Origin: a virus
Lineage: Duplodnaviria; Heunggongvirae; Uroviricota; Caudoviricetes
Direction: 5' to 3' (one strand)
Length of the DNA stretch: 41,251 nucleotides
Virus record (IMG/VR): IMGVR_UViG_2869976549_000005
Shown one piece after another: positions 1 to 41,251 of the stretch. The translations under genes and the position numbers were made by a program. Below the pieces are notes generated by a model. It was not told where the DNA came from, searched no databases, and saw nothing but the letters and a program-made list of their open reading frames with translations. How positions within the stretch are numbered: the first letter of the stretch is position 1; the number at the start of each line of letters is the position of its first letter.

Positions 1-393
1 ATGGACGAACAGTGGGGCTATGTCGGGGCTAAATCGCGCCAGCGCTGGCTGTTTTACGCGTATGACAGTCTCCGGAAGACGGTTGTTGCGCACGTATTCG
101 GTGAACGCACTATGGCGACGCTGGGGCGTCTTATGAGCCTGCTGTCACCCTTTGACGTGGTGATATGGATGACGGATGGCTGGCCGCTGTATGAATCCCG
201 CCTGAAGGGAAAGCTGCACGTAATCAGCAAGCGATATACGCAGCGAATTGAGCGGCATAACCTGAATCTGAGGCAGCACCTGGCACGGCTGGGACGGAAG
301 TCGCTGTCGTTCTCAAAATCGGTGGAGCTGCATGACAAAGTCATCGGGCATTATCTGAACATAAAACACTATCAATAAGTTGGAGTCATTACC
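1..393 (+). mobile_element. insB: IS1, partial (3' 393 bp; window starts inside the element); contains InsB C-terminal coding part 1-378
   Basis: Positions 1-393 are identical to 40352-40744 of the complete IS1 copy; ends with the IS1 terminus ...GGAGTCATTACC; ORF 1-378 is the InsB C-terminal 125 aa. Confidence 0.9.
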
Positions 394-510
394 CGATATC
401 CTGCTGAGAACATAAACACCCACGGATCGAGGCGTACGCTATCATGTTGCTGTGCACCGCCCAGTTTATAATTGGCGATGGTATCGATATCCATGTACCA
501 CACTGACATG
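394..510 (-). pseudogene. 5' fragment of an unidentified gene whose reading frame runs into the IS1 end (truncated by IS1 insertion)
   Basis: ATG at 510 (minus) opens frame MSVWYMDIDTIANYKLGGAQQHDSVRLDPWVFMF... that continues uninterrupted into IS1 at 393. Confidence 0.3.
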
Positions 511-696
511 TTTTAAAAAATGCAATAAGACATTGTATCTGAAAGAAAAAACAGGATTTTAAGGCGCTTTTTTATACCGTTTTCCGTGTTTTTAACTGCC
601 TGATTTTATTGAAATCTTTTTTAGTTTTGCAGAAAGGATTTTTTGCTCGATCGCTTTAATTTTATACATTCCTGATAACGGAAATTTTTTTGCCCG

Positions 697-726
697 TTGA
701 CAGTTTTTGTTCTCCGGGGCTATATT
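697..726 (+). promoter_or_regulatory. sigma70-type promoter candidate (TTGACA - 18 bp - TATATT) driving the Rha-family gene leader
   Basis: Exact -35 TTGACA at 697-702 and -10 TATATT at 721-726, embedded in AT-rich intergenic DNA. Confidence 0.5.
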
Positions 727-786
727 CCTCACACAACCGCAAAATCGGTTGTCGGGATTGGCGTCTCGGATAACATCACAACGCAT

Positions 787-808
787 AGCCGCGTTTGCGG
801 TTTTTTTT
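787..808 (+). terminator. intrinsic terminator / attenuator in the leader (hairpin CCGCGTTTGCGG + T8)
   Basis: GC hairpin at 789-800 followed by TTTTTTTT at 801-808, ~70 nt downstream of the predicted start; preceded by a second hairpin CAACCGcaaaatCGGTTG at 734-751. Confidence 0.45.
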
Positions 809-968
809 GCGTTAAGCATTGCCACATTCGCATTATGGTGGGGCGTGCAGGGGCGGAGAAATCCGCGCCGGGTTTTGTGATGACCGGTTACGCCAACCCT
901 GTACGTCTCACCACCTCCCTGATTGGCGTCAGAGGTGGTGATCATCCAATTAATTGGAGTCATCACAT

Positions 969-1526
969 ATGAATACAGCTATAACTTTTTCTAACGAGTC
1001 ACCAAAAGTCTTTTTCAAAGATGGTCGCCTGGTTACCACCTCTCAAGCTGTTGCCGACTACTTCGATAAACAACATAAACACGTTTTAGCTAAGATTGAC
1101 ACACTCGACTGCTCTCCCGAATTTACATCAGCCAACTTTTCGGCCGATGTTCAGACTGTCGAAATTGGCAACGGCGCAGAACGTGAATCACGATGCTACC
1201 TGATCACAAAAGACGGCTTCATGTTCCTCGTAATGGGATTTACTGGCAAAAAAGCAGCCAGACTAAAAGAAGCTTACATTGAAAAATTTAACGCAATGGA
1301 AGAAGAACTCCACAAACGTCCTCCTGCAGCACAAAACTCCCCCGCCCCAAATAATGGATGCGCATTACTGATCCACTTCGATAAACACGGTCAGGTCGAG
1401 TTCACAGAAAAAGTCCCCGCCGATGCGATGGTATGCACTCTGGAACGGTTTAAATTTTATCTGGAGCAACATGGGTGGATCGTTGCCCGTAAAGAACAAT
1501 TGGTGGAAAGGTTGATGCGGTTTTAA
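969..1526 (+). CDS. Rha-family phage regulatory protein (antirepressor-like), 185 aa
   Basis: N-terminus TSQAVADYFDKQHKHVLAKI matches the Rha-domain signature; GGAG RBS 9 nt upstream of ATG 969; 12-bp palindrome CCAATTAATTGG (947-958) overlaps the RBS region. Confidence 0.7.
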   Translation: MNTAITFSNESPKVFFKDGRLVTTSQAVADYFDKQHKHVLAKIDTLDCSPEFTSANFSADVQTVEIGNGAERESRCYLITKDGFMFLVMGFTGKKAARLKEAYIEKFNAMEEELHKRPPAAQNSPAPNNGCALLIHFDKHGQVEFTEKVPADAMVCTLERFKFYLEQHGWIVARKEQLVERLMRF

Positions 1527-1652
1527 TGAATGCAAAACCCCGGATGATCACCGAGGTTAATTTTATCGAGCGTGATTGCCGCTAATCGCCATCGCTCTGA
1601 TTGAGCGTAAATCATTCAGGTTATTCAGTTCTTCCTTCTGCTCTCGCTGACG

Positions 1653-1799
1653 TCAATAAATCCCATCATTGCGATCAACCTCATCCTTAACCATTGATGC
1701 GAGCAGTTCTTCCAGTTTCTGCGCTGACAGCTTTACCTGGTGATCTTCAGCATCTTCCCGGGCTATTGTGGTTCGCGCAGTGGCTGATTTTGCTGACAT
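1653..1799 (-). CDS. hypothetical small protein (48 aa, MSAKSATARTTIAREDAEDHQVKLSAQKLEELL...)
   Basis: Short ORF between the Rha-family gene and the Tfa remnant; weak RBS; no recognisable family. Confidence 0.2.
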   Translation of the reverse strand: MSAKSATARTTIAREDAEDHQVKLSAQKLEELLASMVKDEVDRNDGIY

Positions 1800-1887
1800 C
1801 ACCACAGGGGGCAGACGGACCATTGAACCATGGCCTCCGGAACAAATAAGGGCAAAAATAACAACCACTATCGAAAGCTCACAAACT

Positions 1888-2020
1888 AACCGCAGCACGT
1901 TCCTGCATACGACGTGTCTGCGGCATAATCCCAATGATTACTCCCTGACAGGATTTGCAGGCCACTCAATATCAGGTGCAGTTGATGTATCAACACGATT
2001 CAACAATACCCGATATTTAT
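1888..2020. repeat. direct repeat copy 1 (~130 bp; tfa 3' end plus hairpin), flanks the methyltransferase gene
   Basis: Near-identical to 2948-3078; begins with inverted repeat CCGCAGCACGT...ACGTG(T)CTGCGG. Confidence 0.8.
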
Positions 2021-2157
2021 TCCATGCCTCCAGCAACGATCTTTCTTCCTCCGTTGCGATTTCCAGATCTACAGCATCCTGCAGTGGCGCAATATACTCA
2101 CTAAATTCCTGGATGTAGAACTGTGTGGTGACGGTCTTCCAGCCATTCGGCTCCTGC
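1930..2157 (-). pseudogene. tfa: tail fibre assembly protein (Tfa) C-terminal remnant
   Basis: Minus-strand frame encodes ...[50 protein letters not shown], the conserved Tfa C-terminus; no N-terminal part upstream. Confidence 0.6.
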
Positions 2158-2275
2158 TGTATCGAAGCATACTAGGCTATTTCAATATCGCTATGCTGCG
2201 GCAGCATTTAACCCCTTGTAATTCATCGCCATAATTGATTTAATTCACAAATAAAACTATAACATGGTGAAATCA

Positions 2276-2932
2276 ATGAAAACAAACACAGATGATGGGG
2301 CTAAAATTTACACACCACTTACCCTAAAGCTTTATGACTGGTGGGTTTTGGGAGTATCAAATCGGCTTGCATGGGGATGTCCTACAAAGGAACACCTTCT
2401 TCCACACTTTCTGGAACATTTAGGTAACAACCATCTGGATATTGGTGTTGGAACTGGGTTTTACCTTACTCACGTACCTGAGAGTAGTCTGATATCTTTA
2501 ATGGATTTGAACGAAGCTAGCCTGAACGCGGCATCTACAAGGGCTGGGGAATCAAAAATTAAACATAAAATTAGCCATGATGTTTTTGAACCTTATCCCG
2601 CGGCGTTACATGGTCAATTTGATTCCATTTCCATGTTTTACCTTCTTCACTGCCTGCCTGGAAATATATCTACAAAAAGCTGTGTAATACGCAATGCGGC
2701 GCAGGCCTTAACTGACGATGGAACTCTATACGGAGCCACAATTCTTGGCGATGGAGTTGTGCACAATAGCTTCGGTCAAAAACTGATGCGCATTTACAAT
2801 CAGAAAGGCATCTTTTCAAACACAAAAGATTCCGAAGAAGGCTTAACACATATACTCTCAGAGCATTTCGAGAATGTTAAAACCAGGGTTCAAGGTACTG
2901 TAGTAATGTTTTCCGCTTCAGGGAAAAAATAG
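2276..2932 (+). CDS. class I SAM-dependent methyltransferase, small (218 aa), AT-rich cargo gene
   Basis: Motif I DIGVGTG, acidic post-I LMDLNEA, motif II FDSISMFYLLHCLP; no DPPY/NPPY motif (so probably not a DNA amino-methyltransferase); GGTGA RBS before ATG 2276 (alternative ATG at 2264); hairpin terminator just after the stop. Confidence 0.75.
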   Translation: MKTNTDDGAKIYTPLTLKLYDWWVLGVSNRLAWGCPTKEHLLPHFLEHLGNNHLDIGVGTGFYLTHVPESSLISLMDLNEASLNAASTRAGESKIKHKISHDVFEPYPAALHGQFDSISMFYLLHCLPGNISTKSCVIRNAAQALTDDGTLYGATILGDGVVHNSFGQKLMRIYNQKGIFSNTKDSEEGLTHILSEHFENVKTRVQGTVVMFSASGKK

Positions 2933-2947
2933 CATCCAACCGCAGCA

Positions 2948-3078
2948 CGTTCTTGCTTAAGACGTGCTGCGGCATAATCCCAATGATTACTCCCTGACAG
3001 GGTTCGTAGGCCACTCAATATCAGGTGCAGTTGATGTATCAACACGGTTCAGCAACACCCGATACTTTTTCTAGGCTT
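2948..3078. repeat. direct repeat copy 2 (~130 bp; tfa 3' end plus perfect 11-bp-stem hairpin)
   Basis: CCGCAGCACGT-tcttgcttaag-ACGTGCTGCGG then sequence near-identical to 1888-2020; encodes ...[26 protein letters not shown] on the minus strand. Confidence 0.8.
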
Positions 3079-3079
3079 C

Positions 3080-3337
3080 CACCACCAGCACGACAAGATG
3101 CCGCATACAGTGACCCAGTCAGTCCAGTTTTCAGACAACCAGTGCGTCACCTTTTTGAAGGCGCTTTAAAGCACGTTTTAATCCAGGTCGGCCTGTCCTT
3201 GTTCCGCTTAATTTATCTTCAAATATTTGTTCATATCCTGCACAAACAAGAGCGTTTCGTTGCAGGTCTGTATTCTGGTCATTTGTTGATACCCTTACAT
3301 AGCCAATCAGCACGCTGAATCTCCCGTCCAAAAGCAC
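3080..3337 (-). pseudogene. pin: Pin/Gin/Hin-family DNA invertase (serine recombinase), N-terminal remnant with in-frame stops and 3' truncation
   Basis: MLIGYVRVSTNDQNTDLQRNALVCAGYEQIFEDKLSGTRTGRPGLKRALKRLQKGDALVV, then TGA where the conserved W and R codons should be, then fusion to the Tfa-derived repeat. Confidence 0.8.
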
Positions 3338-3368
3338 AAATCATGCCATGCAGGCCAGAAACCGCCAT

Positions 3369-3394
3369 TATCTAAAACCTCGGTTTACGAGAAC
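3369..3394. other. gix/hix-type inversion crossover site (left)
   Basis: TTATCTAAAACCTCGGTTTACGAGAA resembles the Mu gix / Salmonella hix 26-bp sites; inverted partner at 7551-7576. Confidence 0.7.
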
Positions 3395-4152
3395 TCGGCA
3401 CAAGCGGGGAGAAAATACCGTTACTCAGTACAGCGAATACCTGGACTAATCGACAAACATTCAGCGGTGGCCTTTCTGGTGAACTATCCGGCAATGCTTC
3501 TACAGCTGCAAAATTAAAAACTGCCAGGAAAATAAGCAATGTGGCTTTTGATGGTTCCTCCGATATCACATTAAAAGCAAGTCATGTTGGTGCGTTTGCC
3601 TTAGGGAAAACAGGAAGCACCGTTGCGAATGATAAAGCAGTTGGATGGAACTGGAGTAGCGGAGCCTATAACGCAACTATTAGTGGTGCATCAACGTTAA
3701 TTATTCATTTTTATATGGGAGAAGGAAGTTGTCCTGCAGCTCAGTTTCGGATTAATTATAAAAATGGCGGTATTTTTTATCGTTCAGCCCGTGATGGTTA
3801 TGGTTTTGAAGCCGACTGGTCCGAATTTTACACCACCAGAAAACCTTCAGCAGGAGATGTTGGTGCACTGCCGTTATCTGGTGGTCAACTGAATGGTGCA
3901 CTGGGTATCGGAACATCCAGTGCTCTTGGCGGTAATTCGATTGTATTGGGTGATAATGACACGGGCTTTAAACAAAAAGGCGATGGTAATCTGGATGTTT
4001 ATGCTAATAACGTCCATGTTATGCGCTTTGTCTCCGGAAGCATTCAAAGTAATAAAACCATAAATATTACGGGACGTGTTAATCCCTCGGATTACGGTAA
4101 CTTTGATTCCCGCTATGTGAGAGATGTCAGACTTGGCACACGAGTTGTTTAG
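3376..4152 (+). CDS. alternate (silent-orientation) tail fibre C-terminal variable segment Sv'
   Basis: Open frame starts inside the gix site and reads tail-fibre-like sequence (…GNSIVLGDNDTGFKQKGDG… shared with the stf C-terminal region); followed by its own tfa. Confidence 0.6.
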   Translation, partial: NLGLRELGTSGEKIPLLSTANTWTNRQTFSGGLSGELSGNASTAAKLKTARKISNVAFDGSSDITLKASHVGAFALGKTGSTVANDKAVGWNWSSGAYNATISGASTLIIHFYMGEGSCPAAQFRINYKNGGIFYRSARDGYGFEADWSEFYTTRKPSAGDVGALPLSGGQLNGALGIGTSSALGGNSIVLGDNDTGFKQKGDGNLDVYANNVHVMRFVSGSIQSNKTINITGRVNPSDYGNFDSRYVRDVRLGTRVV

Positions 4153-4304
4153 ACCATGAAGAAAGGCGTGATGTATGAAAAATCAGGCCATGTAATCACG
4201 GGGCTTGGTATTATCGGTGAAGTCGATGGTGATGATCCGGCAGTATTCAGACCAATACAAAAGTTAATTAACGGAACATGGTATAACGTATCGCAGGTAT
4301 AATC

Positions 4305-4838
4305 ATGCAGCATTTAAAAAACATTGTCGCAGGTAATCCAAAAACCGTTGAACAATACCAGCTAACAAAGAATTTTGATGTTATCTGGTTATGGTCCGAA
4401 GATGGAAAAAATTGGCATGAGGAATTAAAAAACTTTCAGGAGGATACAATAAAACTGGCTTACACAGTTGAGGGAATAATTATTGCTATAGACAAGGATG
4501 TATCAGCAATTAATCCAGAAGGTTTAAGTGTCGTTGAGTTGCCTGATATTACAGCAAATCGCCGGGCTGATATTTCGGGCAACTGGATGTTCAAAGATGG
4601 TGCGGTGATAAAGCGAACTTATACCGAGGAAGAGCAAAGGCAACAAGCGGAAAATGAAAAGCAGAGCCTGCTGCAGCTCGTCAGGGATAAAACCCAGCTG
4701 TGGGACTCTCAGCTACAGCTGGGCATCATTTCCGATGAGAATAAACAAAAATTAACCGAGTGGATGCTCTATGCGCAGAAGGTTGAATCCACAGACACCT
4801 CCAGCCTGCCAGTAACGTTTCCCGAACAACCAGAATGA
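4305..4838 (+). CDS. tfa: tail fibre assembly protein (Tfa'), partner of Sv'
   Basis: [21 protein letters not shown]... paralogous to the minus-strand tfa at 4867-5394; typical Tfa size. Confidence 0.8.
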
Positions 4839-4866
4839 GAGAAGGCCCGCTATCGGGCCTTAATTT

Positions 4867-5394
4867 TTATTCAGGCTTTTGTGGCCATTCAGGATTTGCC
4901 GTATCCACACGGCTGACCAGAACACTGTAGCGTTCCCATGCTTCCAGTCGTGTGCGTTCCTCGTCTGTTGCCATATTCAGCCTGACAGCTCGTTCCAGCG
5001 GCTGGATGACTGATTCAGCTTCGGAAAGCAATGCGGCCTTTTGTGATTCGGCCTGTTGTTGCAGTTCCTGTTCTGTATATTCCCTCTTTACTACTTTACC
5101 ATCCAGAAACATCCATTTTCCGTTATTGTCTGCGTGACGATTTGCCGTAATATCAGGAACTTCAACTATGCTTAGCCCTTCAGGATTAATAGTTGAAACG
5201 TCTTTACTGACAGCAACGATGATGTTGTTCTCATCGTAAGCAATTTTTATGGTGTCTGGCTGAAAATTCTTTTGTTCCTCATACCAGTTTTTGCCATCTT
5301 CGCAAAAGAGCCATACCACGCCCGCTTTTTTAGTTAGCTGGTATTGTTCCGGTGTTTTCGGATTCCCGGCCTTAATATTTTTCAGGTGCATCAT
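4867..5394 (-). CDS. tfa: tail fibre assembly protein (Tfa), partner of the currently joined stf C-terminal segment
   Basis: [21 protein letters not shown]...; C-terminus ...[14 protein letters not shown]; start overlaps stf stop. Confidence 0.8.
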
Positions 5395-5395
5395 C

Positions 5396-5684
5396 TTAAA
5401 CACTCCCCACGTTGTACCATATTCCCCCAATCAATTTCTGAATTGGCCTTCTGGCAACAGTGTCGACAATATCATCCGCATTGCTGTTAATTGCGGCTGT
5501 TAAAACATAACCTGACGCATCGCCAAAGCCGTAGTCGCGCCATACGTTTTTATATTCAATGCTGCCAAGACGAATATCCCGAACGACATGATTATGCAGC
5601 CATGTGCTTAACCAGTTGTTTTCCCACACTGAACCATAAATATCGCCACTAGACGCAACTTGCGCACCACTTCCCAGCGCAAAT
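5396..5684 (-). pseudogene. stf: side tail fibre stf, 3' segment (last ~95 codons) separated from the rest of the gene by IS600
   Basis: Frame is continuous with ORF 6949-9419 once IS600 and one copy of the 3-bp duplication AAT are removed. Confidence 0.7.
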
Positions 5685-5748
5685 TGAGGTAGCCTGAGTT
5701 TAACGGACACTCCTTCCTGAAATAGAATGGCATCAGAAGGAGCTAATA

Positions 5749-6051
5749 ATGAGCAGAAAAACCCAACGTTACTCTAAAGAGTTCAAAGCCGAAGCTGTCA
5801 GAACGGTTCCTGAAAATCAACTTTCGATCAGTGAAGGCGCTTCCCGATTATCTCTTCCTGAAGGCACTTTAGGACAATGGGTTACCGCCGCCAGAAAAGG
5901 GCTCGGTACTCCTGGTTCCCGCACGGTGGCTGAACTGGAATCTGAAATTCTGCAACTGCGTAAGGCGTTAAATGAAGCTCGCCTTGAGCGAGATATATTA
6001 AAAAAAGCAACAGCGTATTTTGCACAGGAGTCGCTGAAAAATACGCGTTAA
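5749..6051 (+). CDS. IS600 OrfA (transposase N-terminal HTH component)
   Basis: MSRKTQRYSKEFKAEAVRTV..., 100 aa. Confidence 0.9.
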   Translation: MSRKTQRYSKEFKAEAVRTVPENQLSISEGASRLSLPEGTLGQWVTAARKGLGTPGSRTVAELESEILQLRKALNEARLERDILKKATAYFAQESLKNTR

Positions 6052-6086
6052 TCGAACAATGGCGACAACAATTTCCCATTGAAGCG

Positions 6087-6905
6087 ATGTGTCAGGTATT
6101 TGGTGTATCCAGGAGCGGTTATTACAACTGGGTACAGCATGAACCCTCAGACAGAAAACAAAGTGATGAGCGGCTAAAACTGGAGATTAAGGTGGCACAT
6201 ATCCGCACTCGCGAAACATATGGAACCCGGCGGCTCCAGACGGAGCTGGCAGAGAATGGCATCATTGTTGGTCGTGACCGACTGGCACGTCTTCGTAAGG
6301 AGCTAAGGCTACGCTGTAAGCAGAAACGCAAGTTCAGAGCGACTACGAACTCGAACCACAATCTGCCAGTTGCGCCAAATCTGCTGAACCAGACGTTCGC
6401 TCCTACAGCACCAAATCAGGTCTGGGTGGCGGACCTGACGTATGTTGCCACACAGGAGGGATGGTTGTACCTCGCTGGCATCAAAGATGTTTATACGTGC
6501 GAAATTGTCGGCTACGCCATGGGAGAGCGCATGACAAAAGAGCTGACAGGTAAAGCCCTGTTTATGGCGCTCAGGAGCCAGCGCCCACCTGCCGGGCTAA
6601 TCCACCACTCTGATCGAGGTTCACAGTACTGCGCATACGATTACCGGGTCATACAGGAGCAGTCTGGTCTGAAAACATCAATGTCGCGTAAAGGTAACTG
6701 TTACGACAACGCTCCGATGGAAAGCTTCTGGGGAACGCTGAAAAATGAGAGCCTGAGCCACTATCGTTTTAATAACCGGGATGAAGCCATCTCAGTAATA
6801 CGGGAATACATTGAGATTTTCTACAATCGTCAGCGTCGTCACTCTCGTCTGGGGAATATCTCCCCGGCAGCCTTCAGGGAAAAATATCATCAGATGGCTG
6901 CTTAA
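6087..6905 (+). CDS. IS600 OrfB (transposase catalytic DDE component; expressed as OrfAB fusion by frameshift)
   Basis: 272-aa ORF with IS3-family integrase-core sequence. Confidence 0.9.
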   Translation: MCQVFGVSRSGYYNWVQHEPSDRKQSDERLKLEIKVAHIRTRETYGTRRLQTELAENGIIVGRDRLARLRKELRLRCKQKRKFRATTNSNHNLPVAPNLLNQTFAPTAPNQVWVADLTYVATQEGWLYLAGIKDVYTCEIVGYAMGERMTKELTGKALFMALRSQRPPAGLIHHSDRGSQYCAYDYRVIQEQSGLKTSMSRKGNCYDNAPMESFWGTLKNESLSHYRFNNRDEAISVIREYIEIFYNRQRRHSRLGNISPAAFREKYHQMAA

Positions 6906-6948
6906 AAAAAGAACAAATGGTAGTGTCCGCTATTGCCAGTACACCTCA

Positions 6949-9419
6949 AATCCCCCATCTGTTTTAAAAATGAAATCACCACCACCATCTGAACCGTTAT
7001 TAATATGAACACCATCACCACCGTTATCTTTCCACAAAAACATACGAATTCTTCCGTCTTCGTTGGCGAATGTAATGTGGTGGCGGTAATTACTTTTTAA
7101 TCTAAAATTGCTGCCATTAGATTCAATATCTTTATAAAGATGTAATCCTAACTCATCAATATGTCCGATGCGCGAACCATTTGAATAGAAGCTAATAATA
7201 CCATCTCCATCTTGCCTAAATCCGGTGTCGTTATCTCCCAGAACAATGGAGTTTTCACCCAGTGCGTTATCAGTAGCTCCAATAGCTAGACCTCCTTTAA
7301 TTTTGGCCCCGTGGCTGACAGATATAGCACCTGTTCTCAGATTTATAGCGAATGGCCTTAATGGGCCGATATTACCGTTTTCGCCTTGTCCTTCAGCCGT
7401 CGGAATGAAATGAAGAAAATCTTCTGAACGACGGAAAATTAGACCGAAGGTATCATTGAAAATTCGCAGCGCATTCACCGTGCCAATTTTCAGTTCTCCG
7501 GTCATTTTATCGCCGGAACGCTGAACGGCGTTACCAGCCTTGTTTACCGTTTCCTGTAAACCGAGGTATTCGATAACGGCAGCAACGGTCGATTTCGCAA
7601 GAATATCCCGCCCGACTTTTGTCAGGGTTGCCAGGCTGGCGACATCATTCCCCGTAAAATACGGAAACTTGCCTGCCGCAGTAGTAAGTCCGGCCAGCGC
7701 CGTCAGGGTGGCATCTTTCGGTTGCTTACCCGCAAGCGCGTTAGTCATGGAGGTCGCAAAATTCGGGTCGTTGCCCAGCGCCGCAGCCAGCTCGTTCAGC
7801 GTGTTCAGTGCATCAGGTGACGAATCTACAAGGGCGGCAATCGCAGCCATAACGAAAGCCGTGCTTGCGATTTGGGTATTATTCGTTCCCTGTCGCGCAG
7901 TTGGTGTTGTTGGCGTTCCGGTCAGTGCAGGACTATTTAAGGGCGCTTTCTTGTTCGTTTCACCCATTACCGCCTTAACCGCTTTTGGCGTTGCCGCCAG
8001 TGACTCGGAAGTGCTGTTGGTCGCACTGCTGAGCTGTACTATCCCCTTTTTCGTCGTGCTCGCATCCTCCAGCGCCACGGCGGATGCAATATCCTCTGCC
8101 CGTTTTGCTGCTGTCTCGGCGCGCGTTGCCGCGGATTCAGCAGCAACTTTGCTCTGAGATGCAGCCGTCGCACTGCCTGCCGCCTCTGATGCTTTCGTTG
8201 TTGCTGTCGTGGCACTACCTTTCGCTGCTGACGCTTGTCTGGTCGCCTCATCTTTTGAAGCAGACGCAGATGATGCCGATGACGCCGCTGAACTGGCTGA
8301 CGATGCGGCTGCTGCCTTAGAGGAAGCAGCATTGTCTGCTGAAGTCTTTGCATTTGTTTCAGAGGTTTTTGCTGCAGAAGCAGACCTCGCTGCTGCAGTG
8401 GCTTGCTCAGTGGCTTTGCCAGCCTTCGTTGTGGCTGTTGAAGCGGATGATGCGGCGCTTTCTGCCGATTTTCCGGCGGCGGTGGCACTGGCTGAGGCCT
8501 GCCCGGCTCTTGTTGACGCGGCACTGGCAGATAATGCAGCCGCTGTTTTTGAACCTGCCGCAGCTGAGGCGCTCTGTCCCGCTGCTGTTTCAGAAGACTT
8601 AGCGTTCGTCTCGGACGTTTTTGCCGCCTTCGCGGAATTTCCTGCCGCCGTTGCCGAGGAAGCTGCACTACTGGCACTTGATGATGCATTCGTTTCTGAA
8701 GATTTCGCTGCCTCTTTTGAGGCCGCCGCACCCCGTGCCGAGGTGGCAGCTTCTGACGCCTTCGTGGTCGCTGTGGATGCAGAAGTGGCTGCCGATTTTT
8801 GTGATGCTGCGGCATTCGTTTCTGACGTTTTCGCGGCACTGGCGCTGGTAGCTGCCGCGCTTTTTGATGACTCTGCAGCAGCACTTTTTGCTGCTTCACG
8901 GGCCTTTGTCGATGCCGTTCCTGCGCTGGAAGACGCTGACTGAGCCGACGACGCGGCCTGTCCGGCTGACGTGCTGGCGGCACGTGCTGAGGCTGCAGCA
9001 TCGGTTGCATGAGTTGCCGCCTCGCTGGCTGATTTTTTCGCGGCTGCCGTATTCTGTGCAACCGCGGAGGCGTTACGTGACACCTCTTCCACCATCTGCT
9101 CAAAGCGGCGCAGTGCCTCCGGTCGGACATCATCCTCCGTCATGGCACCGAGAAAATCATTCAGCGTACCTGGTCTGGAACCTTCATAGACGGTAATGGT
9201 CCCGGCATGTGAAGGCGGAAAACCTTCAACCAGCAGGGTGACGCTGTACTGACCATGCTCAACATCCATGCTGTAACGTCCGGCTTCATCCGGATTTTCA
9301 GAGGCCACCGTGTTCACCACCATCGTGCTGCTGGTTCGTCTGGCCTTCAGCACAATGGTGCAGTTCTGTACTGGTTTTCCTGTGCCATCTTTAAGCACGC
9401 CAGAAATTTTTACTGTCAT
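6949..9419 (-). pseudogene. stf: lambdoid side tail fibre protein Stf, 5' portion (823 codons), interrupted by IS600
   Basis: N-terminus MTVKISGVLKDGTGKPVQNCTIVLKA... typical of Stf; long Ala/Ser/Thr-rich repeat region; ORF stop at 6930 lies inside IS600. Confidence 0.85.
7551..7576. other. gix/hix-type inversion crossover site (right), inside stf at the constant/variable junction
   Basis: TTCCTGTAAACCGAGGTATTCGATAA, inverted relative to 3369-3394 and close to the Mu gix sequence. Confidence 0.7.
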
Positions 9420-9570
9420 ACTTTTCCACCAATAAAAAAAGCCCGCAGCAGTGACGCCACGGGCTTCAGGACAGTGTAACTTTACGTTTCCTCAAACGCA
9501 GTTCACCCCATAAGGTGGATGAACCTGCGTATCATAACAATATTTACAGAAGATAAATCGGCGTCTGTTG

Positions 9571-10170
9571 TCAGATACGGTATCCGATACCAACAATAAA
9601 TGCATCCGTTCGCCAGTCACCACTACCGGAACCTTCATAAGCAAGGTCAATGGTCACGGATTCGGTCGGGTTAAACTGCACGCCAGCCCCCCACGCCAGA
9701 GACGTGTTGCTGTGGCGACCGTCATCACTTCCGGTCAGCACATCGTGCGTTTTCCCCTTGTTGTCAGTTACGCGGAGATAATCCCCGGAGAAAGTCGACA
9801 CACGGCTGTAAGCCACACCCACCATCGCATACGCGCTGAACCATTCATTCACGCGTACAGACGGCCCCGCCATCACGCTGAACCAGCGGTTACGCACGGA
9901 ATCTTCATGCCAGCGGGTATCGCTGTAGTGCGTTTTTTGCTCATCCTCAGCATTGGCATAACTGAAGGACGTAATCAGCCCCAGCGCGTCCGTAAACTCA
10001 TAACGGTATTTCACGTTAATCCCGTTCAGATTATCGCTGCCGGGAGCGTTCGTACGGGCATGAAGATACCCCGCGCTCAGTGTGGACTGATGTTCAGACG
10101 CCCATGCAGGCGCACCGGATACGGACAGACAGATGGCTGCGGACAAAATGGCTGCACAAACTTTACGCAT
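9571..10170 (-). CDS. lom: Lom-family outer membrane protein (Ail/PagC/OmpX beta-barrel)
   Basis: Signal peptide MRKVCAAILSAAICLSVSGAPAWA, C-terminal ...GIGYRI; position between J and stf as in lambda. Confidence 0.85.
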   Translation of the reverse strand: MRKVCAAILSAAICLSVSGAPAWASEHQSTLSAGYLHARTNAPGSDNLNGINVKYRYEFTDALGLITSFSYANAEDEQKTHYSDTRWHEDSVRNRWFSVMAGPSVRVNEWFSAYAMVGVAYSRVSTFSGDYLRVTDNKGKTHDVLTGSDDGRHSNTSLAWGAGVQFNPTESVTIDLAYEGSGSGDWRTDAFIVGIGYRI

Positions 10171-10195
10171 AATTACCTCTCGCTTTTCTGCAATA

Positions 10196-10222
10196 AAAAA
10201 GGCGCCATTTCTGGCGCCCGTA
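10196..10222 (-). terminator. intrinsic terminator between J and lom (minus strand)
   Basis: Minus-strand GGCGCC-agaaat-GGCGCC hairpin followed by TTTTTTTAT. Confidence 0.5.
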
Positions 10223-10237
10223 TATGGGTTATAAAAT

Positions 10238-13200
10238 TCAGCTGATACTGATGCCTGCGGTGGCTTTCTTCATCACCACAACCAGCAAATCGCTGATACT
10301 TGCTGTGGGATACCAGTTATTCACCAGCCATGCTGACACCGAAAACTCCAGCGTCATGTGGCCGCGACCAGCTGGCATATCAATAACACCACTGTAAATC
10401 AGCGTATTATCCAGCGCGGTACGGTTATAAATTTCAGCACCGTTTTTCCGTACTATCAGGCGGCATGACGAATAAATATCGTTATTCTCCCGCTCATGTT
10501 TAGCGCCGCTGAATGCCACCGCCGGAATAACAATTTGCCTGTCAAAAGGCTGATCGTCATAAATCCTGACGGTAATGGTCCCTGATGGCCACCGCTCCGG
10601 TGCCCGGGAGTCCCGCGGAAAAGCCTTACCCACTGTTTTGACTATATCGCCTTCAATCTGGTTGGCTGACAGTTTCCCCTTAATCTGACAGTTCTCATTA
10701 ATTGTGACATTGTTGAGCGTCCCGGCGTTCGCATTCACACTGCCACTGATATCTGCATTTTTAGCGGTCAGTTTTCCGTCCGGTGTCAGGGAAAATGCCG
10801 GAGGATTACCGCCGCTGGTAATGGTGGGAGCCGTCAGGCGTTTCAGGAACACGTCGTTCATGAATATCTGATCGCCCTGACCAACAAACATCGGCTTTGT
10901 GTTGCCATTCGCAGGATTAATCATCGCAATCCTGTCTGCCGCCAGCAGCACCTGACTCTGCATTCCTGCTGGCGTATTCTCAATACCGGCACCGATACCC
11001 GCAATATAAAGGCGTCCGTCCTTCATCTGTTGCAGCTTCACAGCCCACATGCTGTTCAGATTATTATTTGTATCAACCTGAACCTTCTGTATCTGCTGGA
11101 TTGCCGCACTCTGGTCTTTCAGTTTCTTATTGACAGTCTGCGTGATTTCATTGCTGACATCCGTAATGGACGTCCTGATTTCAGCCAGGTCAGGCGCAAG
11201 CTGACCGTTATCAATCTGCGTCCACAGCTCCTGAGCCAGATGTGTTTTCCCTATCTCTCCTTTGAAAAAATCCAGGTAACCTTCCGCATCATCGCTCGCC
11301 CGACCGACAGCCTCCACGAATGCCGATTTGCCAACGGTGTTCACACTGCGAACGTAAAAATAATAATCATGGCCCGGTTTGATATTGATACTGGCGGCTA
11401 TCCAGTACAGCGCCGTGCCAAGATAGCGGGCGCTGGTTTCAACCTGCCTGATATCCGCAATCCGCTTTTCCGAGAACCAGAACTCAAACTGTACCGTCGG
11501 GTCATAAACGGCAAGATGCGGCGTTGCGGTTATCTGAAAATAGCCCGGCGTCAGCTCAATCCGCGACGGTGCTGCCGGTGCGGCAATCCGGAAGGTGGTG
11601 GTGGCAGGTTCACCCTGCTGGCCATAGCTGTTTATCGCCCGCACCGTCAGGGTGTATTCCCCGAGCGGCAGGCCGCTGAAACGGTGCTCCGTGTCTGCGG
11701 TGATGGCGGTGGTCACCAGTCTGGCATCCGTTCCCTTACCACTGGTCAGGCGCAGACTGAAGCGCACACCCTTCACCACCCGCGGCGTGTCCCATTTCGC
11801 CTGCGCCAGATACTGGCCGTCAGGTGCTGCACTGCCGGTGGGATGACGCTGTTCAGGGAACCTGACTGCGGCTCAAAGCGGGCACCGTTATCCACGATGG
11901 CTTCTTTTTCCAGTACGTGCTGCACCGCCGTGATGGCAAAGGTGCCGTCCGTGTTTTCCCGGACGGAGACACAGCGGAACAGGCGACGGCGCAGTGACGG
12001 CAGGGAGAGTCCCCACACCCCGTATGTCTCCACACCATCAGGCAGGGTACTGACCTGTATCCGGTCCGGCGCGGGGTGTTCGGTGATGTCCACACTCACC
12101 GGCTTACCGCTGCCGTTAATCAGGTTCACCGTGGCGGCACCGGTCTCCGGAAGTGTCACTTCACGGTCCAGCGTCAGAGTGCGGGTGGCAGCATCAATGG
12201 ACAGGACACGTCCGCCGGTCAGGGTCCCGGCATAGTCGTTATCACAGATTTCAATGATGTCACCGGGTGTGTGCCGCAGCCCCTGAGACCCGAGCGTGAA
12301 ATCCACCGTCTGCGTTTCCAGCAGTTCGGTCTTTATCACCCACAGTCCGGCACGGTGGGCCTGACCGCGGCTGGTACAGCCGAACGCGTCCATCTTCAGC
12401 AGGTTGCGTCCGTAGCGCAGTATGGCTTCCGGGTCTTCCACCAGTTCCGTGGAGGTCTGCCAGCCGTTCTGCGGGTCGGTATAATTCACCTCCACCGCCG
12501 TGTGCCGGTCCTTCAGGGCACTGAAGCTGTAGCGGAAACCCACGCCGTTATCATCCACCACCACATCGCTGTTGGTGTACGGCCACACCACATCCGACGG
12601 GCGGTCCTGAACAAACGTCAGCGTCTGGCCGTTCCATACCGGCATACAGCGCATCGCCGAGCAGAAATCACTGAGCACGTCCCATGCCTTACGCTGTTGT
12701 GCCAGGTACGCATTGAAGGTCATCCGCGGCTCGGTCTCCCCGAAACTATCCGGGACCGTCTGGTCGCAGTACTGCCCGATGGCATACAGCGCCCACTTGT
12801 CCACATCCGCCGCCCCCAGACGTTTTCCCATGCCGTAGCGCGGGTGAGTCAGCATGTCCCACAGACACCAGGCCGGATTGTTGCTGTATGCCGGTTTCAG
12901 GCTGCCGTCCCAGATACCACTGTACGTGCGTTTTTCCGGGTCATAGTTTGACGGCACCTGGATGATGCGACCGCGGATATGGTAGTTCACCGTCATCTGC
13001 TGGCCGCCGAACTGCTCCGCATCCACCTGCAGCCCCACAATGGCCGTGTTCGGGTAGCACTGTTTCACATCGATGATTTCGGTGTATGACGACCACAGCG
13101 TCTTATTCTGCAGCTGGTCCGTGGTGCTGTCCGCTGTCTCCCGGACCATCCGGATGTTAAAAGGACGGGGAGGCAGATTATCCAGAATCACCGACGCCAG

Positions 13201-13689
13201 AAACTGCGAGGTGGTCTTGCCGTTAATGGTGACATCCTTTTCTGTCACCCAGTTACCGTTACGCTGTAACTGAATCAGCAGGCGGACGGATGTCGGGTTT
13301 CGGTCACCCTTTGACGTGGTCTGCACCAGTGACTGCACCCCGAAGGTAACCCGCAGGCGGTCAATGTTCGCGGACGTAATGGTGCGCGTCACCGGTTTTG
13401 CCTTCGTCACTTCCACGCCCAGTCCGGTTTCAGCACCGGAGGACTCAAAGCCTTCCGGTGGTGTCTGCTCCTGCTCCCCGGCGCGTCAGACCGCCGTCAC
13501 ACCGTGTATCACGGGATTACCGTCCGTGTCCGTCAGCGGGGTTTTGTTCACCAGGATACTCTGCAGTCCCTTCACCGGACCTTCTATCAGTCCCTCACCA
13601 ATCGCATCAATCACGCTCATCATCTGCGTGGATTTGAGATTATCCTTCGCCTCACGAGGCGTGTGTGCCTTACCGCCACCTTTTCCCAT
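10238..13689 (-). pseudogene. J: tail tip / host specificity protein J, inactivated (in-frame TGA plus frameshifting deletion)
   Basis: Three ORFs (13689-13486, 13416-11773, 11779-10238) together align with lambda J; in-frame TGA at 13486-13488; frame change near 11790 where ~26-28 nt of lambda sequence is missing. Confidence 0.85.
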
Positions 13690-13894
13690 ACAGCCTTCCC
13701 CTGAATAAATTAACCGCCACTTGCCATTCCGTACAGAAGTCGGATATCCTTCGCCCGAAAAGCATGAAACACATTTCTGCCATGCTAAAGAGAAACCCCG
13801 GTATCAGCAGATACCGGGGTTTTCTTTCATGCCCACCGATAATCCTGTTGGTTAAAACCGGTAATGGCATAAAAATTCTGAATATCTTCACATT

Positions 13895-13922
13895 TTCACA
13901 AACTGACTGTGGCGCGTATAAT
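13895..13922 (+). promoter_or_regulatory. candidate plus-strand promoter (TTCACA - 16 bp - TATAAT) inside the I-J intergenic insertion
   Basis: Perfect -10 TATAAT at 13917-13922, -35-like TTCACA at 13895-13900. Confidence 0.3.
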
Positions 13923-13987
13923 TTCTCTGCGTTAATTTTTTTGTCGTGATATAAGAATAATTCCTTACACTTAATCTTCGTAACTCT

Positions 13988-14026
13988 CCCGCAGTTCCTG
14001 TCCGCGATCACTGCGGGATTTTTTTA
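13988..14026 (+). terminator. plus-strand intrinsic terminator (8-bp-stem hairpin + T7)
   Basis: CCCGCAGT...ACTGCGGG followed by ATTTTTTTA; ~95 nt downstream of the candidate promoter. Confidence 0.4.
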
Positions 14027-14032
14027 TTCTTT

Positions 14033-14713
14033 TTACCCCTGCCGCCCGATAACCACGACCTTTCCGCCCCCGCCTTCATCACGGGTGCTGATGTCCTGGG
14101 ATATACGGCGGGAGCCAACCAGCATTTCCCCGTAAGGCACCGGCATCGGGTTCCCCTGGGCAATCATGTTATCCAGTGAGGAAAAGTACGTGTTCTGTCT
14201 GCCGTTATCCGTTGCGCGGTAATCCGGTGTTTTTGCCTTCGGGGCCAGCATCTGGGCCACACCGCCCAGAATCATGCTGGCTCCAAGTGAAAACAGCATC
14301 GTGGTGGCAGAAAAACCACCGGCTGCCAGGGCTGAACCCCATAACGCCATTGATGCCCCGGCAGTGAAGAAAGAGCCCACGATGGCTGCCGCCCCCAGCA
14401 CAATCTGCAGTCCACCCTTTCCGGCCCCGGCCAGTCGCGGCACAATGTGGATGACCGTTCCCTCACCCAGCTGTTCGTGAAGACGGGCGTACACCGCCTC
14501 CGGTGCCGTGTCATAACCGGCAATACGTATCTGGTACCAGCCTTCGTTCATCTGACGGCGAAAGCCCGGCATCTGCATCGACAGGGCGCGAATGGCTTCC
14601 GCTGCCGTGTTCACATACAGGCTGAGGCGGCGGCCAAATCGTTGTAAATCCCCGTGAAGGCAGATGCGTGCCAGTGGCGGTGACGCCAGACTGAATGCGT
14701 TCGTCGTTGCCAT
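14033..14713 (-). CDS. I: tail assembly protein I
   Basis: 226 aa, Gly/Ala-rich hydrophobic C-terminal half, position between K and J. Confidence 0.85.
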   Translation of the reverse strand: MATTNAFSLASPPLARICLHGDLQRFGRRLSLYVNTAAEAIRALSMQMPGFRRQMNEGWYQIRIAGYDTAPEAVYARLHEQLGEGTVIHIVPRLAGAGKGGLQIVLGAAAIVGSFFTAGASMALWGSALAAGGFSATTMLFSLGASMILGGVAQMLAPKAKTPDYRATDNGRQNTYFSSLDNMIAQGNPMPVPYGEMLVGSRRISQDISTRDEGGGGKVVVIGRQG

Positions 14714-15354
14714 TTTTCGGAATACCTCTCCCGTTTACTCAGTTGTTCAGGCAGATGGTGAAGCAGCTCACCGTTGCCGCAGTAAATGGCGGCATGGTTC
14801 GGTACCGAAGCACCAAAGCAGCACAGCAGAATATCGCCCGCCTGTGCAGAGGACAGGGGCACCCGGTAAAAGCCGGTGACCGCCATATTGTCCAGGTAAA
14901 GGTTCTGACCGTTGCGCCACCAGTCATCCTCGCGATGAAAATCCGGCATTTCAGTCCCCGCCAGATGATAAGCATCCCGGAACAGCGTGTAACAGTCCGT
15001 CACCCCGTGCTCAAAGCGCCGTCCTGTCAGATGTGGCACACAGCGGAATTTGTGAATGTCACCCCGGCAGACCAACCACCAGGGCAGTGCGCTTTTTATC
15101 TGCAACCGCCGGTCAGCCTCGCTCAGCCAGGGCAGCCCACCGGGATGACTGTGGACCAGTGCCACAATCTCCCCCTGCATCTCTGCCCGCAGCCAGTCTT
15201 CCGGTGCGATACGAAAATACGCCTCCGGCTCTGCGGAAATATTCACACAAGGGATATACCGCTCCCCCTCCGGCGTGCTTATCACGAAGCCGCACGACTC
15301 CGCAGGCGCACACCGCCGGGCATGTGCCAGAATCGCTGATTCAGTCTGTGTCAT
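14611..15354 (-). CDS. K: tail assembly protein K (NlpC/P60-type peptidase domain)
   Basis: MTQTESAILAHARRCAPAESCGFV... matches lambda K; start 15354 chosen over the longer upstream-extended ORF. Confidence 0.85.
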   Translation of the reverse strand: MTQTESAILAHARRCAPAESCGFVISTPEGERYIPCVNISAEPEAYFRIAPEDWLRAEMQGEIVALVHSHPGGLPWLSEADRRLQIKSALPWWLVCRGDIHKFRCVPHLTGRRFEHGVTDCYTLFRDAYHLAGTEMPDFHREDDWWRNGQNLYLDNMAVTGFYRVPLSSAQAGDILLCCFGASVPNHAAIYCGNGELLHHLPEQLSKRERYSEKWQRRTHSVWRHRHWHASAFTGIYNDLAAASACM

Positions 15355-15364
15355 AAACCGGGAT

Positions 15365-16063
15365 TTACTGCGAAAGTTTATTAATGGAAAGGAAACCGCC
15401 AAAATTGCCGACATTCCTGCGCAGTTCACACCCGCGCATGCACTTGCTGCATCTGTCCTTACGGATATCCGTGGTGGGGTTGTCGAACTCATCCGCCACC
15501 GCAGGACCGTTATACCCGCATTCATCTCCCCGGTAATCCCACATACAGGTGTTCGCCAGCATGATGCGACCGGGAAACAGCGCCCCGTCCGTCTCGGTCG
15601 GTGTAGCCAGCACAAACGAGGCCGTCATGGCTGTCAGCTGCGACATCTGCTCCACCACCCAGCGGTCACTCAGCTCCTGCTCCGGGTCCGCCTCCGGATT
15701 GCCCGCAACGAAATTCACCGCATCCAGAAAACGGGCATACACCCGGCGGCGGACCACCGTGGCCCCCACCAGACTCTGCAGGTCTTCCGCCATCCCGGTG
15801 ACCAGACCGAACAGATTGGACACCGTCAGCGACGGTCTGGCACTGCTGCCCCGGCCGTTCATCTCAAAGCCGCTGCCGTCAATCGGGTATGCCTCATACT
15901 TACGCCCCTGCCAGGTGACCGGCTCCCCTTTTTCATTCAGCTCATTACAGAAAAAATACCGCTCACCACCCTGTACCGTCAGGTCGATTTCCCAGAGTAC
16001 CACCCGCGGTGACTGCTCTGACTTAACCGACTCGTTCAGACTTTCTTCGCGAATATCCTGCAT
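15365..16063 (-). CDS. L: minor tail protein L
   Basis: MQDIREESLNE...FGGFLSINKLSQ, near-collinear with lambda L. Confidence 0.9.
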   Translation of the reverse strand: MQDIREESLNESVKSEQSPRVVLWEIDLTVQGGERYFFCNELNEKGEPVTWQGRKYEAYPIDGSGFEMNGRGSSARPSLTVSNLFGLVTGMAEDLQSLVGATVVRRRVYARFLDAVNFVAGNPEADPEQELSDRWVVEQMSQLTAMTASFVLATPTETDGALFPGRIMLANTCMWDYRGDECGYNGPAVADEFDNPTTDIRKDRCSKCMRGCELRRNVGNFGGFLSINKLSQ

Positions 16064-16392
16064 CAGTTCACCACCTGCTTAAACTCCGCGCTGAACTCAA
16101 CGCGCAACATCCCGACCCGCGCAGACCACCCGGCACAGGTCACCTTTATCTGCCGGTATGCATAGGGTGGCTTCCACAAAAATGCCTTCCAGCCACCGTG
16201 CTCTGCCAGGAACGCTTCCAGATGCCGGGCCTCCTCCCGGGTCACGGAAAGCGTCACCCTGTATGTTTTCAGGTCAGCATTCAGCCCTGCCGCCATACGC
16301 TGTGAGTACCCGTCACCAAAACGCACTTCACGCACCGATGGCTGCGAGTTCACCTCCATATCCGGCTTCACTTTCCAGCGAAAGGTTTTCAT
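16063..16392 (-). CDS. M: minor tail protein M
   Basis: 109 aa, position and sequence like lambda M. Confidence 0.85.
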   Translation of the reverse strand: MKTFRWKVKPDMEVNSQPSVREVRFGDGYSQRMAAGLNADLKTYRVTLSVTREEARHLEAFLAEHGGWKAFLWKPPYAYRQIKVTCAGWSARVGMLRVEFSAEFKQVVN

Positions 16393-18962
16393 CCACCGCT
16401 CCCTGATAACATACCGCCATCACGCAACTGCAGCCGGAGTTCATCCTGTGCCCCCTTGCGGGCCATCTCATACACCGCTTTCATCAGCTGCGGCCCTGCC
16501 CGCCCGTTGGGGCCGTCGTTCTGAATCACCACGTGATTGTTCTGATTAAAATTAATGCCTTCCGCCCGCCGCATCTGCGCCGGACTTCCGGCACCGCCGA
16601 CATAACCACCTTCCGCATAGCCCCGCATCAGGCGGTACAGATTGCCGACACCAATCCGGCTGGTCGCCTCCTTCGTGAAGACAAACTCCCCGCGATGAAC
16701 AATCCCCGCAGGTTCATATTTACCCCCCGTCCCCGTAAATCCCCCGGTCGCGAAATGGAAGTTCGCCGCCGCAGCCTGAATGGCCGTCCCCGTGGAGGCA
16801 GACGCACCACCACCGAAAGCACCGCCAATGGCGCTGCCGATACTCCCGACTATCCCCACCATCGCCTGCTTCAGAAAAATCTCTGTCAGCATGGACAGCA
16901 CAGAACGGGTGAAACCACGCCAGTTCTGTTCGCTGCCGATCAGCATCGCTGCCATATTCTGTGCAATACCGTCAAAGGTCTGCGTGGCCGCGTTTTTAAC
17001 CTGCGAAAAACTGTCCGTCGCACTTTCCGCCCACTCGCCCCAGCCGGACTTCATCCCGGCCATCCAGCTTCCACGAAGCTGCTCCTCCGCAGACCAGGTG
17101 TTCTTCAGTGCAGATGTGGCCTTCGCCAGCGCAGCCGGATTATCACCGTACACCTCACGAAGGCGCTGCTCTTCCGACTCCCGCTGCGCCTGACGGTCGG
17201 TGAGTCCGCGGGCTTTTGCGCTGATTGCCGCCTGCTTCGCGCTCTGCTGCTGTTCAAACCGCGCCGCCTGCTGTGCCAGCTCATTCAGCCGTTTCTGGTG
17301 TTCAATCTTGTCGCCCAGCTCAGCCAGCTGGCGTTTGTACTCCAGCGTTTCTTTCTCATGGGCCAGCAGGGATTTTTCCTGCTCAGATAACTGCCGTTTC
17401 GTGGCGGCCTCTTTCAGGACCACATACTGATTTTCCGCTTTCCATAAATCACGGCGCTGCTGGCTGATTTTTTCATTCGCACCGCTGTGCTTCTCCAGCG
17501 TCCTGAGCTCAGTTTCAAGCGCCAGCAGGGCTGCATGCGCCTGGTCTTCCTGGCGCTCACCGGCAGACACCTTCACACCGGACGGCTTTTTCTGCGTCGA
17601 CTCATAATCCTTTTTTGCCGACGCCATCAGCGTGTTGTAATCCGCCTGCAGGATTTTCCCGTCTTTCAGGGCCTTATTCAGCTCTTCCTGCCGGGCGGTA
17701 TATTTCTCCAGTGGCGTCAGCAGGCGCTCATACGCCTTCTGCGCCTCTCCGGTATACTTCAGCTGTGACGACTCACGCTCAGCCCTGTCCCTTGCCGCCA
17801 GTTCACCGGCTTTTTCCATATCCGACTGCAGCGTTGCCGCTGCCAGACCCAGACGGGCATTTTCCCGGTCATCCCATGCGCCCTGAAGGTTGGCCCGGAA
17901 AGAGGAGGTTTTACCGCGGCGCTGGCTCCGACTCTGGTACCACTGCCATTTTTTATCCGCCTCATCAAATGCCTTCTGCGCACTGGCGAGCATATCCGCT
18001 GAGGATTCCGGACGACCGATATCCAGAATGGCATCCCACATCGATTTGAATGCCTTCCCTGTTTTATCCGCCCAGGTCTCCAGTGTTCCCATGTTTTCTT
18101 TCAGGCGACGGGTCTGCTCATCAAAGCCTTTCGTGGCGATATCGTTCGCCGCCTGCAATGCCCCGGCCTCGTCTCCGGAACGCTGCAGCTGTGCAACATA
18201 CGCAATCTGCTCTGCCGTCACGTTACGGAACTGGCGCGCCATCGCCATCAGTCCCGACGTCGGGTCAGTGGTCAGCTTCCCGAAGGCTTCAGCGACTTTA
18301 TCCACCTCCACACCGGATGCAGACGCAAAACGCGCGACACTCTGGTTGATGGCATCAAACTGTTCACCACCACGCACACCGGCATTCACCAGGGCTGCCA
18401 GTGACTCTCTCGCCTGGTTAAACGTCAGCCCTGCTGCCTGCCCGGCTCTTGAGAGAGTCAGCATACGATCGGCAGTCAGTCCGGACTGATTACCGGAAAG
18501 AACCAGGGTTTTATTAAACGCTGAAAGCGTGGAATCTCCCTGGTACCAGGCGTACACCAGTGCACCTGTCGCCACCGCCAGCGAGGTGACCCCGACCATC
18601 GGCAGGGTGATCGCATCGGCAAGCCCCCTGAACATGGGGATCATCCCGCCGAAGGAGTCCTTCACCTGACCGCCCTGTTGCAGCAGGATCAGCCAGGGAT
18701 TCTGACCACCGGCAAGCTGCGTGGCGATATCCGTAAACTGTGCGGGCAGGGTTCGCATGGCCGCTTTATACTGCCCGACGGAAATCCCGGCTTTTTGTGC
18801 AGCCAGCGCCTGGCGGCTCAGGCCCTGTTCAACAGCACTGGCGGTTTTTCTGGCGTCGGTATCCAGACCTGAAAAATGACGCCTTACCCGGCTCATCTGC
18901 TCATCGAAACGGACAGCATCCAGACTCAGGTCAATAACAAGATCACCAACCGGCTGGGACAT
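16389..18962 (-). CDS. H: tail tape measure protein H
   Basis: 857 aa, coiled-coil-rich middle, Gly-rich C-terminal region; position as lambda H. Confidence 0.85.
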   Translation of the reverse strand: MSQPVGDLVIDLSLDAVRFDEQMSRVRRHFSGLDTDARKTASAVEQGLSRQALAAQKAGISVGQYKAAMRTLPAQFTDIATQLAGGQNPWLILLQQGGQVKDSFGGMIPMFRGLADAITLPMVGVTSLAVATGALVYAWYQGDSTLSAFNKTLVLSGNQSGLTADRMLTLSRAGQAAGLTFNQARESLAALVNAGVRGGEQFDAINQSVARFASASGVEVDKVAEAFGKLTTDPTSGLMAMARQFRNVTAEQIAYVAQLQRSGDEAGALQAANDIATKGFDEQTRRLKENMGTLETWADKTGKAFKSMWDAILDIGRPESSADMLASAQKAFDEADKKWQWYQSRSQRRGKTSSFRANLQGAWDDRENARLGLAAATLQSDMEKAGELAARDRAERESSQLKYTGEAQKAYERLLTPLEKYTARQEELNKALKDGKILQADYNTLMASAKKDYESTQKKPSGVKVSAGERQEDQAHAALLALETELRTLEKHSGANEKISQQRRDLWKAENQYVVLKEAATKRQLSEQEKSLLAHEKETLEYKRQLAELGDKIEHQKRLNELAQQAARFEQQQSAKQAAISAKARGLTDRQAQRESEEQRLREVYGDNPAALAKATSALKNTWSAEEQLRGSWMAGMKSGWGEWAESATDSFSQVKNAATQTFDGIAQNMAAMLIGSEQNWRGFTRSVLSMLTEIFLKQAMVGIVGSIGSAIGGAFGGGASASTGTAIQAAAANFHFATGGFTGTGGKYEPAGIVHRGEFVFTKEATSRIGVGNLYRLMRGYAEGGYVGGAGSPAQMRRAEGINFNQNNHVVIQNDGPNGRAGPQLMKAVYEMARKGAQDELRLQLRDGGMLSGSGG

Positions 18963-19814
18963 ATCTCACACCTCCCGGAATCCCCGCTGAAGCCATCATT
19001 AATGCGGCATCATCCACCATGACATCCGCCACATCCGCAGACGATAAAATATCGCGCCCTCCGTCCCCACCGAACCGGACGCCTCCGGCAAGTCCTGCCG
19101 CTTTCTGCATCAGCATTTTGTCCTCATCCGGCCTCTCCACCTGCTCTTCCTCATGCCGGGGGACAAGCAGACTGAAATCAGAGGGATGCATATCCGGATC
19201 GCAAAAAAACAGGCTGAGTACAGCGTACGTCAGCCCGGAAAAATGCATATCCAGCTGGGTATCCTGAAAATAATGCGTGCGGTAAAAACGGTGCCAGTCG
19301 GCATATTCGGTGGATGTCATCCCGGCAAGCATGGCGCGCCAGTCGGGTCTCCCCATCTCACGCGCCAGTCTGAGGGCAAAGTTCAGCTCGCCGTCGAAGA
19401 CTTTCCCGCAGAAAAATCATCATCAATCAGCGTGTTATTTTTCGCCACTTCAGTAATATCAGTATCCGGACGAACAGCTTCGATCATCCCGGACAGGCAC
19501 AACACCACGTCTTCCGCCCGGGCAATGGCATCGGCAGGCCAGGTGGTGAGCACTTCCTGCTCTATCTTCATCACGGCCTCATTCATTGACGGTGACTGCG
19601 TTTTCTGTGGATGGTTATGCCACAGGGACATCGCCACCAGAAACGCGCCGGTTCTGACGAGATCTTCCACGCTTACCTGCAGGTTGCCGCTGGATTCTGC
19701 CTGTTCTGCACGCCGTTTCAGGAGGGCAAGATGCTCGATACGCTGCAGCGCAGACAATTCGGAAAGCGTGACAGACACACCGTTATATTCAAATTGTTCT
19801 GTTTTCAGAAACAT
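18943..19814 (-). CDS. T: tail assembly chaperone G-T fusion produced by programmed -1 frameshift
   Basis: Slippery heptamer G GGA AAG (plus-strand CTTTCCC 19401-19407) 16 nt before the G stop; T frame open 18943-19356. Confidence 0.75.
19383..19814 (-). CDS. G: tail assembly chaperone G
   Basis: 143 aa, MFLKTEQFEYNGVSVTLSELSALQRIEHL... Confidence 0.85.
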   Translation of the reverse strand: MFLKTEQFEYNGVSVTLSELSALQRIEHLALLKRRAEQAESSGNLQVSVEDLVRTGAFLVAMSLWHNHPQKTQSPSMNEAVMKIEQEVLTTWPADAIARAEDVVLCLSGMIEAVRPDTDITEVAKNNTLIDDDFSAGKSSTAS

Positions 19815-19827
19815 GTATTACCTCCGT

Positions 19828-20580
19828 TTACCCTGCAGCGCCCGCTTCAGTAACGGTGACTTCAGCCACTGCGGCGAACTGACCATTTCCGCTCACCACA
19901 GGGATCTGCACCTTACCTGTCGCCACGCCGTTTACCGTAATTGTCATATCTTTCACACTAATGGTGGCTTTCGACGGATCGGCGGAAACCGCTCTGAACG
20001 TCTTGTCGGTTGCACTTTCCGGCTCAAAAGAAACCGTCAGGGTGGTTGTTTTCCCTTTTGCCACCGTACCGGATGTCGGCGTCACCTTAATCGCACTGAC
20101 CGGCGTAATTTTGCTGCGTTCTTCCGCTACAGAAGGTTTACCCACGTTAGTGACTTTCACCGTGCGGGTGATCACTTCTTTCGCCGTCACGGCCTTACCG
20201 ATACTGCTGACCCAGCCACGAAACACATCCACCGTGCCATTCGGAAAACGGATTTTATAGGCCCGGACATCGCCGCTTTCAAACCAGCCTATAAGCCCTT
20301 TCTGGCCTTCCTCTCCCGGTTTCCAGGCCAGCGTAAAACTGGTATCACCTGCAGATTTCTGCCCCTGCCCGGTCGCGCTCCAGTCCGCGTCTTCATCATC
20401 CAGGTAGTTATCATCATAGGATTCAGCCGTCATCTCGCCCGGCGTCAGATCCTTCACCTTAGCCAGTCGCTGCCAGTCATCGTCTGACAACGGGTTTGCA
20501 TAAGCATCAGCCTTGCCGTTGTAAACCCACAGAGTGGTACCGGCACCTTTTACCGGCTCCAGGGGATTTGGTGTTGCCAT
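19828..20580 (-). CDS. V: major tail protein V (with C-terminal Ig-like domain)
   Basis: [22 protein letters not shown]... close to lambda V. Confidence 0.9.
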
Positions 20581-20587
20581 ATCGTCC

Positions 20588-20983
20588 TCACATCTCGTAT
20601 GTAATGGAATAAGTCAGATCCGCAGAGCTCCATAACGCCATATCGTCATCACGACGATACTCATAGCCCTGCGTAACCATCGTGGTAATCAGTCCTGCCA
20701 GTGCAGGGATCGCAGTCATCGCCGGATAAATCCGGCTTTCCATCCACTGATCGAGCTCCGAATCAGGTACCTGTGCCGGTAAAAACACCTCAATATGCAG
20801 TGTGGCCCGCCAGGTATCTGCATCCAGCTCTTCACCGGTATACTCTGCATCCGTCAGATAAACCGCGATCGCAGGAAAATCCTCTTCGTCAAAAACAACG
20901 GGGCGACCATCAAACAGCGTCGCCCCGTGTTCATGCTGCTCGAGTGCATCCAGCACTGCGGCACGAATGTCAGTGTGTTTCAT
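20588..20983 (-). CDS. U: minor tail protein U (tail terminator)
   Basis: 131 aa, position between V and Z. Confidence 0.85.
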
Positions 20984-21555
20984 CGTTTTATCGCAATCCT
21001 CAGTTGTTGTTTCAGCGCGTATGCCAGTTCTTTAGGCAGGCGTTCACGCCGGATACGGTCAACATTCTCATCAAATGCCTGTTTCAGTGGGGCCGCCATC
21101 GGGATTTTCACCACCTGAATGGGAAGGCGATTACGCTTTTTCCTTCCCTTGTCGTCATTGCCCTCCTCATATCTGGCCTGGGGAAGACGTTGCATAACAT
21201 GCCAGCGCCCATTATTTAATCGCTGGATAAATGCCCGCTGATAACGATGCTGACCGGCTTTGAGTATGCTGTTCGGACGACGCCCCAGCATTCTGATCCC
21301 CAGCTTAATCACAGGGAGATCACCGCGGTTAACGATAATTCTGGCATTCGGATTTCTGACCGTCGCCCGTTTCAGTCTGGACCGTTCCTTTACCAGTTTC
21401 CGTCTCACCCTGGTTTCCCGGGCAACCTGTGACGAAGACTGATTAATCGCCGTTGTGGCCACGCGGTTAATGGTCATTGCAGAAGCAGCCGGAATGGCGT
21501 TTTTACGAACCCGGCTCAGATTGTCAATCGCCTGATCAAGCCCTTTTATCGCCAT
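20980..21555 (-). CDS. Z: tail completion protein Z
   Basis: 191 aa MAIKGLDQAIDNLSRV... Confidence 0.8.
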   Translation of the reverse strand: MAIKGLDQAIDNLSRVRKNAIPAASAMTINRVATTAINQSSSQVARETRVRRKLVKERSRLKRATVRNPNARIIVNRGDLPVIKLGIRMLGRRPNSILKAGQHRYQRAFIQRLNNGRWHVMQRLPQARYEEGNDDKGRKKRNRLPIQVVKIPMAAPLKQAFDENVDRIRRERLPKELAYALKQQLRIAIKR

Positions 21556-21644
21556 AATTCACCCTGCGTTTATCGTCGCCGGTTAACTGCGGGTGGTTGC
21601 CCACGGTTGAGCCAGAGATAACAGCTGCCCCCGTCATCCGGAGA
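21556..21644 (-). pseudogene. probable 3' remnant of the gene upstream of Z (FII-like), cut by IS21
   Basis: Open frame ends at 21556 immediately before Z; upstream part replaced by the IS21 end. Confidence 0.3.
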
Positions 21645-21745
21645 TGTCAGCGCCAGTGATATAAGACGGTAATTCGCCATTTGGATTGTCCGCTCCACCC
21701 AACATGTTGTTTCCTTAAGGTTCTCACACCAGAAAGGACATCAAC

Positions 21746-23298
<1,553 letters not shown>

Positions 23299-23357
23299 TA
23301 GCCTGAGTTTAACGGACACTCCTTCCTGAAATAGAATGGCATCAGAAGGAGCTAATA

Positions 23358-23660
23358 ATGAGCAGAAAAACCCAACGTTACTCTAAAGAGTTCAAAGCCG
23401 AAGCTGTCAGAACGGTTCTTGAAAATCAACTTTCGATCAGTGAAGGCGCTTCCCGATTATCTCTTCCTGAAGGCACTTTAGGACAATGGGTTACCGCCGC
23501 CAGAAAAGGGCTCGGTACTCCTGGTTCCCGCACGGTGGCTGAACTGGAATCTGAAATTCTGCAACTGCGTAAGGCGTTAAATGAAGCTCGCCTTGAGCGA
23601 GATATATTAAAAAAAGCAACAGCGTATTTTGCACAGGAGTCGCTGAAAAATACGCGTTAA
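23358..23660 (+). CDS. IS600 OrfA
   Basis: 100 aa, identical family to 5749-6051. Confidence 0.9.
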   Translation: MSRKTQRYSKEFKAEAVRTVLENQLSISEGASRLSLPEGTLGQWVTAARKGLGTPGSRTVAELESEILQLRKALNEARLERDILKKATAYFAQESLKNTR

Positions 23661-23695
23661 TCGAACAATGGCGACAACAATTTCCCATTGAAGCG

Positions 23696-24514
23696 ATGTG
23701 TCAGGTATTTGGTGTATCCAGGAGCGGTTATTACAACTGGGTACAGCATGAACCCTCAGACAGAAAACAAAGTGATGAGCGGCTAAAACTGGAGATTAAG
23801 GTGGCACATATCCGCACTCGCGAAACATATGGAACCCGGCGGCTCCAGACGGAGCTGGCAGAGAATGGCATCATCGTTGGTCGTGACCGACTGGCACGTC
23901 TTCGTAAGGAGCTAAGGCTACGCTGTAAGCAGAAACGCAAGTTCAGAGCGACTACGAACTCGAACCACAATCTGCCAGTTGCGCCAAATCTGCTGAACCA
24001 GACGTTCGCTCCTACAGCACCAAATCAGGTCTGGGTGGCGGACCTGACGTATGTTGCCACACAGGAGGGATGGTTGTACCTCGCTGGCATCAAAGATGTT
24101 TATACGTGCGAAATTGTCGGCTACGCCATGGGAGAGCGCATGACAAAAGAGCTGACAGGTAAAGCCCTGTTTATGGCGCTCAGGAGCCAGCGCCCACCTG
24201 CCGGGCTAATCCACCACTCTGATCGAGGTTCACAGTACTGCGCATACGATTACCGGGTCATACAGGAGCAGTCTGGTCTGAAAACATCAATGTCGCGTAA
24301 AGGTAACTGTTACGACAACGCTCCGATGGAAAGCTTCTGGGGAACGCTGAAAAATGAGAGCCTGAGCCACTATCGTTTTAATAACCGGGATGAAGCCATC
24401 TCAGTAATACGGGAATACATTGAGATTTTCTACAATCGTCAGCGTCGTCACTCTCGTCTGGGGAATATCTCCCCGGCAGCCTTCAGGGAAAAATATCATC
24501 AGATGGCTGCTTAA
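23696..24514 (+). CDS. IS600 OrfB
   Basis: 272 aa. Confidence 0.9.
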   Translation: MCQVFGVSRSGYYNWVQHEPSDRKQSDERLKLEIKVAHIRTRETYGTRRLQTELAENGIIVGRDRLARLRKELRLRCKQKRKFRATTNSNHNLPVAPNLLNQTFAPTAPNQVWVADLTYVATQEGWLYLAGIKDVYTCEIVGYAMGERMTKELTGKALFMALRSQRPPAGLIHHSDRGSQYCAYDYRVIQEQSGLKTSMSRKGNCYDNAPMESFWGTLKNESLSHYRFNNRDEAISVIREYIEIFYNRQRRHSRLGNISPAAFREKYHQMAA

Positions 24515-24714
24515 AAAAAGAACAAATGGTAGTGTCCGCTATTGCCAGTACACCTCAGTTAGTCAGCTTCTTATCGAACTTGAGCTGAAGGATCTTAAAA
24601 CAAGTTTCCATAGTGCTCCTGGATTTTCTCTTTTTGGACATTGACGTCTCCACTGGTTTAAACACGGCAATGGAGACTGTGGTGAAAAGAGTTAATTCCC
24701 GGAGTGACTGGCGA

Positions 24715-24847
24715 ATTCCAATCAATGATCGGAAGTATGCCAAATCGTGATCGATTGTGATGCCAAACTGTGATCGGAGATGGATGCCAAATCATGATCG
24801 ATTCGAATGCCAAACTGCGATCGATTCAGATGCCATTTTGCAATCAG
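24715..24847. repeat. tandem array of about six 22-24-bp direct repeats, each with a GATC site (consensus ATGCCAAAYNRYGATCGATT)
   Basis: Contiguous units at 24737, 24760, 24784, 24807 plus degenerate copies at 24715 and 24830; no spacers. Confidence 0.7.
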
Positions 24848-24947
24848 CGCCAGAACAGCAGCTGACAGGCCGTATTTGATTTTTGCGCTCATGGATATTT
24901 ATCAGGATGCTACCAATGAAAGATACTGGAAAGCCAACTGCAAAAAG

Positions 24948-25262
24948 CTAACAACCCGTAATCGAGTTATCAGAACTGTTAATTTTTATGGTATACCGCG
25001 CCTCTGAACAGGGGCGCGTTTCTGGCAACAGCTCGTCCCCTTCACATAACCCGGCAGCAACATCCAGGAAGACCTGTCTGATGCTCCTTCTGGCTGCTGC
25101 CTCATAAAACTCCAGCGCGGCACCTTCAACACGGTCCAGCGAGATGTCCAGGTCAAAAATTTCACCGTCAAAGCGTTTTTTGTCCCGTAACGCTAAAGTT
25201 ACCGTAACTTTATTCTCAAAATTGCGGATCCCTTTCACAATCAGTTCATAGTTTTGAGTCAT
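24948..25262 (-). pseudogene. DUF1327-like (YdfO/YbcV-type) prophage protein, probably C-terminally corrupted
   Basis: N-terminus MTQNYELIVKGIRNFENKVTVTLALRDKKRFDGEIFDLD... recalled as the YdfO/YbcV family; C-terminal 25 aa read through a hairpin/terminator. Confidence 0.35.
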
Positions 25263-25266
25263 TGAA

Positions 25267-25482
25267 TTACTCTCCCCGTGCAGCCTTACGACGGTCCTCT
25301 CTGATTTTGAAATACAGGTTAGTCAGATATGTCAGCAGCCCAAACAGCAGACTCCCCAGCACGCCTATTGCCGCCCACTGAGACGGGGAAACCCTGTCCA
25401 GCAACTGCAGGAACCAGTAGCCCGTTCCCACCGCTGACGTGGTGTATGACACACCTGTTGTGATTTTTTCCATCTGGTACAT
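25267..25482 (-). CDS. phage-21-type class II holin (pinholin S21) with dual start (71-aa and 68-aa forms)
   Basis: [13 protein letters not shown]...[50 protein letters not shown]; two TMDs; Met1 and Met4 dual-start pattern. Confidence 0.75.
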
Positions 25483-25632
25483 ACCCCGTCTCCCGTTATC
25501 CGGAAGCTGACAACAATAAAAAAAGCCACCAGTTAAGTACTGATGGCTCTGATAACTCATGCAGGCATCTCAGACGACCCACTGACACTACCGGTGAGTT
25601 TAACGATACCTTCCATTTGGCTGGCTCACTTT

Positions 25633-27486
25633 TTATGATGATGCCGGTGCATTTATCTCCAGCACCAGACTTTCTATCTCAACGCCATACGCTGCATTTT
25701 TGGTAATATCCGTCAGCGTCAGCGCATTCAGCCCCAGTGTCAGACTGTCTTTTATGACCTGGAATGCCGGGCCAGCCACTCCATTCAGTTTCGGAGTAAC
25801 CGTGGCACTGCCGGCGGTGAACACCAGCTCCAGCGTCAGCCAGTCGTTACTGTAATTCCCGAACTCGCCCAACTTTGTGTTTCCTGCTTTCTTGTGATGC
25901 ATCAGATTCAGTTTGCCGTCTGTGGTCTGGGTGAAGAACGACATCAGGAACGGGTTACCAGTCCCGGTCATCGCCACGACGTCAGGTAACGCTACATCGG
26001 TATACAGATAAATTCCCAGACCGAACTGGTTGTTGGTCAGTGCGCCTGACAGTCGAAACTTACAGCTCAGTCTGCCACCCCGTGTCAGCAGGGAGACTGC
26101 GTCATCCACCGGGCGCGTCAGGGACCAGGCTTTATTGCTCTGCTTGGTGATCTTAAATACACCATCTGACAACTGAACTCCGCCATTCTTAATGCTCCAG
26201 CCCTGCGCAGCAGCGTCTCCGGCTGTCGGCAACAGGGAGATTGTGCGTATGGATGCATCTTCAGACGGCCCCGATGGCGTGTCGCCGCCGGGCGAGGGTT
26301 TGATTTCCGGTGCCTTACCACTAATGAAGGCTAAGGTGCGACCGGCTACGTTCAGAATAGCAGTTGCCATACGATCGGGAATAATGCCACGACGCGCCCA
26401 TGAGCTGAAATGCGTCGGGCGATTTGATGATACCCAGTTTTTGTTCGTTCGGGATGCCGAACCGTAATAACCAGACCCGGCAATATCAGGATCTTCTGAC
26501 GGGTTGTTTGTCGGTGTATTAACTCCGCTACCATCGGTCATAAAGGGAACAAAATAAATCTGCTGGGATTCTTTACCTTTATATGCACCATATACCACTT
26601 CATATTGCGTACCGTGTTCTTGTTTCCACGCGTATGTCGTGTCGCCACAAATCCAGGGGACTGATGCCGGACTTCCACCGTGACACTGCGCCGCCAGCCC
26701 GGCAAGGTCAGCACGGAACTGCTGTACCATTGCAAGAAATGCTGCTGGCTGCTGGGCGTAACTGGCATTCGTCATATCGAATTCCCCCTGCATCCAGCAT
26801 ATCGCCAGCAAAACGTTTTTCGGGTTTTTCTGCAATGCTGCCTTCGTGCGGAAAAGCAGATCCTGATATAACGGCTTACCCACTCCCCAGCGAGCCGAAT
26901 CCTGACTGGCCCCCGTGGACTCGCTGAATGTCCCCTCCGTGCCCTGGGTGAATGCCGAACCACCACGACAGCATGGTACCAGCAGGATCCCCGCATTATT
27001 AGGGATATACGGAAGCAGTTTTTTGGCAATATGTAAGCCCTGTCCGACACAGCCGTACTGCCCTTTGCTCAGGTCAGCCCGGGGATGGTTAATCGTACTC
27101 ATATCCTGAACATCATGCAGACAATGGTCAGCAGGAATGATGTCGTTAAATACGCATACTTCACCACCGGGAGTCACTGTGTTACGACGGGCCAGTTGCT
27201 TAATGCGCGGATGGGGCGCATCGTATGAATCCGGAAGCGGAAGACCTTCACCGTAAGCCATGGCATTGGATTGCCCGGCCAGTACGATGACGTAGTACCA
27301 CTCCGGCTCAGTTGCACCACTGACGACCACATCACCTTCTGCTGCAATCGCCTGCATCAGGGTATAAGGGGTTATGGCCACCGGACTACCAAACGGCTGC
27401 CAGCCCTCCTTCAGTTTTTGTGTCAGTCGTTTCGCAAGGTCTGACGGCGATGCCGCCCTGACCACGTCATAGTGTTTAAATGCCAT
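25633..27486 (-). CDS. nanS: prophage NanS-p-like sialate O-acetylesterase (SGNH hydrolase with N-terminal DUF1737-like region), 617 aa
   Basis: GQSNAMAY esterase motif; size and position (upstream of the holin, downstream of the tRNA cluster) as in Stx-converting phages. Confidence 0.6.
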   Translation of the reverse strand: MAFKHYDVVRAASPSDLAKRLTQKLKEGWQPFGSPVAITPYTLMQAIAAEGDVVVSGATEPEWYYVIVLAGQSNAMAYGEGLPLPDSYDAPHPRIKQLARRNTVTPGGEVCVFNDIIPADHCLHDVQDMSTINHPRADLSKGQYGCVGQGLHIAKKLLPYIPNNAGILLVPCCRGGSAFTQGTEGTFSESTGASQDSARWGVGKPLYQDLLFRTKAALQKNPKNVLLAICWMQGEFDMTNASYAQQPAAFLAMVQQFRADLAGLAAQCHGGSPASVPWICGDTTYAWKQEHGTQYEVVYGAYKGKESQQIYFVPFMTDGSGVNTPTNNPSEDPDIAGSGYYGSASRTNKNWVSSNRPTHFSSWARRGIIPDRMATAILNVAGRTLAFISGKAPEIKPSPGGDTPSGPSEDASIRTISLLPTAGDAAAQGWSIKNGGVQLSDGVFKITKQSNKAWSLTRPVDDAVSLLTRGGRLSCKFRLSGALTNNQFGLGIYLYTDVALPDVVAMTGTGNPFLMSFFTQTTDGKLNLMHHKKAGNTKLGEFGNYSNDWLTLELVFTAGSATVTPKLNGVAGPAFQVIKDSLTLGLNALTLTDITKNAAYGVEIESLVLEINAPASS

Positions 27487-27721
27487 GAATCCTCCCGGCC
27501 GGGATAATATTGTGAGTAAAATAAGGAGCGGGCTGAAGTCCGGAAGTTACAGGACAATGGCAGAAGAGAGACGACAGCCCGCAATTCGAAAAAGACCGCG
27601 CAGTTGCGCAGAGTGATTACTATGGGGTATTATTCGCCAGCTGAAATATTACTTCACGTTTTATTGTTTATTCCTTGCCGCCCGCGTCTCCCAGCGCGGG
27701 CTTTTTTTGCCCACAAGAAAA

Positions 27722-27950
27722 CCCCTCCGGAGAGGGGCTAAAGCCGCGTATCTGTATCATCATGCACATGGTGCCGGGTGCCTCCCGGTGAGTTCAGCCC
27801 GGTGCCACTAAACCCGCGTCATTCTCGTTTTGATAATCAGAGATTATACCGTCACCAGTCGCCCCTCCGCTCAGGGGGATTCACCATGCGAAATTTTTTT
27901 AACAAATGCCCAGTCTGACAGGCAACTGTCAACTTACTGAATTGTGAGCA
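27722..27950 (-). repeat. structured non-coding element, paralogue A
   Basis: Shares hairpin blocks with 29475-29685: CCCCTCCGGAGAGGGG, TGCCGGGTGCCTCCCGGTGA, CGCCCCTCCGC-CAGGGGGATTCACCATGC, AACTGTCAAC, CTGAATTGTGAG. Confidence 0.6.
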
Positions 27951-28084
27951 ACATAGCATTTAACGGGGAACCTGTTTTCTGCAGTAAAAAGGCCCACCGG
28001 AGCGGATGGGCCTGGAAGGATGAGGTAGCCTGAGTTTAACGGACACTCCTTCCTGAAATAGAATGGCATCAGAAGGAGCTAATA

Positions 28085-28387
28085 ATGAGCAGAAAAACCC
28101 AACGTTACTCTAAAGAGTTCAAAGCCGAAGCTGTCAGAACGGTTCTTGAAAATCAACTTTCGATCAGTGAAGGCGCTTCCCGATTATCTCTTCCTGAAGG
28201 CACTTTAGGACAATGGGTTACCGCCGCCAGAAAAGGGCTCGGTACTCCTGGTTCCCGCACGGTGGCTGAACTGGAATCTGAAATTCTGCAACTGCGTAAG
28301 GCGTTAAATGAAGCTCGCCTTGAGCGAGATATATTAAAAAAAGCAACAGCGTATTTTGCACAGGAGTCGCTGAAAAATACGCGTTAA
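28085..28387 (+). CDS. IS600 OrfA
   Basis: 100 aa. Confidence 0.9.
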   Translation: MSRKTQRYSKEFKAEAVRTVLENQLSISEGASRLSLPEGTLGQWVTAARKGLGTPGSRTVAELESEILQLRKALNEARLERDILKKATAYFAQESLKNTR

Positions 28388-28422
28388 TCGAACAATGGCG
28401 ACAACAATTTCCCATTGAAGCG

Positions 28423-29241
28423 ATGTGTCAGGTATTTGGTGTATCCAGGAGCGGTTATTACAACTGGGTACAGCATGAACCCTCAGACAGAAAACAAAGT
28501 GATGAGCGGCTAAAACTGGAGATTAAGGTGGCACATATCCGCACTCGCGAAACATATGGAACCCGGCGGCTCCAGACGGAGCTGGCAGAGAATGGCATCA
28601 TCGTTGGTCGTGACCGACTGGCACGTCTTCGTAAGGAGCTAAGGCTACGCTGTAAGCAGAAACGCAAGTTCAGAGCGACTACGAACTCGAACCACAATCT
28701 GCCAGTTGCGCCAAATCTGCTGAACCAGACGTTCGCTCCTACAGCACCAAATCAGGTCTGGGTGGCGGACCTGACGTATGTTGCCACACAGGAGGGATGG
28801 TTGTACCTCGCTGGCATCAAAGATGTTTATACGTGCGAAATTGTCGGCTACGCCATGGGAGAGCGCATGACAAAAGAGCTGACAGGTAAAGCCCTGTTTA
28901 TGGCGCTCAGGAGCCAGCGCCCACCTGCCGGGCTAATCCACCACTCTGATCGAGGTTCACAGTACTGCGCATACGATTACCGGGTCATACAGGAGCAGTC
29001 TGGTCTGAAAACATCAATGTCGCGTAAAGGTAACTGTTACGACAACGCTCCGATGGAAAGCTTCTGGGGAACGCTGAAAAATGAGAGCCTGAGCCACTAT
29101 CGTTTTAATAACCGGGATGAAGCCATCTCAGTAATACGGGAATACATTGAGATTTTCTACAATCGTCAGCGTCGTCACTCTCGTCTGGGGAATATCTCCC
29201 CGGCAGCCTTCAGGGAAAAATATCATCAGATGGCTGCTTAA
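28423..29241 (+). CDS. IS600 OrfB
   Basis: 272 aa. Confidence 0.9.
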   Translation: MCQVFGVSRSGYYNWVQHEPSDRKQSDERLKLEIKVAHIRTRETYGTRRLQTELAENGIIVGRDRLARLRKELRLRCKQKRKFRATTNSNHNLPVAPNLLNQTFAPTAPNQVWVADLTYVATQEGWLYLAGIKDVYTCEIVGYAMGERMTKELTGKALFMALRSQRPPAGLIHHSDRGSQYCAYDYRVIQEQSGLKTSMSRKGNCYDNAPMESFWGTLKNESLSHYRFNNRDEAISVIREYIEIFYNRQRRHSRLGNISPAAFREKYHQMAA

Positions 29242-29474
29242 AAAAAGAACAAATGGTAGTGTCCGCTATTGCCAGTACACCTCAGGATAGCGGTCATGTG
29301 ATGCCGGTTTCCCGGTAACTCAGCACCGGTATCTGAGTCAACGTTTTCTCTACTGGGTCATTTCCGATACGCCCTGCCTGCTGACAGGCTTTCATCACAT
29401 CTGAAAATATAGCACCCTGACTGATACTGTAGTACCTAAGGTTCCAGAAACTGTGATGTATCCGGCACAGAAAA

Positions 29475-29685
29475 GCCCCTCCGGAGAGGGCTGGAGAGTG
29501 GCGCTATGTGCCATTGCATGATGCCGGGTGCCTCCCGGTGAATTCAGTACCAGCACCTGAATCCGCGATTATCCCATATACCTACTCGCTGATTGCCCCT
29601 CCGCACAGGGGGATTCACCATGCCAGTTTCTTTTAACAAACTCCCCGCAAAACAGACAACTGTCAACCGTCTGAATTGTGAGACA
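29475..29685 (-). repeat. structured non-coding element, paralogue B
   Basis: See 27722-27950; conserved hairpins with compensatory loop differences. Confidence 0.6.
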
Positions 29686-29688
29686 TTT

Positions 29689-29714
29689 AAAAAAAAGGCC
29701 CGCAAAAGCGAGCC
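29689..29714 (-). terminator. intrinsic terminator just 3' of tRNA-Arg(UCU)
   Basis: Minus-strand GGCTCGC-tttt-GCGGGCC hairpin followed by T9. Confidence 0.5.
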
Positions 29715-29728
29715 AGGGAAAATAAGTG

Positions 29729-29805
29729 TGGCGCGTTGTACTGGATTCGAACCAGTGACCGATTGCTTAGAAGGCAATTGCTCTGTCCGGCTGAGCTAAC
29801 AACGC
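29729..29805 (-). tRNA. argO: tRNA-Arg (anticodon UCU), 77 nt, CCA encoded
   Basis: Cloverleaf deduced by hand: acceptor GCGUUGU/ACAACGC, anticodon loop CUUCUAA, T-loop GGTTCGAATCC. Confidence 0.8.
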
Positions 29806-29843
29806 ATGATGCAGATAATGGACCGCCATCGGGGACTTGAACC

Positions 29844-31181
29844 CATAAGCGCTAACTTAAGGGTTGTGGTATTACGCCTGATATGATTTAACGTGCCGAT
29901 GAATTACTCTCACGATAACTGGTCAGCAATTCTGGCCCATATTGGTAAGCCCGAAGAACTGGATACTTCGGCACGTAATGCCGGGGCTCTAACCCGCCGC
30001 CGCGAAATTCGTGATGCTGCAACTCTGCTACGTCTGGGGCTGGCTTACGGCCCCGGGGGGATGTCATTACGTGAAGTCACTGCATGGGCTCAGCTCCATG
30101 ACGTTGCAACATTATCTGACGTGGCTCTCCTGAAGCGGCTGCGGAATGCCGCCGACTGGTTTGGCATACTTGCCGCACAAACACTTGCTGTACGCGCCGC
30201 AGTTACGGGTTGTACAAGCGGAAAGAGATTGCGTCTTGTCGATGGAACAGCAATCAGTGCGCCCGGGGGCGGCAGCGCTGAATGGCGACTACATATGGGA
30301 TATGATCCTCATACCTGTCAGTTCACTGATTTTGAGCTAACCGACAGCAGAGACGCTGAACGGCTGGACCGATTTGCGCAAACGGCAGACGAGATACGCA
30401 TTGCTGACCGGGGATTCGGTTCGCGTCCCGAATGTATCCGCTCACTTGCTTTTGGAGAAGCTGATTATATCGTCCGGGTTCACTGGCGAGGATTGCGCTG
30501 GTTAACTGCAGAAGGAATGCGCTTTGACATGATGGGTTTTCTGCGCGGGCTGGATTGCGGTAAGAACGGTGAAACCACTGTAATGATAGGCAATTCAGGT
30601 AATAAAAAAGCCGGAGCTCCCTTTCCGGCACGTCTCATTGCCGTATCACTTCCTCCCGAAAAAGCATTAATCAGTAAAACCCGACTGCTCAGCGAGAATC
30701 GTCGAAAAGGACGAGTAGTTCAGGCGGAAACGCTGGAAGCAGCGGGCCATGTGCTATTGCTAACATCATTACCGGAAGATGAATATTCAGCAGAGCAAGT
30801 GGCTGACTGTTACCGTCTGCGATGGCAAATTGAACTGGCTTTTAAGCGGCTCAAAAGTTTGCTGCACCTGGATGCTTTGCGTGCAAAGGAACCTGAACTC
30901 GCGAAAGCGTGGATATTTGCTAATCTACTCGCCGCATTTTTAATTGACGACATAATCCAGCCATCGCTGGATTTCCCCCCAGAAGTGCCGGATCCGAAAA
31001 GAAGAACTAACTCGTTGTGGAGAATAACAAAAATGGTCATCTGGAGCTTACAGGTGGCCATTCGTGGGACAGTATCCCTGACAGCCTACAAAACGCAATT
31101 GAAGAACGCGAGGCATCGTCTTAACGAGGCACCGAGGCGTCGCATTCTTCAGATGGTTCAACCCTTAAGTTAGCGCTTATG
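29844..31181 (+). mobile_element. IS186 (IS4 family), 1338 bp, inserted at a GGGG-N7-CCCC site with ~12-bp target duplication
   Basis: Termini CATAAGCGCTAACTTAAGGGTTG...CAACCCTTAAGTTAGCGCTTATG; GGGACTTGAACCC duplicated on both sides. Confidence 0.9.
29893..31173 (+). CDS. IS186 transposase
   Basis: MNYSHDNWSAILAHIGKPEELDTSARNAG... 426-aa ORF. Confidence 0.9.
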   Translation: MPMNYSHDNWSAILAHIGKPEELDTSARNAGALTRRREIRDAATLLRLGLAYGPGGMSLREVTAWAQLHDVATLSDVALLKRLRNAADWFGILAAQTLAVRAAVTGCTSGKRLRLVDGTAISAPGGGSAEWRLHMGYDPHTCQFTDFELTDSRDAERLDRFAQTADEIRIADRGFGSRPECIRSLAFGEADYIVRVHWRGLRWLTAEGMRFDMMGFLRGLDCGKNGETTVMIGNSGNKKAGAPFPARLIAVSLPPEKALISKTRLLSENRRKGRVVQAETLEAAGHVLLLTSLPEDEYSAEQVADCYRLRWQIELAFKRLKSLLHLDALRAKEPELAKAWIFANLLAAFLIDDIIQPSLDFPPEVPDPKRRTNSLWRITKMVIWSLQVAIRGTVSLTAYKTQLKNARHRLNEAPRRRILQMVQPLS

Positions 31182-31251
31182 GGACTTGAACCCCGCGCAG
31201 CCAGCTTCGAAGGCTGGCGCTCTTTCCTGATGAGCTAATGGCGGTATGTGA

Positions 31252-31327
31252 TGGTGGCCCTTGCTGGATTTGAACCAGCGACCTGGCGATTATGAGTCGC
31301 TCGCTCTCACCACTGAGCTAAAGGGCC
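31252..31327 (-). tRNA. ileZ: tRNA with anticodon CAU, ileX/ileZ-like (tRNA-Ile2 type), 76 nt
   Basis: GGCCCUUUAGCUCAGUGG...anticodon loop CUCAUAA...GGUUCAAAUCC...CCA; resembles E. coli ileX rather than initiator or elongator Met. Confidence 0.7.
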
Positions 31328-31367
31328 GGGAGCCGCATAATAACGACGCGTAATTAATTCTTCAATA

Positions 31368-32426
31368 TCATCCGTTCTGGCTGACTAAATCCTGTACTTC
31401 CCGAACCGTCTGCTCAAAACGTTCAGTCTCCAGCTCAACGCCAATTGCACGACGCCCGAGCGCCAGTGCCGCTTTCACTGTCGAACCCAACCCCATGAAA
31501 AAATCTGCAATCAGGTCACCCGGACGACTGCTAGCGCTGATTATCTGCTGCAGCATTTCTGCCGGTTTTTCGCACGGATGTTTCCCGGGATAGAACTGCA
31601 CCGGTTTATGCGTCCACACATCGGTATACGGCACCTGCACCGTCACGCCAAAATACCGCCGCAGATGTTTATATTCACTCAGCAGCTCCGCATACTGCCG
31701 GTTCAGTGAGGTATACGTATCCACCAGCTGGTGGTGGAGCTTTTCCAGTTCACCACGCCGATGCTTCTCTTCTGCCACCCGGGCAAACAGCGCCTGTAAT
31801 TTCAGATAATCGCTTTCATTCGGCAACTGCCACTGACCGGCACTGAACCAGTGCGACACCATGTTTTTCTTTCCTGTGGCATCTGCAATCTGTTTTGCCG
31901 TTATCCCCAGGGCAGCTCGCGCATCACGAAAGTAAGAAATCAGCGGGGCCATCACATGCTGTTTCAGTGCACTGCCCTTCGCCGCATACCCGGCATCTTT
32001 CGGACGATACGGCCCCTGATAATGTTCCGCGAACAGAATGCGCTCTGTGGCGGGGAAATACGCCCGCAGGCTTTCCTTGTTGCATCCGTTCCAGCGTCCG
32101 GACGGCTTCGCCCAGATAATATGGTTCAGCACACTGAAGCGTTCACGCATCATGATTTCGATATCAGATGCCAGGCGATGACCACAGAACAGGTAAAGAC
32201 TTCCGGCAGGTTTCAGCACCCGCCAGAACTGCGCCAGACACTGGTCCAGCCACTTCAGGTAATCATCGTCGCCCTTCCACTGGTTATCCCAGCCCTCAGG
32301 CTTCACTTTAAAGTACGGCGGGTCCGTGACTATCAGGTCAACAGAATTTTCGGGTAACGACCGGATAAATTCCAGGCAGTCGGCGTTGATTAACTCACAA
32401 CTGGATATTTTTACAGTATTAAGCAT
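31368..32426 (-). CDS. orphan DNA methyltransferase (amino-methyltransferase; DPPY motif N-terminal, FxGxG SAM motif C-terminal)
   Basis: DLIVTDPPY near the N-terminus and DFFMGLGST near the C-terminus; no adjacent restriction endonuclease gene. Confidence 0.8.
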   Translation of the reverse strand: MLNTVKISSCELINADCLEFIRSLPENSVDLIVTDPPYFKVKPEGWDNQWKGDDDYLKWLDQCLAQFWRVLKPAGSLYLFCGHRLASDIEIMMRERFSVLNHIIWAKPSGRWNGCNKESLRAYFPATERILFAEHYQGPYRPKDAGYAAKGSALKQHVMAPLISYFRDARAALGITAKQIADATGKKNMVSHWFSAGQWQLPNESDYLKLQALFARVAEEKHRRGELEKLHHQLVDTYTSLNRQYAELLSEYKHLRRYFGVTVQVPYTDVWTHKPVQFYPGKHPCEKPAEMLQQIISASSRPGDLIADFFMGLGSTVKAALALGRRAIGVELETERFEQTVREVQDLVSQNG

Positions 32427-32576
32427 GGATCATTAAGCCTGTCTCTGATAGGCTCATTCTGCTTTTGCGCAAAGCAGTGGGCCTGAGGTTTGCTTGTGAA
32501 CCCAACGCATGAGCAGATGGCTGGTGGGTGCCCCTAACACCCACCAGCCGCCCATTTACCACAAATAAAAAAGCCT

Positions 32577-32774
32577 TCACTGCGGAAGGCGTCTGTAACA
32601 ACCGAACTGATAGTCTGCCAGACCCGCCATAACCAGCTGGGTCAGTATTAACTGGCAGCGTTCGCGTGAAAGGTAAGTATTCTGCGCTATCTCCCCGACT
32701 GTCGCCGGTTCGGTAACGCTTAATTCATTAAACACCACTCTGGCGGTTTCTGTCATATCCTGCTGTTTTAGCAT
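32577..32774 (-). CDS. small DNA-binding-like protein (65 aa), hypothetical
   Basis: ORF directly downstream of pR'/tR'; followed by a hairpin + T6 terminator. Confidence 0.35.
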   Translation of the reverse strand: MLKQQDMTETARVVFNELSVTEPATVGEIAQNTYLSRERCQLILTQLVMAGLADYQFGCYRRLPQ

Positions 32775-32894
32775 GTCTTTTCCTTTTCCGGTTAACGTGA
32801 CACACCAATAACTCTTGTCGAAAAAGCCAGCAAGCTGAAAGACAGGTATTCACCGCCACCAGCGCGTTTACTGTACTGACGCGATTTCAGTCAT

Positions 32895-32918
32895 AAAAAA
32901 CCCGCTCGGCGGCGGGTT
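32895..32918 (-). terminator. tR'-like intrinsic terminator downstream of the late promoter
   Basis: Minus-strand AACCCGCCGCCGAGCGGGTT followed by TTTTTAT. Confidence 0.65.
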
Positions 32919-32965
32919 GTAGAAACTCTTCTAACGTCAGGCATAAAACGCCCATCGTTATGACG

Positions 32966-32993
32966 AATTTACCACAGATTCCGGAAAAATCAA
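32966..32993 (-). promoter_or_regulatory. pR'-like late promoter (TTGATT - 16 bp - TAAATT) immediately after the Q-like gene
   Basis: -10 TAAATT identical to lambda pR'; sits directly 3' of the putative Q stop with tR' ~50 nt downstream. Confidence 0.55.
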
Positions 32994-32998
32994 CCTTG

Positions 32999-33820
32999 TT
33001 ACCTAGTTACCTTTTTTAACTGCCGCTCAGCCCATGCTTCTTCAATATCAAACCGGGTCACCAGCGCATCATAAAATTTCTTAACTGTTTTTTCCCATGA
33101 CGCGCGTGTTATCTGGTTTGTCACCTCGCATATAGCATTAAATGCCTCCGTTGATGGTAGTCTTTCATAGCCACGACCACCACAACGCTGGCAGTCTCTG
33201 ATAACAGGCATACCACGTTTTACCGACTCTTCACGATGAATGGCGACACCACGCCCACGGCAATCCTTACAGGCGGTGGAAACCTCACCCTTTCCGCCAC
33301 ACTCCGGACAGGCAACTTTTACCACCTCCCTGACTTTTTTCCATTCTTCCCAGTAAGACGGATACACACCTTTCGTACACTTTGCCCATACCGGCGGCTT
33401 ACCATCCGGATACTGGATCTTGTTTGTAAAAACCTCGCTTTCAATAAATTTTTTTCCGTGACAGCAGGGGCACTGTTTTTTGCTCGCCGCGCTACGGGCA
33501 TAATCTTCAAACGCATACGAAGCCATAATACGCATCACTGCCGGTTTTATTTCTGCCGGGAGTTTTCTTAACGCCGCCACGCGATCACACCGACTGAGTG
33601 CATATTCTGTCAGCAATTCTGTTGCCCGCTCTCTGTCATTCATACTAATGCCCATTTTCCCAAGGAACGCAGAAACCCCCATCTCAGCCCGATTCTGTGT
33701 CATGCCCTGCGCGGCCATCACATCAGTGATACTCAGCGCATCTTTCGACGTTGAGGCCGATGCATCAGTCAGGCCGGGGGATTTTGGGGAGTAGTATTTC
33801 GGTAAATCTTCCAGTTTCAT
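32999..33820 (-). CDS. putative late antiterminator Q (273 aa) with four CxxCxGxG zinc-finger motifs
   Basis: Assigned mainly by position (between RusA and pR'/tR'); motifs CPCCHGKK, CPECGGKG, CKDCRGRG, CQRCGGRG. Confidence 0.5.
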   Translation of the reverse strand: MKLEDLPKYYSPKSPGLTDASASTSKDALSITDVMAAQGMTQNRAEMGVSAFLGKMGISMNDRERATELLTEYALSRCDRVAALRKLPAEIKPAVMRIMASYAFEDYARSAASKKQCPCCHGKKFIESEVFTNKIQYPDGKPPVWAKCTKGVYPSYWEEWKKVREVVKVACPECGGKGEVSTACKDCRGRGVAIHREESVKRGMPVIRDCQRCGGRGYERLPSTEAFNAICEVTNQITRASWEKTVKKFYDALVTRFDIEEAWAERQLKKVTR

Positions 33821-34197
33821 TTTTTGACCTGCCCTTCAAGCATTATGGGATAAATCTTCACCCCCAGACGTCCACCAGATACTGGCTGAGCACGAACGAT
33901 ATTGATTTCATCAAACTGCTCATCGTCCATTAGCAACCCCGCATGCGTCAGCGCATCCAGCGGCGCTTTCAGAATATTGTCCAGGTCACGGCGGCGCTTA
34001 TCCGGTGGTTCTGCAATAATTTTTATTGCCAACCTTCCGGACAGGCTTAATTTCAGCCGCTGCTGGCGAACAATAAGCGCCACTGCCCGGCGATAACGCT
34101 CCCCGGCTTTTGATACAAAATATGTGCTGCCACGACGACGCCAGTAAGTGTTCACCGTCGGCGGGTAAGGTAAAACAAATTCTATGCGCTCGGTCAT
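33817..34197 (-). CDS. rusA: Holliday junction resolvase RusA
   Basis: 126 aa, MTERIEFVLPYPPTVNTYW...DLDN, conserved RusA N-terminus. Confidence 0.85.
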   Translation of the reverse strand: MTERIEFVLPYPPTVNTYWRRRGSTYFVSKAGERYRRAVALIVRQQRLKLSLSGRLAIKIIAEPPDKRRRDLDNILKAPLDALTHAGLLMDDEQFDEINIVRAQPVSGGRLGVKIYPIMLEGQVKK

Positions 34198-35184
34198 TTA
34201 TGCTTTCCACTTCAGAACACCCGAATTTCTCGCGTGCATTAAAAAACGAATCAGCAACAACAGCTGACTGCCGTGTTTCTCTTCAAAATCTTTTACTCCG
34301 GCATGTAGTTCGTTACGGCATTTACGGCATAACGGAATAACAAACAAATCATCAGCCTTTGTTCCCATCCCTCCCAGTCCATGACCAATGATGTGATGCG
34401 GATCATCTGCCTGATTGCCACACGTCATGCATTTCTGCGTTTTTACCCAGCGCGTGTATACAGGCATCTCTTCCCGTTGTGATTTCTGGCGCTGGAGATA
34501 CTGAGCCGGTGACTCCGGATCAACGGCAATGCTGACCACCGTCTTTTCCTGTGGTGGGTTCTGTTGCTGGTGGACGTGAGGCAGTAACGCAATATTTTTT
34601 GTGCGCTGCTTCAGTATGCTGGTGGCTGTCTGCTCTCCCGGTATGATGTCGCTTTCACTGTACACAGAGCGAATTTTTTCCGCACGCAACCCCAGCGAAC
34701 GACGTAATACCGCTTCCGGTAGCGCGTCCGCCACCTGATTGCGGACCGCCCACCAGGATAATTCAGCCAGAGATAATTCACGCTCCTGCGTACCGCTTAT
34801 TGCGTGACCGATGACGTCAATCATCCATGCTGACAGGTTTTGATGAGCAAGTTGCTCGAGTGATTCGGATGTCTGGTCACGCAGCTGGTTGTCGCAGTGC
34901 CAGCACAACACCATTGCGCCGGTACCATAACGGTGAATGACGGTTTCGCTGTGATGATAATCGCCGTGTGGCCACTGGCAGGATTTAATATGGCGCAACA
35001 GCCAGTCAGACAATGCACCAGCACCACCAGCAGCACGAATCACCCGTGCGTTACTGAAAAACGGCAGCAATGTTTTGTCTTCCACCAGCGGCTGGCGAGC
35101 GGCAGGAACGACCCCGGACGGCAGATTACGCATGCTTTTTGGTTCCGGCTCCACCAGTATTCTGCCGTTATGGAATGCTGACAT
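34198..35184 (-). CDS. DUF968-family nin-region protein (YdfU-like) with C-terminal HNH/zinc-finger-like motif
   Basis: C-terminal CMTCGNQADDPHHIIGH...CRKCRNELH; start taken at internal Met (the ORF can extend to 35256). Confidence 0.6.
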   Translation of the reverse strand: MSAFHNGRILVEPEPKSMRNLPSGVVPAARQPLVEDKTLLPFFSNARVIRAAGGAGALSDWLLRHIKSCQWPHGDYHHSETVIHRYGTGAMVLCWHCDNQLRDQTSESLEQLAHQNLSAWMIDVIGHAISGTQERELSLAELSWWAVRNQVADALPEAVLRRSLGLRAEKIRSVYSESDIIPGEQTATSILKQRTKNIALLPHVHQQQNPPQEKTVVSIAVDPESPAQYLQRQKSQREEMPVYTRWVKTQKCMTCGNQADDPHHIIGHGLGGMGTKADDLFVIPLCRKCRNELHAGVKDFEEKHGSQLLLLIRFLMHARNSGVLKWKA

Positions 35185-35256
35185 TGATTCACGGCCTGGC
35201 TTAACGATAACCAGACCGAGTTCCGGTACCAGAACAGGTCGAAGTAATACCCGCAC

Positions 35257-35616
35257 ATTACCTCCAGATCCGTTGCTGGAATGTGCGGGACGGACGCGTT
35301 GGCCGTTCGGAGTAAGGGAGCCTGACGGAGATTATCCAGTGACGGTAGTCGAGGCTAAGGGCTTTTTTAACCTCGCATCCGCGCCTGCGGTAACACTGAA
35401 TGAGCCATTCGGCCTGTTCTTCAGTGCATGGGGGATGCTGGTACCAATCAGATTTAAATGCGTGAGAGCGCCGCCCGTGCCTGCTGGCAAAGACGGCTGA
35501 ATTATCAGAATTGTGTAGTCTGGAAGGCAGTGGCTGACAATAGCGCCATTCTCAACGCGCACAGTATAGAGGCCATCTTCACTAAAAATTTCACGTAATT
35601 CTTCGATTTTCATCAA
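35257..35616 (-). pseudogene. hypothetical nin-region gene, apparently frameshifted
   Basis: Plausible N-terminus MMKIEELREIFSEDGLYTVRVENGAIV in one frame, plausible C-terminus ...DWYQHPPCTEEQAEWLIQCYRRRGCEVKKALS... in another. Confidence 0.3.
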
Positions 35617-35740
35617 CAGAATCCTTCCAGATAAATAGCACTCCCCTGTTCGGGGTCCATCCCTCTTCTCCCTGCGCGCTACTTAAGTATTTTTGATTCT
35701 ATTCCGGCACCATCTAAAACTTCAAACGCGTTGAAAATAA

Positions 35741-35766
35741 AAACAAAAACCCGCCGAAGCGGGTTA
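35741..35766 (-). terminator. intrinsic terminator after hok
   Basis: Minus-strand AACCCGCTTCGGCGGGTT followed by TTTGTTTTTATTTT. Confidence 0.6.
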
Positions 35767-35833
35767 AGTGTGGGTGCATTGAGGATGCCTGACCCATCAG
35801 AGGTGGCGAGGGATTTCTCCCCCGCCTGGTCTC

Positions 35834-35989
35834 TTACTCCTCAGGTTCGTAAGCTGTGAAGACAGCGACCTCCGTCTGGCCGGTTCGAATTCGTACCTCG
35901 CAGAGGTCTTTCCTCGTTACCAGTGCCGTCACTATGACGGTTAAACAGATGACGATCAGGGCGATTAACATCGCCTTTTGCTGCTTCAT
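35834..35989 (-). CDS. hok: Hok/Gef-family type I toxin (51 aa; RelF/HokD-like)
   Basis: MKQQKAMLIALIVICLTVIVTALVTRKDLCEVRIRTGQTEVAVFTAYEPEE; AAGGAG RBS; in-frame upstream extension to 36046. Confidence 0.85.
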   Translation of the reverse strand: MKQQKAMLIALIVICLTVIVTALVTRKDLCEVRIRTGQTEVAVFTAYEPEE

Positions 35990-36200
35990 AGCCTGCTTCT
36001 CCTTGCCTTTCGGCACGTAAGAGGCTAACCTAGATTTGCCGTTCATAGATTGAGCCTCAGATTAATGTTAAGCGTCTTGCCGGACGCGTAATGTTAACTG
36101 GGGCTTTTCTCTATCTGCCTTTTGGTGTTCATGCCTGAGACAGATAGCCTCAAGCACCCGCTGCAATTCTACTTAACTCTCCTTTTCCCGCAAACCGTTT

Positions 36201-36284
36201 TTATCCCCAGCGGCAAATCGAATACACCACCAGCGCCACCGCCATCGCAATTCCTACCGTTGTTAATGCTTCAGGCCAGGTCAT
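36201..36284 (-). CDS. 27-aa hydrophobic small protein, translationally coupled (ATGA overlap) to the upstream ORF
   Basis: [27 protein letters not shown], a single predicted TM helix; not in the ORF track because <60 aa. Confidence 0.3.
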
Positions 36285-36625
36285 CGTAAAATATCCTCCA
36301 CGCTTATCAGTCCGTTCCGCTCCAGATAACTCATCGCCTTATCCGGTAATTTGCAGTCTGGCTTCGCTTTCCTCAGTTGCCAGGTTAACTGCTTTACCAG
36401 CATGGTTAACTCATCGACCAGACGCTGATATCCCACTGGTTTGTATTCATGCAATTTACCGGCTGGCTCTGCTGCCAGCGATACCAGTGCGATTTCCAGA
36501 ACAGCAATATCCATCTTATATGTGCGGATGATGTCATGGTCGATTGTGCCCGGTATGCACAGTCTCTGTGCTTCAATAGTCTCCTCTGCGTGAGCTATTA
36601 ACTGCTCTCTGGTAAAAGTCGTCAT
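36281..36625 (-). CDS. hypothetical protein, 114 aa
   Basis: [22 protein letters not shown]...; ATGA overlap with the upstream 55-aa ORF. Confidence 0.5.
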
Positions 36626-36789
36626 GCCGTAGCCCCTTCTTGATATTTTTCAAACCAGAACACAACCGGCTCTGCTTCCAGCGATGCCAGCGCAATCCGT
36701 GCCAGTTCCATTTGTTCACCACGGGTAAGCCCGTTTTCAAGCGGGTTTTTAATGAACAATTCAATACGTTCTTTGGTAATAGTGGTCAT
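36622..36789 (-). CDS. hypothetical small protein, 55 aa
   Basis: [55 protein letters not shown]; AGGAG RBS 5 nt upstream. Confidence 0.45.
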
Positions 36790-36799
36790 GTGTTACTCC

Positions 36800-36913
36800 T
36801 TAACCCGCAGTGCTTTCAACTGATGAGGGGAACAAAATCTTTTCATCAAACCCTGCATTCATATCATGAACAGCAACACACCAATCCATCGACGAACGAT
36901 TATCAAGAGCCTC
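36800..36913 (-). pseudogene. 3' end of a gene interrupted by IS911 (continues at 38163-38250)
   Basis: Frame ...MDEIMEALDNRSSMDWCVAVHDMNAGFDEKILFPSSVESTAG* is continuous across the IS911 site after removing one CTC. Confidence 0.4.
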
Positions 36914-36921
36914 TGAAGTGG

Positions 36922-38090
<1,169 letters not shown>

Positions 38091-38162
38091 TGGAGCACCT
38101 GTGTTGTTCTGAGGTGAGCATATCACCTCTGTTCAGGTGGCCAAATTCAGTGTGCCACTTCA

Positions 38163-38250
38163 CTCCATGATTTCATCCATGCGGCGTAGGTCATACAGGT
38201 AAATGCTTTTATCGCCAATGGTGTAAAAGCCAATTTTTTTCGGTGATGGA
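38163..38250 (-). pseudogene. internal fragment of the gene split by IS911, itself cut upstream by IS600 copy 4
   Basis: Open frame ...HHRKKIGFYTIGDKSIYLYDLRRMDEI... continuous with 36800-36913. Confidence 0.35.
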
Positions 38251-38293
38251 TGAGGTGTACTGGCAATAGCGGACACTACCATTTGTTCTTTTT

Positions 38294-39112
38294 TTAAGCA
38301 GCCATCTGATGATATTTTTCCCTGAAGGCTGCCGGGGAGATATTCCCCAGACGAGAGTGACGACGCTGACGATTGTAGAAAATCTCAATGTATTCCCGTA
38401 TTACTGAGATGGCTTCATCCCGGTTATTAAAACGATAGTGGCTCAGGCTCTCATTTTTCAGCGTTCCCCAGAAGCTTTCCATCGGAGCGTTGTCGTAACA
38501 GTTACCTTTACGCGACATTGATGTTTTCAGACCAGACTGCTCCTGTATGACCCGGTAATCGTATGCGCAGTACTGTGAACCTCGATCAGAGTGGTGGATT
38601 AGCCCGGCAGGTGGGCGCTGGCTCCTGAGCGCCATAAACAGGGCTTTACCTGTCAGCTCTTTTGTCATGCGCTCTCCCATGGCGTAGCCGACAATTTCGC
38701 ACGTATAAACATCTTTGATGCCAGCGAGGTACAACCATCCCTCCTGTGTGGCAACATACGTCAGGTCCGCCACCCAGACCTGATTTGGTGCTGTAGGAGC
38801 GAACGTCTGGTTCAGCAGATTTGGCGCAACTGGCAGATTGTGGTTCGAGTTCGTAGTCGCTCTGAACTTGCGTTTCTGCTTACAGTGTAGCCTTAGCTCC
38901 TTACGAAGACGTGCCAGTCGGTCACGACCAACGATGATGCCATTCTCTGCCAGCTCCGTCTGGAGCCGCCGGGTTCCATATGTTTCGCGAGTGCGGATAT
39001 GTGCCACCTTAATCTCCAGTTTTAGCCGCTCATCACTTTGTTTTCTGTCTGAGGGTTCATGCTGTACCCAGTTGTAATAACCGCTCCTGGATACACCAAA
39101 TACCTGACACAT
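38294..39112 (-). CDS. IS600 OrfB
   Basis: 272 aa. Confidence 0.9.
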   Translation of the reverse strand: MCQVFGVSRSGYYNWVQHEPSDRKQSDERLKLEIKVAHIRTRETYGTRRLQTELAENGIIVGRDRLARLRKELRLHCKQKRKFRATTNSNHNLPVAPNLLNQTFAPTAPNQVWVADLTYVATQEGWLYLAGIKDVYTCEIVGYAMGERMTKELTGKALFMALRSQRPPAGLIHHSDRGSQYCAYDYRVIQEQSGLKTSMSRKGNCYDNAPMESFWGTLKNESLSHYRFNNRDEAISVIREYIEIFYNRQRRHSRLGNISPAAFREKYHQMAA

Positions 39113-39147
39113 CGCTTCAATGGGAAATTGTTGTCGCCATTGTTCGA

Positions 39148-39450
39148 TTAACGCGTATTTTTCAGCGACTCCTGTGCAAAATACGCTGTTGCTTTTTTTA
39201 ATATATCTCGCTCAAGGCGAGCTTCATTTAACGCCTTACGCAGTTGCAGAATTTCAGATTCCAGTTCAGCCACCGTGCGGGAACCAGGAGTACCGAGCCC
39301 TTTTCTGGCGGCGGTAACCCATTGTCCTAAAGTGCCTTCAGGAAGAGATAATCGGGAAGCGCCTTCACTGATCGAAAGTTGATTTTCAGGAACCGTTCTG
39401 ACAGCTTCGGCTTTGAACTCTTTAGAGTAACGTTGGGTTTTTCTGCTCAT
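39148..39450 (-). CDS. IS600 OrfA
   Basis: 100 aa. Confidence 0.9.
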   Translation of the reverse strand: MSRKTQRYSKEFKAEAVRTVPENQLSISEGASRLSLPEGTLGQWVTAARKGLGTPGSRTVAELESEILQLRKALNEARLERDILKKATAYFAQESLKNTR

Positions 39451-39514
39451 TATTAGCTCCTTCTGATGCCATTCTATTTCAGGAAGGAGTGTCCGTTAAA
39501 CTCAGGCTACCTCA

Positions 39515-39904
39515 AAAATTAAAGGGCAGGTTGTTGAACTTGTACGTCTGAGCGGTCGCGAGACGTTGCGGCAACTGGAAGCCAAGACAGGTGCGACAAG
39601 ATATCTGATGAGTGTTCTCGCCAGAGAGCTGGTTGCCAGTGGCGATGTATACAACTCTGGTTACGGGTTATTCCCGTCTGAACAGGCGCGTAAGGACTGG
39701 CAAAACGCCCGCAAAAAACTCTCAAGGGCAAATCTGAAGAAACCATCTGTGGTTGATCCTGACCTTATCTGGTCATTACCAGACGGAGAAATACGCCGCT
39801 ACGACAGGCGTCAAAACATAATCTGTAGCGAGTGCCGGAAGAGCGAAGCTATGCAGCGTGTACTGGCTTTCTATCAGGGTAATTTTCAGAAGGTGCTGTT
39901 GTGA
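39515..39904 (+). pseudogene. 3' portion of an unidentified phage gene, 5'-truncated by IS600
   Basis: Frame is open from the IS600 boundary (...KGQVVELVRLSGRETLRQLEAKTGATRYLMSV...) with no start codon context. Confidence 0.4.
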
Positions 39905-40031
39905 GCCAAATTAACAATCGGAACTTCGTGAAGAGAAAGCATAATCCAAAATCTGAATAATTAAGTTCAGCACTGTGGTGATGCTGCCAACTTACTGATT
40001 TAGTGTATGATGGTGTTTTTGAGGTGCTCCA

Positions 40032-40307
40032 GTGGCTTCTGTTTCTATCAGCTGTCCCTCCTGTTCAGCTACTGACGGGGTGGTGCGTAACGGCAAAAGC
40101 ACTGCCGGACATCAGCGCTATCTCTGCTCTCACTGCCGTAAAACATGGCAACTGCAGTTCACTTACACCGCTTCTCAACCCGGTACGCACCAGAAAATCA
40201 TTGATATGGCCATGAATGGCGTTGGATGCCGGGCAACTGCACGCATTATGGGCGTTGGCCTCAACACGATTTTACGTCACTTAAAAAACTCAGGCCGCAG
40301 TCGGTAA
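40032..40307 (+). CDS. insA: IS1 InsA
   Basis: 91 aa, zinc-finger CPSC...CSHC N-terminus. Confidence 0.9.
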
Positions 40308-40729
40308 CCTCGCGCATACAGCCGGGCAGTGACGTCATCGTCTGCGCGGAAATGGACGAACAGTGGGGCTATGTCGGGGCTAAATCGCGCCAGCGCTGGC
40401 TGTTTTACGCGTATGACAGTCTCCGGAAGACGGTTGTTGCGCACGTATTCGGTGAACGCACTATGGCGACGCTGGGGCGTCTTATGAGCCTGCTGTCACC
40501 CTTTGACGTGGTGATATGGATGACGGATGGCTGGCCGCTGTATGAATCCCGCCTGAAGGGAAAGCTGCACGTAATCAGCAAGCGATATACGCAGCGAATT
40601 GAGCGGCATAACCTGAATCTGAGGCAGCACCTGGCACGGCTGGGACGGAAGTCGCTGTCGTTCTCAAAATCGGTGGAGCTGCATGACAAAGTCATCGGGC
40701 ATTATCTGAACATAAAACACTATCAATAA
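40226..40729 (+). CDS. insB: IS1 InsB (expressed as InsAB' by -1 frameshift)
   Basis: Overlaps insA in the -1 frame; C-terminal 125 aa identical to ORF 1-378. Confidence 0.9.
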
Positions 40730-40787
40730 GTTGGAGTCATTACCCGGCACTGTAAATAAAATTTAATCCTTAACTGGAGGTATATCT

Positions 40788-41000
40788 ATGTCAAATACAC
40801 AGAAAATTATTAACACTGAAAAATATAACGAGTGGGTGAAAAAATTCTCTGAGCAGATTTTTAAAATTACTGGCGACGAGAATGTGGCAAAAAATGAATT
40901 AGAACCGTGGACACCTGAAGGAAACGCACCAAATTATTGCTGGTGGGAGGTTGATCCGGTTGATGCTGCAAATGAAGCCATGAGTTACCACAACGATTAA
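40788..41000 (+). CDS. hypothetical small protein, 70 aa, AT-rich
   Basis: Strong GGAGG RBS 7 nt upstream; MSNTQKIINTEKYNEWVKKFSEQIFKITGDENVAKNELEPWTPEGNAPNYCWWEVDPVDAANEAMSYHND; hairpin GCCGCCC-gaaa-GGGCGGC after the stop. Confidence 0.45.
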   Translation: MSNTQKIINTEKYNEWVKKFSEQIFKITGDENVAKNELEPWTPEGNAPNYCWWEVDPVDAANEAMSYHND

Positions 41001-41032
41001 TGTCGGGAGGCCGCCCGAAAGGGCGGTAAGAA

Positions 41033-41251
41033 ATGACTACATTATTCAGAAAAGAATATCCGCAAAAAAGTAGGGCGACAGAATTTTTGTTTCTCATTCT
41101 GTTTATCGTATTGATGATACCGATATCCCCTCTAATTTTTGTCTGGGCAATCGGGAAAATAATTGAGCCAGTTACTGAATTGTATACCGACGTTGTATGG
41201 GCGTCGTTCAACACACTGCACAATAAAATTAATCCGTATAAGGAAAACTGA
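41033..41251 (+). CDS. hypothetical small membrane protein, 72 aa
   Basis: One hydrophobic helix (FLFLILFIVLMIPISPLIFVWAIG); stop is the last codon of the window. Confidence 0.4.
   Translation: MTTLFRKEYPQKSRATEFLFLILFIVLMIPISPLIFVWAIGKIIEPVTELYTDVVWASFNTLHNKINPYKEN

What the first reader, a model, noticed from the sequence alone, without database searches (positions are those of the whole stretch)
697..1526. Rha-family regulator behind a 240-nt structured leader: consensus promoter, two terminator-like hairpins, RBS-overlapping palindrome
Seen: near-consensus promoter TTGACA-18-TATATT (697-726); hairpin CAACCGcaaaatCGGTTG (734-751); hairpin CCGCGTTTGCGG + T8 (789-808) that would end a ~75-nt transcript; second hairpin GCGGAgaaaTCCGC + GGGTTTT (854-877); 9-bp inverted repeat CACCACCTC/GAGGTGGTG (909-940) containing an anti-SD-like CCTCC; perfect palindrome CCAATTAATTGG (947-958) overlapping the GGAG RBS of the Rha-type ORF (start 969). 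Inference: either a small RNA released from the leader (as in P1 c4 or P4 CI RNA control of antirepressor-type genes) or a terminator/antiterminator switch controlling the Rha-like gene. I found no obvious sRNA-target complementarity by eye.
Basis: partly seen in the sequence, partly recalled or inferred. Interest (0 to 1): 0.5.

Follow-up and report, generated by a model that had tools for sequence, protein, structure and literature searches.

The report
P1 c4-type antisense RNA lock
The "structured leader" is two already catalogued phage RNA genes in tandem, IsrK and the C4 antisense RNA known from phages P1, P4 and Gifsy-1, which control an antirepressor-like Rha gene, so it is a clear but ordinary member of a known system.

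Summary
Window 697-968 is not an anonymous leader. Rfam places two families there at full length and above their curated cut-offs: isrK (733-807, 72 bits) and C4 antisense RNA (831-918, 76 bits). The promoter, both RNAs and the downstream layout align with P1 immI (c4-icd-ant), P4 immunity (seqA-CI) and Gifsy-1 isrK-orf45-anrP.

C4 carries two boxes: b' (UGUGAUGAC, 876-884) and a' (ACGCCAA, 890-896). Each box pairs with one site in IsrK (b1 at 774-781, a1 at 758-764). Each also pairs with one site downstream: a2 at 923-929, and b2 at 959-967, between the Rha Shine-Dalgarno sequence and its AUG. About 100 related modules carry dozens of different box sequences, and the three copies of each box change together.

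The most likely mechanism is that C4 blocks the Rha ribosome site. IsrK, which ends at its own terminator, mimics the target and relieves the block. A 45-codon upstream ORF (835-972, AUGA overlap) couples translation into Rha.

The second "terminator" is an internal C4 hairpin. The CCUCC motif and the palindrome are not conserved. RefSeq's "ash family protein" here is a translation of the RNA genes. This is a known kind of system, of low interest.

The parts
697..726 (+). Sigma-70 promoter: TTGACA (697-702), 18-nt spacer, TATATT (721-726). The expected start site is about 733.
   Evidence: The scan gives 11/12 matches. The promoter aligns with the experimentally used isrK promoter region of Gifsy-1, and CCGGGGCTATATTCC is identical. 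It also aligns with P1 promoter P1c4.
733..808 (+). IsrK small RNA (the P1 'a1 b1' element, P4 seqA). It comprises hairpin 1 (734-751), hairpin 2 (753-768) showing box a1 UUGGCGU (758-764) in its loop, box b1 CAUCACAA (774-781), and an intrinsic terminator (789-800 plus U8 at 801-808).
   Evidence: Rfam RF01394 scores 72.2 bits (cut-off 50) over model positions 1-77. RF03163 c4-a1b1 scores 43.8 bits at 720-772. RNAalifold shows compensatory changes in hairpin 1. The terminator is found by the scan.
831..918 (+). C4 antisense RNA; the mature form is predicted at 837-915 by alignment with the annotated 77-nt P1 C4. It comprises a closing stem (836-852 with 898-914), hairpin I (853-866), hairpin II (867-888) with box b' UGUGAUGAC (876-884) in its loop, and the single-stranded box a' ACGCCAA (890-896).
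   Evidence: Rfam RF01695 scores 75.9 bits (cut-off 45) over model positions 1-87. The stem and hairpin I covary.
921..930 (+). Downstream target box a2: GAUUGGCGUC, with core UUGGCGU at 923-929. It is identical to a1 and complementary to a'.
   Evidence: In the a'-a2 test 85.7% of cells pair, 5 of 7 pairs show changes on both sides, and 0 of 500 shuffles reach the score. Duplex energy is -10.3 kcal/mol.
932..940 (+). GAGGUGGUG element. It can pair either with the 3' strand of the C4 stem (909-917, 'helix X', with a2 in the loop) or with box b2 (933-940 with 959-966), which hides the Rha ribosome site.
   Evidence: Helix X is 93.9% paired across 57 sequences, with 2 compensatory pairs. The minimum-energy folds show the hairpin that sequesters the ribosome site.
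956..967 (+). Rha ribosome binding region: Shine-Dalgarno GGAG (956-959) and target box b2 GUCAUCACA (959-967), which ends 1 nt before the AUG.
   Evidence: A 9-bp Watson-Crick match joins b2 to C4 876-884, at -13.8 kcal/mol. Across 47 distinct loops the cognate loop-target runs average 10.64 nt, against 6.95 +/- 0.20 when partners are permuted.
835..972 (+). 45-codon upstream ORF, the equivalent of Gifsy-1 orf45. Its AUG lies in the C4 5' stem at the predicted processing site, and its stop overlaps the Rha start (AUGA).
   Evidence: ORF list and sequence. Same length and AUGA overlap as in Gifsy-1, where translation and coupling were shown experimentally (PMC4825925). Its length and end point are not conserved across modules.
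969..1526 (+). Regulated gene: a 185-aa Rha-family protein with a C-terminal domain shared with phage antirepressors.
   Evidence: Pfam PF09669 scores 95.3 bits over residues 23-112. The C-terminal 68 aa hit phrog_2379 'anti-repressor', the family of Gifsy-1 AnrP. BLASTP against AnrP gives 32% identity over 65 aa, E = 3e-6.

Best explanation
Window 697-1526 is an immI-type immunity module, homologous to P1 c4-icd-ant, P4 seqA-CI-seqC and Gifsy-1 isrK-orf45-anrP.

One constitutive promoter (697-726) starts transcription at about 733. Most transcripts stop at the IsrK terminator and give a 75-nt IsrK RNA. Read-through transcripts contain C4, which by analogy with P1 and P4 is cut out as a roughly 79-nt RNA (837-915).

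C4 presents two short boxes: b' in the loop of its second hairpin and a' in a single-stranded stretch. These pair with a2 (923-929) and b2 (959-967) on the mRNA. Box b2 fills the gap between the Rha Shine-Dalgarno sequence and the AUG, so ribosomes cannot start and the antirepressor-like Rha protein is kept off in the lysogen.

IsrK carries copies of the same two boxes (a1, b1). It therefore competes for C4, or for the C4 segment of the read-through RNA. A rise in IsrK opens the structure and frees the AUG at 835. The 45-codon upstream ORF can then be translated, and its ribosomes unwind the ribosome-site hairpin and restart at the overlapping AUGA to make Rha.

Shown here: family membership, the architecture, the box complementarity and its covariation. 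Inferred from homologues: C4 processing, translational repression, activation by IsrK, translational coupling, and antirepressor activity of Rha.
For: - Rfam: isrK and C4 match at full length above their curated cut-offs, in tandem. The same tandem is found in 8 of 8 phage loci fetched, in P4 and in Gifsy-1 and P1.
- P1 annotation: the GenBank record marks a1, b1, c4, a2 and b2 in the same order and spacing, with b2 next to the icd ribosome site.
- Covariation across 57 diverse modules: a1-a' is 89.8% paired, all 7 pairs show changes on both sides, 0 of 500 shuffles reach the score, and slid controls are 25-51% paired. a'-a2 is 85.7% paired, 5 of 7 pairs change on both sides, 0 of 500 shuffles.
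- Alignment-free permutation over 47 distinct loops: b'-b1 runs average 8.32 nt against 5.59 +/- 0.15, and b'-b2 10.64 against 6.95 +/- 0.20.
- Diversity: 39 loop-box types and 14 single-stranded-box types occur in 98 modules.
- In the window: b'-b2 is 9 bp (-13.8 kcal/mol), b'-b1 8 bp, and a'-a1 and a'-a2 7 bp each.
- Position of b2: it covers the Shine-Dalgarno sequence or the start codon in nearly all modules.
- Gifsy-1 experiments (PMC4825925): the isrK promoter drives anrP. The read-through mRNA is translationally silent. IsrK supplied in trans activates translation about 100-fold. Compensatory mutations G28A/C162U and G31A/C159U fall on the positions that align with the a1-a' pairs here. 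orf45 translation is coupled to anrP through AUGA. An ~80-nt processed species, STnc1160, lies downstream of IsrK. That it corresponds to the C4 segment is my inference from the alignment.
- Expression: IsrK and STnc1160 are highly expressed in lysogens under all conditions tested (PMC7067206).
- Downstream genes of related modules are of antirepressor type: Rha, ORF6N, Bro-N and Icd.
Against: - There are no expression data for this locus.
- C4 processing, Hfq dependence and repression were not tested here.
- Unlike most modules, b2 lies after the Shine-Dalgarno sequence rather than on it. It shares this with only a few relatives, such as Yersinia phage YpM44 and Izhakiella.
- The ribosome site is already hidden by a local hairpin without C4, so the contribution of C4 in trans is uncertain.
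- The Gifsy-1 authors explain activation by IsrK binding to the read-through mRNA rather than by titration of free C4. [quoted passage not shown]
- The upstream ORF is not conserved in length or end point across modules.
- The module sits at the far end of a prophage next to pseudogenes and an IS1 element, and no target repressor for Rha was identified.
Confidence: 0.8

Rival explanations
1. C4 acts mainly at the level of transcription, as P4 CI RNA does. Pairing with the upstream and downstream boxes causes premature termination, either at the IsrK terminator or by Rho after translation is blocked. The block of Rha initiation would then be secondary.
For: - P4 has the same isrK-like plus C4-family tandem.
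- CI RNA is described as a termination factor acting through seqA and seqC (PMC4825925 discussion).
- In Gifsy-1, IsrK in trans raised the transcriptional fusion 8-fold.
- From my own knowledge, P1 C4 repression of icd translation causes Rho-dependent polarity on ant.
Against: - In Gifsy-1 the translational effect (139-fold) far exceeds the transcriptional one (8-fold).
- No terminator lies between C4 and the Rha start in the window.
- Box b2 sits directly on the ribosome binding region.
Confidence: 0.15
2. The leader is a purely cis-acting attenuator, a terminator/antiterminator switch that releases no functional small RNA.
For: There is an intrinsic terminator at 789-808. Alternative pairings exist for the C4 3' strand, which can pair with 836-852 or with 934-940.
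Against: - The supposed second terminator is an internal C4 hairpin followed by a hypervariable loop.
- Three-way covariation of boxes that lie up to 190 nt apart fits antisense recognition, not an attenuator.
- Homologous RNAs accumulate as discrete species and act in trans.
Confidence: 0.05
3. Region 697-972 encodes a real 'Ash family' protein, as RefSeq annotates it, and the RNA matches are incidental.
For: - Pfam PF10554 scores 53.8 bits on the translation, and PGAP annotates WP_001296031.1 there.
- This reading frame is open across IsrK in 69 of 100 modules, against 31-34 in the other two frames. In the SfV, ST64B and mEp460 group it is fused to the flanking coding sequence.
Against: - The annotated TTG start is the -35 hexamer of the promoter.
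- In P4 the Pfam Ash match falls on the obsolete 'cI protein' CDS, which overlaps the C4-family RNA hit, while the true antirepressor epsilon belongs to a different family.
- The variable boxes change so as to keep RNA complementarity.
- The Gifsy-1 authors found the nucleotide sequence conserved but the amino-acid sequence variable.
- ORF extent differs widely between modules.
Confidence: 0.04
4. The module is an inactive relic at the decayed end of a defective prophage.
For: It is flanked by IS1, an ompW remnant and tail-fibre-assembly pseudogenes.
Against: - The promoter, both RNAs, all four box pairings and the Rha ORF are intact.
- The leader is at least 95% identical in about 447 E. coli records.
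- The 1.3-kb locus is covered at 80% or more in 446 records.
Confidence: 0.08

Closest known systems
Phage P1/P7 immI operon (c4 antisense RNA - icd - ant1/ant2)
   Same: The order of parts is the same: promoter, a1-b1 hairpin element with a terminator-like hairpin, C4, a2, b2 at a ribosome site, and an antirepressor. The C4 fold is the same (Rfam RF01695). The first ORF's stop overlaps the antirepressor start. P1-type modules align in the same alignment as the window.
   Different: The window has no icd gene. The regulated ORF is a Rha-family protein directly. Box b2 lies between the Shine-Dalgarno sequence and the AUG rather than on the Shine-Dalgarno sequence. The box sequences differ, which implies a different immunity specificity. 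No repressor operator was recognised at the promoter, whereas P1 has the C1 operator Oc4.
Salmonella Gifsy-1 isrK - orf45 - anrP locus (Hershko-Shalev et al. 2016, PMC4825925)
   Same: This is the closest relative in sequence. The promoter -10 region is identical. The locus has IsrK, a C4-like segment (STnc1160), a 45-codon ORF with an AUGA overlap, and an a-box of the same sequence. The C-terminal domain of the regulated protein is homologous.
   Different: AnrP has an ORF6N N-terminal domain where the window protein has Rha. Gifsy-1 b2 lies on the Shine-Dalgarno sequence. The Gifsy-1 locus lies just downstream of the Q-like antiterminator gene antQ, whereas the window module sits at the prophage end beside the tail-fibre genes and the ompW attachment site.
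Satellite phage P4 immunity (seqA - CI RNA - seqC)
   Same: P4 has the same isrK-like plus C4-family tandem. The RNA is a processed antisense RNA that recognises one upstream and one downstream copy of its target.
   Different: P4 CI is described as acting by premature transcription termination. It controls the replication operon rather than a Rha gene.
Phage P22 immI (sar antisense RNA - ant)
   Same: A small RNA blocks translation of an antirepressor. The module lies in the late region next to the tail gene (and my own knowledge of the P22 map).
   Different: sar is a true cis-antisense transcript from the opposite strand. It is unrelated in sequence and fold, and no match to it was found here.

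Membership tests
C4 antisense RNA (Rfam RF01695; P1 c4 / P4 CI) | Covariance-model match above the curated cut-off over the whole model | tested here: met
   75.9 bits against 45, model positions 1-87, at window 831-918.
C4 antisense RNA (Rfam RF01695; P1 c4 / P4 CI) | Long closing stem plus two internal hairpins, supported by compensatory changes | tested here: met
   RNAalifold on 57 sequences shows changes on both sides in the stem pairs and in 5 of 5 hairpin I pairs.
C4 antisense RNA (Rfam RF01695; P1 c4 / P4 CI) | Two boxes (a', b'), each complementary to an upstream (a1, b1) and a downstream (a2, b2) site | tested here: met
   Window pairings are 7-9 bp each. Covariation and permutation tests support them.
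C4 antisense RNA (Rfam RF01695; P1 c4 / P4 CI) | The downstream target overlaps the ribosome binding site of the first gene of an antirepressor operon | tested here: met
   b2 at 959-967 lies between GGAG (956-959) and the ATG at 969 of the Rha gene.
C4 antisense RNA (Rfam RF01695; P1 c4 / P4 CI) | Cut out of a longer transcript (RNase P at the 5' end) and acts in trans as a repressor | not testable with these tools
   Only the sequence context is conserved: the invariant UUAUGGUGGG and CACCACC. Processing is known for P1 and P4 from my own knowledge and.
isrK (Rfam RF01394) / c4-a1b1 (RF03163) | Covariance-model match above the cut-off, starting at a promoter and ending at an intrinsic terminator | tested here: met
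   isrK scores 72.2 bits against 50 at 733-807. The promoter is at 697-726 and the terminator at 789-808. c4-a1b1 scores 43.8 bits, just under its cut-off of 46.7.
isrK (Rfam RF01394) / c4-a1b1 (RF03163) | Followed by a short ORF whose stop overlaps the antirepressor start (translational coupling) | tested here: met
   ORF 835-972 (45 aa) has an AUGA overlap at 969-972. The coupling itself was not tested.
isrK (Rfam RF01394) / c4-a1b1 (RF03163) | Hfq-bound small RNA that activates translation in trans | not testable with these tools
   Shown only for Gifsy-1.
Rha family / phage antirepressor | Phage_pRha domain | tested here: met
   PF09669 scores 95.3 bits against 29.9 over residues 23-112.
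Rha family / phage antirepressor | Inactivates a phage repressor | not testable with these tools
   Only homology of the C-terminal 68 aa to AnrP-type antirepressors is available.
P1 immI operon in the strict sense | An icd gene between c4 and ant | tested here: not met
   Only 50 nt separate C4 from the Rha ATG. Icd-like ORFs occur only in the P1-type modules.
Terminator/antiterminator attenuator | A second intrinsic terminator upstream of the gene, with a mutually exclusive antiterminator | tested here: not met
   No terminator-like site lies between 808 and 969. The 853-866 hairpin is C4 hairpin I.
Ash protein family (Pfam PF10554) | A translated protein product | tested here: inconclusive
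   The profile matches. However, the annotated start is the -35 hexamer, and the P4 founder sequence is the obsolete cI 'protein' that overlaps CI RNA. The reading frame is nevertheless kept open unusually often.

The most novel reading that the evidence does not exclude
The isrK-C4 segment may be a three-state device. The invariant AUG that opens the 'Ash'/orf45 reading frame sits exactly at the predicted RNase P cleavage site of C4. Cutting out the repressor RNA and translating through the region would then be mutually exclusive. IsrK would act as a target mimic that tips the balance between the two.

In many relatives the same frame is kept open through both RNA genes and is fused to the flanking coding sequence. 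Translation from an upstream operon could therefore override the RNA lock. The two-box code (at least 39 x 14 types) would keep the antirepressors of co-resident prophages insulated from one another.
Probability: 0.3. Interest if true: 0.5.

Novelty: new member of a known kind. Interest (0 to 1): 0.2.

Why it matters
Modules of this type decide whether an antirepressor is made, and so whether a prophage, or a neighbouring one, is induced. Leader-like sequences occur in 2416 of 5426 complete E. coli genomes, with up to 8 copies per genome, including Shiga-toxin phages. In RefSeq, however, they are labelled 'ash family protein', folded into 'Rha' genes, or left unannotated.

Recognising them as RNA locks with readable specificity boxes would help predict which prophages share immunity or cross-talk. 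For this particular locus nothing departs from the known scheme, except the position of one box and the Rha partner.

Tried and rejected
- **Whole-molecule duplex prediction.** Predicting duplexes between IsrK, C4 and the downstream RNA unrolled all internal structure and barely beat shuffles. I replaced it with box-level tests.
- **First box assignment.** I initially took the loop of IsrK hairpin 1 (GCAAAAUC) as a C4 target. That loop is conserved and does not covary with the C4 loop. The real second box lies in the linker at 774-781.
- **Box names.** I re-mapped my first a/b naming to the P1 GenBank nomenclature.
- **Genome-collection scan.** A scan with a pattern of 15 specified bases returned mostly chance hits, including tRNA genes. 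Only about 11 hits were real modules.
- **Anti-SD CCUCC (914-918) and palindrome (946-957).** Neither is conserved in homologues. In the window the palindrome only contributes the inner stem of the hairpin that hides the ribosome site.
- **Minus-strand ORF 592-966.** It has no family match.
- **Second copy or other targets.** The window holds no second isrK/C4 copy. No other site combines both boxes.
- **LexA-type operator at the promoter.** None was seen by eye. This was not tested formally.
Full report
**What is in the sequence**

- The promoter TTGACA-18-TATATT lies at 697-726 and matches 11 of 12 consensus positions.
- The hairpin CAACCG/CGGTTG lies at 734-751.
- A hairpin plus U8 at 789-808 is picked up by the terminator scan.
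- The hairpin GCGGA/TCCGC lies at 853-866.
- The 9-bp inverted repeat lies at 909-917 and 932-940.
- The palindrome CCAATTAATTGG lies at 946-957.
- The ribosome site GGAG lies at 956-959 and the ATG at 969.

The leader 733-990 folds far better than shuffled versions: -97.6 kcal/mol, z = -4.9, with 0 of 200 shuffles folding as well.

**What it is**

A scan of the whole window against Rfam at the curated cut-offs places two families in the leader, both at full model length.
- isrK (RF01394) lies at 733-807 and scores 72.2 bits against a cut-off of 50.
- C4 antisense RNA (RF01695) lies at 831-918 and scores 75.9 bits against a cut-off of 45.
- The isrK match also scores 43.8 bits against 'a1, b1 targets of C4 antisense RNA' (RF03163), just under that family's cut-off.

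The 240-nt leader is therefore two known RNA genes in tandem. The 5' arm of the 9-bp inverted repeat is the 3' strand of the long C4 closing stem.

**Relatives**

The same isrK + C4 tandem passes the Rfam cut-offs in all eight phage loci I fetched: Stx2a_WGPS4, Yersinia YpM44, ZX5, an Stx2c phage, phiV10, mEp460, ST64B and SfV. It is also present in satellite phage P4.

The P1 GenBank record annotates the same series of parts: promoter P1c4, a1, b1, c4 (77 nt), a2, b2, icd, ant. The P1 sequence aligns with the window.

Gifsy-1 is the closest relative. The region around the -10 hexamer (CCGGGGCTATATTCC) is identical, and IsrK and the C4-like segment align throughout.

Aligning with P1 predicts the mature window C4 as 837-915. 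The 5' end is the G of the invariant AUG, and the 3' end is ...CACCACC.

**The missing complementarity**

An IMG/VR scan with a pattern from the invariant C4 5' stem gave 98 non-redundant modules. In these, two short boxes are hypervariable, yet each changes in step at three places. I name them as in the P1 record.

| Box | Sequence | Window position | Location |
|---|---|---|---|
| a' | ACGCCAA | 890-896 | C4, single-stranded stretch |
| a1 | UUGGCGU | 758-764 | loop of IsrK hairpin 2 |
| a2 | UUGGCGU | 923-929 | downstream of C4 |
| b' | UGUGAUGAC | 876-884 | loop of C4 hairpin II |
| b1 | CAUCACAA | 774-781 | IsrK linker |
| b2 | GUCAUCACA | 959-967 | between the Rha Shine-Dalgarno sequence and the AUG |

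Tests on a 57-sequence alignment support the a-box pairings:
- a1-a' is 89.8% paired. All 7 pairs show changes on both sides, and 0 of 500 shuffles reach the covariation score. Slid controls are 25-51% paired.
- a'-a2 is 85.7% paired. Five of 7 pairs change on both sides, and 0 of 500 shuffles reach the score.

The b boxes vary in length, so I used an alignment-free test over 47 distinct loops. The mean longest complementary run between b' and b1 is 8.32 nt, against 5.59 +/- 0.15 when partners are permuted. For b' and the ribosome site it is 10.64 nt, against 6.95 +/- 0.20.

There are 39 loop-box types and 14 single-stranded-box types, in 53 combinations. In nearly all modules b2 covers the Shine-Dalgarno sequence. 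In the window, Yersinia YpM44 and an Izhakiella prophage, it instead covers the spacer or the start codon.

Box-level duplex energies in the window are:
- b'-b2: -13.8 kcal/mol
- b'-b1: -12.2 kcal/mol
- a'-a2: -10.3 kcal/mol
- a'-a1: -17.4 kcal/mol

**Other structure**

RNAalifold supports IsrK hairpins 1 and 2, the C4 closing stem and hairpin I, all with compensatory changes.

The near-invariant GGUGGUG (934-940) can pair with the C4 3' strand. This helix is 93.9% paired across the alignment, and two of its pairs change compensatorily, whereas the C4 5' strand only tolerates wobble at those positions. Forming it puts a2 in a hairpin loop, but it competes with the C4 stem.

In the minimum-energy fold the same element instead pairs with b2 (933-940 with 959-966). 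Together with UCCAA/UUGGA, taken from the palindrome, this buries the Rha ribosome site.

The CCUCC motif and the palindrome itself are not conserved.

**The coding question**

RefSeq annotates 697-972 as 'ash family protein', and the translation matches Pfam PF10554. Three points argue against a real protein:
- The annotated TTG start is the -35 hexamer.
- In P4 the Pfam match falls on the obsolete 'cI gene product' CDS (8168-8584), which overlaps the C4-family hit (8420-8507), that is, CI RNA. The real derepression protein epsilon belongs to a different Pfam family.
- The boxes vary so as to keep RNA pairing.

I conclude that the annotation is a translation of RNA genes.

A shorter ORF from the invariant AUG (835-972, 45 codons) ends in AUGA on the Rha start, exactly as orf45 does in Gifsy-1. 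There, tagging and mutagenesis showed that it is translated and coupled to anrP. Across modules this ORF is not conserved. It is fused in frame to the downstream gene in 54 of 96 modules and stops at assorted places in the rest.

One point is unexplained. This frame is open across IsrK in 69 of 100 modules, against 31-34 for the other two frames. In the SfV, ST64B and mEp460 group it is part of a long annotated CDS.

**The regulated gene**

ORF 969-1526 has a Phage_pRha domain at residues 23-112. Its C-terminal ~68 aa fall in the same PHROG (2379, 'anti-repressor') as Gifsy-1 AnrP. It aligns with AnrP at 32% identity over 65 aa, and by eye more closely with an ORF6N antirepressor from an uncultivated-virus contig of the kind carried by Stx phages.

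Related modules sit in front of Rha, ORF6N, Bro-N and Icd-type genes.

**Context**

The prophage is lambdoid and is inserted in ompW. The module is the last element at the tail-fibre end and points inward. In this window an IS1 element (1-393) has also landed in the ompW remnant.

**Mechanism**

Shown here:
- membership of the two RNA families;
- the order of parts;
- the complementarity of the boxes and its covariation;
- the placement of b2 on the Rha initiation region;
- the AUGA overlap.

Inferred from P1, P4 and Gifsy-1 (and my own knowledge of RNase P processing of C4):
- Transcription from 697-726 mostly ends at 808, giving IsrK.
- Read-through yields C4, which is cut out of the transcript.
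- C4 pairs with a2 and b2 and blocks Rha initiation, possibly with polarity on transcription.
- IsrK carries the same boxes as the target. It competes for C4, or for the C4 segment of the read-through RNA, exposes AUG 835 and allows upstream-ORF translation. Those ribosomes melt the ribosome-site hairpin and restart at AUGA.

The Gifsy-1 compensatory mutants G28A/C162U and G31A/C159U fall on the positions that align with a1-a' pairs G760-C894 and G763-C891 here.

**Rivals**
- A pure attenuator is not supported, because there is no second terminator.
- A protein-only reading is unlikely, for the reasons given above.
- A P4-style termination mode may contribute but is probably secondary. In Gifsy-1 the translational effect is 139-fold and the transcriptional effect 8-fold.
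- A dead relic is unlikely, because every part is intact. The leader is at least 95% identical in about 447 E. coli records, and 446 records cover at least 80% of the 1.3-kb locus.

**Novelty**

The kind is well known. C4 and c4-a1b1 were catalogued in 2010 (PMC2864571). IsrK was dissected in 2016. Co-occurrence of c4 and isrK next to a Bro gene has been noted in APSE phages.

Leader-like sequence is found in 2416 of 5426 complete E. coli genomes.

This locus is an unstudied but ordinary member. Its only distinguishing points are a Rha partner without icd, b2 in the spacer between the Shine-Dalgarno sequence and the AUG, and a rare b-box sequence that occurs once among the 98 modules.

Noticed in passing
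window 697-972; also P4 (L252) 8168-8584: RefSeq/PGAP label the isrK-C4 region 'ash family protein'. Pfam PF10554 matches its translation. In P4 the same profile matches the obsolete 'cI protein' CDS that overlaps CI RNA, not the epsilon antirepressor. The family therefore looks like a translation of conserved RNA genes.
   Followed up: yes
L007 (mEp460) 1132-2283, L009 (SfV) 1132-1968, L008 (ST64B) 1097-2254; 100 modules in all: The reading frame of the invariant C4 AUG is open across IsrK in 69 of 100 modules, against 31-34 in the other frames. In one phage group it is part of a long CDS running from upstream through both RNA genes into the Rha domain. Whether it is translated is unknown.
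   Followed up: partly
L043 9775-11106, L027 3665-4340, L078 7843-8515, L095 4804-5460: Some viral contigs carry two or three isrK-C4-rha cassettes in tandem, 653-656 nt apart. Each cassette has different a/b box sequences.
   Followed up: partly
window 720-807: Rfam isrK (RF01394) and c4-a1b1 (RF03163) describe the same element, but isrK is not listed in the C4 clan CL00128.
   Followed up: partly
window 1-512: The 3' part of IS1 (InsB ORF 1-378, inverted repeat ending at 393) is inserted in a 3' remnant of ompW (about 394-512, minus strand). The prophage occupies the ompW site.
   Followed up: partly
window 1918-3337: A 118-nt direct repeat (1918-2035 and 2967-3084, 90% identical) brackets a class I SAM-dependent methyltransferase ORF (2264-2932). 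It sits among tail-fibre-assembly pseudogenes, and a truncated invertase-like ORF follows at 3131-3337.
   Followed up: partly
window 27709-27918, 29463-29652, 29729-29805, 31178-31327, 35984-36159 (all minus strand): Other Rfam and ARAGORN hits in the prophage: two STnc100 copies, tRNA-Arg, tRNA-Met, a weak third tRNA match, and a sok antitoxin RNA next to a hok-type gene.
   Followed up: no
L144, L192, L209, L240: The invariant C4 5' stem motif (TTATGGTGGG..G.G..GGG) also matches the acceptor-stem end of some tRNA genes read on the reverse strand. This fits C4 being an RNase P substrate with a tRNA-like stem.
   Followed up: no

Follow-up and report, generated by a model that had tools for sequence, protein, structure and literature searches.

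Why does an intact methyltransferase gene lie between two copies of the end of a tail fiber assembly (tfa) gene, beside a decayed invertase gene, and what kind of enzyme does it encode? This question was addressed in the window, the whole 41,251-nt stretch of a Caudoviricetes genome that was analyzed (IMG/VR record IMGVR_UViG_2869976549_000005). A preliminary description, made from the sequence, had viewed the gene as a cassette that entered by recombination at the tfa 3′ end or terminator, in a plausible variable slot for modification, defense or anti-defense cargo. The features of the region are as follows.

1563..1841, minus strand: DUF4376-type (tail-fiber-assembly-like) pseudogene, downstream of the left tfa fragment (EC958 RefSeq annotation, by offset)
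1888..2035, no strand: left repeat copy, made up of a hairpin and the 3′-terminal codons of a tfa gene (89.2% identity to 2938-3084)
1890..1923, no strand: left hairpin, arms of 11 and 12 nt and one bulged nucleotide, immediately 3′ of the tfaX-like stop codon (folding)
1938..2192, minus strand: tfaX-like fragment, the last 84 codons of a tail fiber assembly gene, interrupted in frame by a TAG (translation; homolog of K-12 tfaX)
2235..2263, plus strand: putative promoter in front of the methyltransferase gene, with sigma-70-type hexamers TTGATT-17-TATAAC (sequence reading)
2276..2932, plus strand: intact gene for a predicted class I SAM-dependent methyltransferase, 218 aa, ybcY ortholog, PHROG 2132 (profile matches, ~99% nucleotide identity to ybcY)
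2938..3084, no strand: right repeat copy (matches the 3′ end of K-12 tfaD)
2940..2972, no strand: right hairpin, fully paired 11-bp stem, flanked by the stop codons of the convergent methyltransferase and tfa′ genes (folding)
2987..3084, minus strand: tfa′, the 3′-terminal ~32 codons of a tfa gene, which contain a TAG and form an in-frame fusion with the pin remnant (translation)
3085..3313, minus strand: pin (serine invertase) remnant, N-terminal ~76 codons, two in-frame TGA, C-terminal half deleted (Resolvase N-terminal domain, E 4.6e-15)
3368..3393, no strand: single candidate pix/gix-type crossover site, 26 nt, between pin and the invertible tail-fiber segment (sequence reading)

ORF 2276-2932, for which RefSeq uses an upstream alternative start (ATG at 2264), has a product that is predicted to be a class I (Rossmann-fold) SAM-dependent methyltransferase. 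Pfam families Methyltransf_12, 23, 25 and 11 scored above their cut-offs (37.6 bits against 30 for Methyltransf_12), motif I (GxGxG) reads DIGVGTG, the PHROG 2132 match (E 9e-156) covered 218/218 profile positions, and the AlphaFold model (pLDDT 91) has the seven-stranded methyltransferase fold. These results bear out the class assigned at first sight, as does the lack of a DPPY/NPPY motif on reading the sequence. The GC content of the gene (41.4%) differs from that of its immediate flanks (47.2%) and of the window (51.5%), as expected of a moron. It had been called much more AT-rich than its flanks, which is only moderately true, because the neighboring stf/tfa genes are likewise low (42.7%).

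The closest known counterpart is ybcY of the K-12 prophage DLP12, which has ~99% nucleotide identity to the ORF and is flanked by tfaD and tfaX (b0561-b0563). Identity over the full length places the gene in the YbcY family, as does its location in a lambdoid prophage with a tfa end on one side and a tfaX-type fragment on the other. Judged by homology, the arrangement is already known as the long-annotated tfaD-ybcY-tfaX of DLP12, and is not a new cassette. The two loci share the gene, the convergent tfa, the hairpin, the promoter hexamers and the promoter-side tfa 3′ fragment. However, the gene is intact here, whereas K-12 ybcY is a pseudogene in which the ATG is lost and 2 nt are deleted; the gene on the tfaD side is cut here to ~32 codons and fused to the pin remnant; the tfaX-side fragment ends in another tfa allele, homology with K-12-type contigs breaking near 1983; and the prophage is at ompW, not at the DLP12 site. 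The ompW position is deduced from EC958: homology with this strain indicates integration in ompW, and the whole 2-kb arrangement, including the pin fusion, was found at 99.5% identity in ST131 genomes, adjoining trpA/ompW.

The direct repeat comprises 1888-2035 (148 nt) and 2938-3084 (147 nt), both in the same orientation, and a global alignment gave 132 identical columns out of 148, with one 1-nt indel inside the hairpin. Two direct copies bracketing the gene had thus been seen correctly, but the right one starts at 2938 rather than 2948, and "near-identical" is too strong a term for 89% identity. On the minus strand, both copies encode a Tfa C-terminus ending in (A/T)NPVRE and a stop codon, in agreement with the first translation. 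In most contigs, the left copy has GGATTTGCA and the right copy GGGTTCGTA; together with the 89% identity, these copy-specific differences argue that the duplication of the tfa end is old and is not remade at each transfer. The left tfa fragment (255 nt), annotated in EC958 as a partial tail fiber assembly pseudogene, is in part another tfa allele. The DUF4376-type pseudogene 1563-1841 beyond it contains an internal stop in translation, and the EC958 locus used for mapping is 99.3% identical. The two repeats appear to derive from separate tfa alleles whose ends were brought together by an old phage-phage recombination, and do not look like a duplication left by a fresh insertion.

Each copy had been said to open with a hairpin of 11-bp stem. 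This is correct for the right one, whose stem is CCGCAGCACGT/ACGTGCTGCGG (dG -23.9/-27.9 kcal/mol, z about -5.2), but the left one is bulged (dG -18.5/-22 kcal/mol, z -3.6/-2.8). The stem-loop behind tfa genes is conserved, with compensatory changes in 5/12 pairs, and an Rfam search of the whole window found no family covering either hairpin. No U-tract is present, so that a terminator role for the hairpin is something we infer. The methyltransferase gene is oriented opposite to the late genes. An alternative hexamer pair, TTAACC-16-CATAAT, occurs at 2208-2235. For ybcY, TTGATT-17-TATAAC has been given as a constitutive, RpoD-dependent promoter, and the ybcY/tfaX spacer as bearing an H-NS mark (PMC3946193). 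Transcription would run opposite to the late operon, starting at a sigma-70 promoter in AT-rich DNA bound by H-NS and ending at the hairpin.

Across 79 anchored loci, promoter, gene and right hairpin stay together, while the flanks vary: the right hairpin was linked to the gene in 79/79 loci, and of the evaluable loci only one lacked the linked promoter segment. Among 65 loci that could be evaluated for a tfa core around the gene, 39 had one on both sides, 15 only downstream, 7 only upstream and 4 on neither side. Homology breakpoints clustered at the hairpin and tfa end, though not at a single position: 1866, 1960 and 1983 on one side and 2972, 3060 and 3081 on the other.

The same tfa 32-mer, with at least 300 nt of flank, was followed at 115 sites, 64 of which had no methyltransferase gene beside the tfa end. 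Some contigs (L018, L069 and others) keep the hairpin and the tfa end and lack the gene, the flanks then being adjacent, a pattern expected for a moron. Other sites carry a MASE4-GGDEF cyclase, a resolvase, an RVT_1 reverse transcriptase, an AAA_5 McrB-like ATPase, CdtA/CdtB, an OspG/NleH-like kinase, a DUF4236 protein, or DinI plus an integrase. Even the identical pin′/tfa′ junction was found with the MASE4-GGDEF cyclase, with the resolvase, or with a methyltransferase-deletion scar; such scars, retaining just the last 36 nt of the gene, occur in L032, L269, L279 and phage Ayreon. The cassette interpretation was to be considered weak if related prophages always carried the same gene here, and if the protein clustered with housekeeping small-molecule methyltransferases. 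Because unrelated genes occupy the slot in related contigs anchored at the tfa end, the first does not apply. Sequence comparison thus supports the view, proposed earlier, that a variable slot for cargo lies behind the tfa 3′ end.

We consider it probable that the intact ybcY ortholog is a moron in the cargo zone of a lambda-like prophage, and that its repeats arose without a dedicated cassette mechanism. The moron would be a self-contained gene with its own promoter, located between the tail-fiber genes and the attachment end. The left repeat would be part of the 84-codon tfaX-type remnant, the usual companion of the gene on its promoter side, and the right repeat would be the 3′ end of the resident tfa, convergent with the gene. 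In the present lineage, a later deletion that joined the resident tfa to a decayed pin may have left only ~32 codons of it. Recombination among lambdoid and P2/Mu-like prophages could use the conserved tfa 3′ end and hairpin as shared homology, and sequence behind the hairpin would therefore be swapped between phages. The order of events behind the two tfa ends is a reconstruction.

A different origin of the repeats would be a Campbell-type event, in which a circular or unequal-crossover intermediate, containing the gene and one tfa end, integrates homologously at any resident tfa 3′ end; crossing-over between the repeats so created could then loop the unit out, and the gene would still be mobile among co-resident prophages. 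We regard this as unlikely. It is consistent with the 39/65 loci in which direct repeats surround the gene, and with the single-copy sites L018 and L069, which combine a left-type outer flank with a right-type hairpin. Targets are also ample (the median genome has 3 places with a tfa end), and the gene is at least 98% identical across prophages at different sites (DLP12, the ompW prophage, free phages), with up to 4 copies per genome. However, the repeats, with their recurring GGATTTGCA/GGGTTCGTA differences, point to an old duplication, the left fragment extends over 255 nt and partly belongs to another allele, one or both tfa cores are missing in 26/65 loci, and hybrid-repeat excision products were not identified among the contigs compared, the breakpoints being scattered. 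The same evidence (two tfa alleles, scattered junctions, only 39/65 loci flanked on both sides) speaks against cassette entry at the tfa 3′ end as first proposed. A more specific version, a site-specific cassette (integron-like or recombinase-borne), is not supported. It does not fit the varying boundaries, the 26/65 copies without one or both tfa cores, or repeats that are tfa coding sequence with 89% identity; in addition, pin, the sole nearby recombinase, is dead and the pix site is located elsewhere.

The state of pin was examined further. The remnant reads ...GDALVV*KLD*LGHCMRHLVVLVVEA*KKYRVLL (asterisks are stops), i.e., two TGA in pin, an in-frame junction and the TAG in tfa; the junction, positioned by alignment to K-12 tfaD, is GGCTTCCA / CCACCAGC. 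This translation agrees with the preliminary reading of the right copy as fused to a twice-interrupted pin, and EC958 annotates the remnant as incomplete, with its C-terminus missing. The site at 3368-3393 is one that we take to be gix-like, from its likeness to Mu gix and Hin hix. Allowing up to 3 mismatches, the window contains no second pix site; in four related contigs, homology ends precisely at the crossover site (3383-3388), and the far end of the invertible segment is interrupted by an IS at 5749-6905. A working tail-fiber switch of the Pin/Gin/Cin type was rejected on account of the truncated invertase with two TGA and the single pix site. Intact pins with the same N-terminal 29-mer are followed by P2/Mu-type tail genes (tape-measure-like and gpU-like, as judged by eye) or a Mom-like gene (also by eye), but in no case by the methyltransferase gene; a precursor of the pin′/tfa′ fusion was therefore not found among them.

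The neighborhood recalls that of prophage e14, where, as had been stated correctly, K-12 pinE is followed by mcrA. In both, a Pin-type invertase adjoins an invertible stf/tfa segment and a cargo gene comes after it. However, pin is dead here, with two TGA, a deleted C-terminal half and one pix site, and the cargo is unrelated to McrA. The methyltransferase of e14, YmfD, lies at the opposite end of that prophage and is dissimilar; the comparison with it that had been suggested gave a BLASTP E of 14, and we rejected kinship.

What does the enzyme act on? Profile and structure analyses, also suggested at the outset, yielded a class I enzyme that resembles small-molecule or lipid methyltransferases and lacks DNA methyltransferase motifs. 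Fold matches were to small-molecule and lipid methyltransferases, the best among the matches listed being phosphatidylethanolamine (PE) and phosphoethanolamine N-methyltransferases, and no DNA methyltransferase was among them. The protein shares with JHAMT, the bacterial PE N-methyltransferase 8ys9, phosphoethanolamine methyltransferase and UbiG/Coq5 a Rossmann fold, an N-terminal helical lid, a length of ~220 aa and SAM motifs, but identity to these is only 12-22% and the match list is flat, with no single enzyme assignable. NCBIfam gave no equivalog at cut-off, only far sub-threshold matches to CpaM, RquA and PmtA; the PADLOC defense library gave a mere weak generic match to mad2; and a limited literature search on the gene name found no function for ybcY. 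The family comprises 414 representatives at E<=1e-30, including proteins from Aspergillus and Pirellulaceae. The homologs in Enterobacter and Yersinia lie on the chromosome as single genes, not in prophages, no conserved operon partner was found around distant homologs, and among longer members a fused domain was seen in one case only (fungal RCC1 repeats, uninformative).

Alternatively, the gene could serve in phage-host conflict by encoding a nucleic-acid methyltransferase: an orphan DNA methyltransferase that shields phage DNA from restriction, or a tRNA/rRNA methyltransferase that alters host translation or blocks a defense. We give this view very little credence. The 218-aa sequence contains no (D/N/S)PP(Y/F/W) motif IV (the equivalent position reads FDSISMFYLLHCLPG), and its model has no target-recognition or other extra domain. 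The missing motif and missing target-recognition domain speak against a DNA amino-methyltransferase (N6-A or N4-C). A C5-cytosine methyltransferase does not fit either, as there is no Pro-Cys dipeptide and 218 aa compares with a ten-motif architecture of more than 300 aa. The fold matches also stand against a nucleic-acid substrate, as do the relatives, which occur singly on chromosomes, outside phage contexts, and also in fungi. Because of the small-molecule/lipid grouping and the chromosomal, non-phage relatives, sequence and model argue against a DNA-modification, defense or anti-defense role for this gene, the role first suggested for it. Likewise, clustering with housekeeping small-molecule methyltransferases holds in part, with a similar grouping and chromosomal relatives outside phages. 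Under the moron interpretation, the product would be a cytoplasmic small-molecule or lipid-head-group methyltransferase, acting on a host metabolite in the lysogen and not on DNA.

A ybcY-type gene was detected in 3836/5426 complete E. coli genomes and in 16 phage records, including the viable lambdoid phages 2G7b and ev243. All sampled copies were intact (140/140), with a pN/pS of 0.21, which indicates purifying selection, and conservation within the family is strong (identities from 56% to 90%), many residues being invariant. These observations, and the presence of the gene in viable phages, make it hardly credible that the stretch from 1.5 to 3.4 kb is functionless debris, a graveyard of pseudogenes (DUF4376′, tfaX′, tfa′, pin′) with a methyltransferase gene merely unbroken so far, even though every neighboring gene is decayed, K-12 ybcY is a pseudogene, and some sites retain only the 36-nt scar. 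A K-12 ybcY mutant was reported to respond to Hha overexpression in the same way as its parent strain (PMC2408971); given this and the pseudogene state of the K-12 copy, the gene is dispensable, at least in the laboratory.

Morons are a type of accessory gene of lambda-like prophages, and the P2 Z/fun accessory locus lies downstream of the tail-fiber assembly gene G. As in Z/fun, a variable slot is found here right behind a tfa-type gene, and in some contigs the same tfa 32-mer is followed by defense-like genes; however, the phage of the window is lambda-like, and P2 affiliation of the defense-gene contigs is not implied. Swapping at P2/P4 hotspots has been described (PMC13586616), as have exchangeable effector loci (EELs) at the tail-fiber end of lambda-like prophages and the cargo loci that lambda-like ompW prophages carry at their ends (PMC8112680). 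With morons and EELs, the locus shares a lower-GC accessory gene, a position behind the tail-fiber genes near the prophage end, and other cargo at the same place in related phages. Transcription independent of the late operon would be a further likeness. It differs in that its cargo is a methyltransferase instead of a T3SS effector or outer-membrane protein, and in the leftover tfa fragment attached to it.

The layout is therefore ordinary: it is the DLP12 arrangement in another lambdoid prophage, within a recognized cargo zone, and requires no new mechanism. The uncharacterized ybcY is among the commonest accessory genes of E. coli prophages, and is intact, under purifying selection and present in viable phages. 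We give little credence to the more speculative idea that YbcY may be a lysogenic-conversion enzyme that adds a methyl group to a small metabolite or lipid head group of the host (for example an ethanolamine-type amine, as the best fold matches would suggest, or a small-molecule immune signal), altering the envelope or blunting defense; if true, it would explain the intact, constrained prophage-cargo copy seen in 71% of complete E. coli genomes. With its hairpin, the conserved tfa 3′ end marks a boundary for the exchange of virulence, signaling and defense genes, and could anchor the mining of prophage cargo.

The methyltransferase gene is, by sequence comparison, the orthologue of E. coli K-12 ybcY, and the locus is the long-annotated ybcY moron with tfaD/tfaX flanks, of low novelty. 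At a cut-off of 95% identity or more, a 757-nt query (2180-2936) matched 3836 of 5426 complete E. coli genomes, K-12-type strains at 98.9%. The MG1655 match lies in the cryptic prophage DLP12, where ybcY, a pseudogene on the opposite strand, sits in the same sandwich between tfaD and tfaX; the tfaD 3' end and hairpin align with the right repeat of the window, and tfaX and the ybcY promoter spacer with its left fragment. In K-12 the start codon of ybcY is lost (ATG to ATA) and 2 nt are deleted, whereas the window copy is intact. The whole 2-kb arrangement, including the pin'/tfa' fusion, was found in 377 genomes at 99.5% identity, largely ST131 strains such as EC958 among the genomes listed. 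In the ST131-type locus (e.g., EC958) it lies at the end of an ompW-inserted prophage, adjoining trpA. In viable lambdoid phages, including 2G7b and ev243, the gene is present with the tail-fibre genes on one side and the cargo/integrase end on the other. The IMG/VR contig L046/L133 (IMGVR_UViG_2869953405_000008) is 99.9-100% identical to the window and has the gene at matching positions (2276-2929); its source is probably the same genome or one almost identical to it.

The locus comprises the following features (repeats by repeat search and global alignment, tfa fragment by translation, folding z-scores against shuffled sequence):

1888-2035, left direct repeat
1890-1923, left hairpin, stem with a bulge, z -3.6/-2.8
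1938-2192, minus strand, tfa fragment of 84 codons with its own TAG, the left repeat being its end
2276-2932, plus strand, methyltransferase ORF between the repeats (RefSeq start, ATG at 2264)
2938-3084, right direct repeat
2940-2972, right hairpin, perfect 11-bp stem, z -5.2

The preliminary description was borne out in that direct repeats bracket the ORF, each opening with a stem-loop that folds far better than shuffled sequence (the 11-bp stem is perfect only on the right), and in that the minus strand of each codes for the C-terminal end of a tail fibre assembly protein, finishing in (A/T)NPVRE*. The right copy does continue, in the same frame, as the N-terminal portion of a Pin-type serine invertase with two TGA stops. 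Its start, placed at 2948, is corrected to 2938, and the copies, called near-identical, share only 132 of 148 aligned columns (89.2%), with a single 1-nt indel inside the hairpin. The gene had also been considered much more AT-rich than its flanks; its GC content (41.4%) is indeed 6 points lower than in the flanks and 10 lower than the average of the window, but roughly equal to that of the neighbouring stf/tfa genes.

Many tfa alleles are followed by this hairpin as a conserved stem-loop, and 5 of 12 pairs show compensatory changes among the 13 variants compared. Some contexts have a T-run after the hairpin on the plus strand, to which the convergent cargo gene belongs, suggesting that convergent genes share it as a terminator; no U-tract follows it in the window. 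A 45-aa "hypothetical protein" annotated by RefSeq (minus strand, 2877-3014; WP_001309429.1 in EC958) is probably a spurious call; it runs across three real features, namely the 3' end of the methyltransferase gene, the hairpin and the stop codon of tfa'. Upstream of the gene, at 2235-2263, are the hexamers TTGATT-17-TATAAC; PMC3946193 lists these as the constitutive RpoD promoter of ybcY and marks H-NS in the spacer between ybcY and tfaX. Given the promoter position, translation likely starts at the 2276 ATG rather than at 2264; the PHROG profile and homologues from other genera are consistent with this start. Since the gene is oriented against the late operon, its expression would not depend on that operon.

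Origin of the flanking repeats was assessed in 120 viral contigs with an exact 32-mer from the tfa end and in 80 contigs anchored on the methyltransferase. The gene had been proposed to be a cassette that entered by recombination at the tfa end. Among 65 evaluable loci, only 39 have tfa cores on both sides of the gene, 15 have one just downstream of it, 7 just upstream and 4 have none; in phage 2G7b the 3' neighbour is not a tfa gene. Junctions are scattered: contiguous homology to the window ends on the right at 2972 (just beyond the hairpin), 3060, 3080/3081 (the pin junction) or the pix site, and on the left at 1866, 1960/61, 1983 or 1575. The right hairpin is linked to the gene in 79/79 anchored loci and the promoter segment in all evaluable loci but one; outer flanks on both sides of this promoter-gene-hairpin module vary. 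In most contigs the left and right copies keep copy-specific differences, e.g., GGATTTGCA vs GGGTTCGTA. These old allele-specific differences, together with the 89% identity between the repeats, indicate that the repeats derive from a pair of distinct tfa alleles, which phage-phage recombination brought together long ago, and not from a duplication regenerated at each insertion. Old recombination at conserved tfa ends is thus favoured over the cassette mechanism.

The suggestion of a variable cargo slot held up, as different genes follow the same tfa 32-mer: a DinI-family gene (by eye) with an integrase, CdtA (by eye) with CdtB (Exo_endo_phos), an RVT_1 reverse transcriptase, a McrB-like AAA_5 protein, an OspG/NleH-like kinase and a DUF4236 protein; other contigs have unknown ORFs, IS elements or chromosomal flank there. 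The pin'/tfa' junction GGCTTCCACCA recurs unchanged in contigs whose homology to the window breaks off somewhere inside the last ~20 tfa' codons (3000-3047). This identical junction is followed in two contigs (L222, L225) by a 443-aa MASE4-GGDEF diguanylate cyclase, with a different stem-loop variant behind the tfa' stop, and in two others (L219, L259) by a 196-aa resolvase; cargo has therefore been exchanged behind a fixed tfa' remnant. Deletion scars, with the gene missing from ~2235 to 2898, occur in L269 and L279 (both near the pin 29-mer), L032 and phage Ayreon (MF807953); they retain the last 32-36 nt of the gene (36 nt in L269 and L279), the hairpin and the tfa end, so this site has seen loss of the gene as well as gain. 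Such a slot fits earlier descriptions of exchangeable effector loci at the extreme end of lambda-like prophages in ompW (PMC8112680) and of hotspot swapping among temperate phages (PMC13586616).

Several other features of the prophage were observed. The Pin switch is dead: pin', with its two TGA stops, is truncated after ~76 codons, only one pix-type site is left (3368-3393), and the invertible stf/tfa segment is cut at its far side by an IS (5749-6905), which interrupts the tail-fibre variable region and removes the segment's second end. A 272-aa ORF, a putative IS3-family transposase orfB (by eye), occurs four times (5749-6905, 23696-24514, 28423-29241 and 38294-39112), and an IS load of this kind suggests that the host is a Shigella-like or an IS-rich E. 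coli. The window opens inside a putative IS1 insB gene (1-378, by eye) and homology to the EC958 ompW-integrated prophage begins only at 480, within an ompW remnant; thus, IS1 replaces the trpA-side chromosomal flank here. At this prophage end, isrK (733-807) and a C4 antisense RNA (831-918; both Rfam) immediately precede the ash/Rha genes (954-1526), and the region has the appearance of an immunity module in the c4-ant style of P1/P7, placed in the cargo zone of the methyltransferase gene. Two STnc100 sRNA copies surround an IS, beside three phage tRNA genes (27709-27918, 29463-29652, 29732-29805, 31178-31327); the arrangement is reminiscent of the Q-tRNA-(stx)-nanS stretch in Stx-type lambdoid phages but contains no stx-sized ORF. 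The early region has a sok antitoxin RNA of a hok/sok-type module (35984-36159).

As proposed, the ORF encodes a class I methyltransferase (four generic Pfam methyltransferase domains above cut-offs) and lacks a DPPY/NPPY motif; it contains neither a Pro-Cys motif nor an extra domain. It is unrelated to YmfD, the e14 methyltransferase suggested for comparison. PDB sequence and profile searches reached only JHAMT and UbiG, NCBIfam and PADLOC searches returned nothing significant, and PHROGs assigned family 2132 (function unknown). The family is broad (414 representatives at 50% identity, E<=1e-30), with Aspergillus and Pirellulaceae among its members. Enterobacter hormaechei and Yersinia have homologues of 56-65% identity, which are single genes on the chromosome and not within prophages; a Klebsiella homologue is located near an IS1, in a region that looks accessory and is not phage. 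A Salmonella homologue (L214-L216, 67% identity) occupies a prophage cargo zone between integrase and tail-fibre genes, next to mutS, and is followed after 137 nt by a same-strand gene for a 173-aa ricin-B lectin. A small-molecule-type methyltransferase is favoured over a DNA-modification or defence enzyme. Among viral contigs, 140/140 full-length copies were intact (34 alleles), with pN/pS of 0.21. ybcY is a very common, selectively maintained prophage gene.

Follow-up and report, generated by a model that had tools for sequence, protein, structure and literature searches.

A tail-fibre segment of a defective Shigella sonnei prophage that probably inverted in trans after the death of its own invertase

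The DNA analysed here (41,251 nucleotides, hereafter the window) contains a defective lambdoid prophage of Shigella sonnei with an invertible tail-fibre segment of the Din family (Gin/PinB type). Both crossover sites of this segment are intact in the window, the invertase gene in cis, pin, is a dead remnant, and both alternative fibre ends are broken, one (cassette X) being split by IS600 and the other (cassette Y) carrying a nonsense codon. Comparison with other S. sonnei genomes indicates that the segment was inverted by exact site-specific exchange after pin had died, and that the switch is crippled rather than locked. Switches of the Din family work through a serine invertase, which cleaves the two 26-bp sites at the central TC/GA dinucleotide, rotates the ends and rejoins them. 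Here, inversion would join the constant part of the fibre (Sc) to cassette X or to cassette Y, each with its own tfa chaperone. The segment is the host-range switch of this prophage, and we consider it likely that, with its own invertase dead, it was inverted in trans after the death of pin.

The crossover sites were located by searching the 41 kb with the pattern TTATCNAANACCTCGGTTTACNNGAA, which matched solely at 3368-3393 (+) and 7551-7576 (-) and gave no match in 100 shuffles. A repeat search of the window recovered the same inverted pair of 26-bp sites (I2). Each site is built of a 12-bp half-site, a TC core and a second 12-bp half-site (Table 1), and both match published gix/bix forms. 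The window thus holds the paired inverted 26-bp sites with matching 2-bp cores that are expected of a Din-family system. A preliminary description of this DNA had recognized the sites as inverted and gix/hix-like; its position for the right site stands, but its left site (3369-3394) was misplaced and actually lies one base leftward. The segment measures 4,209 bp from 3368 to 7576 with IS600 included, and in relatives without IS600 the same site ends enclose 2,942 bp (e.g., sites at 9064 and 12005 in L007), in agreement with the sizes of ~4.2 kb and ~2.9 kb first proposed.

Table 1 Features of the invertible segment and its surroundings in the window.
Feature	Position	Strand	Site sequence or evidence
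tfa 3' fragment, fused across the deletion junction to the remnant of pin	2938..3084	-	translation and alignment of relatives
pin remnant, ~76-81 codons	3085..3313	-	translation, gin alignment, profile search
pin 5' coding stretch, presumed Fis-dependent recombinational enhancer region	3200..3313	-	location by analogy
Left (pin-proximal) crossover site, 26 bp	3368..3393	+	TTATCTAAAACC-TC-GGTTTACGAGAA
Sv' (cassette Y), silent fibre end, read in frame from the inner half-site on	3382..4302	+	gp37_C match
tfa', cassette Y chaperone, intact, 177 aa	4305..4838	+	Caudo_TAP E = 4.8e-34
tfa, cassette X chaperone, intact, 175 aa	4867..5394	-	Caudo_TAP E = 7.9e-37
Sv C-terminal 95 codons (cassette X), severed by IS600	5396..5684	-	rebuilt-gene translation and alignment
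IS600 (orfA + orfB), 1,264 bp	5685..6948	+	AAT duplication 5682-5684 and 6949-6951
Sv N-terminal part (cassette X), presently fused to Sc	6949..7562	-	rebuilt-gene translation and alignment
Right (Sc-proximal) crossover site, 26 bp	7551..7576	-	minus strand TTATCGAATACC-TC-GGTTTACAGGAA
Constant part Sc of the side tail fibre, 619 codons, outside the segment	7563..9419	-	phage_tail_N E = 3.6e-69
lom	9571-10170		
J	10238-13416		

Profile matches agree with the two opposed Sv-tfa cassettes of the preliminary description: both tfa products match Caudo_TAP, the silent end matches gp37_C and the constant part matches phage_tail_N. The combination of phage_tail_N and Caudo_TAP downstream of J and lom is that of a lambda-type Stf and Tfa pair. 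Sc is 99.8% identical to its counterpart in E. coli NCTC86, and S. sonnei contigs with the exact tfa' protein number at least 1,000. Once IS600 is removed in silico, the Sc-X fusion reads uninterrupted for 918 aa, while the Sc-Y fusion is a real 875-aa gene in two genomes in which the segment is flipped (L013 and L014); the expectation that Sv' would be in frame for fusion to the constant part after inversion is thereby borne out. One constant part can thus be continued in frame by alternative C-terminal parts (918 aa and 875 aa in total) that come with their own chaperones (the two Caudo_TAP proteins), as in the Din family.

IS600 interrupts the joined fibre ~95 codons before its end, as first described, with a duplicated AAT and the 918-aa read-through on removal. 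The insertion has the terminal inverted repeats (I4) and the HTH_Tnp_1 and rve domains of the IS3 family. L007, L013 and L018 have the empty site without IS600, and 24 E. coli genomes align over the whole of the rebuilt fibre DNA (i.e., with IS600 removed) without a break, at 96-98%. A look-up of the 829-aa IS600-truncated fibre among recorded proteins returned no record. The nonsense codon in Sv', which had been overlooked, is an in-frame TAG at 4150-4152 where E. coli NCTC86 has CAG.

On the minus strand from 3313, the pin remnant reads VLIGYVRVSTNDQ...ALVV*KLD*LGHCMRHLVVLVVEA*, with in-frame TGA stops at 3131-3133 and 3119-3121. It covers positions 2-69 of the 145 in the Resolvase profile, and HTH_7 is absent; the two stops and the missing C-terminal half that had been noted before are thus both real. 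The remnant keeps the catalytic Ser9 region and lacks the E-helix and the DNA-binding domain, and so falls short of the adjacent functional serine invertase (catalytic domain, E-helix and C-terminal HTH) of a complete Din-family system. A search for an intact invertase in the 41-kb window found none. The 5' 190 nt of pin are Gin-like, and their first ~100 coding nt have one mismatch to Mu gin; towards the 3' end, the likeness is to e14/CP-933H Pin. NCTC86, EC958 and S. sonnei all have an identical junction between pin and the tfa fragment, and the identity of the remnant itself to E. coli NCTC86 and to S. sonnei loci is 99.6-100%. Remnant and junction together recur at 99.6-100% identity in E. 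coli NCTC86, in ST131 EC958 and in at least 60 E. coli records. In gin, hin and cin, the 5' coding stretch carries a Fis-dependent recombinational enhancer that is needed in cis. By analogy, the enhancer would still be present in cis within the surviving 5' end of pin. In the case of hin, ~100 bp separate the enhancer from a hix site (PMC3798978).

S. sonnei genomes in which the 266-nt pin remnant and its junction are 100% identical, and which have the TAG in common, carry the segment in both orientations. It is inverted in L013 (CP026802.1, S. sonnei ATCC 29930) and L014, with the breakpoints inside the 26-bp sites. The flanks of these two loci are 100% identical to window positions 1918-3388, and the segment itself is 99.5-99.8% identical. 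Their sites are reciprocal hybrids (Sc-outer/Y-inner and pin-outer/X-inner) that confine the exchange to the central 12 bp, and k-mers from such hybrid sites (for example, TTATCGAATACCTCGGTTTACGAGAA) would tell the orientations apart. Both orientations and reciprocal exchange at the site cores, as expected of a Din-family switch, are therefore observed. Furthermore, an IS1 insertion at 1918-1927 is common to genomes of both orientations.

Exact cluster look-ups placed the 875-aa Sc-Y protein of the flipped state on 72 contigs (which may go back to a single inherited inversion or to several), the 280-aa detached X ORF of the flipped state on 374 contigs and the 203-aa ORF of the window state on at least 1,000 contigs; all contigs counted are named S. 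sonnei. One contig, FUDI01000087.1, has Sc/Y, pin/Y and pin/X junctions together and is a chimeric assembly product. A flipped copy bearing the IS600 insertion was sought through a 191-aa ORF, and the only match was in the window orientation. The pin truncation is common to E. coli NCTC86 and ST131 and thus predates the S. sonnei inversions. Because the truncation is older, inversion would have had to be catalysed in trans.

The preliminary description had concluded that the switch is locked, i.e., that no inversion has occurred since pin decayed and that the present orientation is a fixed relic. Such a frozen state would suit a window with a dead pin and no other invertase, the single arrangement of the pin-proximal cassette in E. 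coli carriers of the same remnant, and the fact that no flip was found on the IS600-bearing allele. We nevertheless regard it as unlikely, and for the S. sonnei lineage it is already contradicted: loci that agree in pin remnant, TAG and IS1 occur in both orientations and have reciprocal hybrid sites, 72 contigs encode the fusion of the flipped state, and one assembly (the chimeric product) has junctions of both states. Orientation heterogeneity, which that description itself had named, together with an intact invertase elsewhere, as an argument against freezing, is what S. sonnei genomes display, the 875-aa fusion included.

The opposite orientation might instead have come from homologous recombination or gene conversion with another prophage carrying the segment reversed, with no site-specific inversion in trans. 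Cassettes have clearly been swapped between phages (NCTC86 has cassette Z in place of the window's X), and cassette X also occurs in P2-like prophages and in ~90-130-kb plasmids, which we take to be P1-like. An import would, however, leave a tract of divergence, and no foreign SNP tracts surround the sites in the flipped genomes. The flanks (100%) and segment (99.5-99.8%) of L013 and L014 are the same DNA as the window, and the switch points fall inside 26-bp sites with just 12 bp in common, which makes this origin very unlikely. Inversion of the RecA type is ruled out, because the 12 bp shared by the sites are too short for such an exchange. It is still harder to believe that the flipped loci are assembly artefacts. 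One locus, L024, is an evident chimera that makes a palindromic turn at 9853-9855; but L013 and L014 agree with each other as separate assembly records with 4.98-Mb contigs each (they may be the same strain), the 12 identical bases between the sites are under any assembler word length, and the full 875-aa fusion is present on 72 contigs.

Catalysis in trans would fall to an unlinked Din-family invertase of the S. sonnei genome, for which a PinB-like enzyme would be the obvious candidate. B-pinB (D00660) is reported to come from, and to be functional in, S. sonnei (PMC3241671), and unlinked invertases act in trans in other systems: the e14 P segment is inverted by PinQ and PinR, and the H segment by Fin (PMC12529663). 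Two protein look-ups for an intact invertase elsewhere in S. sonnei gave E. coli loci only, a Gin homologue search returned 3,509 matches without host resolution, and the invertase cluster listings named no S. sonnei member. Of the two genes looked up, P0194 is a frameshifted CP-933H-type gene in E. coli, and P0140 belongs to Mu-like prophages that occupy varied sites, probably of E. coli genomes.

The pin remnant is widespread in E. coli, always with another cassette (Z) beside it. In a collection of 5,426 E. coli genomes, which contains no Shigella and does not settle the orientation question, none has cassette Y beside the pin remnant, and flipping is therefore not frequent everywhere.

By site sequence, the system is nearest to gix and bix (GA/TC core) and not to e14 pix. 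Of the earlier label "Mu/e14-like", the assignment to a Gin/Pin-family invertible segment stands; an e14-type assignment is ruled out because pix has an AA core and different half-sites. The e14 P segment (PMC12529663) is likewise an invertible tail-fibre segment of a cryptic prophage, occurs in both orientations among sequenced genomes and is acted on in trans by unlinked invertases, but it is 1.8 kb long and has an intact pinE. The Shigella B segment with pinB (GenBank D00660; Tominaga et al. 1991, as tabulated in PMC3241671) shares with the window a GA/TC core, a segment of ~3 kb and a Shigella host. The plus strand of the right site is identical to published bixL (TTCCTGTAAACC GA GGTATTCGATAA), the outer half of the left site is the outer half of published bixR, and the pin-outer/X-inner site of the flipped S. 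sonnei genomes is bixR exactly (PMC3241671 table). In contrast, pinB is functional whereas the window pin is a remnant, and the inner half of the left site differs from bixR at 2 positions, so the pin-proximal cassette differs from that of B-pinB. The window sites belong to the same site family as bix, and D00660 may be the same locus or a paralogous one in S. sonnei.

The Mu G segment resembles the window in having Sc outside the segment, S-U and U'-S' cassettes, an adjoining invertase gene (gin, to which the 5' end of the window pin is ~97% identical), 26-bp sites with a GA core and cassettes that are in parts ~84% identical. Unlike in Mu, the window has a lambda-type side tail fibre (phage_tail_N) as the constant part in place of Mu S, and a lambdoid prophage as the host element; defects affect the invertase, the two fibre ends and the phage itself. 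P2-like prophage modules (for example, E. coli DFK.1, L002) have the same Sc-side outer half-site and the same Y-type inner half, with 99% identity over the initial 400 nt of the variable part. The intact 199-aa invertase of DFK.1 has a 5' end 95% identical to the window pin remnant; the module differs from the window in its myovirus backbone and in that every part is intact.

The prophage has no head genes, a split J and four IS600 copies, which upholds its earlier description as defective, and it adjoins trpA, at an interrupted ompW. It cannot make particles, and the switch is thus without phage function here. In many S. sonnei strains, the right site has been deleted by an IS600-IS600 deletion, and those strains are therefore truly frozen. 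The order of decay is pin truncation, TAG, IS1, IS600 and finally the IS600-IS600 deletion, and these nested markers record, as a short dated series, how a prophage decays in a young pathogen clone. An anti-phage role has been shown for StfE2 of e14 (PMC12529663). The orphan segment might still flip in present-day S. sonnei cultures via an unlinked invertase and be kept because truncated Stf chimeras or tfa benefit the host, perhaps through a block to phage adsorption like that reported for StfE2, but we think this quite improbable. Under inversion in trans after the death of pin, the reading we prefer, the window copy itself could still flip.

Fibre switching of the Gin/Pin type and complementation in trans are long-established biology, and this kind of system was already known. 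What the S. sonnei prophage illustrates is that a dead neighbouring invertase gene does not amount to a locked switch: the sites, and probably the enhancer, are needed in cis, while the enzyme may come from elsewhere in the genome. For annotators and comparative pipelines, the caution is that a 3-4 kb inversion polymorphism of this kind in S. sonnei is programmed-type recombination and not random rearrangement or misassembly.

Exact protein look-up placed the switch in the bacterial chromosome: the tfa' protein was found on chromosomes of 4.8-5.0 Mb, and proteins of the locus carry Shigella sonnei names, Ss046 among them. At a relative locus, L015 (CP046286.1), window 1-12000 is matched collinearly at 99.97%, and the prophage adjoins trpA, at an interrupted ompW. 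The prophage is clearly defective, as the preliminary description had suggested: J is split, head genes are absent, IS600 is present four times and IS1 lies at each end of the window. After the tail genes, head and terminase genes give way to an IS21-like transposase gene and other IS elements.

Features of the window
Feature	Position	Strand	Remark
IS1 ends	1-393; 40352-40744
tfa 3' fragments	1888-2035; 2938-3084		89% identical to each other
methyltransferase gene	2264-2932		intact, class I SAM-dependent, 222 aa
pin remnant	from 3313	-	TGA codons at 3131-3133 and 3119-3121
left site	3368-3393	+	TTATCTAAAACC-TC-GGTTTACGAGAA (same sense as right site)
Sv' (cassette Y) fibre end	3382-4302	+	in frame from inner half-site; TAG at 4150-4152
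tfa', chaperone gene of Y	4305-4838	+
tfa, second chaperone gene	4867-5394	-
Sv (cassette X), fibre end now joined to Sc	5396-5684; 6949-7562	-	IS600-split
IS600 in X	5685-6948	+	AAT duplicated either side
right site	7551-7576	-	TTATCGAATACC-TC-GGTTTACAGGAA (same sense as left site)
Sc, constant part	7563-9419	-	outside right site; lambda-type phage_tail_N domain; then lom, J
J	10238-13416		two ORFs, 513 and 547 aa, that overlap
IS21-like transposase gene	21746-22918
other IS600 copies	23294-24557; 28021-29284	+
other IS600 copy	38251-39514	-

A pattern search of the 41-kb window for the Gin-type 26-bp site gave exactly two matches, and 0 in 100 shuffles; a repeat search recovered the same pair as an inverted repeat. 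Neither site is damaged, and the two cores match. The right site lies where it had been placed before; the left one starts one base further left. Between them, as described, are two opposed Sv-tfa cassettes, with Sv' read in frame from inside the left site. Excising IS600 and one AAT in silico rebuilt an open 918-aa fibre gene, which is present in S. sonnei relatives without IS600, and 24 E. coli genomes align to the rebuilt DNA without a break, at 96-98%. The earlier claims that IS600 splits the joined fibre and that excision restores the frame hold. We also found a defect overlooked earlier, an in-frame TAG in Y at a codon that is CAG in E. coli NCTC86, whose gene is intact. A full-length fibre could therefore come from neither orientation. 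In NCTC86 (locus L001, 4005-6994), the first ~740 nt are common to both fibre ends, forming a long inverted repeat (99.5% then 96%), and the pin-proximal cassette is Z, unlike the window's X, a cassette replacement between related prophages.

The pin remnant reads VLIGYVRVSTNDQ...ALVV*KLD*LGHCMRHLVVLVVEA*. A domain search matched the Resolvase catalytic domain in its first half only, with HTH_7 absent, in agreement with the two stops and missing C-terminal half reported before. Over its first ~190 nt the remnant matches intact invertase genes, Mu gin among them, at 95-97% identity; past codon 63 (3085-3130) identity to gin falls to ~55-60%, and the final ~50 nt look like Pin of the e14/CP-933H type (RHLVVLVEEL). 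By sequence, the remnant looks like a mosaic, Gin-like up to codon 63 and e14/CP-933H Pin-like after. It is joined to the nearer tfa 3' fragment. E. coli NCTC86 and ST131 EC958 carry the same prophage, remnant and junction at 99.6-100% identity, as do, for remnant and junction, at least 60 further E. coli records among the matches listed; the truncation, being shared with these E. coli, is old. The two tfa fragments flank the methyltransferase gene beyond the fibre switch, a cargo module 99% conserved in E. coli NCTC86 and ST131.

Most S. sonnei loci retrieved have the window orientation, and the segment is inverted in two, L013 (CP026802.1, which PMC9430107 gives as S. sonnei ATCC 29930) and L014. 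In both, window 1918-3388 and 7556-12000 align on one strand and 3364-5684 and 6947-7580 on the other, with flanks 100% identical to the window. Their sites are exact reciprocal hybrids, Sc-outer/Y-inner and pin-outer/X-inner. Positions 6, 9, 22 and 23 distinguish the half-sites and limit the exchange to the central, core-containing 12 bp, as expected of a serine invertase. Only 12 bases are identical between the sites, which speaks against RecA-type exchange and assembler error as causes of the flip in L013 and L014. Exact protein matches marked the flipped state in 72 contigs (875-aa Sc-Y fusion) and 374 contigs (280-aa detached X ORF), and the window state in at least 1,000 (203-aa silent-Y ORF). 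Contig FUDI01000087.1 (L024, GCA_900160435.1; 27,969 bp) is chimeric, combining Sc/Y, pin/Y and pin/X junctions, with a palindromic turn at locus 9853-9855 and the segment repeated in both orientations. Three junction types require that a single sequenced DNA preparation gave reads from both states, and the chimera is probably the assembler's response to a mixed-orientation sample. A flipped copy also bearing the IS600 insertion was looked for and none was found.

In S. sonnei the two orientations share an identical 266-nt pin remnant plus junction and an identical Y TAG, and an IS1 insertion at 1918-1927 is common to genomes of both. This insertion, seen in L007, L013 and L018, marks a subset of S. 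sonnei, is not in the window and is usable as a lineage marker. As the truncation is old and both orientations carry the identical remnant, inversion therefore occurred after pin death. The preliminary description had called the switch locked; S. sonnei in both orientations, the reciprocal hybrid sites and the identical remnant contradict this. Of the two signs of a live switch it had named, heterogeneous orientation was found and an intact invertase was not, tblastn recovering no second invertase in the 41-kb window and look-ups among invertase homologues yielding none assigned to S. sonnei. Judged from these sequences, inversion after pin death must have been catalysed in trans.

The cis requirements were most likely kept, as both intact sites with matching cores and the pin 5' stretch, which differs from Mu gin by one base over its first ~100 nt. 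In gin and cin, the Fis enhancer lies in the 5' coding stretch of the invertase gene, ~100 bp from one site. The hin enhancer is likewise ~100 bp from a hix site (PMC3798978), and the pin 5' stretch may function as one here. Invertase protein would be supplied from elsewhere: Din-family enzymes act on one another's segments, and the e14 P and Salmonella H segments are flipped by unlinked prophage invertases (PMC12529663). In the site table of PMC3241671, bixL of Shigella B-pinB is identical to the window's right site and bixR to the pin-outer/X-inner hybrid. Because of these identities, and because B-pinB is stated there to be of S. sonnei origin and functional in it, a PinB-like enzyme would be the leading candidate. 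GA/TC core and pin 5' end group the switch with Mu G-gin and Shigella B-pinB, unlike e14 P-pin with its AA core. A functional adjacent invertase is missing and the other Din-family features are present, the Fis enhancer putatively so; the switch belongs, in decayed form, to a kind of system that has long been known.

Of 20 S. sonnei loci inspected, 11 have lost Sc and the right site through recombination between the first two IS600 copies, and in these loci the switch is really frozen. Many S. sonnei genomes (L006, L008-L011, L016, L017 and others) are without all that lies between those two IS600 copies, namely Sc, lom, J and the tail genes, an absence that fits IS600-IS600 recombination; the window looks like the form before this deletion. 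The interest of the locus is that inversion of an orphaned segment went on in a young pathogen clone, which corrects the frozen reading and has a parallel in recent work on cryptic-prophage invertases.

Follow-up and report, generated by a model that had tools for sequence, protein, structure and literature searches.

The plus-strand unit at approximately 13866-14027 of the window, the whole stretch of 41,251 nucleotides of viral DNA analysed here, is very likely an sRNA gene of the PasB/EcOnc22-24 family. By analogy with its published relatives, the gene would encode an Hfq-dependent, trans-acting RNA made in the lysogen, and would constitute a moron lodged between tail genes I and J. Elements of this kind have been described before; what the window contributes is an uncharacterised, widespread and divergent allele, and the functional reading proposed for this allele is transferred from relatives that differ from it in the presumed seed. 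The locus appears to hold a likely Hfq-dependent sRNA gene that is unannotated in RefSeq, has no Rfam entry and occurs in this allelic form in about 15% of the complete E. coli genomes, among them ExPEC strains and the reference strain ATCC 25922.

The spacer between tail genes I and J

The tail genes of this lambdoid prophage lie on the minus strand. The tape measure gene (16389-18962) is accompanied by genes M (16063-16392), L (15365-16063) and K (14611-15615) and by the tail assembly gene I (14033-14713; Pfam Lambda_tail_I, E 6.3e-17), with M, L, K and I abutting or overlapping one another and a sole spacer, at 13690-14032, intervening before J, whose start at 13689 reads MGKGGGKAHTPREAKDNLKST. 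In RefSeq relatives, gene I is present as a 582-nt version that shares its stop codon with the I of the window. The spacer measures 343 bp and is AT-rich, with a GC content of 0.385-0.43 versus 0.55-0.63 in both flanks, and it is made up of two modules. The J-proximal 'long' module extends over approximately 13690-13865, its boundary being set by alignment with the spacer of E2348/69 and by phage matches that begin at query position 177-180, and the sRNA cassette occupies approximately 13866-14027 on the plus strand, convergent with gene I.

A protein-coding content for this gap was considered and rejected. Its ORFs (113 and 66 aa on the minus strand, 94 and 44 aa on the plus strand) match no family in Pfam or PHROG (best E 0.095), and the predicted RNA contains no ATG, its GTG and TTG codons running into stops within three codons. 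RefSeq carries no annotation at the I-J spacer in any of the genomes listed, and the 66-aa 'hypothetical protein' annotated in the I-J gap of phage record ASU11 is unsupported. A search of 13500-14200 against Rfam 15 returned no family at the locus, either at gathering thresholds or at E<=10; weak Rfam matches (STnc310, CopA-like and others) were discarded, as they stem from a separate hairpin at 13796-13830.

Predicted promoter, terminator and RNA

The cassette carries on its plus strand a predicted sigma-70 promoter at 13895-13922 (-35 TTCACA at 13895-13900, a 16-nt spacer and -10 TATAAT at 13917-13922), with 11/12 consensus matches, and a predicted Rho-independent terminator at 13988-14025, composed of an 8-bp stem (CCCGCAGT at 13988-13995 and ACTGCGGG at 14010-14017) followed by T7 at 14019-14025. 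The terminator stem begins 65 nt past the -10 element, and the terminator ends 8 nt short of the I stop codon, located on the opposite strand at 14033-14035. These elements had been picked out in the first-pass annotation of this DNA, which described an AT-rich spacer of about 340 bp amid packed tail genes, devoid of a convincing ORF and furnished on the plus strand with TTCACA-16-TATAAT and, some 65 nt later, with a hairpin of 8-bp stem and T7; each of these descriptions holds. Consensus matches alone are not significant for either signal, with three promoter-like sites against 1.0 +/- 0.9 in shuffles and three terminator-like sites against 1.7 +/- 1.2. What takes the unit beyond chance is that promoter and terminator are kept in at least 34 alleles, at least 120 viral contigs and hundreds of genomes. 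The promoter in particular is nearly invariant across E2348/69, ASU11, PhiR5_1 and at least 120 IMG/VR loci, and the sequence at 13895-13922 presumably acts as such.

Just upstream of the -35 element, the plus strand presents a CRP-like site (TCTGA-N6-TCACA, 13877-13892, one mismatch), which we regard as a weak lead, the window holding four CRP-like sites versus 1.4 expected, a difference that is not significant alone. The site would fit the expression pattern of PasB, whose level is higher in LB (the 'non-activating' condition) than in DMEM (PMC8550237). Both of its half-sites are kept in the Sakai copies of the cassette, though the -35 element is lost there.

The predicted sRNA of the window allele spans 13929-14025 on the plus strand, as indicated by a full-length covariance-model match, by alignment to E2348/69 PasB and by predicted folds. 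Its length would be 97 nt from G13929, the start based on the -10 element, versus 84 nt from 13942, the start obtained by transferring the PasB 5' end. That end had been placed by read coverage together with the size of the band (Pearl Mizrahi et al. 2021, PMC8550237), and it maps to window position 13942, at the end of a U run. Given that 83-85 nt have been published for the relatives and 97 nt are predicted from the -10 element, the RNA may be processed, transcription may have a different start, or the PasB annotation may be approximate. The predicted fold has modest extra stability with respect to shuffles (z -2.1 to -2.7), and its stable part is essentially the terminator.

Within the RNA, the tract AAG-AAU-AAU at 13953-13961, an (A-R-N)x3 repeat, is a putative site of contact with the distal Hfq face, a role suggested by analogy with the ARN motifs of Tree et al. 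(2014). A run of three to seven such triplets stands directly before the CU-rich core, 25-32 nt upstream of the terminator, in 35/35 alleles examined. The core itself, UCCUUACACUUAAUCUUCG at 13962-13980, is largely unpaired in the centroid fold, forms a semi-conserved, allele-specific block and is the counterpart of the segment against which the Sakai Northern probe for EcOnc22/23/24 was directed; it is the putative seed. The seed of PasB has been positioned just upstream of the terminator, in a study that derived seed positions from RIL-seq targets for PasA and PasD only and left the PasB target motif unreported (Zhu et al. 2026, bioRxiv 10.64898/2026.05.13.724894). The UCCUUA of the window core resembles an anti-Shine-Dalgarno sequence and thus makes ribosome-binding sites plausible targets, a reading that is not general, since UCCUU is replaced by UCUCUAUAG in some alleles.

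Membership in the PasB family

PasB (E2348CN_0006) is an 83-nt RNA of prophage PP6 in EPEC O127:H6 E2348/69, encoded on the minus strand of NC_011601 at 1466343-1466261 (Pearl Mizrahi et al. 2021, PMC8550237, Table S6). It has been validated by Northern blot and RIL-seq, and its stability depends on Hfq, with log2FC of -6.79 and -2.39 in EPEC without hfq. According to the summary numbers of the same study, PasB has 37 RIL-seq partners, 30 of them CDS/5'UTR and 0 sRNAs, and it is the second RNA in ~99-100% of its chimeras (PMC8550237). In the E2348/69 genome, PasB lies between a gene for an I-type 'tail assembly protein', ending at 1466255, and gpJ, starting at 1466496; it is antisense to both, and its 3' end falls 5 nt from the I stop. 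The window unit is placed in the same manner as PasB and EcOnc22-24, in the I-J spacer, antisense to the tail genes and with its 3' end within a few nt of the I stop.

Several comparisons bear on kinship beyond location. The target of the PasB Northern probe (AATCCCGCAGTGATCGCGGAGCT; PMC8550237) matches the window at 13998 in 20/23 positions. When the spacers of the window and E2348/69 are aligned, the promoter is near-identical, the first transcribed bases and the 3' half of the terminator are identical, and the body is different; over the RNA the window allele is ~73% identical to PasB, promoter and terminator being conserved and body and seed differing. A covariance model built on 13 alleles, among them PasB itself, its most frequent variant and the EcOnc22 copy of Sakai, and excluding window-type alleles, matches 13929-14025 on the plus strand with all 94 model positions aligned (59 bits, E 6.2e-12). 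Its only other match in the window, at 27640-27708, is weak and corresponds to a terminator (17.4 bits, E 0.046). A sequence-level literature search with the terminator sequence returned no paper.

EcOnc22, EcOnc23 and EcOnc24 were reported from prophages Sp15 (Stx1), Sp14 and Sp11 of EHEC O157:H7 Sakai (Tree et al. 2014, PMC4104026, Table S2). EcOnc22 yields a Northern band of ~85 nt and is described as 'Destabilised' in an hfq deletion, and EcOnc22-24 crosslink to Hfq in vivo, as seen in CRAC peaks (PMC4104026). All three peaks fall within 240-bp I-J gaps, in antisense orientation to the tail genes, and the I-J gaps of Sp15, Sp14 and Sp11 have an identical sequence that comprises a PasB-family cassette with the family terminator and a GUUAAUCUUC core. 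A single Northern probe was published for EcOnc22/23/24 (GGGAGAGAACGATGAAGATTAAC...; PMC4104026), and its first 23 nt are the exact complement of the Sakai RNA body just upstream of the terminator. It is this exact match, and not the peak coordinates, that makes the assignment firm; in the current RefSeq version, the published peaks are displaced leftwards by ~128 nt from the probe site. The offset probably stems from the replacement of NC_002695.1 by NC_002695.2, which we take to differ in length by 128 bp.

Judged by their sequences, PasB, EcOnc22-24 and the window allele are one family, and the union is made here. No link between PasB and EcOnc22-24 was found in the searchable literature: the 'homologues' note in the PasB row of Table S6 is empty (PMC8550237), EcOnc is absent from the text of Zhu et al. 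2026 (bioRxiv 10.64898/2026.05.13.724894), and one other paper that contains 'EcOnc22' gives its function as unknown.

The first-pass annotation had proposed a moron-like insertion encoding a plus-strand RNA of ~95 nt, to be checked by comparing I-J junctions in related prophages. That comparison finds the cassette in E2348/69 PP6 and in Sakai Sp15, Sp14 and Sp11, and finds it absent from lambda, where the I-J gap is 60 bp. Together with the homology to the detected RNAs PasB and EcOnc22-24, the short lambda gap without the cassette argues for the proposed insertion. A protein-coding gene in the spacer of relatives, which the same annotation had named as counting against its reading, was not encountered, RefSeq being blank there and the one annotated 66-aa ORF lacking support.

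Fixed and variable parts of the locus

Scanning IMG/VR for a 23-nt word of the promoter yielded at least 120 loci, with at least 34 distinct alleles of the transcribed region. Among the matches listed, the elements kept are the promoter, the transcribed start UUCNCUGCGUUA (whose G is the predicted +1), a U6-9 run, the ATCTT core and the U7 tail. The first ~13 transcribed nt are kept across the at least 34 alleles listed, and the outer terminator stem, CCCGCAG/CTGCGGG, is invariant in all of them together with the U run. The 5' body, the core, the linker and the terminator loop vary among alleles; the core reads UCCUUACACUUAAUC in the window, UCCUUCACAUUGAUC in E2348/69 PasB, UCCUUAACAUUGAUC in the commonest PasB variant, UCCAUAACGUUAAUC in Sakai and UCUCUAUAGUUAAUC in others.

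Both types of 5' body pair with at least two types of terminator loop, within less than 100 nt, and the J-proximal module exists in a 188-nt 'long' form (window) and in an 85-86-nt 'short' form (E2348/69, Sakai). Among the matches listed, the four combinations of long or short module with the two body types are represented by 24, 41, 26 and 17 loci. Since body, loop and J-proximal segments occur in mixed combinations, the locus is a mosaic at the scale of tens of nucleotides. At a few loci, IS elements split the promoter or the long module.

We suggest only tentatively, and with some doubt, that the locus operates as a 'seed-swapping' cassette, in which the promoter and the terminator plus I stop would serve as homology anchors, body and seed would be exchanged by recombination, and the sRNA of each lineage would come to be differently targeted. 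If this were true, the family would be about twice as widespread as reported. One family in which the chassis is fixed and the seed varies would also provide a natural allelic series for the analysis of how horizontally acquired sRNAs retarget host regulons.

Distribution in genomes and phage records

The whole spacer is present in 1662 of 5426 complete E. coli genomes. The window-type RNA was found in 800/5426 (~15%), with 613 records at least 99% identical, and the E2348/69-type PasB in 956/5426 (~18%). Carriers of the exact spacer include ATCC 25922, the UPEC clone D i2 and i14 isolates, CE10, VR50 and ML35, and every phage record that contains the cassette is of an Escherichia or Stx phage. 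A scan of species-representative genomes with a 19-nt promoter word gave 12 matches. Outside E. coli, the cassette was recovered in that scan only from E. albertii and from two short contigs labelled Asaia and Streptomyces; the remaining nine matches, in unrelated taxa, are taken as chance.

The published census of PasB covered Escherichia and Shigella with a word size of 28 and more than 75% query coverage (Zhu et al. 2026). When the 83-nt PasB query was run against the window with BLAST at word size 28, no match was obtained, the two sharing no 28-nt word, and at word sizes 11 and 7 just the 25-nt terminator was matched. As the stated word-28 method misses the window allele, the window-type and Sakai-type alleles most probably went uncounted. 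Hence, going by its stated methods, the published census probably undercounts the family. BLAST-based censuses would generally undercount this family, a shortcoming that a covariance model would remedy.

Gene J and the J-proximal module

The tail tip gene J (10238-13689, minus strand) is inactivated by a TGG to TGA change at codon 68 (13486-13488) and by a 22-bp deletion near 11823, called relative to intact J genes. The best identity of the J stretch among complete genomes is 98.3%.

Upstream of J, the long module contains a strong hairpin at 13796-13830 (-29.9 kcal/mol, z -4.4) with U-rich runs on both strands. It had been described earlier as another hairpin with a U-tract on the plus strand; the structure is real and strong, but it belongs to the J-proximal module and lies outside the sRNA cassette. 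The consensus terminator scan does not list it. On the minus strand, that of the tail genes, the hairpin reads as terminator-like, and analogous sense-strand hairpins with U tracts stand upstream of J in lambda (AAACCGCC-UGCG-GGCGGUUU UGUCAUUU), E2348/69 PP6 and Sakai Sp15. In the J-proximal hairpin, variants of the short module are distinguished by a compensatory change from C:G to U:A, and one locus is without the 13796-13830 stretch owing to a 47-bp indel between TTTCT repeats. A literature search for a terminator between lambda I and J found nothing relevant.

The long module at 13700-13862 recurs in 1442 E. coli records with an identity of 99% or more, and divergent relatives were not seen. 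It also features a weak plus-strand promoter at 13721-13750, ahead of the hairpin, and judging from these signals it could encode a second RNA of ~75 nt. EcOnc10/11/12 were considered as products of the long module and rejected, their site being the lysis region of Sp10.

Proposed mode of action and alternative readings

In the mode of action that we favour, the window allele would be transcribed from its own sigma-70 promoter (13895-13922), independently of the phage late promoter, and the RNA would hence be made in the lysogen. The RNA of its relatives is known to accumulate in lysogens from Northern blots in EPEC (PMC8550237) and EHEC (PMC4104026). Transcription would end at the intrinsic terminator at 13988-14025, giving a product of 84-97 nt that, as in its relatives, would bind Hfq through the 3' hairpin and U7 and probably also through the (ARN)3 tract at 13953-13961. 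The core at 13962-13980 would then pair in trans with mRNAs of the host and of the accessory genome, probably at or near their ribosome-binding sites. Because this core differs from those of PasB and EcOnc22, the set of targets should differ from that of the relatives as well. The persistence of an intact sRNA gene beside a dead J suggests host-level selection, and fits upkeep for the benefit of host or lysogen rather than for virion production.

The position of the gene could also be taken to mean that the RNA acts mainly in cis on the late operon, either by RNase III cleavage or by transcriptional interference, and that it tunes I and J or silences leaky tail genes in the lysogen. The late polycistronic mRNA does carry the complete complement of the RNA between I and J, the sRNA promoter is oriented head-on to late transcription and the sRNA gene is convergent with I, ending 8 nt from the I stop. 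Moreover, the cassette resides at the I-J junction only, in all loci examined, and a purely trans-acting RNA would need no fixed site. We nonetheless deem an action in cis unlikely. Classical cis-antisense RNAs overlap the coding sequence or the ribosome-binding site of the opposite gene, whereas the predicted RNA (13929-14025) stops short of the end of I (14033-14035) and lies more than 230 nt away from the ribosome-binding site of J, which starts at 13689; the term 'antisense', as applied to it earlier, is thus apt for its orientation to the late operon and not for any overlap with I or J signals. A hypervariable, mosaic body and seed between fixed flanks is what changing targets in trans would be expected to produce, whereas a duplex in cis would be perfect regardless of sequence. 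The 37 partners that PasB contacts in trans on Hfq in EPEC, and the preservation of the gene here despite the dead J, also speak against a role confined to the late operon.

The architecture of the cassette recalls AgvB and AsxR, which likewise have ARN motifs and a 5' part that varies next to a 3' part that is conserved, and which derive from lambdoid prophage morons as well. The RNA might by extension behave as an anti-sRNA or sponge, titrating an Hfq-dependent core sRNA or competing for the distal Hfq face instead of acting on mRNAs directly. This seems quite improbable to us in view of the EPEC RIL-seq data, in which PasB has no sRNA partners and 30 of the CDS/5'UTR class, and of the window RNA itself, which is devoid of the CACAACA GcvB-target motif, has no match at its locus to the Rfam models of AgvB and AsxR (RF02702, RF02703) and is encoded in the tail region instead of downstream of PR'. 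Outright identity with AgvB or AsxR was rejected on account of their location (downstream of PR'/stx), their size (51-60 nt) and the unmatched Rfam models. The remaining alternative, a non-functional relic in which a promoter-like and a terminator-like sequence happen to survive in a decaying prophage, would be in keeping with the defects of J (a nonsense mutation and a 22-bp deletion), with consensus matches that are not significant by themselves and with the natural IS insertions that split the promoter in some loci. It is nevertheless the most far-fetched of the readings considered, for promoter, terminator and ARN tract show no damage and are the same as in the commonest allele across hundreds of genomes, and close relatives are abundantly expressed and Hfq-bound. 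A trans-acting, Hfq-dependent sRNA of the lysogen is the reading that we retain.

Comparison with known systems

As a piece of DNA, the cassette resembles the lambdoid morons (Juhala et al. 2000; lambda bor and lom) in being an extra segment of lower GC content between adjacent or near-adjacent late genes. It is inserted between late genes that are without it in lambda, it has a predicted promoter and a predicted terminator, and its GC content deviates from that of its surroundings. Like lambdoid morons, which have their own promoter and terminator, it would be expressed from the prophage, but it would encode an RNA and not a protein. Morons are expected to encode a protein that benefits the lysogen, and here no credible ORF was found, the product being in all likelihood an RNA; for such cases there is precedent in the usage 'sRNA moron' (Tree et al. 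2014, PMC4104026).

Among the RNAs of this type, AgvB and AsxR are short, Hfq-binding RNAs from morons of lambdoid prophages and, like the window unit, contain ARN motifs and join a variable 5' part to a 3' part that is conserved. They differ from it in lying downstream of PR' and stx and in being 51-60 nt long (Tree et al. 2014, PMC4104026), and they act by sequestering GcvB or FnrS. EcOnc22-24, like the window unit, occupy the I-J spacer antisense to the tail genes, and they have in common with it the terminator, the ARN tract and an (A/G)UUAAUCUUC core. The Sakai copies diverge from the window in their degenerate -35 (TCCGGC), their AATAAT -10 and their 5' body. The published RNAs, at ~85 nt on Northern blots, depend on Hfq, as the window RNA would by analogy.

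PasB fills the same I-J slot as the window unit, in the same orientation and with its 3' end near the I stop. The two are nearly identical in promoter, in the first ~13 transcribed nt, in the U run and in the terminator, and both have an ARN tract followed by a CU-rich core. The two alleles part ways in the 5' body, which reads UGUCGUGAUAUAAGAAUAAU in the window and UGCCCGAGUAACAAAAACAAC in PasB, in the seed core, the linker and the terminator loop, and in the neighbouring J-proximal module, which takes the 188-nt 'long' form in the window and an 86-nt short form with PasB.

A broken tail tip gene beside an intact predicted sRNA gene

The tail tip gene J (10238-13689, minus strand) is a pseudogene in the window. 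Its codon 68 (13486-13488) reads TGA in place of TGG, and relative to SK1144 and ATCC 25922, in which J is intact, it has a 22-bp deletion near 11823. Given this stop codon and this deletion, the prophage is defective, or else the sequence contains errors; the top match of the 9400-14100 segment among complete genomes reaches just 98.3%. The predicted PasB-family sRNA gene is intact in the same prophage.

The J-proximal part of the I-J spacer

The long form of the J-proximal spacer module (13700-13862) is found at 99% identity or more in 1442 E. coli records, and no divergent relatives of it were found, even by sensitive blastn. In contrast to this uniform module, the adjoining sRNA body is polymorphic. 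The module carries a weak plus-strand promoter (TTGCCA-18-TATCCT, 13721-13750) and a small hairpin (GCATG...CATGC) besides the large hairpin, and it could encode a second plus-strand RNA of about 75 nt (approximately 13757-13832) or, alternatively, be a structured leader of J. A single IMG/VR locus is devoid of a 47-bp stretch of the module that includes the hairpin and is flanked by TTTCT repeats.

On the tail-gene strand, a GC-rich hairpin with a U-rich run after it lies a short distance upstream of J in the window (13796-13830), in lambda's own 60-bp I-J gap (L137:946-1005), in prophage PP6 of E2348/69 and in Sp15 of Sakai (comparison loci L004:1905-1996 and L139:992-1075). The hairpin sequence is unlike between these loci, and a compensatory change is seen among the short-form variants of the spacer. 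The hairpin has the look of a Q-readable terminator, or of a structure at an mRNA end, that is conserved at the I-J junction; a literature search returned no description of it.

Insertions and a CRP-like site at the sRNA promoter

In two loci (L035 and L125, from IMG/VR and Asaia-labelled contigs), an IS element with an ORF beginning MTKNTRFSPEV, which we take to resemble IS629 (IS3 family), splits the sRNA promoter between its -35 and its -10 and is a natural knock-out. The long module of L021 is interrupted by a second element (ORF beginning MNKKTKRTF), presumably similar to IS911. The presence of this E. coli prophage sequence in a 546-bp 'Asaia platycodi' contig and in a 'Streptomyces flavalbus' contig is probably due to contamination.

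Directly upstream of the promoter -35 lies a CRP-like site (TCTGA-N6-TCACA, 13877-13892, plus strand), which the Sakai copies EcOnc22-24 keep despite the loss of their -35. Such motifs number 4 in the window versus 1.4 expected, a non-significant excess. PasB levels are reported to be higher in LB than in DMEM (Pearl Mizrahi et al. 2021, PMC8550237).

Other non-coding RNA genes

The prophage has a high density of non-coding RNA genes. Rfam matches at gathering score place isrK followed by C4 antisense RNA at 733-918 (plus strand) and, on the minus strand, two copies of STnc100 (27709-27918 and 29463-29652), sok (35984-36159) and three tRNAs (29732-29805, 31178-31238 and 31255-31327). STnc100 is related to PasD (Zhu et al. 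2026, bioRxiv 10.64898/2026.05.13.724894). The PasB-family covariance model also matches 27640-27708 (plus strand) weakly (E 0.046) and through the terminator only (GCCCGCG...CGCGGGC, then T7). This terminator and the 3' end of the first STnc100 copy converge directly, an arrangement that may mark a further convergent sRNA pair like those described by Tree et al. 2014 (PMC4104026).

What the first reader, a model, noticed from the sequence alone, without database searches (positions are those of the whole stretch)
24715..24847. Array of six contiguous ~23-bp repeats, each carrying a GATC, where terminase/cos functions would be expected
Seen: six tandem units of consensus ATGCCAAAYNRYGATCGATT with no spacers, located after the remnant of the lysis region and before IS600. 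Inference: possible iterons (replication or partition protein binding), terminase small-subunit binding repeats (pac/cosB-like), or a cluster of Dam-methylation-sensitive regulatory sites; the prophage encodes its own DNA methyltransferase at 31368-32426. The function is not established.
Basis: partly seen in the sequence, partly recalled or inferred. Interest (0 to 1): 0.5.

Follow-up and report, generated by a model that had tools for sequence, protein, structure and literature searches.

The report
Broken end of insertion sequence ISSso4
The 23-bp repeat array is the left end of a known jumping gene, ISSso4 of the IS21 family, whose repeats are docking sites for its own transposase. It is an ordinary, inactive fragment inside a decayed prophage, not a phage packaging, replication or partition site.

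Summary
The array is real: six head-to-tail units of 22-24 bp lie at 24715-24842. Only five carry GATC; the sixth is the element's tip.

It is not a phage feature. Window 24558-24843 is 100% identical to the istA-proximal (left) end of the catalogued IS21-family element ISSso4. That element occurs in about 2,100 of 5,426 complete E. coli genomes, next to istA wherever the match reaches it.

Complete copies (2,638 bp) have:
- TG...CA tips;
- three inverted copies of the same unit at the other end;
- istA and istB;
- 5-6 bp target duplications.

In 35 distinct units from eight genera, CGATC is invariant and TTGGCAT nearly so, with variable spacers. This is the two-box, 23-bp-spaced site that cryo-EM of IS5376 shows IstA binding through two helix-turn-helix domains.

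Here the element is a relic. It inserted into codon 18 of the prophage endolysin gene. IS600 then cut it at istA codon 18, and the far side of that IS600 lies inside a truncated IS21. The prophage's distal lysis, terminase and head genes are gone.

Verdict: already known, low interest. The one open point is whether Dam methylation of the GATC box modulates IstA binding. Relatives in Pseudomonas and Sinorhizobium lack GATC, and one in Burkholderia keeps it.

The parts
24558..24842 (-). 285-bp relic of ISSso4 (IS21 family). It holds the left terminal inverted repeat region, the istA leader and the first 18 codons of istA.
   Evidence: 100% identity over 286 bp to complete ISSso4 copies, e.g. NZ_CP049201 (L001 4001-4286), which RefSeq annotates as 'IS21-like element ISSso4 family transposase'. 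No other part of ISSso4 is in the window.
24715..24842 (-). The repeat array, which is the L-TIR: six direct units of 22-24 bp. Each is read as one IstA binding site built from a TTGGCAT box and a CGATCA box.
   Evidence: TRF period 23. Unit layout. Box conservation across 35 distinct units. Inverted copies lie at the other end of complete elements.
24830..24842 (-). Terminal unit (L1). It reads 5'-TGCAAAATGGCAT on the minus strand, carries the TG/CA tip where cleavage and strand transfer occur, and has no GATC.
   Evidence: Identity to complete copies stops here. Different flanks adjoin the same tip in L001, L002, L003, L005, L006, L007, L009, L010 and L013. The junction with the endolysin gene is shown.
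24807..24829 (-). Unit 2. Minus strand: CTGAATCGATCGCAGTTTGGCAT. GATC at 24819.
24784..24806 (-). Unit 3. Minus strand: TCGAATCGATCATGATTTGGCAT. GATC at 24796.
24760..24783 (-). Unit 4, 24 bp. Minus strand: CCATCTCCGATCACAGTTTGGCAT. GATC at 24772.
24737..24759 (-). Unit 5. Minus strand: CACAATCGATCACGATTTGGCAT. GATC at 24749.
24715..24736 (-). Unit 6, the innermost and degenerate one. Minus strand: ACTTCCGATCATTGATTGGAAT. GATC at 24727. Relatives have TTGGCAT in place of TTGGAAT.
24612..24714 (-). istA leader. It contains a conserved hairpin (24646-24677) and an upstream in-frame ATG (24641-24639) ten codons before the annotated istA start.
   Evidence: Inverted repeat I6. Alignment and consensus fold of 10 relatives.
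24558..24611 (-). First 18 codons of istA (METCFKILQLKFDKKLTN), cut off by IS600.
   Evidence: istA start in L001 at 4054 maps to window 24611. ORF listing.
23294..24557 (+). Complete IS600 (1264 bp) that truncates ISSso4. Its flanking triplets differ (GAC on the left, GTT on the right), so it has no target duplication and the junction is recombinant.
Evidence: IS3-family OrfA and OrfB. 99.5-99.8% identity to an unannotated ~1.27-kb segment in Stx phage records. Ends and flanks.
21645..23293 (+). Truncated IS21 proper: left end, istA (390 aa) and the first 128 codons of istB. It abuts the other side of IS600.
   Evidence: 100% identity to 'IS21-like element IS21 family' copies. NCBIfam IS21 transposase and IstB models.
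24843..24892 (-). 5' remnant of the prophage endolysin gene R (codons 1 to about 17-18, MSAKIKYGLSAAVLALIA). This is the target that ISSso4 inserted into.
   Evidence: 100% identity to the phage mEp460 endolysin 5' end.

Best explanation
The array is the left terminal inverted repeat region (L-TIR) of insertion sequence ISSso4, a catalogued IS21-family element.

In an intact element, each ~23-bp unit is a binding site for the transposase IstA. By homology with IS5376, the two N-terminal helix-turn-helix domains of one IstA monomer contact two conserved boxes of a unit, here TTGGCAT and CGATCA. The catalytic monomers sit on the outermost unit, whose TG/CA tip is cleaved and joined to the target. 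Structural monomers sit on the second unit. The two ends are synapsed as a right-handed crossing, and IstB delivers the target, giving a 5-6 bp duplication. The four further units at the left end probably load extra IstA or regulate istA expression; their role is unknown.

In this window the array is a dead relic. ISSso4 inserted into codon 18 of the prophage endolysin gene. It then lost everything beyond istA codon 18 through an IS600-associated rearrangement. Only one end and no transposase gene remain.

Shown here: identity, boundaries, architecture, conservation and genomic context. Inferred by homology and not tested here: IstA binding and the roles of individual units.
For: 1. Window 24558-24843 is 100% identical to the istA-proximal end of complete ISSso4 copies. 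2,109 of 5,426 complete E. coli genomes contain a match (this count includes matches to the 60-bp endolysin part of the query), and istA is annotated under the match wherever it reaches that far.
2. Complete copies are 2,638-2,650 bp and begin TGCAAAATGGCAT. They end with the inverted TGCGTATTCCGCT followed by further inverted units (3 sites in ISSso4, 4 in a Serratia relative). They encode IstA (NF033546, 287 bits against a cut-off of 160) and IstB (NF038214, 252 bits against 200). They are flanked by 5-6 bp direct duplications: TTCCT, GCAGAT and GGCAT.
3. Nine relatives from Serratia, Klebsiella, Erwinia, Rahnella, Buttiauxella and Enterobacter have IstA 79-92% identical. Seven show the same tip and 4, 5 or 6 units; L012 has a diverged tip but the same unit array, and L004 is cut inside the array by its contig end. 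Two further matches were not informative: L008 lacks the array upstream of istA, and L011 is an internal fragment.
4. In 35 distinct units, CGATC is invariant and TT-GG-AT is 86-100% conserved. The 4-5 positions between the boxes and the 5-8 between units vary, which is the signature of a bipartite protein-binding site.
5. More distant relatives (IstA 38-55% identical) in Sodalis, Vibrio, Pseudoalteromonas, Pseudomonas, Burkholderia, Sinorhizobium and E. coli (ISEc12) all carry arrays of roughly 22-24 bp period at both ends, with lineage-specific box sequences.
6. Literature: IS21-family TIRs consist of multiple direct repeats (L1/L2, R1/R2). Each repeat has two conserved boxes, contacted by HTH-1 and HTH-2 of IstA. 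Repeats are spaced 23 bp apart, two complete repeats are required for integration, and 5-bp duplications are typical (PMC10122671 sections 6 and 10; PMC11208146).
Against: No experiment on ISSso4 IstA binding was found, and none can be done here. The assignment of boxes to HTH domains and the register of a 'site' are by analogy with IS5376, whose boxes are GC-rich and different in sequence.

Six units at the left end is more than the two engaged in the solved transpososome, so the model does not explain units 3-6.

In this window the second end and both genes are missing, so the target duplication cannot be checked for this particular copy.
Confidence: 0.96

Rival explanations
1. The units are Dam-methylation-sensitive regulatory sites. 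GATC methylation in every unit would control protein binding, for example by coupling ISSso4 transposition to passage of the replication fork, as GATC sites do in the ends or promoters of IS10, IS50 and IS903. This would be an added layer on the transposase-site explanation, not a replacement for it.
For: Five GATC sites lie in 128 bp, against 1.7 per kb in the window. CGATC is invariant in 35 of 35 distinct units. The GATC box is retained in relatives from Enterobacterales, Vibrio and Pseudoalteromonas with only 50-55% IstA identity, while the second box has changed. ISEc12 of E. coli also has GATC in each unit. These hosts carry Dam, which is my own knowledge. By analogy with IS5376, the box would be read through major-groove contacts, where N6-methyladenine lies.
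Against: The GATC 'cluster' follows simply from one GATC in a repeated consensus, so it counts as a single observation. Conservation extends to the flanking C and A (CGATCA), as expected for protein recognition. ISBmu3 of Burkholderia glumae uses a TGATCA box, and that host lacks Dam as far as I know; this was not checked here. ISPre4 of Pseudomonas and a Sinorhizobium element use CGGCCAC and CGCCCCC at the same position. The terminal unit, where chemistry occurs, has no GATC. No paper in the searched library links the IS21 family to Dam. The prophage methyltransferase is not of the Dam family.
Confidence: 0.2
2. The array is a prophage cis-acting site: replication or partition iterons, or binding repeats for the terminase small subunit (pac or cosB-like).
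For: Only position supports this. The array follows the lysis genes where a lambdoid phage would carry Rz and then cos and terminase. The TGATCG motifs loosely recall the hexanucleotide TGATCA/G elements of the P1 pac site, which is my own knowledge.
Against: The phage sequence stops exactly at 24843, where endolysin identity ends at codon 18. Everything from 24842 inward is ISSso4 at 100% identity. In phage records the array occurs only as 'transposase, partial' fragments. Elsewhere it lies in chromosomes, plasmids, conjugative elements and pathogenicity islands, next to istA or as IS scars. No terminase, Rep or Par gene is adjacent here or in any relative examined.
Confidence: 0.01
3. The repeat is coding sequence (a repetitive peptide in the 56-aa ORF 24722-24892) or a chance low-complexity repeat.
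For: An ATG-initiated ORF of 56 codons runs through the array on the minus strand.
Against: The ORF is a chimera: 18 endolysin codons read on into the IS end. A period of 22-24 bp is not a multiple of three, so the units are translated in changing frames. The ORF has no PHROG hit. No shuffle gave an exact consensus match, against four observed.
Confidence: 0.01

Closest known systems
ISSso4 (IS21 family; named in RefSeq annotation as 'IS21-like element ISSso4 family')
   Same: The DNA is identical (100% over 286 bp): tip, six units, leader and the first 18 istA codons.
   Different: Only the left 285 bp survive here. The remainder of istA, all of istB and the right end are missing, removed in association with IS600.
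IS5376 / IS21 terminal inverted repeats (L1-L2, R1-R2) as defined biochemically and by cryo-EM (PMC10122671, PMC11208146)
   Same: TG/CA tips, direct repeats spaced about 23 bp, two conserved boxes per repeat separated by variable bases, inverted copies at the other end, 5-bp target duplication, and an IstA plus IstB gene pair.
   Different: The box sequences differ: TTGGCAT and CGATCA here, against GC-rich CS1 and CS2 in IS5376. ISSso4 has six units at the left end and three at the right, where the studied substrates have two. ISSso4 IstA is 511 aa, against 390 aa for IS21 IstA.
Multi-site transposon ends of Tn7 (TnsB sites) and phage Mu (L1-L3, R1-R3)
   Same: Several transposase-binding repeats lie at each end, in unequal numbers at left and right. 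Only the terminal ones are engaged in the catalytic core, and the role of the extra sites is unresolved (comparison drawn in PMC10122671).
   Different: The transposase families and site sequences are different. ISSso4 units are strictly contiguous, without the spacers or host-factor sites seen in the Mu left end.
Dam-regulated IS ends (IS10, IS50, IS903)
   Same: GATC lies inside the sequence that the transposase must recognise.
   Different: In those elements one or two GATC sites at one end or in the promoter have a proven effect. Here GATC is in five of six left units and all three right sites, and no effect has been tested. Related IS21-family elements work without GATC.

Membership tests
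IS21-family terminal inverted repeat (L-TIR) | The element terminates in 5'-TG...CA-3'. | tested here: met
   The left tip is TGCAAAATGG and the right tip is TGCGTATTCC, each read inward. The tip stays constant while the flanks differ in nine or more independent copies.
IS21-family terminal inverted repeat (L-TIR) | Multiple direct repeats within each end, about 23 bp apart, present in inverted orientation at the other end. | tested here: met
   Six units of 22-24 bp at the left end. Three sites at the right end of ISSso4 and four in a Serratia relative. Inverted-repeat pairs I1, I2, I4 and I5 link the two ends. The 23-bp spacing is stated in PMC10122671.
IS21-family terminal inverted repeat (L-TIR) | Each repeat has two conserved boxes separated by variable bases, serving as HTH-1 and HTH-2 contacts. 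| tested here: met
   CGATC is conserved in 35 of 35 units and TTGGCAT at 86-100% per position. The positions between them have information content of 0.75-1.1 bits.
IS21-family terminal inverted repeat (L-TIR) | Adjacent istA (DDE transposase) followed by istB (AAA+ helper). | tested here: met
   Complete copies: NF033546 at 287 bits (cut-off 160) and NF038214 at 252 bits (cut-off 200). In the window only istA codons 1-18 remain, identical in DNA sequence.
IS21-family terminal inverted repeat (L-TIR) | Short target-site duplication (4-8 bp, typically 5). | tested here: met
   L001 TTCCT, L002 GCAGAT, L005 GGCAT. This cannot be tested for the window copy because its right end is absent.
IS21-family terminal inverted repeat (L-TIR) | The units are bound by IstA and are required for transposition. 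| not testable with these tools
   Shown for IS5376 only (PMC10122671). Inferred here by homology.
ISSso4 (the specific element) | Near-identity of nucleotide sequence to the named element. | tested here: met
   100% over 286 bp to copies that RefSeq annotates as ISSso4 family.
Replication or partition iterons | Tandem repeats next to the gene of the initiator or centromere-binding protein that binds them, within an origin or par locus. | tested here: not met
   The neighbours are istA, IS600 and an endolysin stub. No Rep or Par gene is adjacent here or in relatives.
Phage pac / cosB terminase-binding repeats | Located in or beside the terminase small-subunit gene of a phage, and conserved with that phage module. 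| tested here: not met
   Phage identity ends at 24843. The array travels with IS21-family genes in non-phage contexts. There are no terminase genes between the lysis and tail genes in the window.
Dam-regulated transposon end | GATC lies within the transposase binding site or promoter. | tested here: met
   GATC is in five of six left units and in all three right-end sites. It is invariant in 35 units.
Dam-regulated transposon end | Transposase binding or transposition frequency depends on the methylation state. | not testable with these tools
   No data exist. No paper was found linking the IS21 family to Dam. Relatives without GATC exist.

The most novel reading that the evidence does not exclude
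In the ISSso4 lineage, the invariant GATC inside every IstA-binding unit might make transpososome assembly sensitive to Dam methylation, for example active only on hemimethylated ends just after replication. The surplus inner units (3-6) might act as a methylation-gated loading platform or as an autoregulatory sink for IstA. This would be the first Dam-controlled IS21-family element and would give a function to the 'extra' repeats that current structures leave unexplained.
Probability: 0.15. Interest if true: 0.35.

Novelty: already known. Interest (0 to 1): 0.06.

Why it matters
It matters little beyond correct annotation. The array should be masked as an IS21-family (ISSso4) end and not flagged as a candidate phage packaging or replication site.

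Locally, it documents how nested IS insertions (ISSso4 into the endolysin gene, IS600 into ISSso4 and into IS21) accompanied loss of the prophage's distal lysis, terminase and head genes. This decay is typical of IS-rich Shigella and E. coli lineages.

The one modest open question is why this subgroup carries six left-end sites, each with a GATC core, when the solved IS21-family transpososome uses two.

Tried and rejected
- Sigma-70 promoter and intrinsic terminator scan of 24500-24950: nothing found on either strand. There is therefore no support for an istA promoter inside the array at that threshold.
- Rest of ISSso4 or of the endolysin gene elsewhere in the window: ISSso4 is absent beyond the 286 bp. 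The endolysin remainder was not searched for separately.
- Literature searches for 'IS21 family' with 'multiple repeated sequences' gave 0 papers, and for IS21 with Dam methylation gave no relevant paper. The ISSso4 search returned only papers that mention the name one or two times (occurrence counts); I did not open them.
- Simple inversion between the two IS600 copies that lack target duplications (23294-24557 and 38251-39514): the flanking triplets do not fit, so the rearrangement partner lies outside the window.
- Prophage methyltransferase as a Dam-type enzyme acting on the array: rejected. It is PF01555, YhdJ/CcrM-like.
- Coding-repeat reading of the 56-aa ORF: rejected as a chimeric read-through whose period is not a multiple of 3.
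- Not used because unnecessary: structure prediction, Rfam, covariance models, and viral or metagenome scans.

Full report
**1. The observation**

The array is real. Tandem Repeats Finder reports a period-23 array at 24737-24835 (score 90) and a period-47 reading at 24712-24823 (score 136). The direct-repeat finder gives the same register.

Six units lie head to tail at 24715-24736, 24737-24759, 24760-24783, 24784-24806, 24807-24829 and 24830-24842. None of 100 dinucleotide-preserving shuffles gave any match.

Two details need correcting:
- GATC occurs in five units (24727, 24749, 24772, 24796, 24819), not six. The last unit reads ATGCCATTTTGCA.
- Bases 24843-24847 are not part of the repeat.

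**2. What it is**

A megablast of 24556-24900 against complete E. coli genomes shows that 24558-24843 is 100% identical to the DNA immediately upstream of, and running into, istA of elements annotated 'IS21-like element ISSso4 family'. Matches occur in 2,109 of 5,426 genomes, on chromosomes and plasmids. That count includes matches to the endolysin end of the query. A BLAST of a complete copy against the window finds only this 286-bp piece.

From 24840 upward the sequence is 100% identical to the 5' end of the endolysin gene of lambdoid phage mEp460 and is close to endolysins of Stx phages. A three-way alignment places the junction at 24840-24843. The endolysin reading frame (MSAKIKYGLSAAVLALIA) is interrupted after codon 18 by 5'-TGCAAAATGGCAT, the tip of ISSso4.

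The 56-codon ORF that runs through the array is therefore a chimeric read-through and not a gene.

**3. Anatomy of the intact element**

In complete copies (L001, L002, L005) the element is 2,638-2,650 bp long. Read inward, the left end is TGCAAAATGGCAT followed by five further units. The right end is TGCGTATTCCGCT, then CTATTCGATCACGGATTGGCAT, CGAAGTTCGATCAGCGATTCGCAT and CCATTCGATCA. These are the same units in inverted orientation.

The copies are flanked by direct duplications of 5-6 bp: TTCCT, GCAGAT and GGCAT. Between the ends lie istA (511 aa; NF033546, 287 bits, cut-off 160; rve and Mu-transposase C-terminal domains) and istB (251 aa; NF038214, 252 bits, cut-off 200; PF01695).

If a site is framed as [TTGGCAT, 5-8 variable bases, CGATCA], both ends contain a whole number of sites: six on the left (the innermost degenerate in ISSso4) and three on the right. 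The same framing gives four and three sites in ISPre4. This register is my inference.

**4. Comparative evidence**

A scan of one genome per species found eleven loci; nine of them bear on the array. They come from Serratia, Klebsiella, Erwinia, Rahnella, Buttiauxella and Enterobacter, with IstA 79-92% identical. Seven show the same tip. The number of left-end units varies:
- four in Buttiauxella (L009);
- five in Rahnella (L010) and Enterobacter asburiae (L013);
- six in the others.

L012 has a diverged tip but the same kind of array. L004 is cut inside the array by the end of its contig. L008 lacks the array upstream of istA, and L011 is an internal fragment.

This variation is expected for contiguous repeats that gain and lose copies.

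Across 35 distinct units, the pentamer CGATC is invariant and TTGGCAT is conserved at 86-100% per position. The four or five bases between them and the spacer to the next unit vary freely.

More distant relatives (38-55% IstA identity) were also examined. ISSoEn3 of Sodalis, elements of Vibrio tapetis and Pseudoalteromonas rubra, ISEc12 of E. coli, ISBmu3 of Burkholderia glumae, ISPre4 of Pseudomonas putida and a Sinorhizobium meliloti element all have arrays of roughly 22-24 bp period at both ends. The box sequences have co-diverged: CCGATCAC, GAGATCAC, TGATCAC, CCGGCCAC and CGCCCCC.

The array is thus a family-wide, transposase-linked feature. Six units is at the upper end of what I saw (4-6 on the left, 2-4 on the right).

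**5. How it works**

This part rests on established knowledge, and only the final comparison is inference. For IS5376, the published work states the following:
- IS21-family TIRs are composed of multiple direct repeats (L1/L2, R1/R2).
- IstA needs two complete repeats to integrate.
- Each repeat has two conserved regions separated by variable bases.
- HTH-1 and HTH-2 of each IstA monomer read these two regions through the major groove.
- Catalytic monomers occupy the terminal repeat and structural monomers the second one.
- The repeats are spaced 23 bp apart, which suits the right-handed crossing of the two ends.
- IstB is required for strand transfer, and 5-bp duplications are typical.

These points come from PMC10122671 (sections 6 and 10) and PMC11208146. 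The ISSso4 array matches each sequence-level feature.

Binding of ISSso4 IstA to these units, and the role of units 3-6, are inferred and not shown. The papers themselves note that the function of additional terminal repeats in related systems such as Tn7 remains open.

**6. Local history**

On the minus strand the prophage reads in this order:
- methyltransferase (31368-32426);
- tRNA-Met and tRNA-Arg;
- a 617-aa SASA/DUF1737 protein (25633-27486);
- holin (25267-25560);
- DUF1327 (24948-25262);
- endolysin codons 1-18.

The IS cluster follows, and then tail completion (20980-21555), tail terminator, major tail and tape-measure genes. The rest of the endolysin gene, Rz, the terminase genes and the head genes are missing.

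The cluster consists of the ISSso4 left-end relic (24558-24842, minus strand), a complete IS600 (23294-24557) and IS21 proper truncated in istB (21645-23293, plus strand).

This IS600 copy has different flanking triplets (GAC and GTT). Two other copies in the window have proper 3-bp duplications, AAT and GGA. The junction is therefore recombinant. It was most likely produced by recombination between, or deletion from, IS600 copies, one in ISSso4 istA and one in IS21 istB.

With one end and no transposase gene, the array here is non-functional. Similar orphan left-end scars with four or five units occur in other E. coli, beside IS66 in a tellurite-resistance island (L016) and near the pap operon (L017).

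**7.

Iterons and terminase sites are excluded by the boundary mapping and by the array's constant association with IS21-family genes rather than phage, Rep or Par genes.

The proposed connection to the prophage methyltransferase fails. That enzyme is a PF01555 N6_N4 methylase resembling YhdJ and CcrM, not a Dam-family enzyme.

Dam sensitivity remains a legitimate but untested overlay, and the evidence points both ways:
- For it, GATC is the invariant core of one box in this lineage. It persists in relatives from Vibrio, Pseudoalteromonas and Sodalis even though the other box has changed.
- Against it, the many GATCs are one consensus feature repeated, and the conserved block is CGATCA rather than GATC alone.
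- Also against it, the Burkholderia element keeps a TGATCA box in a host that lacks Dam as far as I know, which I did not check here. The Pseudomonas and Sinorhizobium elements use GGCC and GCCCC there.
- The terminal unit lacks GATC.
- I found no paper linking the IS21 family with Dam.

**8. Verdict**

This is a known feature of a catalogued element, present here as an inactive fragment. Novelty: already known. Interest: low (0.06). The most novel reading not excluded is Dam-gated IstA binding, or a regulatory role for the surplus units. I give it about 15% probability, and it would be of moderate specialist interest if true.

Noticed in passing
window 21645-23293 (+): A second IS21-family element, IS21 proper. 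It is 100% identical to copies annotated 'IS21-like element IS21 family', with an intact 390-aa istA and an istB cut after codon 128 by IS600. Its left end carries no GATC-containing units.
   Followed up: partly
window 5685-6948 (+), 23294-24557 (+), 28021-29284 (+), 38251-39514 (-): Four full-length IS600 copies (1264 bp, 99.8-100% identical to one another). Two have 3-bp target duplications (AAT, GGA). The other two (23294 and 38251) do not, which implies IS600-mediated rearrangements. A simple inversion between those two copies does not fit the flanks.
   Followed up: partly
window 20980-25560: The prophage lacks the 3' part of the endolysin gene, Rz, the terminase genes and the head genes. 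The lysis genes (holin, DUF1327, endolysin stub) are joined through the IS cluster directly to the tail completion, tail terminator and major tail genes.
   Followed up: partly
window 24612-24714 (-), hairpin 24646-24677: The istA leader of ISSso4 holds a 9-10 bp hairpin kept in 10 relatives (one compensatory pair and several G-U changes). A possible outer helix pairs CTCCGGG with the Shine-Dalgarno region CCAGGAG of istA. This could sequester the ribosome-binding site in read-through transcripts, but covariation is too sparse to decide.
   Followed up: partly
window 24611-24641 (-): Two in-frame ATGs lie ten codons apart at the start of istA (MSKKRKSRST-METCFK...), and both are conserved in relatives. 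IS21 is known, from my own knowledge, to make a full-length transposase and a slightly shorter 'cointegrase' from alternative in-frame starts. ISSso4 may do the same.
   Followed up: no
window 24722-24892 (-): This 56-codon ORF is a chimera of 18 endolysin codons fused to read-through of the IS end. It has no family hit.
   Followed up: yes
window 31368-32426 (-): The prophage DNA methyltransferase is PF01555 N6_N4_Mtase. Its best NCBIfam similarity is to the YhdJ-type adenine methyltransferase and to CcrM, below their cut-offs. It is not a Dam-family enzyme, and its target sequence is unknown.
   Followed up: partly
window 29729-29805 (-) and 31252-31327 (-): tRNA-Arg(TCT) and tRNA-Met(CAT) genes lie within the prophage late-regulatory region, as in Stx-type lambdoid phages. 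They flank a 426-aa ORF (29893-31173, +) of unknown function that matches phrog_4555.
   Followed up: no
L016 2490-2606; L017 2500-2690: Orphan ISSso4-like left-end scars with 4-5 units and no istA occur in other E. coli. One is cut by an IS66-family element beside terW, the other lies downstream of papX. They are unannotated in RefSeq.
   Followed up: partly
L019 about 1380-1480; L020 about 130-200: In the Vibrio tapetis and Pseudoalteromonas rubra relatives, the left-end array is followed by two units in the opposite orientation (for example CCGAAATGGGCGATCGG), forming an internal inverted pair between the array and istA. ISSso4 does not have this. Its function is unknown.
   Followed up: no
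L006 and L007 (Serratia fonticola plasmid pSR07_2): Two copies of an ISSso4 relative sit on one plasmid with four right-end units and no matching target duplications. This suggests recombination between the copies or a composite arrangement.
   Followed up: no

Follow-up and report, generated by a model that had tools for sequence, protein, structure and literature searches.

A phage-21-type holin gene without a working endolysin gene in a probably IS-dismantled lambdoid prophage of Shigella sonnei

S-type pinholins form heptameric pinholes of about 2 nm that collapse the proton motive force. In the DNA analysed here, a stretch of 41,251 nucleotides assigned to the Caudoviricetes (IMG/VR record IMGVR_UViG_2869976549_000005, hereafter the window), a gene for a predicted holin of this type is followed neither by a functional SAR endolysin gene nor by Rz/Rz1 genes, which raises the question of what became of the remaining lysis cassette and in what state the holin gene was left behind. 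A first-pass annotation of the same DNA had answered that the cassette was deleted directly behind the holin gene and that a pinholin under late control was left without its lysin. We consider it highly probable (about 0.9) that we are dealing with the late region of a defective prophage of Shigella sonnei, lambdoid and Stx-phage-like, which was dismantled by IS elements, and that the holin gene and its neighbour ydfR are untouched passengers of this process.

The holin gene and its downstream neighbour

25267 to 25482, minus strand: holin gene S, 71 aa, class II or phage 21 type (PF04971 and PHROG holin families)
24948 to 25262, minus strand: ydfR (DUF1327, PF07041), full length, 104 aa, no assigned function

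The assignment of ORF 25267-25482 to the phage-21-like class II holins was borne out by a Pfam search, in which the protein matched PF04971 ('Bacteriophage P21 holin S') with 112.5 bits against a cut-off of 26 (E 9e-33). The match covers profile positions 1-63 of 64, begins at residue 5 of the holin and is, as a sequence similarity, far beyond chance. By hydropathy scan, the protein is predicted to have the two-segment topology of class II holins, with a weakly hydrophobic, SAR-like first segment rich in Gly, Ser, Thr and Ala (about residues 8-28, Kyte-Doolittle mean about 0.1-0.7), a strongly hydrophobic second segment (about residues 35-58, mean 1.1-2.1) and a short, charged and basic C-terminus. 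The same layout of a weak first segment, a strong second segment and a basic tail is described for pinholins in a review (PMC9636201). The window holin is 100% identical to WP_000284510.1 of the E. coli 042 prophage as well as to the holins of Shigella phage POCJ13 and other viable Stx phages, and 74 phage records contain a holin at least 99% identical to it. One S. sonnei sequence (UGZB01000001.1) carries a change from AGT to TGT at the equivalent of window position 25353, which results in the exchange S44C in the second membrane segment.

The N-terminus of the holin reads M-Y-Q-M, with ATG codons at positions 1 (25482-25480) and 4 (25473-25471) of the stretch ATG TAC CAG ATG (25482-25471) and a GGAG motif 7 nt 5' of the first ATG. 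Two in-frame starts three codons apart, previously described as a Met1/Met4 dual start, are therefore present in the sequence. The holin allele of phage mEp460 starts with MKSMDK, which we also take to be the N-terminus of S21, the mEp460 allele being its support in sequence. In S21-71, the antiholin behaviour is owed to an additional positively charged N-terminal residue (PMC9636201). Because the MYQ extension of the window holin (MYQMEK) contains no Lys or Arg and does not add such a charge, the dual start represents a resemblance in sequence rather than a demonstrated antiholin/holin pair: both ATGs stand, but the charge expected of an antiholin is absent. An sdi-like RNA structure was also sought around the dual start, and the fold obtained there was no better than those of shuffled sequences (z = -1.0).

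The ydfR gene starts 4 nt past the holin stop codon. It had been taken for a DUF1327-like fragment and not for a SAR endolysin gene, of which the family and the lack of lysin character were confirmed, but not the fragmentary state: the product matches PF07041 over profile positions 1-90 of 93 (Pfam, E 5e-39) and phrog_2735 over positions 2-105 of 105, and it is identical in 103 of 104 residues (99%), over its whole length, to YdfR (104 aa) of the viable phage mEp460. The order of genes is holin, YdfR, lysozyme and Rz-like spanin in mEp460, and esterase, holin, YdfR, lysozyme and lysis protein in the E. coli 042 prophage. Because YdfR lies between holin and lysozyme in both of them, we regard it as a regular occupant of this slot and not as a scar. 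The first-pass annotation had staked its reading on the 104-aa ORF having no lysozyme or peptidase homology, and sequence searches of Pfam, PHROG and the PDB indeed gave no such similarity. A homologue of YdfR of any kind was sought by sequence in the PDB and none was found, and its single-sequence AlphaFold model (pLDDT 51.7) was too poor for a fold search. E. coli 042 shows the reverse of the S. sonnei state, with ydfR frameshifted by a run of seven A in place of six (fetched locus 4439-4754) and with R and Rz intact. Two S. sonnei loci carry a synonymous ydfR change at the equivalent of window position 25067.

The interrupted endolysin gene and the missing block

24839 to 24892, minus strand: R', 5' stub of the endolysin gene, first about 18 codons (MSAKIKYGLSAAVLALIA), catalytic domain gone
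24722 to 24892, minus strand: chimeric ORF of 56 aa from the ORF list, R codons 1-18 with read-through into the ISSso4 end
24558 to 24842, minus strand: left-end stub of ISSso4 (IS21 family), terminal repeat region and first 18 istA codons
23294 to 24557, plus strand: IS600 copy B, at the deletion junction, without 3-bp target duplication (alignment of four IS600 copies)
21644 to 23293, plus strand: IS21 proper, left end, complete istA of 390 aa, istB cut to 128 aa by IS600
21556 to 21643, minus strand: remnant of an FII-like head-tail joining gene, last about 75 nt and the spacer before Z; far edge of the deletion
20980 to 21555, minus strand: tail gene Z (Pfam Minor_tail_Z), first gene of the retained lambda-like tail module

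The window is 99.4% collinear with the DNA of the 042 prophage from position 28021 down to 24840, over a stretch which takes in the esterase gene, S, ydfR and a 55-bp spacer and ends after 53 nt of R, the lysozyme gene. Using the 177-aa lysozyme of 042 as a tblastn query against the 41-kb window, we obtained a match for aa 1-18 only (MSAKIKYGLSAAVLALIA, 100% identity, 24892-24839), and the same stub is 100% identical to the 5' end of the mEp460 endolysin gene. The 042 Rz gave nothing in the window (best E 4.4), and the tblastn searches with both proteins revealed an intact endolysin or spanin nowhere in the 41 kb. The claim that the window contains no endolysin or spanin genes is therefore correct for intact genes, except that the first 18 codons of R have survived. 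Because the full-length 042 lysozyme is homologous to the PDB lysozymes 3hde, 3hdf and 4zpu (RrrD), the lost partner of the holin is the expected SAR-type endolysin; 3hde and 3hdf are presumably R21 itself. With both the muralytic and the spanin step missing, the cassette alone cannot lyse the cell. Another ORF of the window (4305-4838) shares the length of R (177 aa) and was considered as the missing lysozyme; it was rejected, since it gave no tblastn match with R and since its own sequence and the Caudo_TAP matches next to it identify its product as a tail-fibre assembly protein.

ISSso4 sits inside R after codon 18. In annotated ISSso4 copies from E. coli genomes, the left end is 100% identical to the segment 24558-24842, in which GATCNNNNTTTGGCAT occurs five times in direct orientation at a spacing of about 23 bp, ahead of the 18 istA codons. 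The segment has the organisation of an IS21-family end, consisting of a TG terminal inverted repeat, subterminal direct repeats and then istA, while the remainder of the element is absent, and a complete ISSso4 copy carries comparable repeats at its right end. A GATC repeat array, IS600 and a truncated IS21 had been recognised downstream of the 104-aa gene before; all three are there, but the array is the left end of ISSso4 and not a free-standing element. Between 24715 and 24842 there are five Dam sites (GATC), each located in a 16-nt direct repeat, compared with a window mean of 1.7 GATC per kb, and their position in the ISSso4 repeats hints at a methylation-sensitive binding of the transposase. 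We also considered IS21 (21644-23293) and the ISSso4 stub as the two halves of one inverted element, and rejected this because of their different IstA N-termini and annotated families.

The ISSso4 stub meets IS600 at 24557/24558. This copy B is flanked by GAC on one side and GTT on the other, and the flanks of copies A and C are matching (AAT/AAT and GGA/GGA, respectively). Because copy B is present without a target duplication, its site is a junction that arose by recombination or deletion and not by simple insertion. On the far side of IS600, the segment 21644-23293 is 100% identical to annotated IS21 copies, with Pfam matches to the rve / Mu-transposase C-terminal domain and to positions 3-121 of 238 of IstB_IS21. 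Next to copy B (23293/23294), 170 bp of istB are gone in comparison with S. sonnei ATCC 29930 and two other genomes (positions 11600-11771 of their fetched loci), and IstB has 128 aa in the window versus 184 aa in those three, which suggests a continued erosion at the IS600 edge.

Collinearity with the 042 prophage picks up again at position 11560 of the fetched 042 locus, inside the gene at 11281-11634. IS21 lies directly against the 3' end of the FII-like gene, where the collinearity resumes. Compared with 042, about 10.5 kb are therefore absent, with codon 19 of R at one edge and the 3' end of the FII-like gene at the other; since the tail module (Z to J) shares only about 91% identity with its 042 counterpart, this figure is an estimate from a relative and not from the ancestor. 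Using 042 as the reference, the loss covers R beyond codon 18, Rz and two small genes, the two terminase subunits and the head-tail connector, as well as portal, protease, decoration and major capsid protein, FI and most of FII. The retained lambda-like tail module consists of Z, U, V, G, T, H, M, L and onward (Pfam). The earlier account of the extent of the loss was right on the remainder of R and on Rz, but the loss goes beyond the lysis cassette and includes terminase, portal, protease and capsid genes. Within the tail region, the tail-tip gene J is split into two ORFs of 547 and 513 aa (10238-13416, minus strand), compared with a single J of 1159 aa in 042, and has probably become a pseudogene through a frameshift or a nonsense mutation. 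At 3131-3337 and 4305-5430, two tail-fibre assembly genes in inverted arrangement and a 68-aa resolvase/invertase fragment next to them look like a decayed invertible tail-fibre switch.

The upstream late region and the proposed history

32999 to 33820, minus strand: late antiterminator gene Q, 273 aa, intact (PF03589, E 1.6e-53; PHROG 'anti-termination protein Q-like')
32899 to 32993, minus strand: predicted pR'-like promoter and tR'-like hairpin, just 3' of Q
29845 to 31180, plus strand: IS421-type insertion (IS4 family) in the phage tRNA cluster, strain-specific
28022 to 29284, plus strand: IS600 copy C, in the late operon 5' of the esterase gene, simple insertion with GGA duplication
25633 to 27486, minus strand: NanS-p-like sialate O-acetylesterase gene upstream of the holin gene, 617 aa (Pfam DUF1737, SASA and DUF6645)
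25522 to 25550, minus strand: putative terminator-like hairpin in the gap between esterase and holin genes, 12-bp stem followed by TTTTATTGTT (consensus scan)

The putative pR'-like promoter was recognised by eye (TTGATT, 16 nt, TGgTAAATT), and the putative tR'-like hairpin with its T-run at 32918-32899 by a terminator scan. Between Q and the holin gene, a DNA methylase gene and phage tRNAs are also kept, one of the latter being cut by the IS421-type element, and the 042 homologue of the esterase is annotated as a SASA family esterase. Two copies of the STnc100 sRNA (27709-27918 and 29463-29652, minus strand, 161 and 124 bits) flank the IS600 copy at 28022-29284. The nin-like region contains a hok/gef-type toxin ORF with a sok antitoxin RNA (35984-36159, minus strand, Rfam RF01794, 112 bits) as its neighbour. 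Genes for a repressor and for N, O and P are missing from the window, where only IS911, IS600 and IS1 follow past the nin-like genes and hok/sok.

The statement that the holin gene is under late control is correct insofar as Q, the pR'-like promoter and the tR'-like hairpin remain, but two IS elements now separate this region from the holin gene and the window contains no immunity or early region. While the hardware of Q and pR' has survived, the lack of an early region implies that the cascade which produces Q is gone, as far as the window reaches. Transcription of the holin gene from pR' depends on antitermination by Q and has to pass terminator-like hairpins, and the early region by which Q is normally switched on is not part of the window. 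Expression of the gene is therefore probably very low, and behind these terminators it is probably silent under ordinary conditions. Given that Q, the pR'-like promoter and the holin gene are intact, some expression may occur, for example after trans-activation by the Q of another phage. If expressed, the holin would be expected to depolarise the inner membrane via small pinholes and to cause death without lysis, in analogy to S21-68 (PMC9636201).

These data also bear on a reading close to the first-pass annotation, according to which the cassette was cleanly deleted right after the holin gene, the 104-aa ORF is a scar fragment and the pinholin remains ready to act under late control. It is in line with the lack of an intact R or Rz in the window, the IS elements downstream and the presence of Q and the pR'-like region. 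We consider it unlikely, since YdfR is full length and native to its position, the collinearity with intact prophages runs through ydfR and 53 nt into R, the breakpoint is the ISSso4 insertion in R, neither an early nor an immunity region occurs in the window and the late operon carries two IS insertions. What can be retained from it is an IS-bounded deletion that left no working lysin or spanin, but the break is located inside R after codon 18 and not behind the holin gene.

For the IS-dismantled prophage which we favour, the original order of the late region would have been Q, pR', methylase, tRNAs, esterase, S, ydfR, R, Rz/Rz1, terminase, head and tail genes. First, ISSso4 would have inserted into R after codon 18 and, independently, IS21 into the FII-like gene upstream of Z. 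An IS600-mediated recombination or deletion would then have removed everything between them, amounting to about 10.5 kb. As the likeliest route, we infer that one IS600 was present in each of the two IS21-family elements and that the two direct copies recombined, while an adjacent deletion by a single IS600 would be equally workable and would create the same junction. The end product would be R' :: ISSso4 stub :: IS600 :: IS21 stub :: Z. We propose this sequence of insertions and deletion, which a single end-state is not enough to reconstruct.

The junction in other genomes and comparison with known systems

The exact 56-aa chimeric ORF created by the fusion of R' with ISSso4 was found in 196 index blocks, 75 of which represent contigs over 1 Mb. 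We fetched the loci of eight complete genomes for comparison, and around the junction each of them shared at least 99.9% identity with the window. The 2.9-kb block comprising esterase, S, ydfR, R' and ISSso4 was identical in five of the eight loci and differed at two sites in the other three. Two of the junction-carrying loci belong to strains named in published papers, namely CP026802.1 (S. sonnei ATCC 29930) and CP109775.1 (S. sonnei CIP 106347), and the assignment of the window to S. sonnei is based on these two together with the chimeric ORF. Among 5,426 complete E. coli genomes, no junction-spanning match was present among the matches listed; only two places in E. coli covered at least 80% of the junction query, starting 28-34 nt into it with about 95% identity, and both are annotated with SymE or IS91 and istA and not with a lysozyme gene. 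An exact-match scan of genome contigs for the R'/ISSso4 junction gave 0 matches, and S. sonnei is perhaps not listed as a separate species there.

The eight loci also differ in their IS elements. Five of them lack the region corresponding to window positions 6949-23293, which contains the tail genes, by recombination of the IS600 copies at 5685-6948 and 23294-24557. This second deletion between two IS600 copies indicates that the proposed mechanism operates at the same locus. IS600 copy C is missing from three of the eight loci (including UGZB01000001.1), and the IS421-type insertion, at whose edge a partial tRNA is located (31178-31238), from all eight. Plasmid matches to the IS421-type query also covered its 15-bp flanks, which hints at either a target-site preference or slightly mis-set boundaries of the element. 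The IS911 copy at 36914-38162 is strain-specific as well and absent from the same three loci that lack IS600 copy C. [quoted passage not shown]

The conservation of the holin gene might also be read as domestication, with the orphan holin, perhaps together with YdfR, being selected for a benefit to the host, for instance as a non-lytic suicide or abortive-infection switch or as the partner of an endolysin encoded elsewhere. The intact state of the holin gene, ydfR, Q and the pR'-like region despite at least six IS events around them would agree with this, as would the 2.9-kb block that is identical or differs at two sites only across the eight genomes. However, because of the youth of S. sonnei and its divergence of about 0.023% (PMC7373316), neither the sequence identity nor the intactness of the holin gene says anything about selection. 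Moreover, one strain already carries a non-synonymous holin change (S44C), and the pattern is what is expected of a random IS bombardment of a dead prophage, which makes a domesticated holin very improbable. An equally slight chance is given to the more specific proposal that the Q - pR' - holin (- YdfR) arm acts as a suicide switch, trans-activated too early by the Q of a superinfecting or co-resident lambdoid phage and aborting the infection by a collapse of the membrane potential without lysis; if this were true, the missing endolysin and spanin would be a feature and not only decay. A mis-join of repeats during assembly can practically be dismissed, as the R'/ISSso4/IS600/IS21 junction does consist wholly of repeated elements, which are classic sites of mis-assembly, but the identical chimeric ORF with its flanks recurs in many independently assembled complete chromosomes of over 4.5 Mb, which argues for a real structure.

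The reading as an IS-dismantled prophage has several consequences. For the annotation, the 104-aa gene becomes a complete ydfR, the 5' stub of the SAR endolysin gene is seen to survive, the GATC repeat turns into the end of ISSso4, and the lysis and head genes were lost with a deletion that is bounded by IS600 and common to every S. sonnei locus inspected. The locus provides a datable example of stepwise prophage decay, and the successive deletions between IS600 copies are possibly useful as lineage markers. Only if it is transcribed could the intact pinholin gene without a lysin harm the cell or be of use to it.

Compared to the S21-R21-Rz/Rz1 cassette of phage 21, the window shares a PF04971 holin that is laid out in two segments and has ATG as its first and fourth codon, and the lost R, as represented by the 042 version, is homologous to 3hde/3hdf and has an N-terminal hydrophobic segment rich in Gly, Ala and Ser. 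Unlike phage 21, the holin has an MYQ extension without the charge of S21-71, ydfR separates S from R, only the first 18 codons of R remain, and Rz/Rz1 are missing. The closest arrangement is present in the E. coli 042 prophage and in mEp460, which show the same order of S, ydfR and R, and the 5' block from esterase to R is 99.4-99.9% identical to that of 042; in contrast to the window, a complete 177-aa lysozyme and Rz are kept there. The cassette essQ-ydfR-rrrQ-rzpQ of the Qin prophage of E. coli K-12 presumably follows the same S-ydfR-R order and likewise keeps a complete lysozyme and Rz. Stx phages of the 933W/Sakai type and POCJ13 resemble the window in carrying a NanS-p-type esterase gene 5' of the holin gene and in the layout of Q, tRNAs and late operon. 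They differ in being complete and inducible, whereas the window contains no stx genes between the tRNAs and the esterase gene. POCJ13 encodes an identical holin protein, but its R follows directly after S without ydfR.

Finally, the locus corresponds to the IS-driven degradation described for Shigella (Hawkey et al. 2020, PMC7373316), both in the elements involved (IS600, IS911, IS4-type, IS1, IS21 and ISSso4) and in the strain-to-strain polymorphism of insertions and deletions, including deletions between IS copies, although a prophage and not a metabolic gene is affected here. It is of a known kind, a textbook case of IS-driven prophage decay in Shigella with nothing different in kind.

Follow-up and report, generated by a model that had tools for sequence, protein, structure and literature searches.

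Convergent pairs of Hfq-bound small RNAs (sRNAs) have been described in eight prophages of O157 Sakai, where they lie between moron genes and a conserved downstream ORF (Tree et al., 2014; PMC4104026). One of these pairs, located 3' of stx2B, consists of EcOnc27 and AsxR (PMC4104026). EcOnc27 corresponds to sRNA103 of EDL933 and is an Hfq-bound RNA encoded 3' of stx2B in both O157 Sakai (prophage Sp5) and EDL933 (PMC4104026, PMC7873438); overexpression of sRNA103 is reported to raise fimZ and espA (PMC7873438, PMC12711010). Among the RNAs cross-linked to Hfq were EcOnc05 (~222 nt) and EcOnc27 (~235/247 nt), and the 247-nt form of the latter was destabilised without Hfq (PMC4104026 supplement). 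STnc100 has been located 75 nt past the stx2 operon (PMC12370729), and EDL933 has 11 annotated STnc100 copies, all of them with transcriptome reads and one northern-positive (PMC5331693). A common origin of STnc100 and PasD was proposed by Zhu, Shabalina and Storz (bioRxiv 10.64898/2026.05.13.724894), and supplementary material on PasD places its predicted seed directly ahead of the terminator (PMC8550237 supplement). The STnc100 family, its place next to stx2, the convergent sRNA pairing and the multi-copy nature of these genes are already published. What is new is small: a third paralogue that had gone unrecognised, the break made in it by IS600 and the boundaries of the slot at base level.

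The locus compared here with these systems is part of a virus record of 41,251 nt (IMGVR_UViG_2869976549_000005; the whole stretch is hereafter called the window). A preliminary description made from its sequence had pointed to two elements, A and B, flanking a copy of IS600. Taken together, the observations are very probably explained by A and B being STnc100 paralogues with a broken paralogue (C) between them, housed in the moron slot of the late operon and giving rise to Hfq-bound RNAs. The analysis directly established which family the elements belong to, their structure, terminators and synteny, the insertion and the equivalence of the slot with that of stx2AB.

Elements A, B and C

Element A (27709-27918, minus strand; span of the Rfam model) matched the STnc100 covariance model RF02076 with 161 bits (E 2e-36, model positions 1-206 of 206), a score equal to that of the UTI89 copy. 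Element B (29463-29652, minus strand), of the EcOnc05/EcOnc06 type, matched the same model over its full length (1-206 of 206) with 123.6 bits and an E-value of 8e-27. Both scores passed the gathering score of 47 bits, the curated threshold for membership. Because both elements matched the full model, their likeness to each other is not due to chance; aligned on the minus strand, they had 175 identical positions over 240 and 220 nt, and the blocks in common form the helices. On these matches A and B were assigned as two paralogous genes of the prophage sRNA family STnc100. The hairpin-forming blocks that had been said to be shared by the two were thereby borne out, as was the claim that each ends, on the minus strand, in a GC hairpin with a U-tract: the terminator scan placed intrinsic terminators at 27739-27720 for A (AGCCCCTCTCCGGAGGGGTT followed by TTCTT) and at 29492-29474 for B, the latter with a 1-nt deletion relative to the UTI89 copy. 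In total, 14 terminator-like sites were found in the region against 2.4 expected, one per unit included.

Upstream of A, a 5' leader or promoter block (CTCACAATTCAG..GTTGACAGTTG) occupied 27919-27948 on the minus strand, with the breakpoint of homology to the Stx2a phage ASU11 at 27947. The same block (repeat D1) preceded B at 29653-29682 on the minus strand, and it was conserved upstream of most units among 120 viral loci. A sigma-70 promoter scan gave no strong minus-strand site in the region. Two promoter candidates were noted by eye, TTGNCT followed after 18 nt by TGTTAAAAA ahead of GCAUGG, and a TTAAAT-like hexamer immediately ahead of the CTCACAATTCAG block; both are conserved and neither passes the simple scan. 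Markers of the 5' end disagree, since the Rfam start lies 29 nt ahead of GCAUGG, the RNA-seq start of PasD lies at GCAUGG and the northern sizes are longer. A start at the CTCACAATTCAG block would fit the lengths seen on northern blots for EcOnc05 (~222 nt) and EcOnc27 (~235 nt). It would give B a length of 220 nt (29682 to 29463), which nearly matches the coordinates of the preliminary description.

IS600 (IS3 family, 1264 bp) was recognised by its junctions, inverted repeats and IS3-family transposase ORFs at 28021-29284 on the plus strand, inside C and between target duplications of GGA at 28018-28020 and 29285-29287. The insertion separates the 5' body of C (29288-29424, minus strand; comprising P1 AUGUGAUG/CAUCACAU of this diverged STnc100-like unit, its three hairpins and the 3' strand of P1) from its 3' end (27984-28020, minus strand) and terminator (28013-27990), which were mapped from the UTI89 locus (L001) and by the terminator scan. 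The uninterrupted site is present in UTI89. After removal of IS600 and one GGA, the sequence from nanS-p to the tRNAs aligned in one piece, at 99% identity, with UTI89, S88, IHE3034 and numerous further ExPEC genomes; because this match runs without a break, IS600 is a simple insertion, as had been proposed together with the GGA duplication. The original distance between A and B was not ~180 bp, as first estimated; it is 257 bp by the coordinates used for that estimate or 277 bp when the Rfam ends are taken. A and B are real elements, and the interval between them is no mere spacer but a third, diverged copy with IS600 inside it, so that two elements flanking an insertion sequence became a B-C-A array. 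The locus with the identical IS600 junction was found at 99.9-100% identity in six NCBI chromosomes, including CP104423.1, CP049185.1 and CP066810.1, which are without the extra insertion sequence that the window carries at 29845-31180. Species-representative genomes, scanned for the exact junction, gave no match. The prophage is full of insertion sequences, and some of its sRNA copies may be decaying.

In UTI89, the 277 bp between A and B hold the intact C (L001 6498-6671), which matched STnc100 over model positions 1-206 with 30.1 bits (E 1.7e-4), below the membership threshold passed by A and B; C in phage PhiR5_2 scored 30.0 bits. C nonetheless retains every family helix, built from other bases. 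The long-range helix reads AUGUGAUG/CAUCACAU compared to CAUGGUG/CACCAUG in the family, the hairpins consist of GCCUG/CAGGC, GACUCAG/CUGAGUU and CCGG/CCGG, and a terminator of its own ends the unit; the minimum-energy fold reproduces the STnc100 architecture. Two variants of C, ~91% identical, re-form the first hairpin and the terminator with different bases, and the long-range helix of the PhiR5_2 variant gains a C-A mismatch. Of 5,426 complete E. coli genomes, 673 carried C, and among the matches listed no feature was annotated beneath it. Judged from model match and helices, C is a third, diverged STnc100-like paralogue, broken here by IS600. A bolder and doubtful suggestion is that C represents a working, diverged STnc100-like sub-family missed by the Rfam threshold, and that arrays of the B-C-A type are modular sRNA cargo competing with stx2AB. 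If so, tandem arrays would combine a conserved scaffold with swappable 3' seed stretches and rival stx2AB for the moron slot.

Gene order and the stx2AB slot

Along the minus strand, the order was Q (32999-33820), a DNA methylase gene, the tRNA cluster, a terminator, B-C-A, a convergent plus-strand RNA candidate, nanS-p and the holin gene. The cluster, itself split by a second insertion sequence (29845-31180), ends with tRNA-Arg(TCT) at 29729-29805 (minus strand; ARAGORN, Rfam). It is followed by a terminator at 29697-29714 (minus strand) that is common to Stx2 phages and forms the upstream edge of the variable slot. The conserved downstream neighbour is a NanS-p-like esterase gene (25633-27486, minus strand), assigned by the Pfam domains DUF1737, SASA and DUF6645 on an identical protein. 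A, B and C are oriented in the direction of late transcription of an stx-less lambdoid prophage. Their location between Q with the tRNAs and the lysis genes, in the lambdoid late region, is that of STnc100, and the same order was found in UTI89, ASU11, phi296 and IMG/VR loci.

Facing A, a candidate convergent sRNA of the EcOnc08/21/42 type spans 27604-27708 on the plus strand and has a terminator at 27680-27701 followed by a T-run. The EcOnc08/21/42 probe matched 28 of 31 positions at 27604-27634, and the 3' end of an EPEC sRNA from the E2348C_1409-1408 intergenic region matched 27655-27708. An identity of this neighbour with AgvB or AsxR (51-60 nt, 3' region ..GCCCGAACCCACTCGGGCUUUU) was rejected: the RF02702 and RF02703 models gave no match at E up to 1 in 27400-29900, and AsxR aligned at 11 of 51 positions.

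Both the placement of the elements between the tRNA cluster and the NanS-p-like gene and the absence of stx had been stated in the preliminary description and were upheld by these coordinates and by a search of the window with Stx2A and Stx2B, in which the best tblastn match had an E-value of 0.46. The arrangement of a Stx-converting toxin locus, with stxA and stxB between the tRNAs and nanS-p, is thus lacking in the window. The Stx2a phage ASU11 has the order Q, methylase, tRNAs, stx2A, stx2B, one A-type STnc100 copy, nanS-p and holin. Homology between the window and ASU11 extends from the tRNA through the post-tRNA terminator (29844-29688) and then starts again at the leader of A, from 27947 downward. 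The gap between these blocks is filled in ASU11 by stx2AB, flanked by 53 nt upstream and 45 nt downstream, and in the window by B+C. Since homology ends after the post-tRNA terminator and resumes at the leader of A, stx2AB and B+C are interchangeable in the slot and, judging by the alignment, are alternative fillings of it. This agrees with the original proposal that the region is the stxAB position of Stx phages.

Among the 120 viral loci of the IMG/VR survey, most had the order tRNA, one unit, nanS-p; a unit-C-unit arrangement occurred in 11 and stxA-stxB-unit in six. The expectation of A/B-like sequence in the stx flanks held on one side: an A-like unit with conserved structure occurs at the 3' flank of stx2, but B-like sequence was absent from the 5' flank in all six stx loci, and no unit lay between a tRNA and stxA in any of them. 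ExPEC prophages carry the uninterrupted tRNA-B-C-A sequence at 99% identity, and a search of 5,426 complete E. coli genomes found at least 80% of it in 352.

Conserved fold and alternative readings

Each unit folds as a conserved leader followed by a long-range helix, GCAUGGUG/CACCAUGC, which closes a junction of hairpins: CCCCU/AGGGG, a variable arm, GGRUUCAG/CUGAAYUC and CCGGG/CCCGG. After the junction come a variable single-stranded stretch and a Rho-independent terminator with a U-tail. This is the consensus fold of STnc100, a long-range helix around hairpins with a 3' terminator hairpin and U-tail. On the minus strand of A, the P1 helix pairs a 5' strand at 27882-27889 with a 3' strand at 27767-27773, and the hairpin CCGGGAGGCACCCGG lies at 27774-27788. 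In B, the corresponding positions are 29616-29623, 29517-29523 (with one G-U pair) and 29524-29538.

The 120 viral loci with a conserved core were reduced to distinct units, and covariation was analysed on 27 diverse members. In the four conserved helices, 97.1% of cells were paired, compared to 38-49% when the partners were slid by 1-3 columns. Changes on both sides occurred in 12 pairs against 3.4 in shuffles, and none of 500 shuffles reached the observed value; the third helix had compensatory changes in seven of its eight pairs. The fold of the A/B/C family is supported by these compensatory changes, and the structured character ascribed to the elements at the outset was confirmed across the 27 members. 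The minimum-energy z-scores of A, B and C were weak (-1.0 to -2.6). The minimum-energy fold of B departs from the family fold, and, compared to the UTI89 copy, one pair in the long-range helix of B has changed to G-U and its terminator stem has lost 1 nt.

The elements could instead act in cis, as a series of terminators or insulators or as qut/nut-like sites against leaky late transcription, with Q-modified polymerase reading through and the RNAs as by-products. Four successive minus-strand terminators (post-tRNA, B, C and A) do lie in the path of the late transcript, and a short regulatory RNA, StxS, is known to be formed by early termination at tR' in Stx phages (PMC7547250). Such a role in place of sRNA function is nevertheless quite improbable, because the conserved part is a structured scaffold of ~130 nt with compensatory changes, far beyond what a terminator needs, homologues of the units are stable Hfq-bound RNAs and the PasD relatives have many RIL-seq partners. 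In lambdoid phages, pR' and qut are found just downstream of Q. With Q at its present position, qut would be expected at a pR' far upstream, more than 2.7 kb from B, and boxA and boxB motifs were absent from A, B and C; a qut/nut identity was rejected on these grounds. The units may have an additional insulating role.

We consider it very unlikely that A, B and C are non-functional duplications or scars of recombination left by exchange of a toxin or other cassette. Such an origin would be in keeping with the Stx2-phage homology breakpoints exactly at unit edges, with the mosaic leader, centre and tail modules of family members, with the score of C below the Rfam threshold and with the degradation of the prophage by insertion sequences. 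It was rejected because A and B are intact, full-length genes that match the whole STnc100 model, their helices are maintained by compensatory changes, the arrangement is kept at 99% identity in hundreds of genomes and homologues are expressed; even C, despite the C-A mismatch in PhiR5_2, re-forms its first hairpin and terminator with different bases between its two variants. From the three options first put forward, namely a small-RNA pair, qut/nut-like structures and recombination scars, the small RNAs stand, as a trio with C, and the other two were discarded.

A short ORF had also been described as conserved over 10-11 codons in both elements and as probably incidental. The ORF from the conserved ATG has 11 codons in A, 25 in B, 17 in ASU11 and eight in PasD2; this varying length favours the view that it is incidental and contradicts a conserved length in A and B. 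The ATG lies within the long-range helix and the next codons within the first hairpin, so that RNA structure, not coding, explains the conservation of this region. That the conserved ATGGTGAATCCCCCT starts a small protein gene, with the units as short mRNAs, is hardly tenable: although A, B, ASU11 and PasD all keep the ATG and the first five codons (MVNPP), and some STnc100 copies of EDL933 have ribosome footprints with coverage values up to 3.2 (PMC5331693), ribosome coverage of other EDL933 copies is very low, the ATG is not preceded by any Shine-Dalgarno-like sequence, and the peptides of 11 (A), 25 (B), 17 (ASU11) and 8 (PasD2) residues have no likeness past residue 5-9.

Proposed working and comparison with known sRNAs

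By homology, A and B are probably Hfq-dependent trans-acting sRNAs, given the identity of the EcOnc05 probe with B and the published northern blots and Hfq cross-linking of EcOnc05, EcOnc06 and EcOnc27; we infer their expression, Hfq binding, seed position and targets from these relatives. Each unit would produce a separate Hfq-bound RNA in the lysogen, in which the conserved scaffold would confer stability and base pairing with host or phage RNAs would fall to the variable 3' stretch. This stretch, which runs from the long-range helix to the terminator, varies in discrete types among family members, and since it also holds the position of the predicted PasD seed, it is the likely pairing region. 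A and B share nothing in this stretch (UGCAUGAUGAUACAGAUACGCGGCUUUAG in A, CAAUGGCACAUAGCGCCACUCUCCAG in B), so different targets would be expected. Family members are mosaics, one unit for example having the centre of A and the tail of B. In an induced lysogen, polymerase modified by Q would be expected to pass the unit terminators and continue into nanS-p and the lysis genes.

For annotation, the assignment provides names for two unannotated genes of the prophage and shows that IS600 breaks a third paralogue. The base-level boundaries indicate that one slot can take either stx2AB or extra sRNA units as cargo, and the exchangeable 3' stretches point to a way in which prophages may vary the targets of their sRNAs.

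With respect to Rfam STnc100 (RF02076), A and B were alike in helices, terminator and prophage late-region context, with no difference of substance; C, at only 30 bits, falls under the threshold of 47. PasD1 and PasD2 of EPEC E2348/69 have the leader, long-range helix and first hairpin (GCAUGGUGAAUCC.CCU..GGAGGGG) in common with A and B, and likewise lie between Q and the esterase gene. This likeness concerns the 5' half alone, whereas PasD has a 3' half, a seed (UGUGAG) and a terminator of its own, and the PasD loci gave no STnc100 match at the gathering score. An identity of A and B with PasD was rejected, as UGUGAG, which in PasD precedes a GGCUGCGCA..GCGCAGCC terminator, is absent from A, B and C and only the 5' half corresponds. 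AgvB and AsxR (RF02702, RF02703) share this moron site and, in EHEC, face STnc100-type RNAs as their convergent partners (PMC4104026), but differ from A and B in being 51-60 nt long and on the opposite strand.

The closest counterparts of B are EcOnc05 (Sp4) and EcOnc06 (Sp17) of O157 Sakai, a comparison made with their northern probes: the EcOnc05 probe matched B at 35 of 35 positions (29560-29594) and the EcOnc06 probe at 34 of 35. No probe in the list of Tree et al. matched the A-specific parts. In Sakai, EcOnc05 faces EcOnc08/21/42, whereas in the window the EcOnc08/21/42-like candidate adjoins A, not B. The EcOnc27 probe, which corresponds to the 3' stretch in one type of STnc100 tail, is not found in A or B (best 18 of 35), so the targets of EcOnc27 should differ from theirs. 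EcOnc27/sRNA103 is nonetheless of the same family as A and has the same place relative to nanS-p, each facing a convergent sRNA; where the EcOnc27 locus has stx2AB, the present locus has B+C.

Disruption of the prophage by insertion sequences

The left end of IS600 occurs in four copies in the window, three in forward orientation at 5685, 23294 and 28021 and one in reverse orientation ending at 39514, indicating that insertion sequences have left the prophage heavily disrupted and probably defective. Additionally, within the phage tRNA cluster, the second gene for tRNA-Arg is split by an IS4-family insertion sequence (29845-31180; transposase ORF at 29893-31173) that probably resembles IS186, with a target duplication of about 13 bp. 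NCBI chromosomes that are otherwise identical do not carry this insertion. Other curated RNA families in the window included isrK (733-807) and a C4 antisense RNA (831-918), both on the plus strand, and the sok antitoxin RNA on the minus strand (35984-36159), which adjoins hokD in the same relative position as in UTI89.

Sequence variation and modular build of the STnc100 genes

Comparison of B, the STnc100-family sRNA gene at 29463-29652 on the minus strand, with the copy in the UTI89 locus (L001, 6710-6900) showed two differences: a C-to-T change in the window's B that converts one pair of the long-range helix to G-U, a variant also seen in other family members, and a 1-nt deletion that shortens the terminator stem. 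The scores against the STnc100 model were 123.6 bits for the window's B and 136.3 bits for the UTI89 copy.

Across the IMG/VR loci carrying the family core (L006-L125, e.g., L086 and L018), three modules reassort among STnc100 members, namely the leader, the central arm, and the 3' stretch with the terminator. One unit combines the centre of A, the second STnc100 gene of the window (27709-27918, minus strand), with the tail of B, another joins the tail of A to a different centre, and some members carry a PasD-type tail on the STnc100 scaffold.

The conserved leader block, at 27937-27948 upstream of A and 29671-29682 upstream of B (both minus strand), begins with CUCACA, a motif described in published work as the shared target site for the seed of PasD (UGUGAG). 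This may be a chance occurrence, as is possible for a 6-mer, and would be relevant only with a transcribed leader and in the presence of a PasD gene; no PasD gene was found in the window.

A convergent sRNA candidate facing A

Opposite A, a plus-strand sRNA candidate was located at 27604-27708, with a start possibly near 27515 and a promoter-like site at 27480-27508. Its strong terminator (27680-27701) is followed by T7. A further terminator-like hairpin (CTGCGCAACTGCGCGG followed by TCTTTTT; 27596-27611, minus strand) lies between A and the NanS-p-like esterase gene, within the candidate. The anti-sRNAs AgvB and AsxR did not match the candidate. The northern probe for EcOnc08/21/42 was identical to it at 28 of 31 positions, and the candidate also matched the EPEC E2348C_1409-1408 intergenic sRNA candidate at the latter's 3' end. 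The EcOnc08/21/42-type RNA was reported to be ~271 nt long in Sakai; a plus-strand RNA of that length would overlap the start of nanS-p in antisense.

Follow-up and report, generated by a model that had tools for sequence, protein, structure and literature searches.

A hot spot for IS186 at the lon promoter of E. coli B was reportedly found by SaiSree et al. in 2001, a work cited by Lee et al. IS186 inserts at 5'-GGGG(N6/N7)CCCC-3', a motif with 54 sites in K-12, and does so in either orientation (Lee et al. 2016, PMC5009759). In mutation-accumulation lines, fimA and menC were IS186 hot spots, and the authors asked whether selection acts on the IS186 sites that are retained (Lee et al. 2016, PMC5009759). 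The second closely related system is the tRNA cluster ileZ-argN-argO of Stx2 phages (e.g. Stx2a_1447, AP012536.1; 933W-type), situated downstream of Q and a DNA methylase. In this cluster, argN encodes tRNA-Arg(UCG), argO encodes tRNA-Arg(UCU) and ileZ carries a CAU anticodon.

The window, i.e. the whole stretch of 41,251 nucleotides analyzed here (IMG/VR record IMGVR_UViG_2869976549_000005), contains a homologous cluster with the same order and orientation and about 93% DNA identity, in which the argN homologue is interrupted by IS186. The complete account presented below, namely a recent, motif-driven IS186 insertion which splits the argN homologue of a defective Shigella sonnei prophage and is likely neutral, is held with high confidence. 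The following features delineate the insertion:

29844..31181, plus strand: IS186 (IS4 family), 1338 bp; transposase encoded on the plus strand, on the strand opposite that of the tRNA cluster
29844..29866: left terminal inverted repeat of IS186, CATAAGCGCTAACTTAAGGGTTG, 23 bp, perfect complement of 31159-31181
31159..31181: right terminal inverted repeat of IS186, 23 bp; the ends are complementary at 23/23 positions
29899..31173, plus strand: IS186 transposase ORF, 424 aa; residues 1-361 equal those of K-12 InsL (370 aa)
29833..29843: left copy of the 11-bp target-site duplication GGACTTGAACC, present as a single copy at the empty site of related S. sonnei
31182..31192: right copy of the same 11-bp target-site duplication, likewise a single copy at the empty site of related S. 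sonnei
31182..31244, minus strand: 5' fragment of tRNA-Arg(UCG), nt 1-63, with acceptor 5' strand, D-arm, anticodon arm and most of the T-arm, without acceptor 3' strand and CCA
29819..29843, minus strand: 3' fragment of tRNA-Arg(UCG), nt 53-77, with T-loop, T-stem 3' strand, acceptor 3' strand, U73 and CCA
Junction k-mer of the occupied site: CCATCGGGGACTTGAACCCATAAGCGCTAAC

An earlier note on this DNA had named the element IS186 and placed its termini at 29844 and 31181. Both statements were borne out by the length of 1338 bp, the perfect 23-bp inverted repeats and the comparison with the E. coli K-12 MG1655 feature annotated ‘insertion sequence:IS186A’, which served as the reference: over 1338 bp, one substitution and one 1-bp deletion were found (99.85% identity). 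By every criterion that could be tested, the element is IS186. Many copies on plasmids and chromosomes are 99.9% identical to it as well. In RefSeq, such copies are labeled either ‘IS4-like element IS421 family transposase’ or ‘IS186/IS421 family’. The 1-bp deletion reduces a C7 run to C6 and causes a frameshift in the transposase ORF, by which the last nine residues of InsL are swapped for a different, longer tail. The ORF matches the NCBIfam IS4 family transposase model NF033592 with 132.7 bits (cut-off 115). The same 424-aa variant was detected at many unrelated loci elsewhere (the transposase look-up gave ten unrelated IS186 loci), which indicates that the variant is mobile or is mobilized in trans. 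The copy in the window may likewise have been mobilized in trans, or the 424-aa variant may itself be active.

A 13-nt repeat had been reported on both sides of IS186. Two copies of the 13-mer GGGACTTGAACCC are indeed present; however, each of them includes one terminal base of the element, and the duplication comprises 11 bp. Because the flanking bases happen to extend the inverted repeat, the boundary of IS186 and the length of the repeat are ambiguous by 1-2 nt, which is how a 13-nt repeat came to be quoted beside termini that imply 11. The duplicated 11 nt correspond to tRNA nt 53-63 (G53 to C63), i.e. the last two T-stem pairs and the T-loop. The target is GGGGACTTGAACCCC, in which the G4:C4 part of the T-stem and the 7-nt T-loop fit GGGG(N6/N7)CCCC. 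This rule was rechecked and fits K-12 IS186A and 10/10 other IS186 sites examined. In detail, the core is duplicated together with flanking G and C bases, whereby a 7-nt core gives an 11-bp duplication (window) and a 6-nt core one of 10 bp (K-12 IS186A). The assignment to the preferred GGGG-N7-CCCC target, made before from the sequence alone, is thus upheld by the target itself, by the published rule and by the other copies. In the window with the insertion excised in silico, five GGGG-N7-CCCC sites were counted and about 1.1 were expected from a first-order Markov model. Four of the five are one site repeated in four IS600 copies; the fifth, and the only one in the window outside the IS600 copies, is the T-arm. 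The motif at the T-arm is not a chance resemblance.

tRNA genes were predicted with ARAGORN and compared to the Rfam tRNA family. In the whole window, ARAGORN called two tRNAs only, tRNA-Arg(TCT) at 29729-29805(-) and a CAT-anticodon tRNA at 31252-31327(-). After in-silico removal of the IS and one copy of the duplication, an additional 77-nt tRNA-Arg(TCG) was called between these neighbors (window 29819-29843 joined to 31193-31244). The claim that the joined flanks rebuild a 77-nt tRNA-Arg(UCG) was therefore confirmed by the predictor. The rejoined halves are identical to the intact tRNA-Arg(TCG) of S. sonnei 53G, which reached 58.0 bits with Rfam RF00005 (gathering score 29). The Rfam tRNA match left in the window is partial (31178-31238, 31.2 bits, model positions 7-64). 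The tRNA-Arg(UCG) gene is split, and we infer from the arrangement of the fragments that no chargeable tRNA can be made. The argN homologue is unusual in its first pair, C1-G72, and in its discriminator, U73, and its Rfam score is 58.0 bits vs 70.1 and 72.5 bits for its neighbors; with these properties, it was a putatively active tRNA at best before the insertion. Across six tRNA alleles, 99.2% of the cloverleaf cells pair and compensatory changes are seen at pairs 7-67 and 28-44; this sample is small, however, and an equally good result was obtained with 38 of 500 shuffles.

The neighboring tRNAs and putative signals of the cluster are:

29729..29805, minus strand: tRNA-Arg(UCU), argO homologue, gene intact (ARAGORN; Rfam tRNA 70.1 bits)
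31252..31327, minus strand: CAU-anticodon tRNA, ileZ homologue, gene intact (ARAGORN; Rfam 72.5 bits; tRNA-Ile according to RefSeq in related loci)
31337..31365, minus strand: σ70 promoter-like site TTGAAG-17-TATTAT, just upstream of ileZ (consensus match at 9/12 positions)
29697..29714, minus strand: terminator-like hairpin plus T-run, directly after argO
30610..30629, minus strand: terminator-like hairpin inside IS186, on the tRNA strand

Promoter-like sites such as the one upstream of ileZ are not more numerous in this region than expected from shuffling. Both neighboring tRNAs had been described as intact, which holds for the gene structure but not necessarily for the expression: argO is now 1.35 kb farther away from the promoter-like site upstream of ileZ, and the hairpin within IS186 may be a source of polarity on argO, which perhaps is under-expressed though its gene is intact.

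The prophage surrounding the cluster was characterized by the following genes:

32999-33820, minus strand: Q-like antiterminator
31368-32426, minus strand: DNA methylase
25633-27486, minus strand: NanS-p-type esterase
25267-25560, minus strand: holin
24948-25262, minus strand: DUF1327 gene

On the minus strand, the order starts with hok/sok, Rem, DUF968 and RusA genes, followed by the Q-type antiterminator, a 65-aa ORF and the DNA methylase. Thereafter ileZ, argN::IS186, argO, an STnc100-like sRNA, IS600 and a second STnc100 copy are encountered, and then the NanS-p-type esterase, the holin, the DUF1327 gene, IS600 plus an IS21-family element and, finally, tail genes. This arrangement agrees with the synteny of lambdoid and Stx phages, in which the Q antiterminator (and a methylase) precede the CAU tRNA and two tRNA-Arg genes, with late or lysis genes thereafter; the same order is found in Stx2a_1447, where the tRNA genes are named ileZ, argN and argO. 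Decay of the prophage is evident from its insertion sequences (IS600 in four copies and one IS21-family element), from the truncation of the lysozyme gene by IS600 and from J, which is split in two. ORFs for Rz, terminase, portal and head proteins are absent from the window, in which the DUF1327 gene is followed by IS600 and the IS21-family element and then by tail genes. A tblastn search with StxA and StxB against the window gave no match with an e-value below 0.4. The prophage is a defective lambdoid remnant in S. sonnei, neither Stx-converting nor functional.

The interrupted gene had been interpreted in the earlier note as one of the rare-codon tRNAs of Stx-type phages, which serve late-gene or toxin expression. 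Homology to argN of the Stx2 phages supports the first part of this interpretation. The proposed effect could not be retained, since in the absence of stx and in a degraded prophage there is no late-gene or toxin program left to impair. The codon use of the prophage ORFs per 1000 codons is 14.3 for CGG, 5.8 for AGA, 4.4 for AGG and 7.3 for ATA; the E. coli averages for these four codons are lower. CGA and CGG are already read by tRNAs of the E. coli host, and the host tRNA pool is a possible remaining place for an effect of the insertion.

Related strains were used to determine the age of the insertion. The methylase beside the tRNAs is identically encoded in many S. sonnei chromosomes, including HE616528.1 (S. 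sonnei 53G). The empty site, with an intact tRNA-Arg(TCG) and a single copy of the repeat, was found in 10/10 S. sonnei loci returned (37 contigs read), the flanks being 99.8-100% identical; the comparison with related strains, which the earlier note had named as a check, thus agreed with its reading in all ten loci. The IS186 insertion is recent, rare and lineage-specific, as the site is still empty in S. sonnei genomes that do not otherwise differ. The IS600 downstream of argO is present in some empty-site S. sonnei (e.g. CP104423.1) and absent in others (53G). Its presence in some empty-site genomes gives the order of events, i.e. the ancestral prophage, then IS600, then IS186. A pattern scan for the exact junction, allowing all three target alleles described below, gave no hit in species-representative genomes or metagenome contigs, and none of the RefSeq complete E. 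coli genomes matches the window over > 50% of its right half. E. coli Z1323PEC0012 carries an IS186 in the same allele and in the same orientation. A single inherited event was rejected for this pair, as the site is empty in S. sonnei with identical flanks; in addition, several differences between the tRNA flanks contrast with only 2 between the IS copies.

The homologous slot was then searched in other genomes with junction queries. IS186 was found in this slot in ~19 of 5426 complete E. coli genomes, ~10 times in the orientation of the window and ~9 times in the opposite one. Occupied slots were verified by sequence in eight E. coli genomes, which include both orientations and three target alleles:

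Target allele A: UCG tRNA, GGGGACTTGAACCCC, in the window and in E. coli strain Z1323PEC0012
Target allele B: degenerate tRNA-like sequence, GGGGACCCGCCCC, with a 10-bp core duplication, in both orientations and sometimes in near-identical prophages
Target allele C: UCU allele, GGGGACTCGAACCCC

The pseudo-tRNA of allele B is called by neither ARAGORN nor Rfam. From the alleles and orientations of the occupied slots, at least five independent events are deduced. At least one uninterrupted cluster is present in 2578 genomes, and the slot is occupied in < 1% of the cluster carriers. Among about 290 deposited phage records with the cluster, none carries IS186 in the slot. The 15-mer GGGGTTCAAGTCCCC of the slot is also contained, without any difference, in the host tRNA-Leu(CAG) genes leuQPVT, and IS186 was detected in the T-arm of leuV in one of 5426 genomes (E. 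coli strain 300444), with the same duplication register. The tRNA-Leu junction query was partly swamped by a common locus in which two inverted IS186 copies surround hokE. A second tRNA-Leu candidate, H159, was discarded, as it proved to be an unrelated non-tRNA site, GGGGATAAATCCCC. The T-arm of tRNA-Glu also contains GGGG-N7-CCCC. It is simply the presence of the motif that makes the argN slot a recurrent hot spot for IS186, and the pseudo-tRNA target together with the occupied leuV 15-mer indicates that the motif, not the function, drives the choice of the site. In the simplest reading, the motif directs insertion at all sites, and insertions are tolerated in the tRNAs of prophages but purged from those of the host; the numbers of ~19 genomes for the prophage slot vs one for leuQPVT fit purifying selection on host tRNAs.

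For the window, the following course of events is proposed. An IS186 copy entered the defective, stx-less lambdoid prophage of an S. sonnei strain at a GGGG-N7-CCCC recognized by the transposase, which is formed by the G4:C4 T-stem and the 7-nt T-loop of the argN homologue. After staggered cleavage, repair created the 11-bp duplication (tRNA nt 53-63). The argN gene was thereby split, and its two pieces, nt 1-63 on the 5' side and nt 53-77 on the 3' side, now lie 1.35 kb apart. The insertion is assumed to be selectively neutral, which is most likely the case since the prophage cannot make particles and since host tRNAs already read CGA and CGG.

Three other explanations were weighed against this course of events. 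IS elements are a classic source of misassembly and the exact junction was not found in other public sequence searched, for which reason the position of IS186 might be an assembly artefact caused by a collapsed or misplaced repeat. This is hardly credible, because a misplaced repeat would not give a perfect 11-bp duplication at a textbook IS186 motif, and because the same architecture is found at the homologous site in independent complete genomes. The interrupted sequence could also have been a non-functional tRNA relic already, in which case nothing was inactivated. Such a relic would agree with C1-G72, with U73 and with the lowest Rfam score of the three tRNAs (58.0 vs 70.1 and 72.5 bits), and the same slot is indeed a clearly degenerate pseudo-tRNA in many related prophages. 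However, the intact allele is called by ARAGORN and scores well above the Rfam gathering score of 29, it is conserved in Stx2 phages, where it is annotated as argN, and the cloverleaf is maintained among its alleles, pairs 7-67 and 28-44 showing compensatory changes. In addition, the prophage genes use CGG at 14.3 per 1000 codons; this exceeds the average of E. coli and agrees with a UCG anticodon being of use. We therefore consider a relic unlikely.

Selection for the insertion was considered as well. The host might gain from an IS186 located between Q/methylase and the lysis genes or from the loss of a phage tRNA, either by damped late transcription or lysis or by an altered tRNA pool, and this would explain the repeated occupancy of the slot. 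Accordingly, selection could be read from the number of ~19 complete E. coli genomes with an occupied slot, among which both orientations and three alleles are represented, from the identical 15-mer in four host tRNA-Leu(CAG) genes being occupied only once, and from the absence of the insertion in all of the about 290 deposited phage genomes that contain the cluster; that retained IS186 sites may be selected is a question already raised by Lee et al. (PMC5009759). Yet, if the motif alone directed IS186, insertions in both orientations and in a pseudo-tRNA would be expected, the occupancy is < 1% of the genomes with the cluster (2578 uninterrupted), and the contrast to leuQPVT is equally explained by purifying selection on host tRNAs. 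Moreover, the prophage in the window was already dead with its lysis and head genes gone, which leaves nothing to tame. A further point against selection is that lambda Q-modified polymerase reads through terminators. Overall, a selected insertion is very improbable. In a broader form, G4:C4 tRNA T-arms would be a natural class of IS186 targets with the argN slot most often occupied, and the excess over leuQPVT would be due to positive selection beyond mere tolerance, either for silencing the phage tRNA or for insulating the late region. We regard this generalization as decidedly unlikely; if true, IS186 would be a recurrent host tool for the domestication of prophages and could modulate late expression of Stx phages. 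A recent and probably neutral insertion directed by the motif is preferred for the window.

While this instance is new, the kind of event is known, and targeting of the T-arm follows directly from the published motif. A literature search for IS186 in combination with tRNA genes or T-arms, prophage, argN and leuV found no paper linking them in the library searched. For the window itself, the event matters little, since the transposon is well understood and behaved as expected, and the tRNA which it inactivated was dispensable and part of a dead prophage. It is relevant for annotation, in that PGAP-style pipelines silently omit the split tRNA or call a truncated one, and the junction gives a clean, recent and lineage-specific marker within S. 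sonnei. The four consecutive G:C pairs of the T-arm form the exact IS186 motif, which provides a simple structural reason for the repeatedly occupied argN slot and the occasional insertions in tRNA-Leu. The argN slots of lambdoid prophages include one beside stx2; in an inducible Stx phage, the same insertion would sit between Q/pR' and stx.

Compared to the known IS186 hot spots in E. coli (lon promoter, fimA and menC), the element, its inverted repeats, the motif and the use of either orientation are the same, whereas in the window the motif is supplied by the T-arm of a prophage tRNA. In the Stx2 phages, stxAB follows argO and the cluster is located directly upstream of stxA; in the window, this position is taken by two STnc100-like sRNA copies, IS600 and the esterase, without stx. 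In the T-arm alleles of PhiR49_2 (CCTC) and Nil3 (GGAG), the G4/C4 motif is lost. The insertion leuV::IS186 of strain 300444 resembles that of the window in the 15-mer target, the duplication register and the place at which the tRNA is split, but leuV is a chromosomal housekeeping tRNA with three further copies. Phages and genomic islands that integrate by tyrosine integrases into the 3' halves of tRNA genes likewise leave a mobile element within the T-arm or the 3' part of the gene. The insertion in the window shows neither an integrase nor an att duplication of the tRNA 3' end. In case of the tyrosine integrases, the att site restores the 3' end of the tRNA and the gene stays functional, whereas IS186, a DDE transposon, duplicates 11 bp and leaves the gene broken.

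The argN slot, the middle position of the ileZ-argN-argO tRNA cluster, is filled by a tRNA-like sequence of ~81 nt in many E. coli prophages (comparison loci L002, L003 and L006-L009) and also in the Stx2e phage P27 (phiP27, locus L032, 1614-1716). The argN acceptor and D-arm are kept in this sequence, the anticodon region is replaced, and a tRNA was called from it neither by ARAGORN nor by Rfam; it is probably a pseudo-tRNA. IS186 was found inserted even here. In some argN alleles, the G4/C4 motif recognized by IS186 is lost by point changes, and the T-stem is kept or nearly kept:

PhiR49_2 allele (locus L005), 7198-7274: CCTC, giving a G-U pair in the T-stem
Nil3 allele (locus L033), 539-615: GGAG, giving an A-C mismatch in the T-stem

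Alleles without the motif should be immune to IS186.

Among host genes, the T-arm of leuV (tRNA-Leu CAG) holds IS186 in E. coli strain 300444 (NZ_CM128586.1; locus L035, 1247-2675). The target is a 15-mer identical to that in the window, and the interrupted gene is annotated in RefSeq as a truncated tRNA-Leu of 73 nt. The junction query against complete genomes further showed that hokE is flanked by two inverted IS186 copies ~0.5 kb apart in many E. coli genomes; the layout resembles that of a composite transposon or a hot spot.

The window contains four IS600 copies with 99.8% identity to copies designated ‘IS3-like element IS600’ in RefSeq. An empty IS186 consensus site, GGGGAATATCTCCCC, lies close to the orfB end in all four:

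5749-6905, plus strand: ORF pair of IS600 copy 1, site at 6851
23358-24514, plus strand: ORF pair of copy 2, site at 24460
28085-29241, plus strand: ORF pair of copy 3, site at 29187
38294-39450, minus strand: ORF pair of copy 4, site at about 38334

Since the site is present and unoccupied in every copy, the IS600 elements are themselves potential landing sites for IS186.

The C6 run of the window IS186 is located in the region of 31132 (about IS position 1132). The resulting 424-aa frameshift variant of the transposase is widespread (270 blocks of the sequence collection in the index listing) and is found at many different chromosomal sites (loci L021-L030). Copies encoding it are labeled ‘frameshifted’ pseudogenes in RefSeq; despite this label, they have evidently moved.

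More signs of prophage decay are the following:

10238-13416, minus strand: central tail fibre gene J, split into two ORFs (547 aa and 513 aa)
21746-23301, plus strand: IS21-family element with ORFs of 390 aa and 128 aa, adjoining an IS600 in the expected place of the lysis-to-head genes
24515-24947: lysozyme gene, cut off by IS600

The early region of the prophage includes a toxin-antitoxin locus, and two RNA genes adjoin each other close to the window start:

35984-36159, minus strand: hok/sok-type locus (sok RNA, 112.4 bits)
35834-36046, minus strand: its 70-aa ORF (HOK_GEF Pfam match for its homologue at S. sonnei loci)
733-807, plus strand: isrK Hfq-binding RNA (72.2 bits)
831-918, plus strand: C4 antisense RNA (75.9 bits)

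The isrK/C4 pair resembles a P1/P7-type immunity module and possibly originates from a second phage-derived region.

Downstream of argO, two copies of the STnc100 sRNA family (Rfam gathering score 47) flank an IS600 on either side:

29463-29652, minus strand: copy 1 (123.6 bits)
27709-27918, minus strand: copy 2 (161 bits)

In Stx2 phages, the place of these two copies is taken by stxAB.
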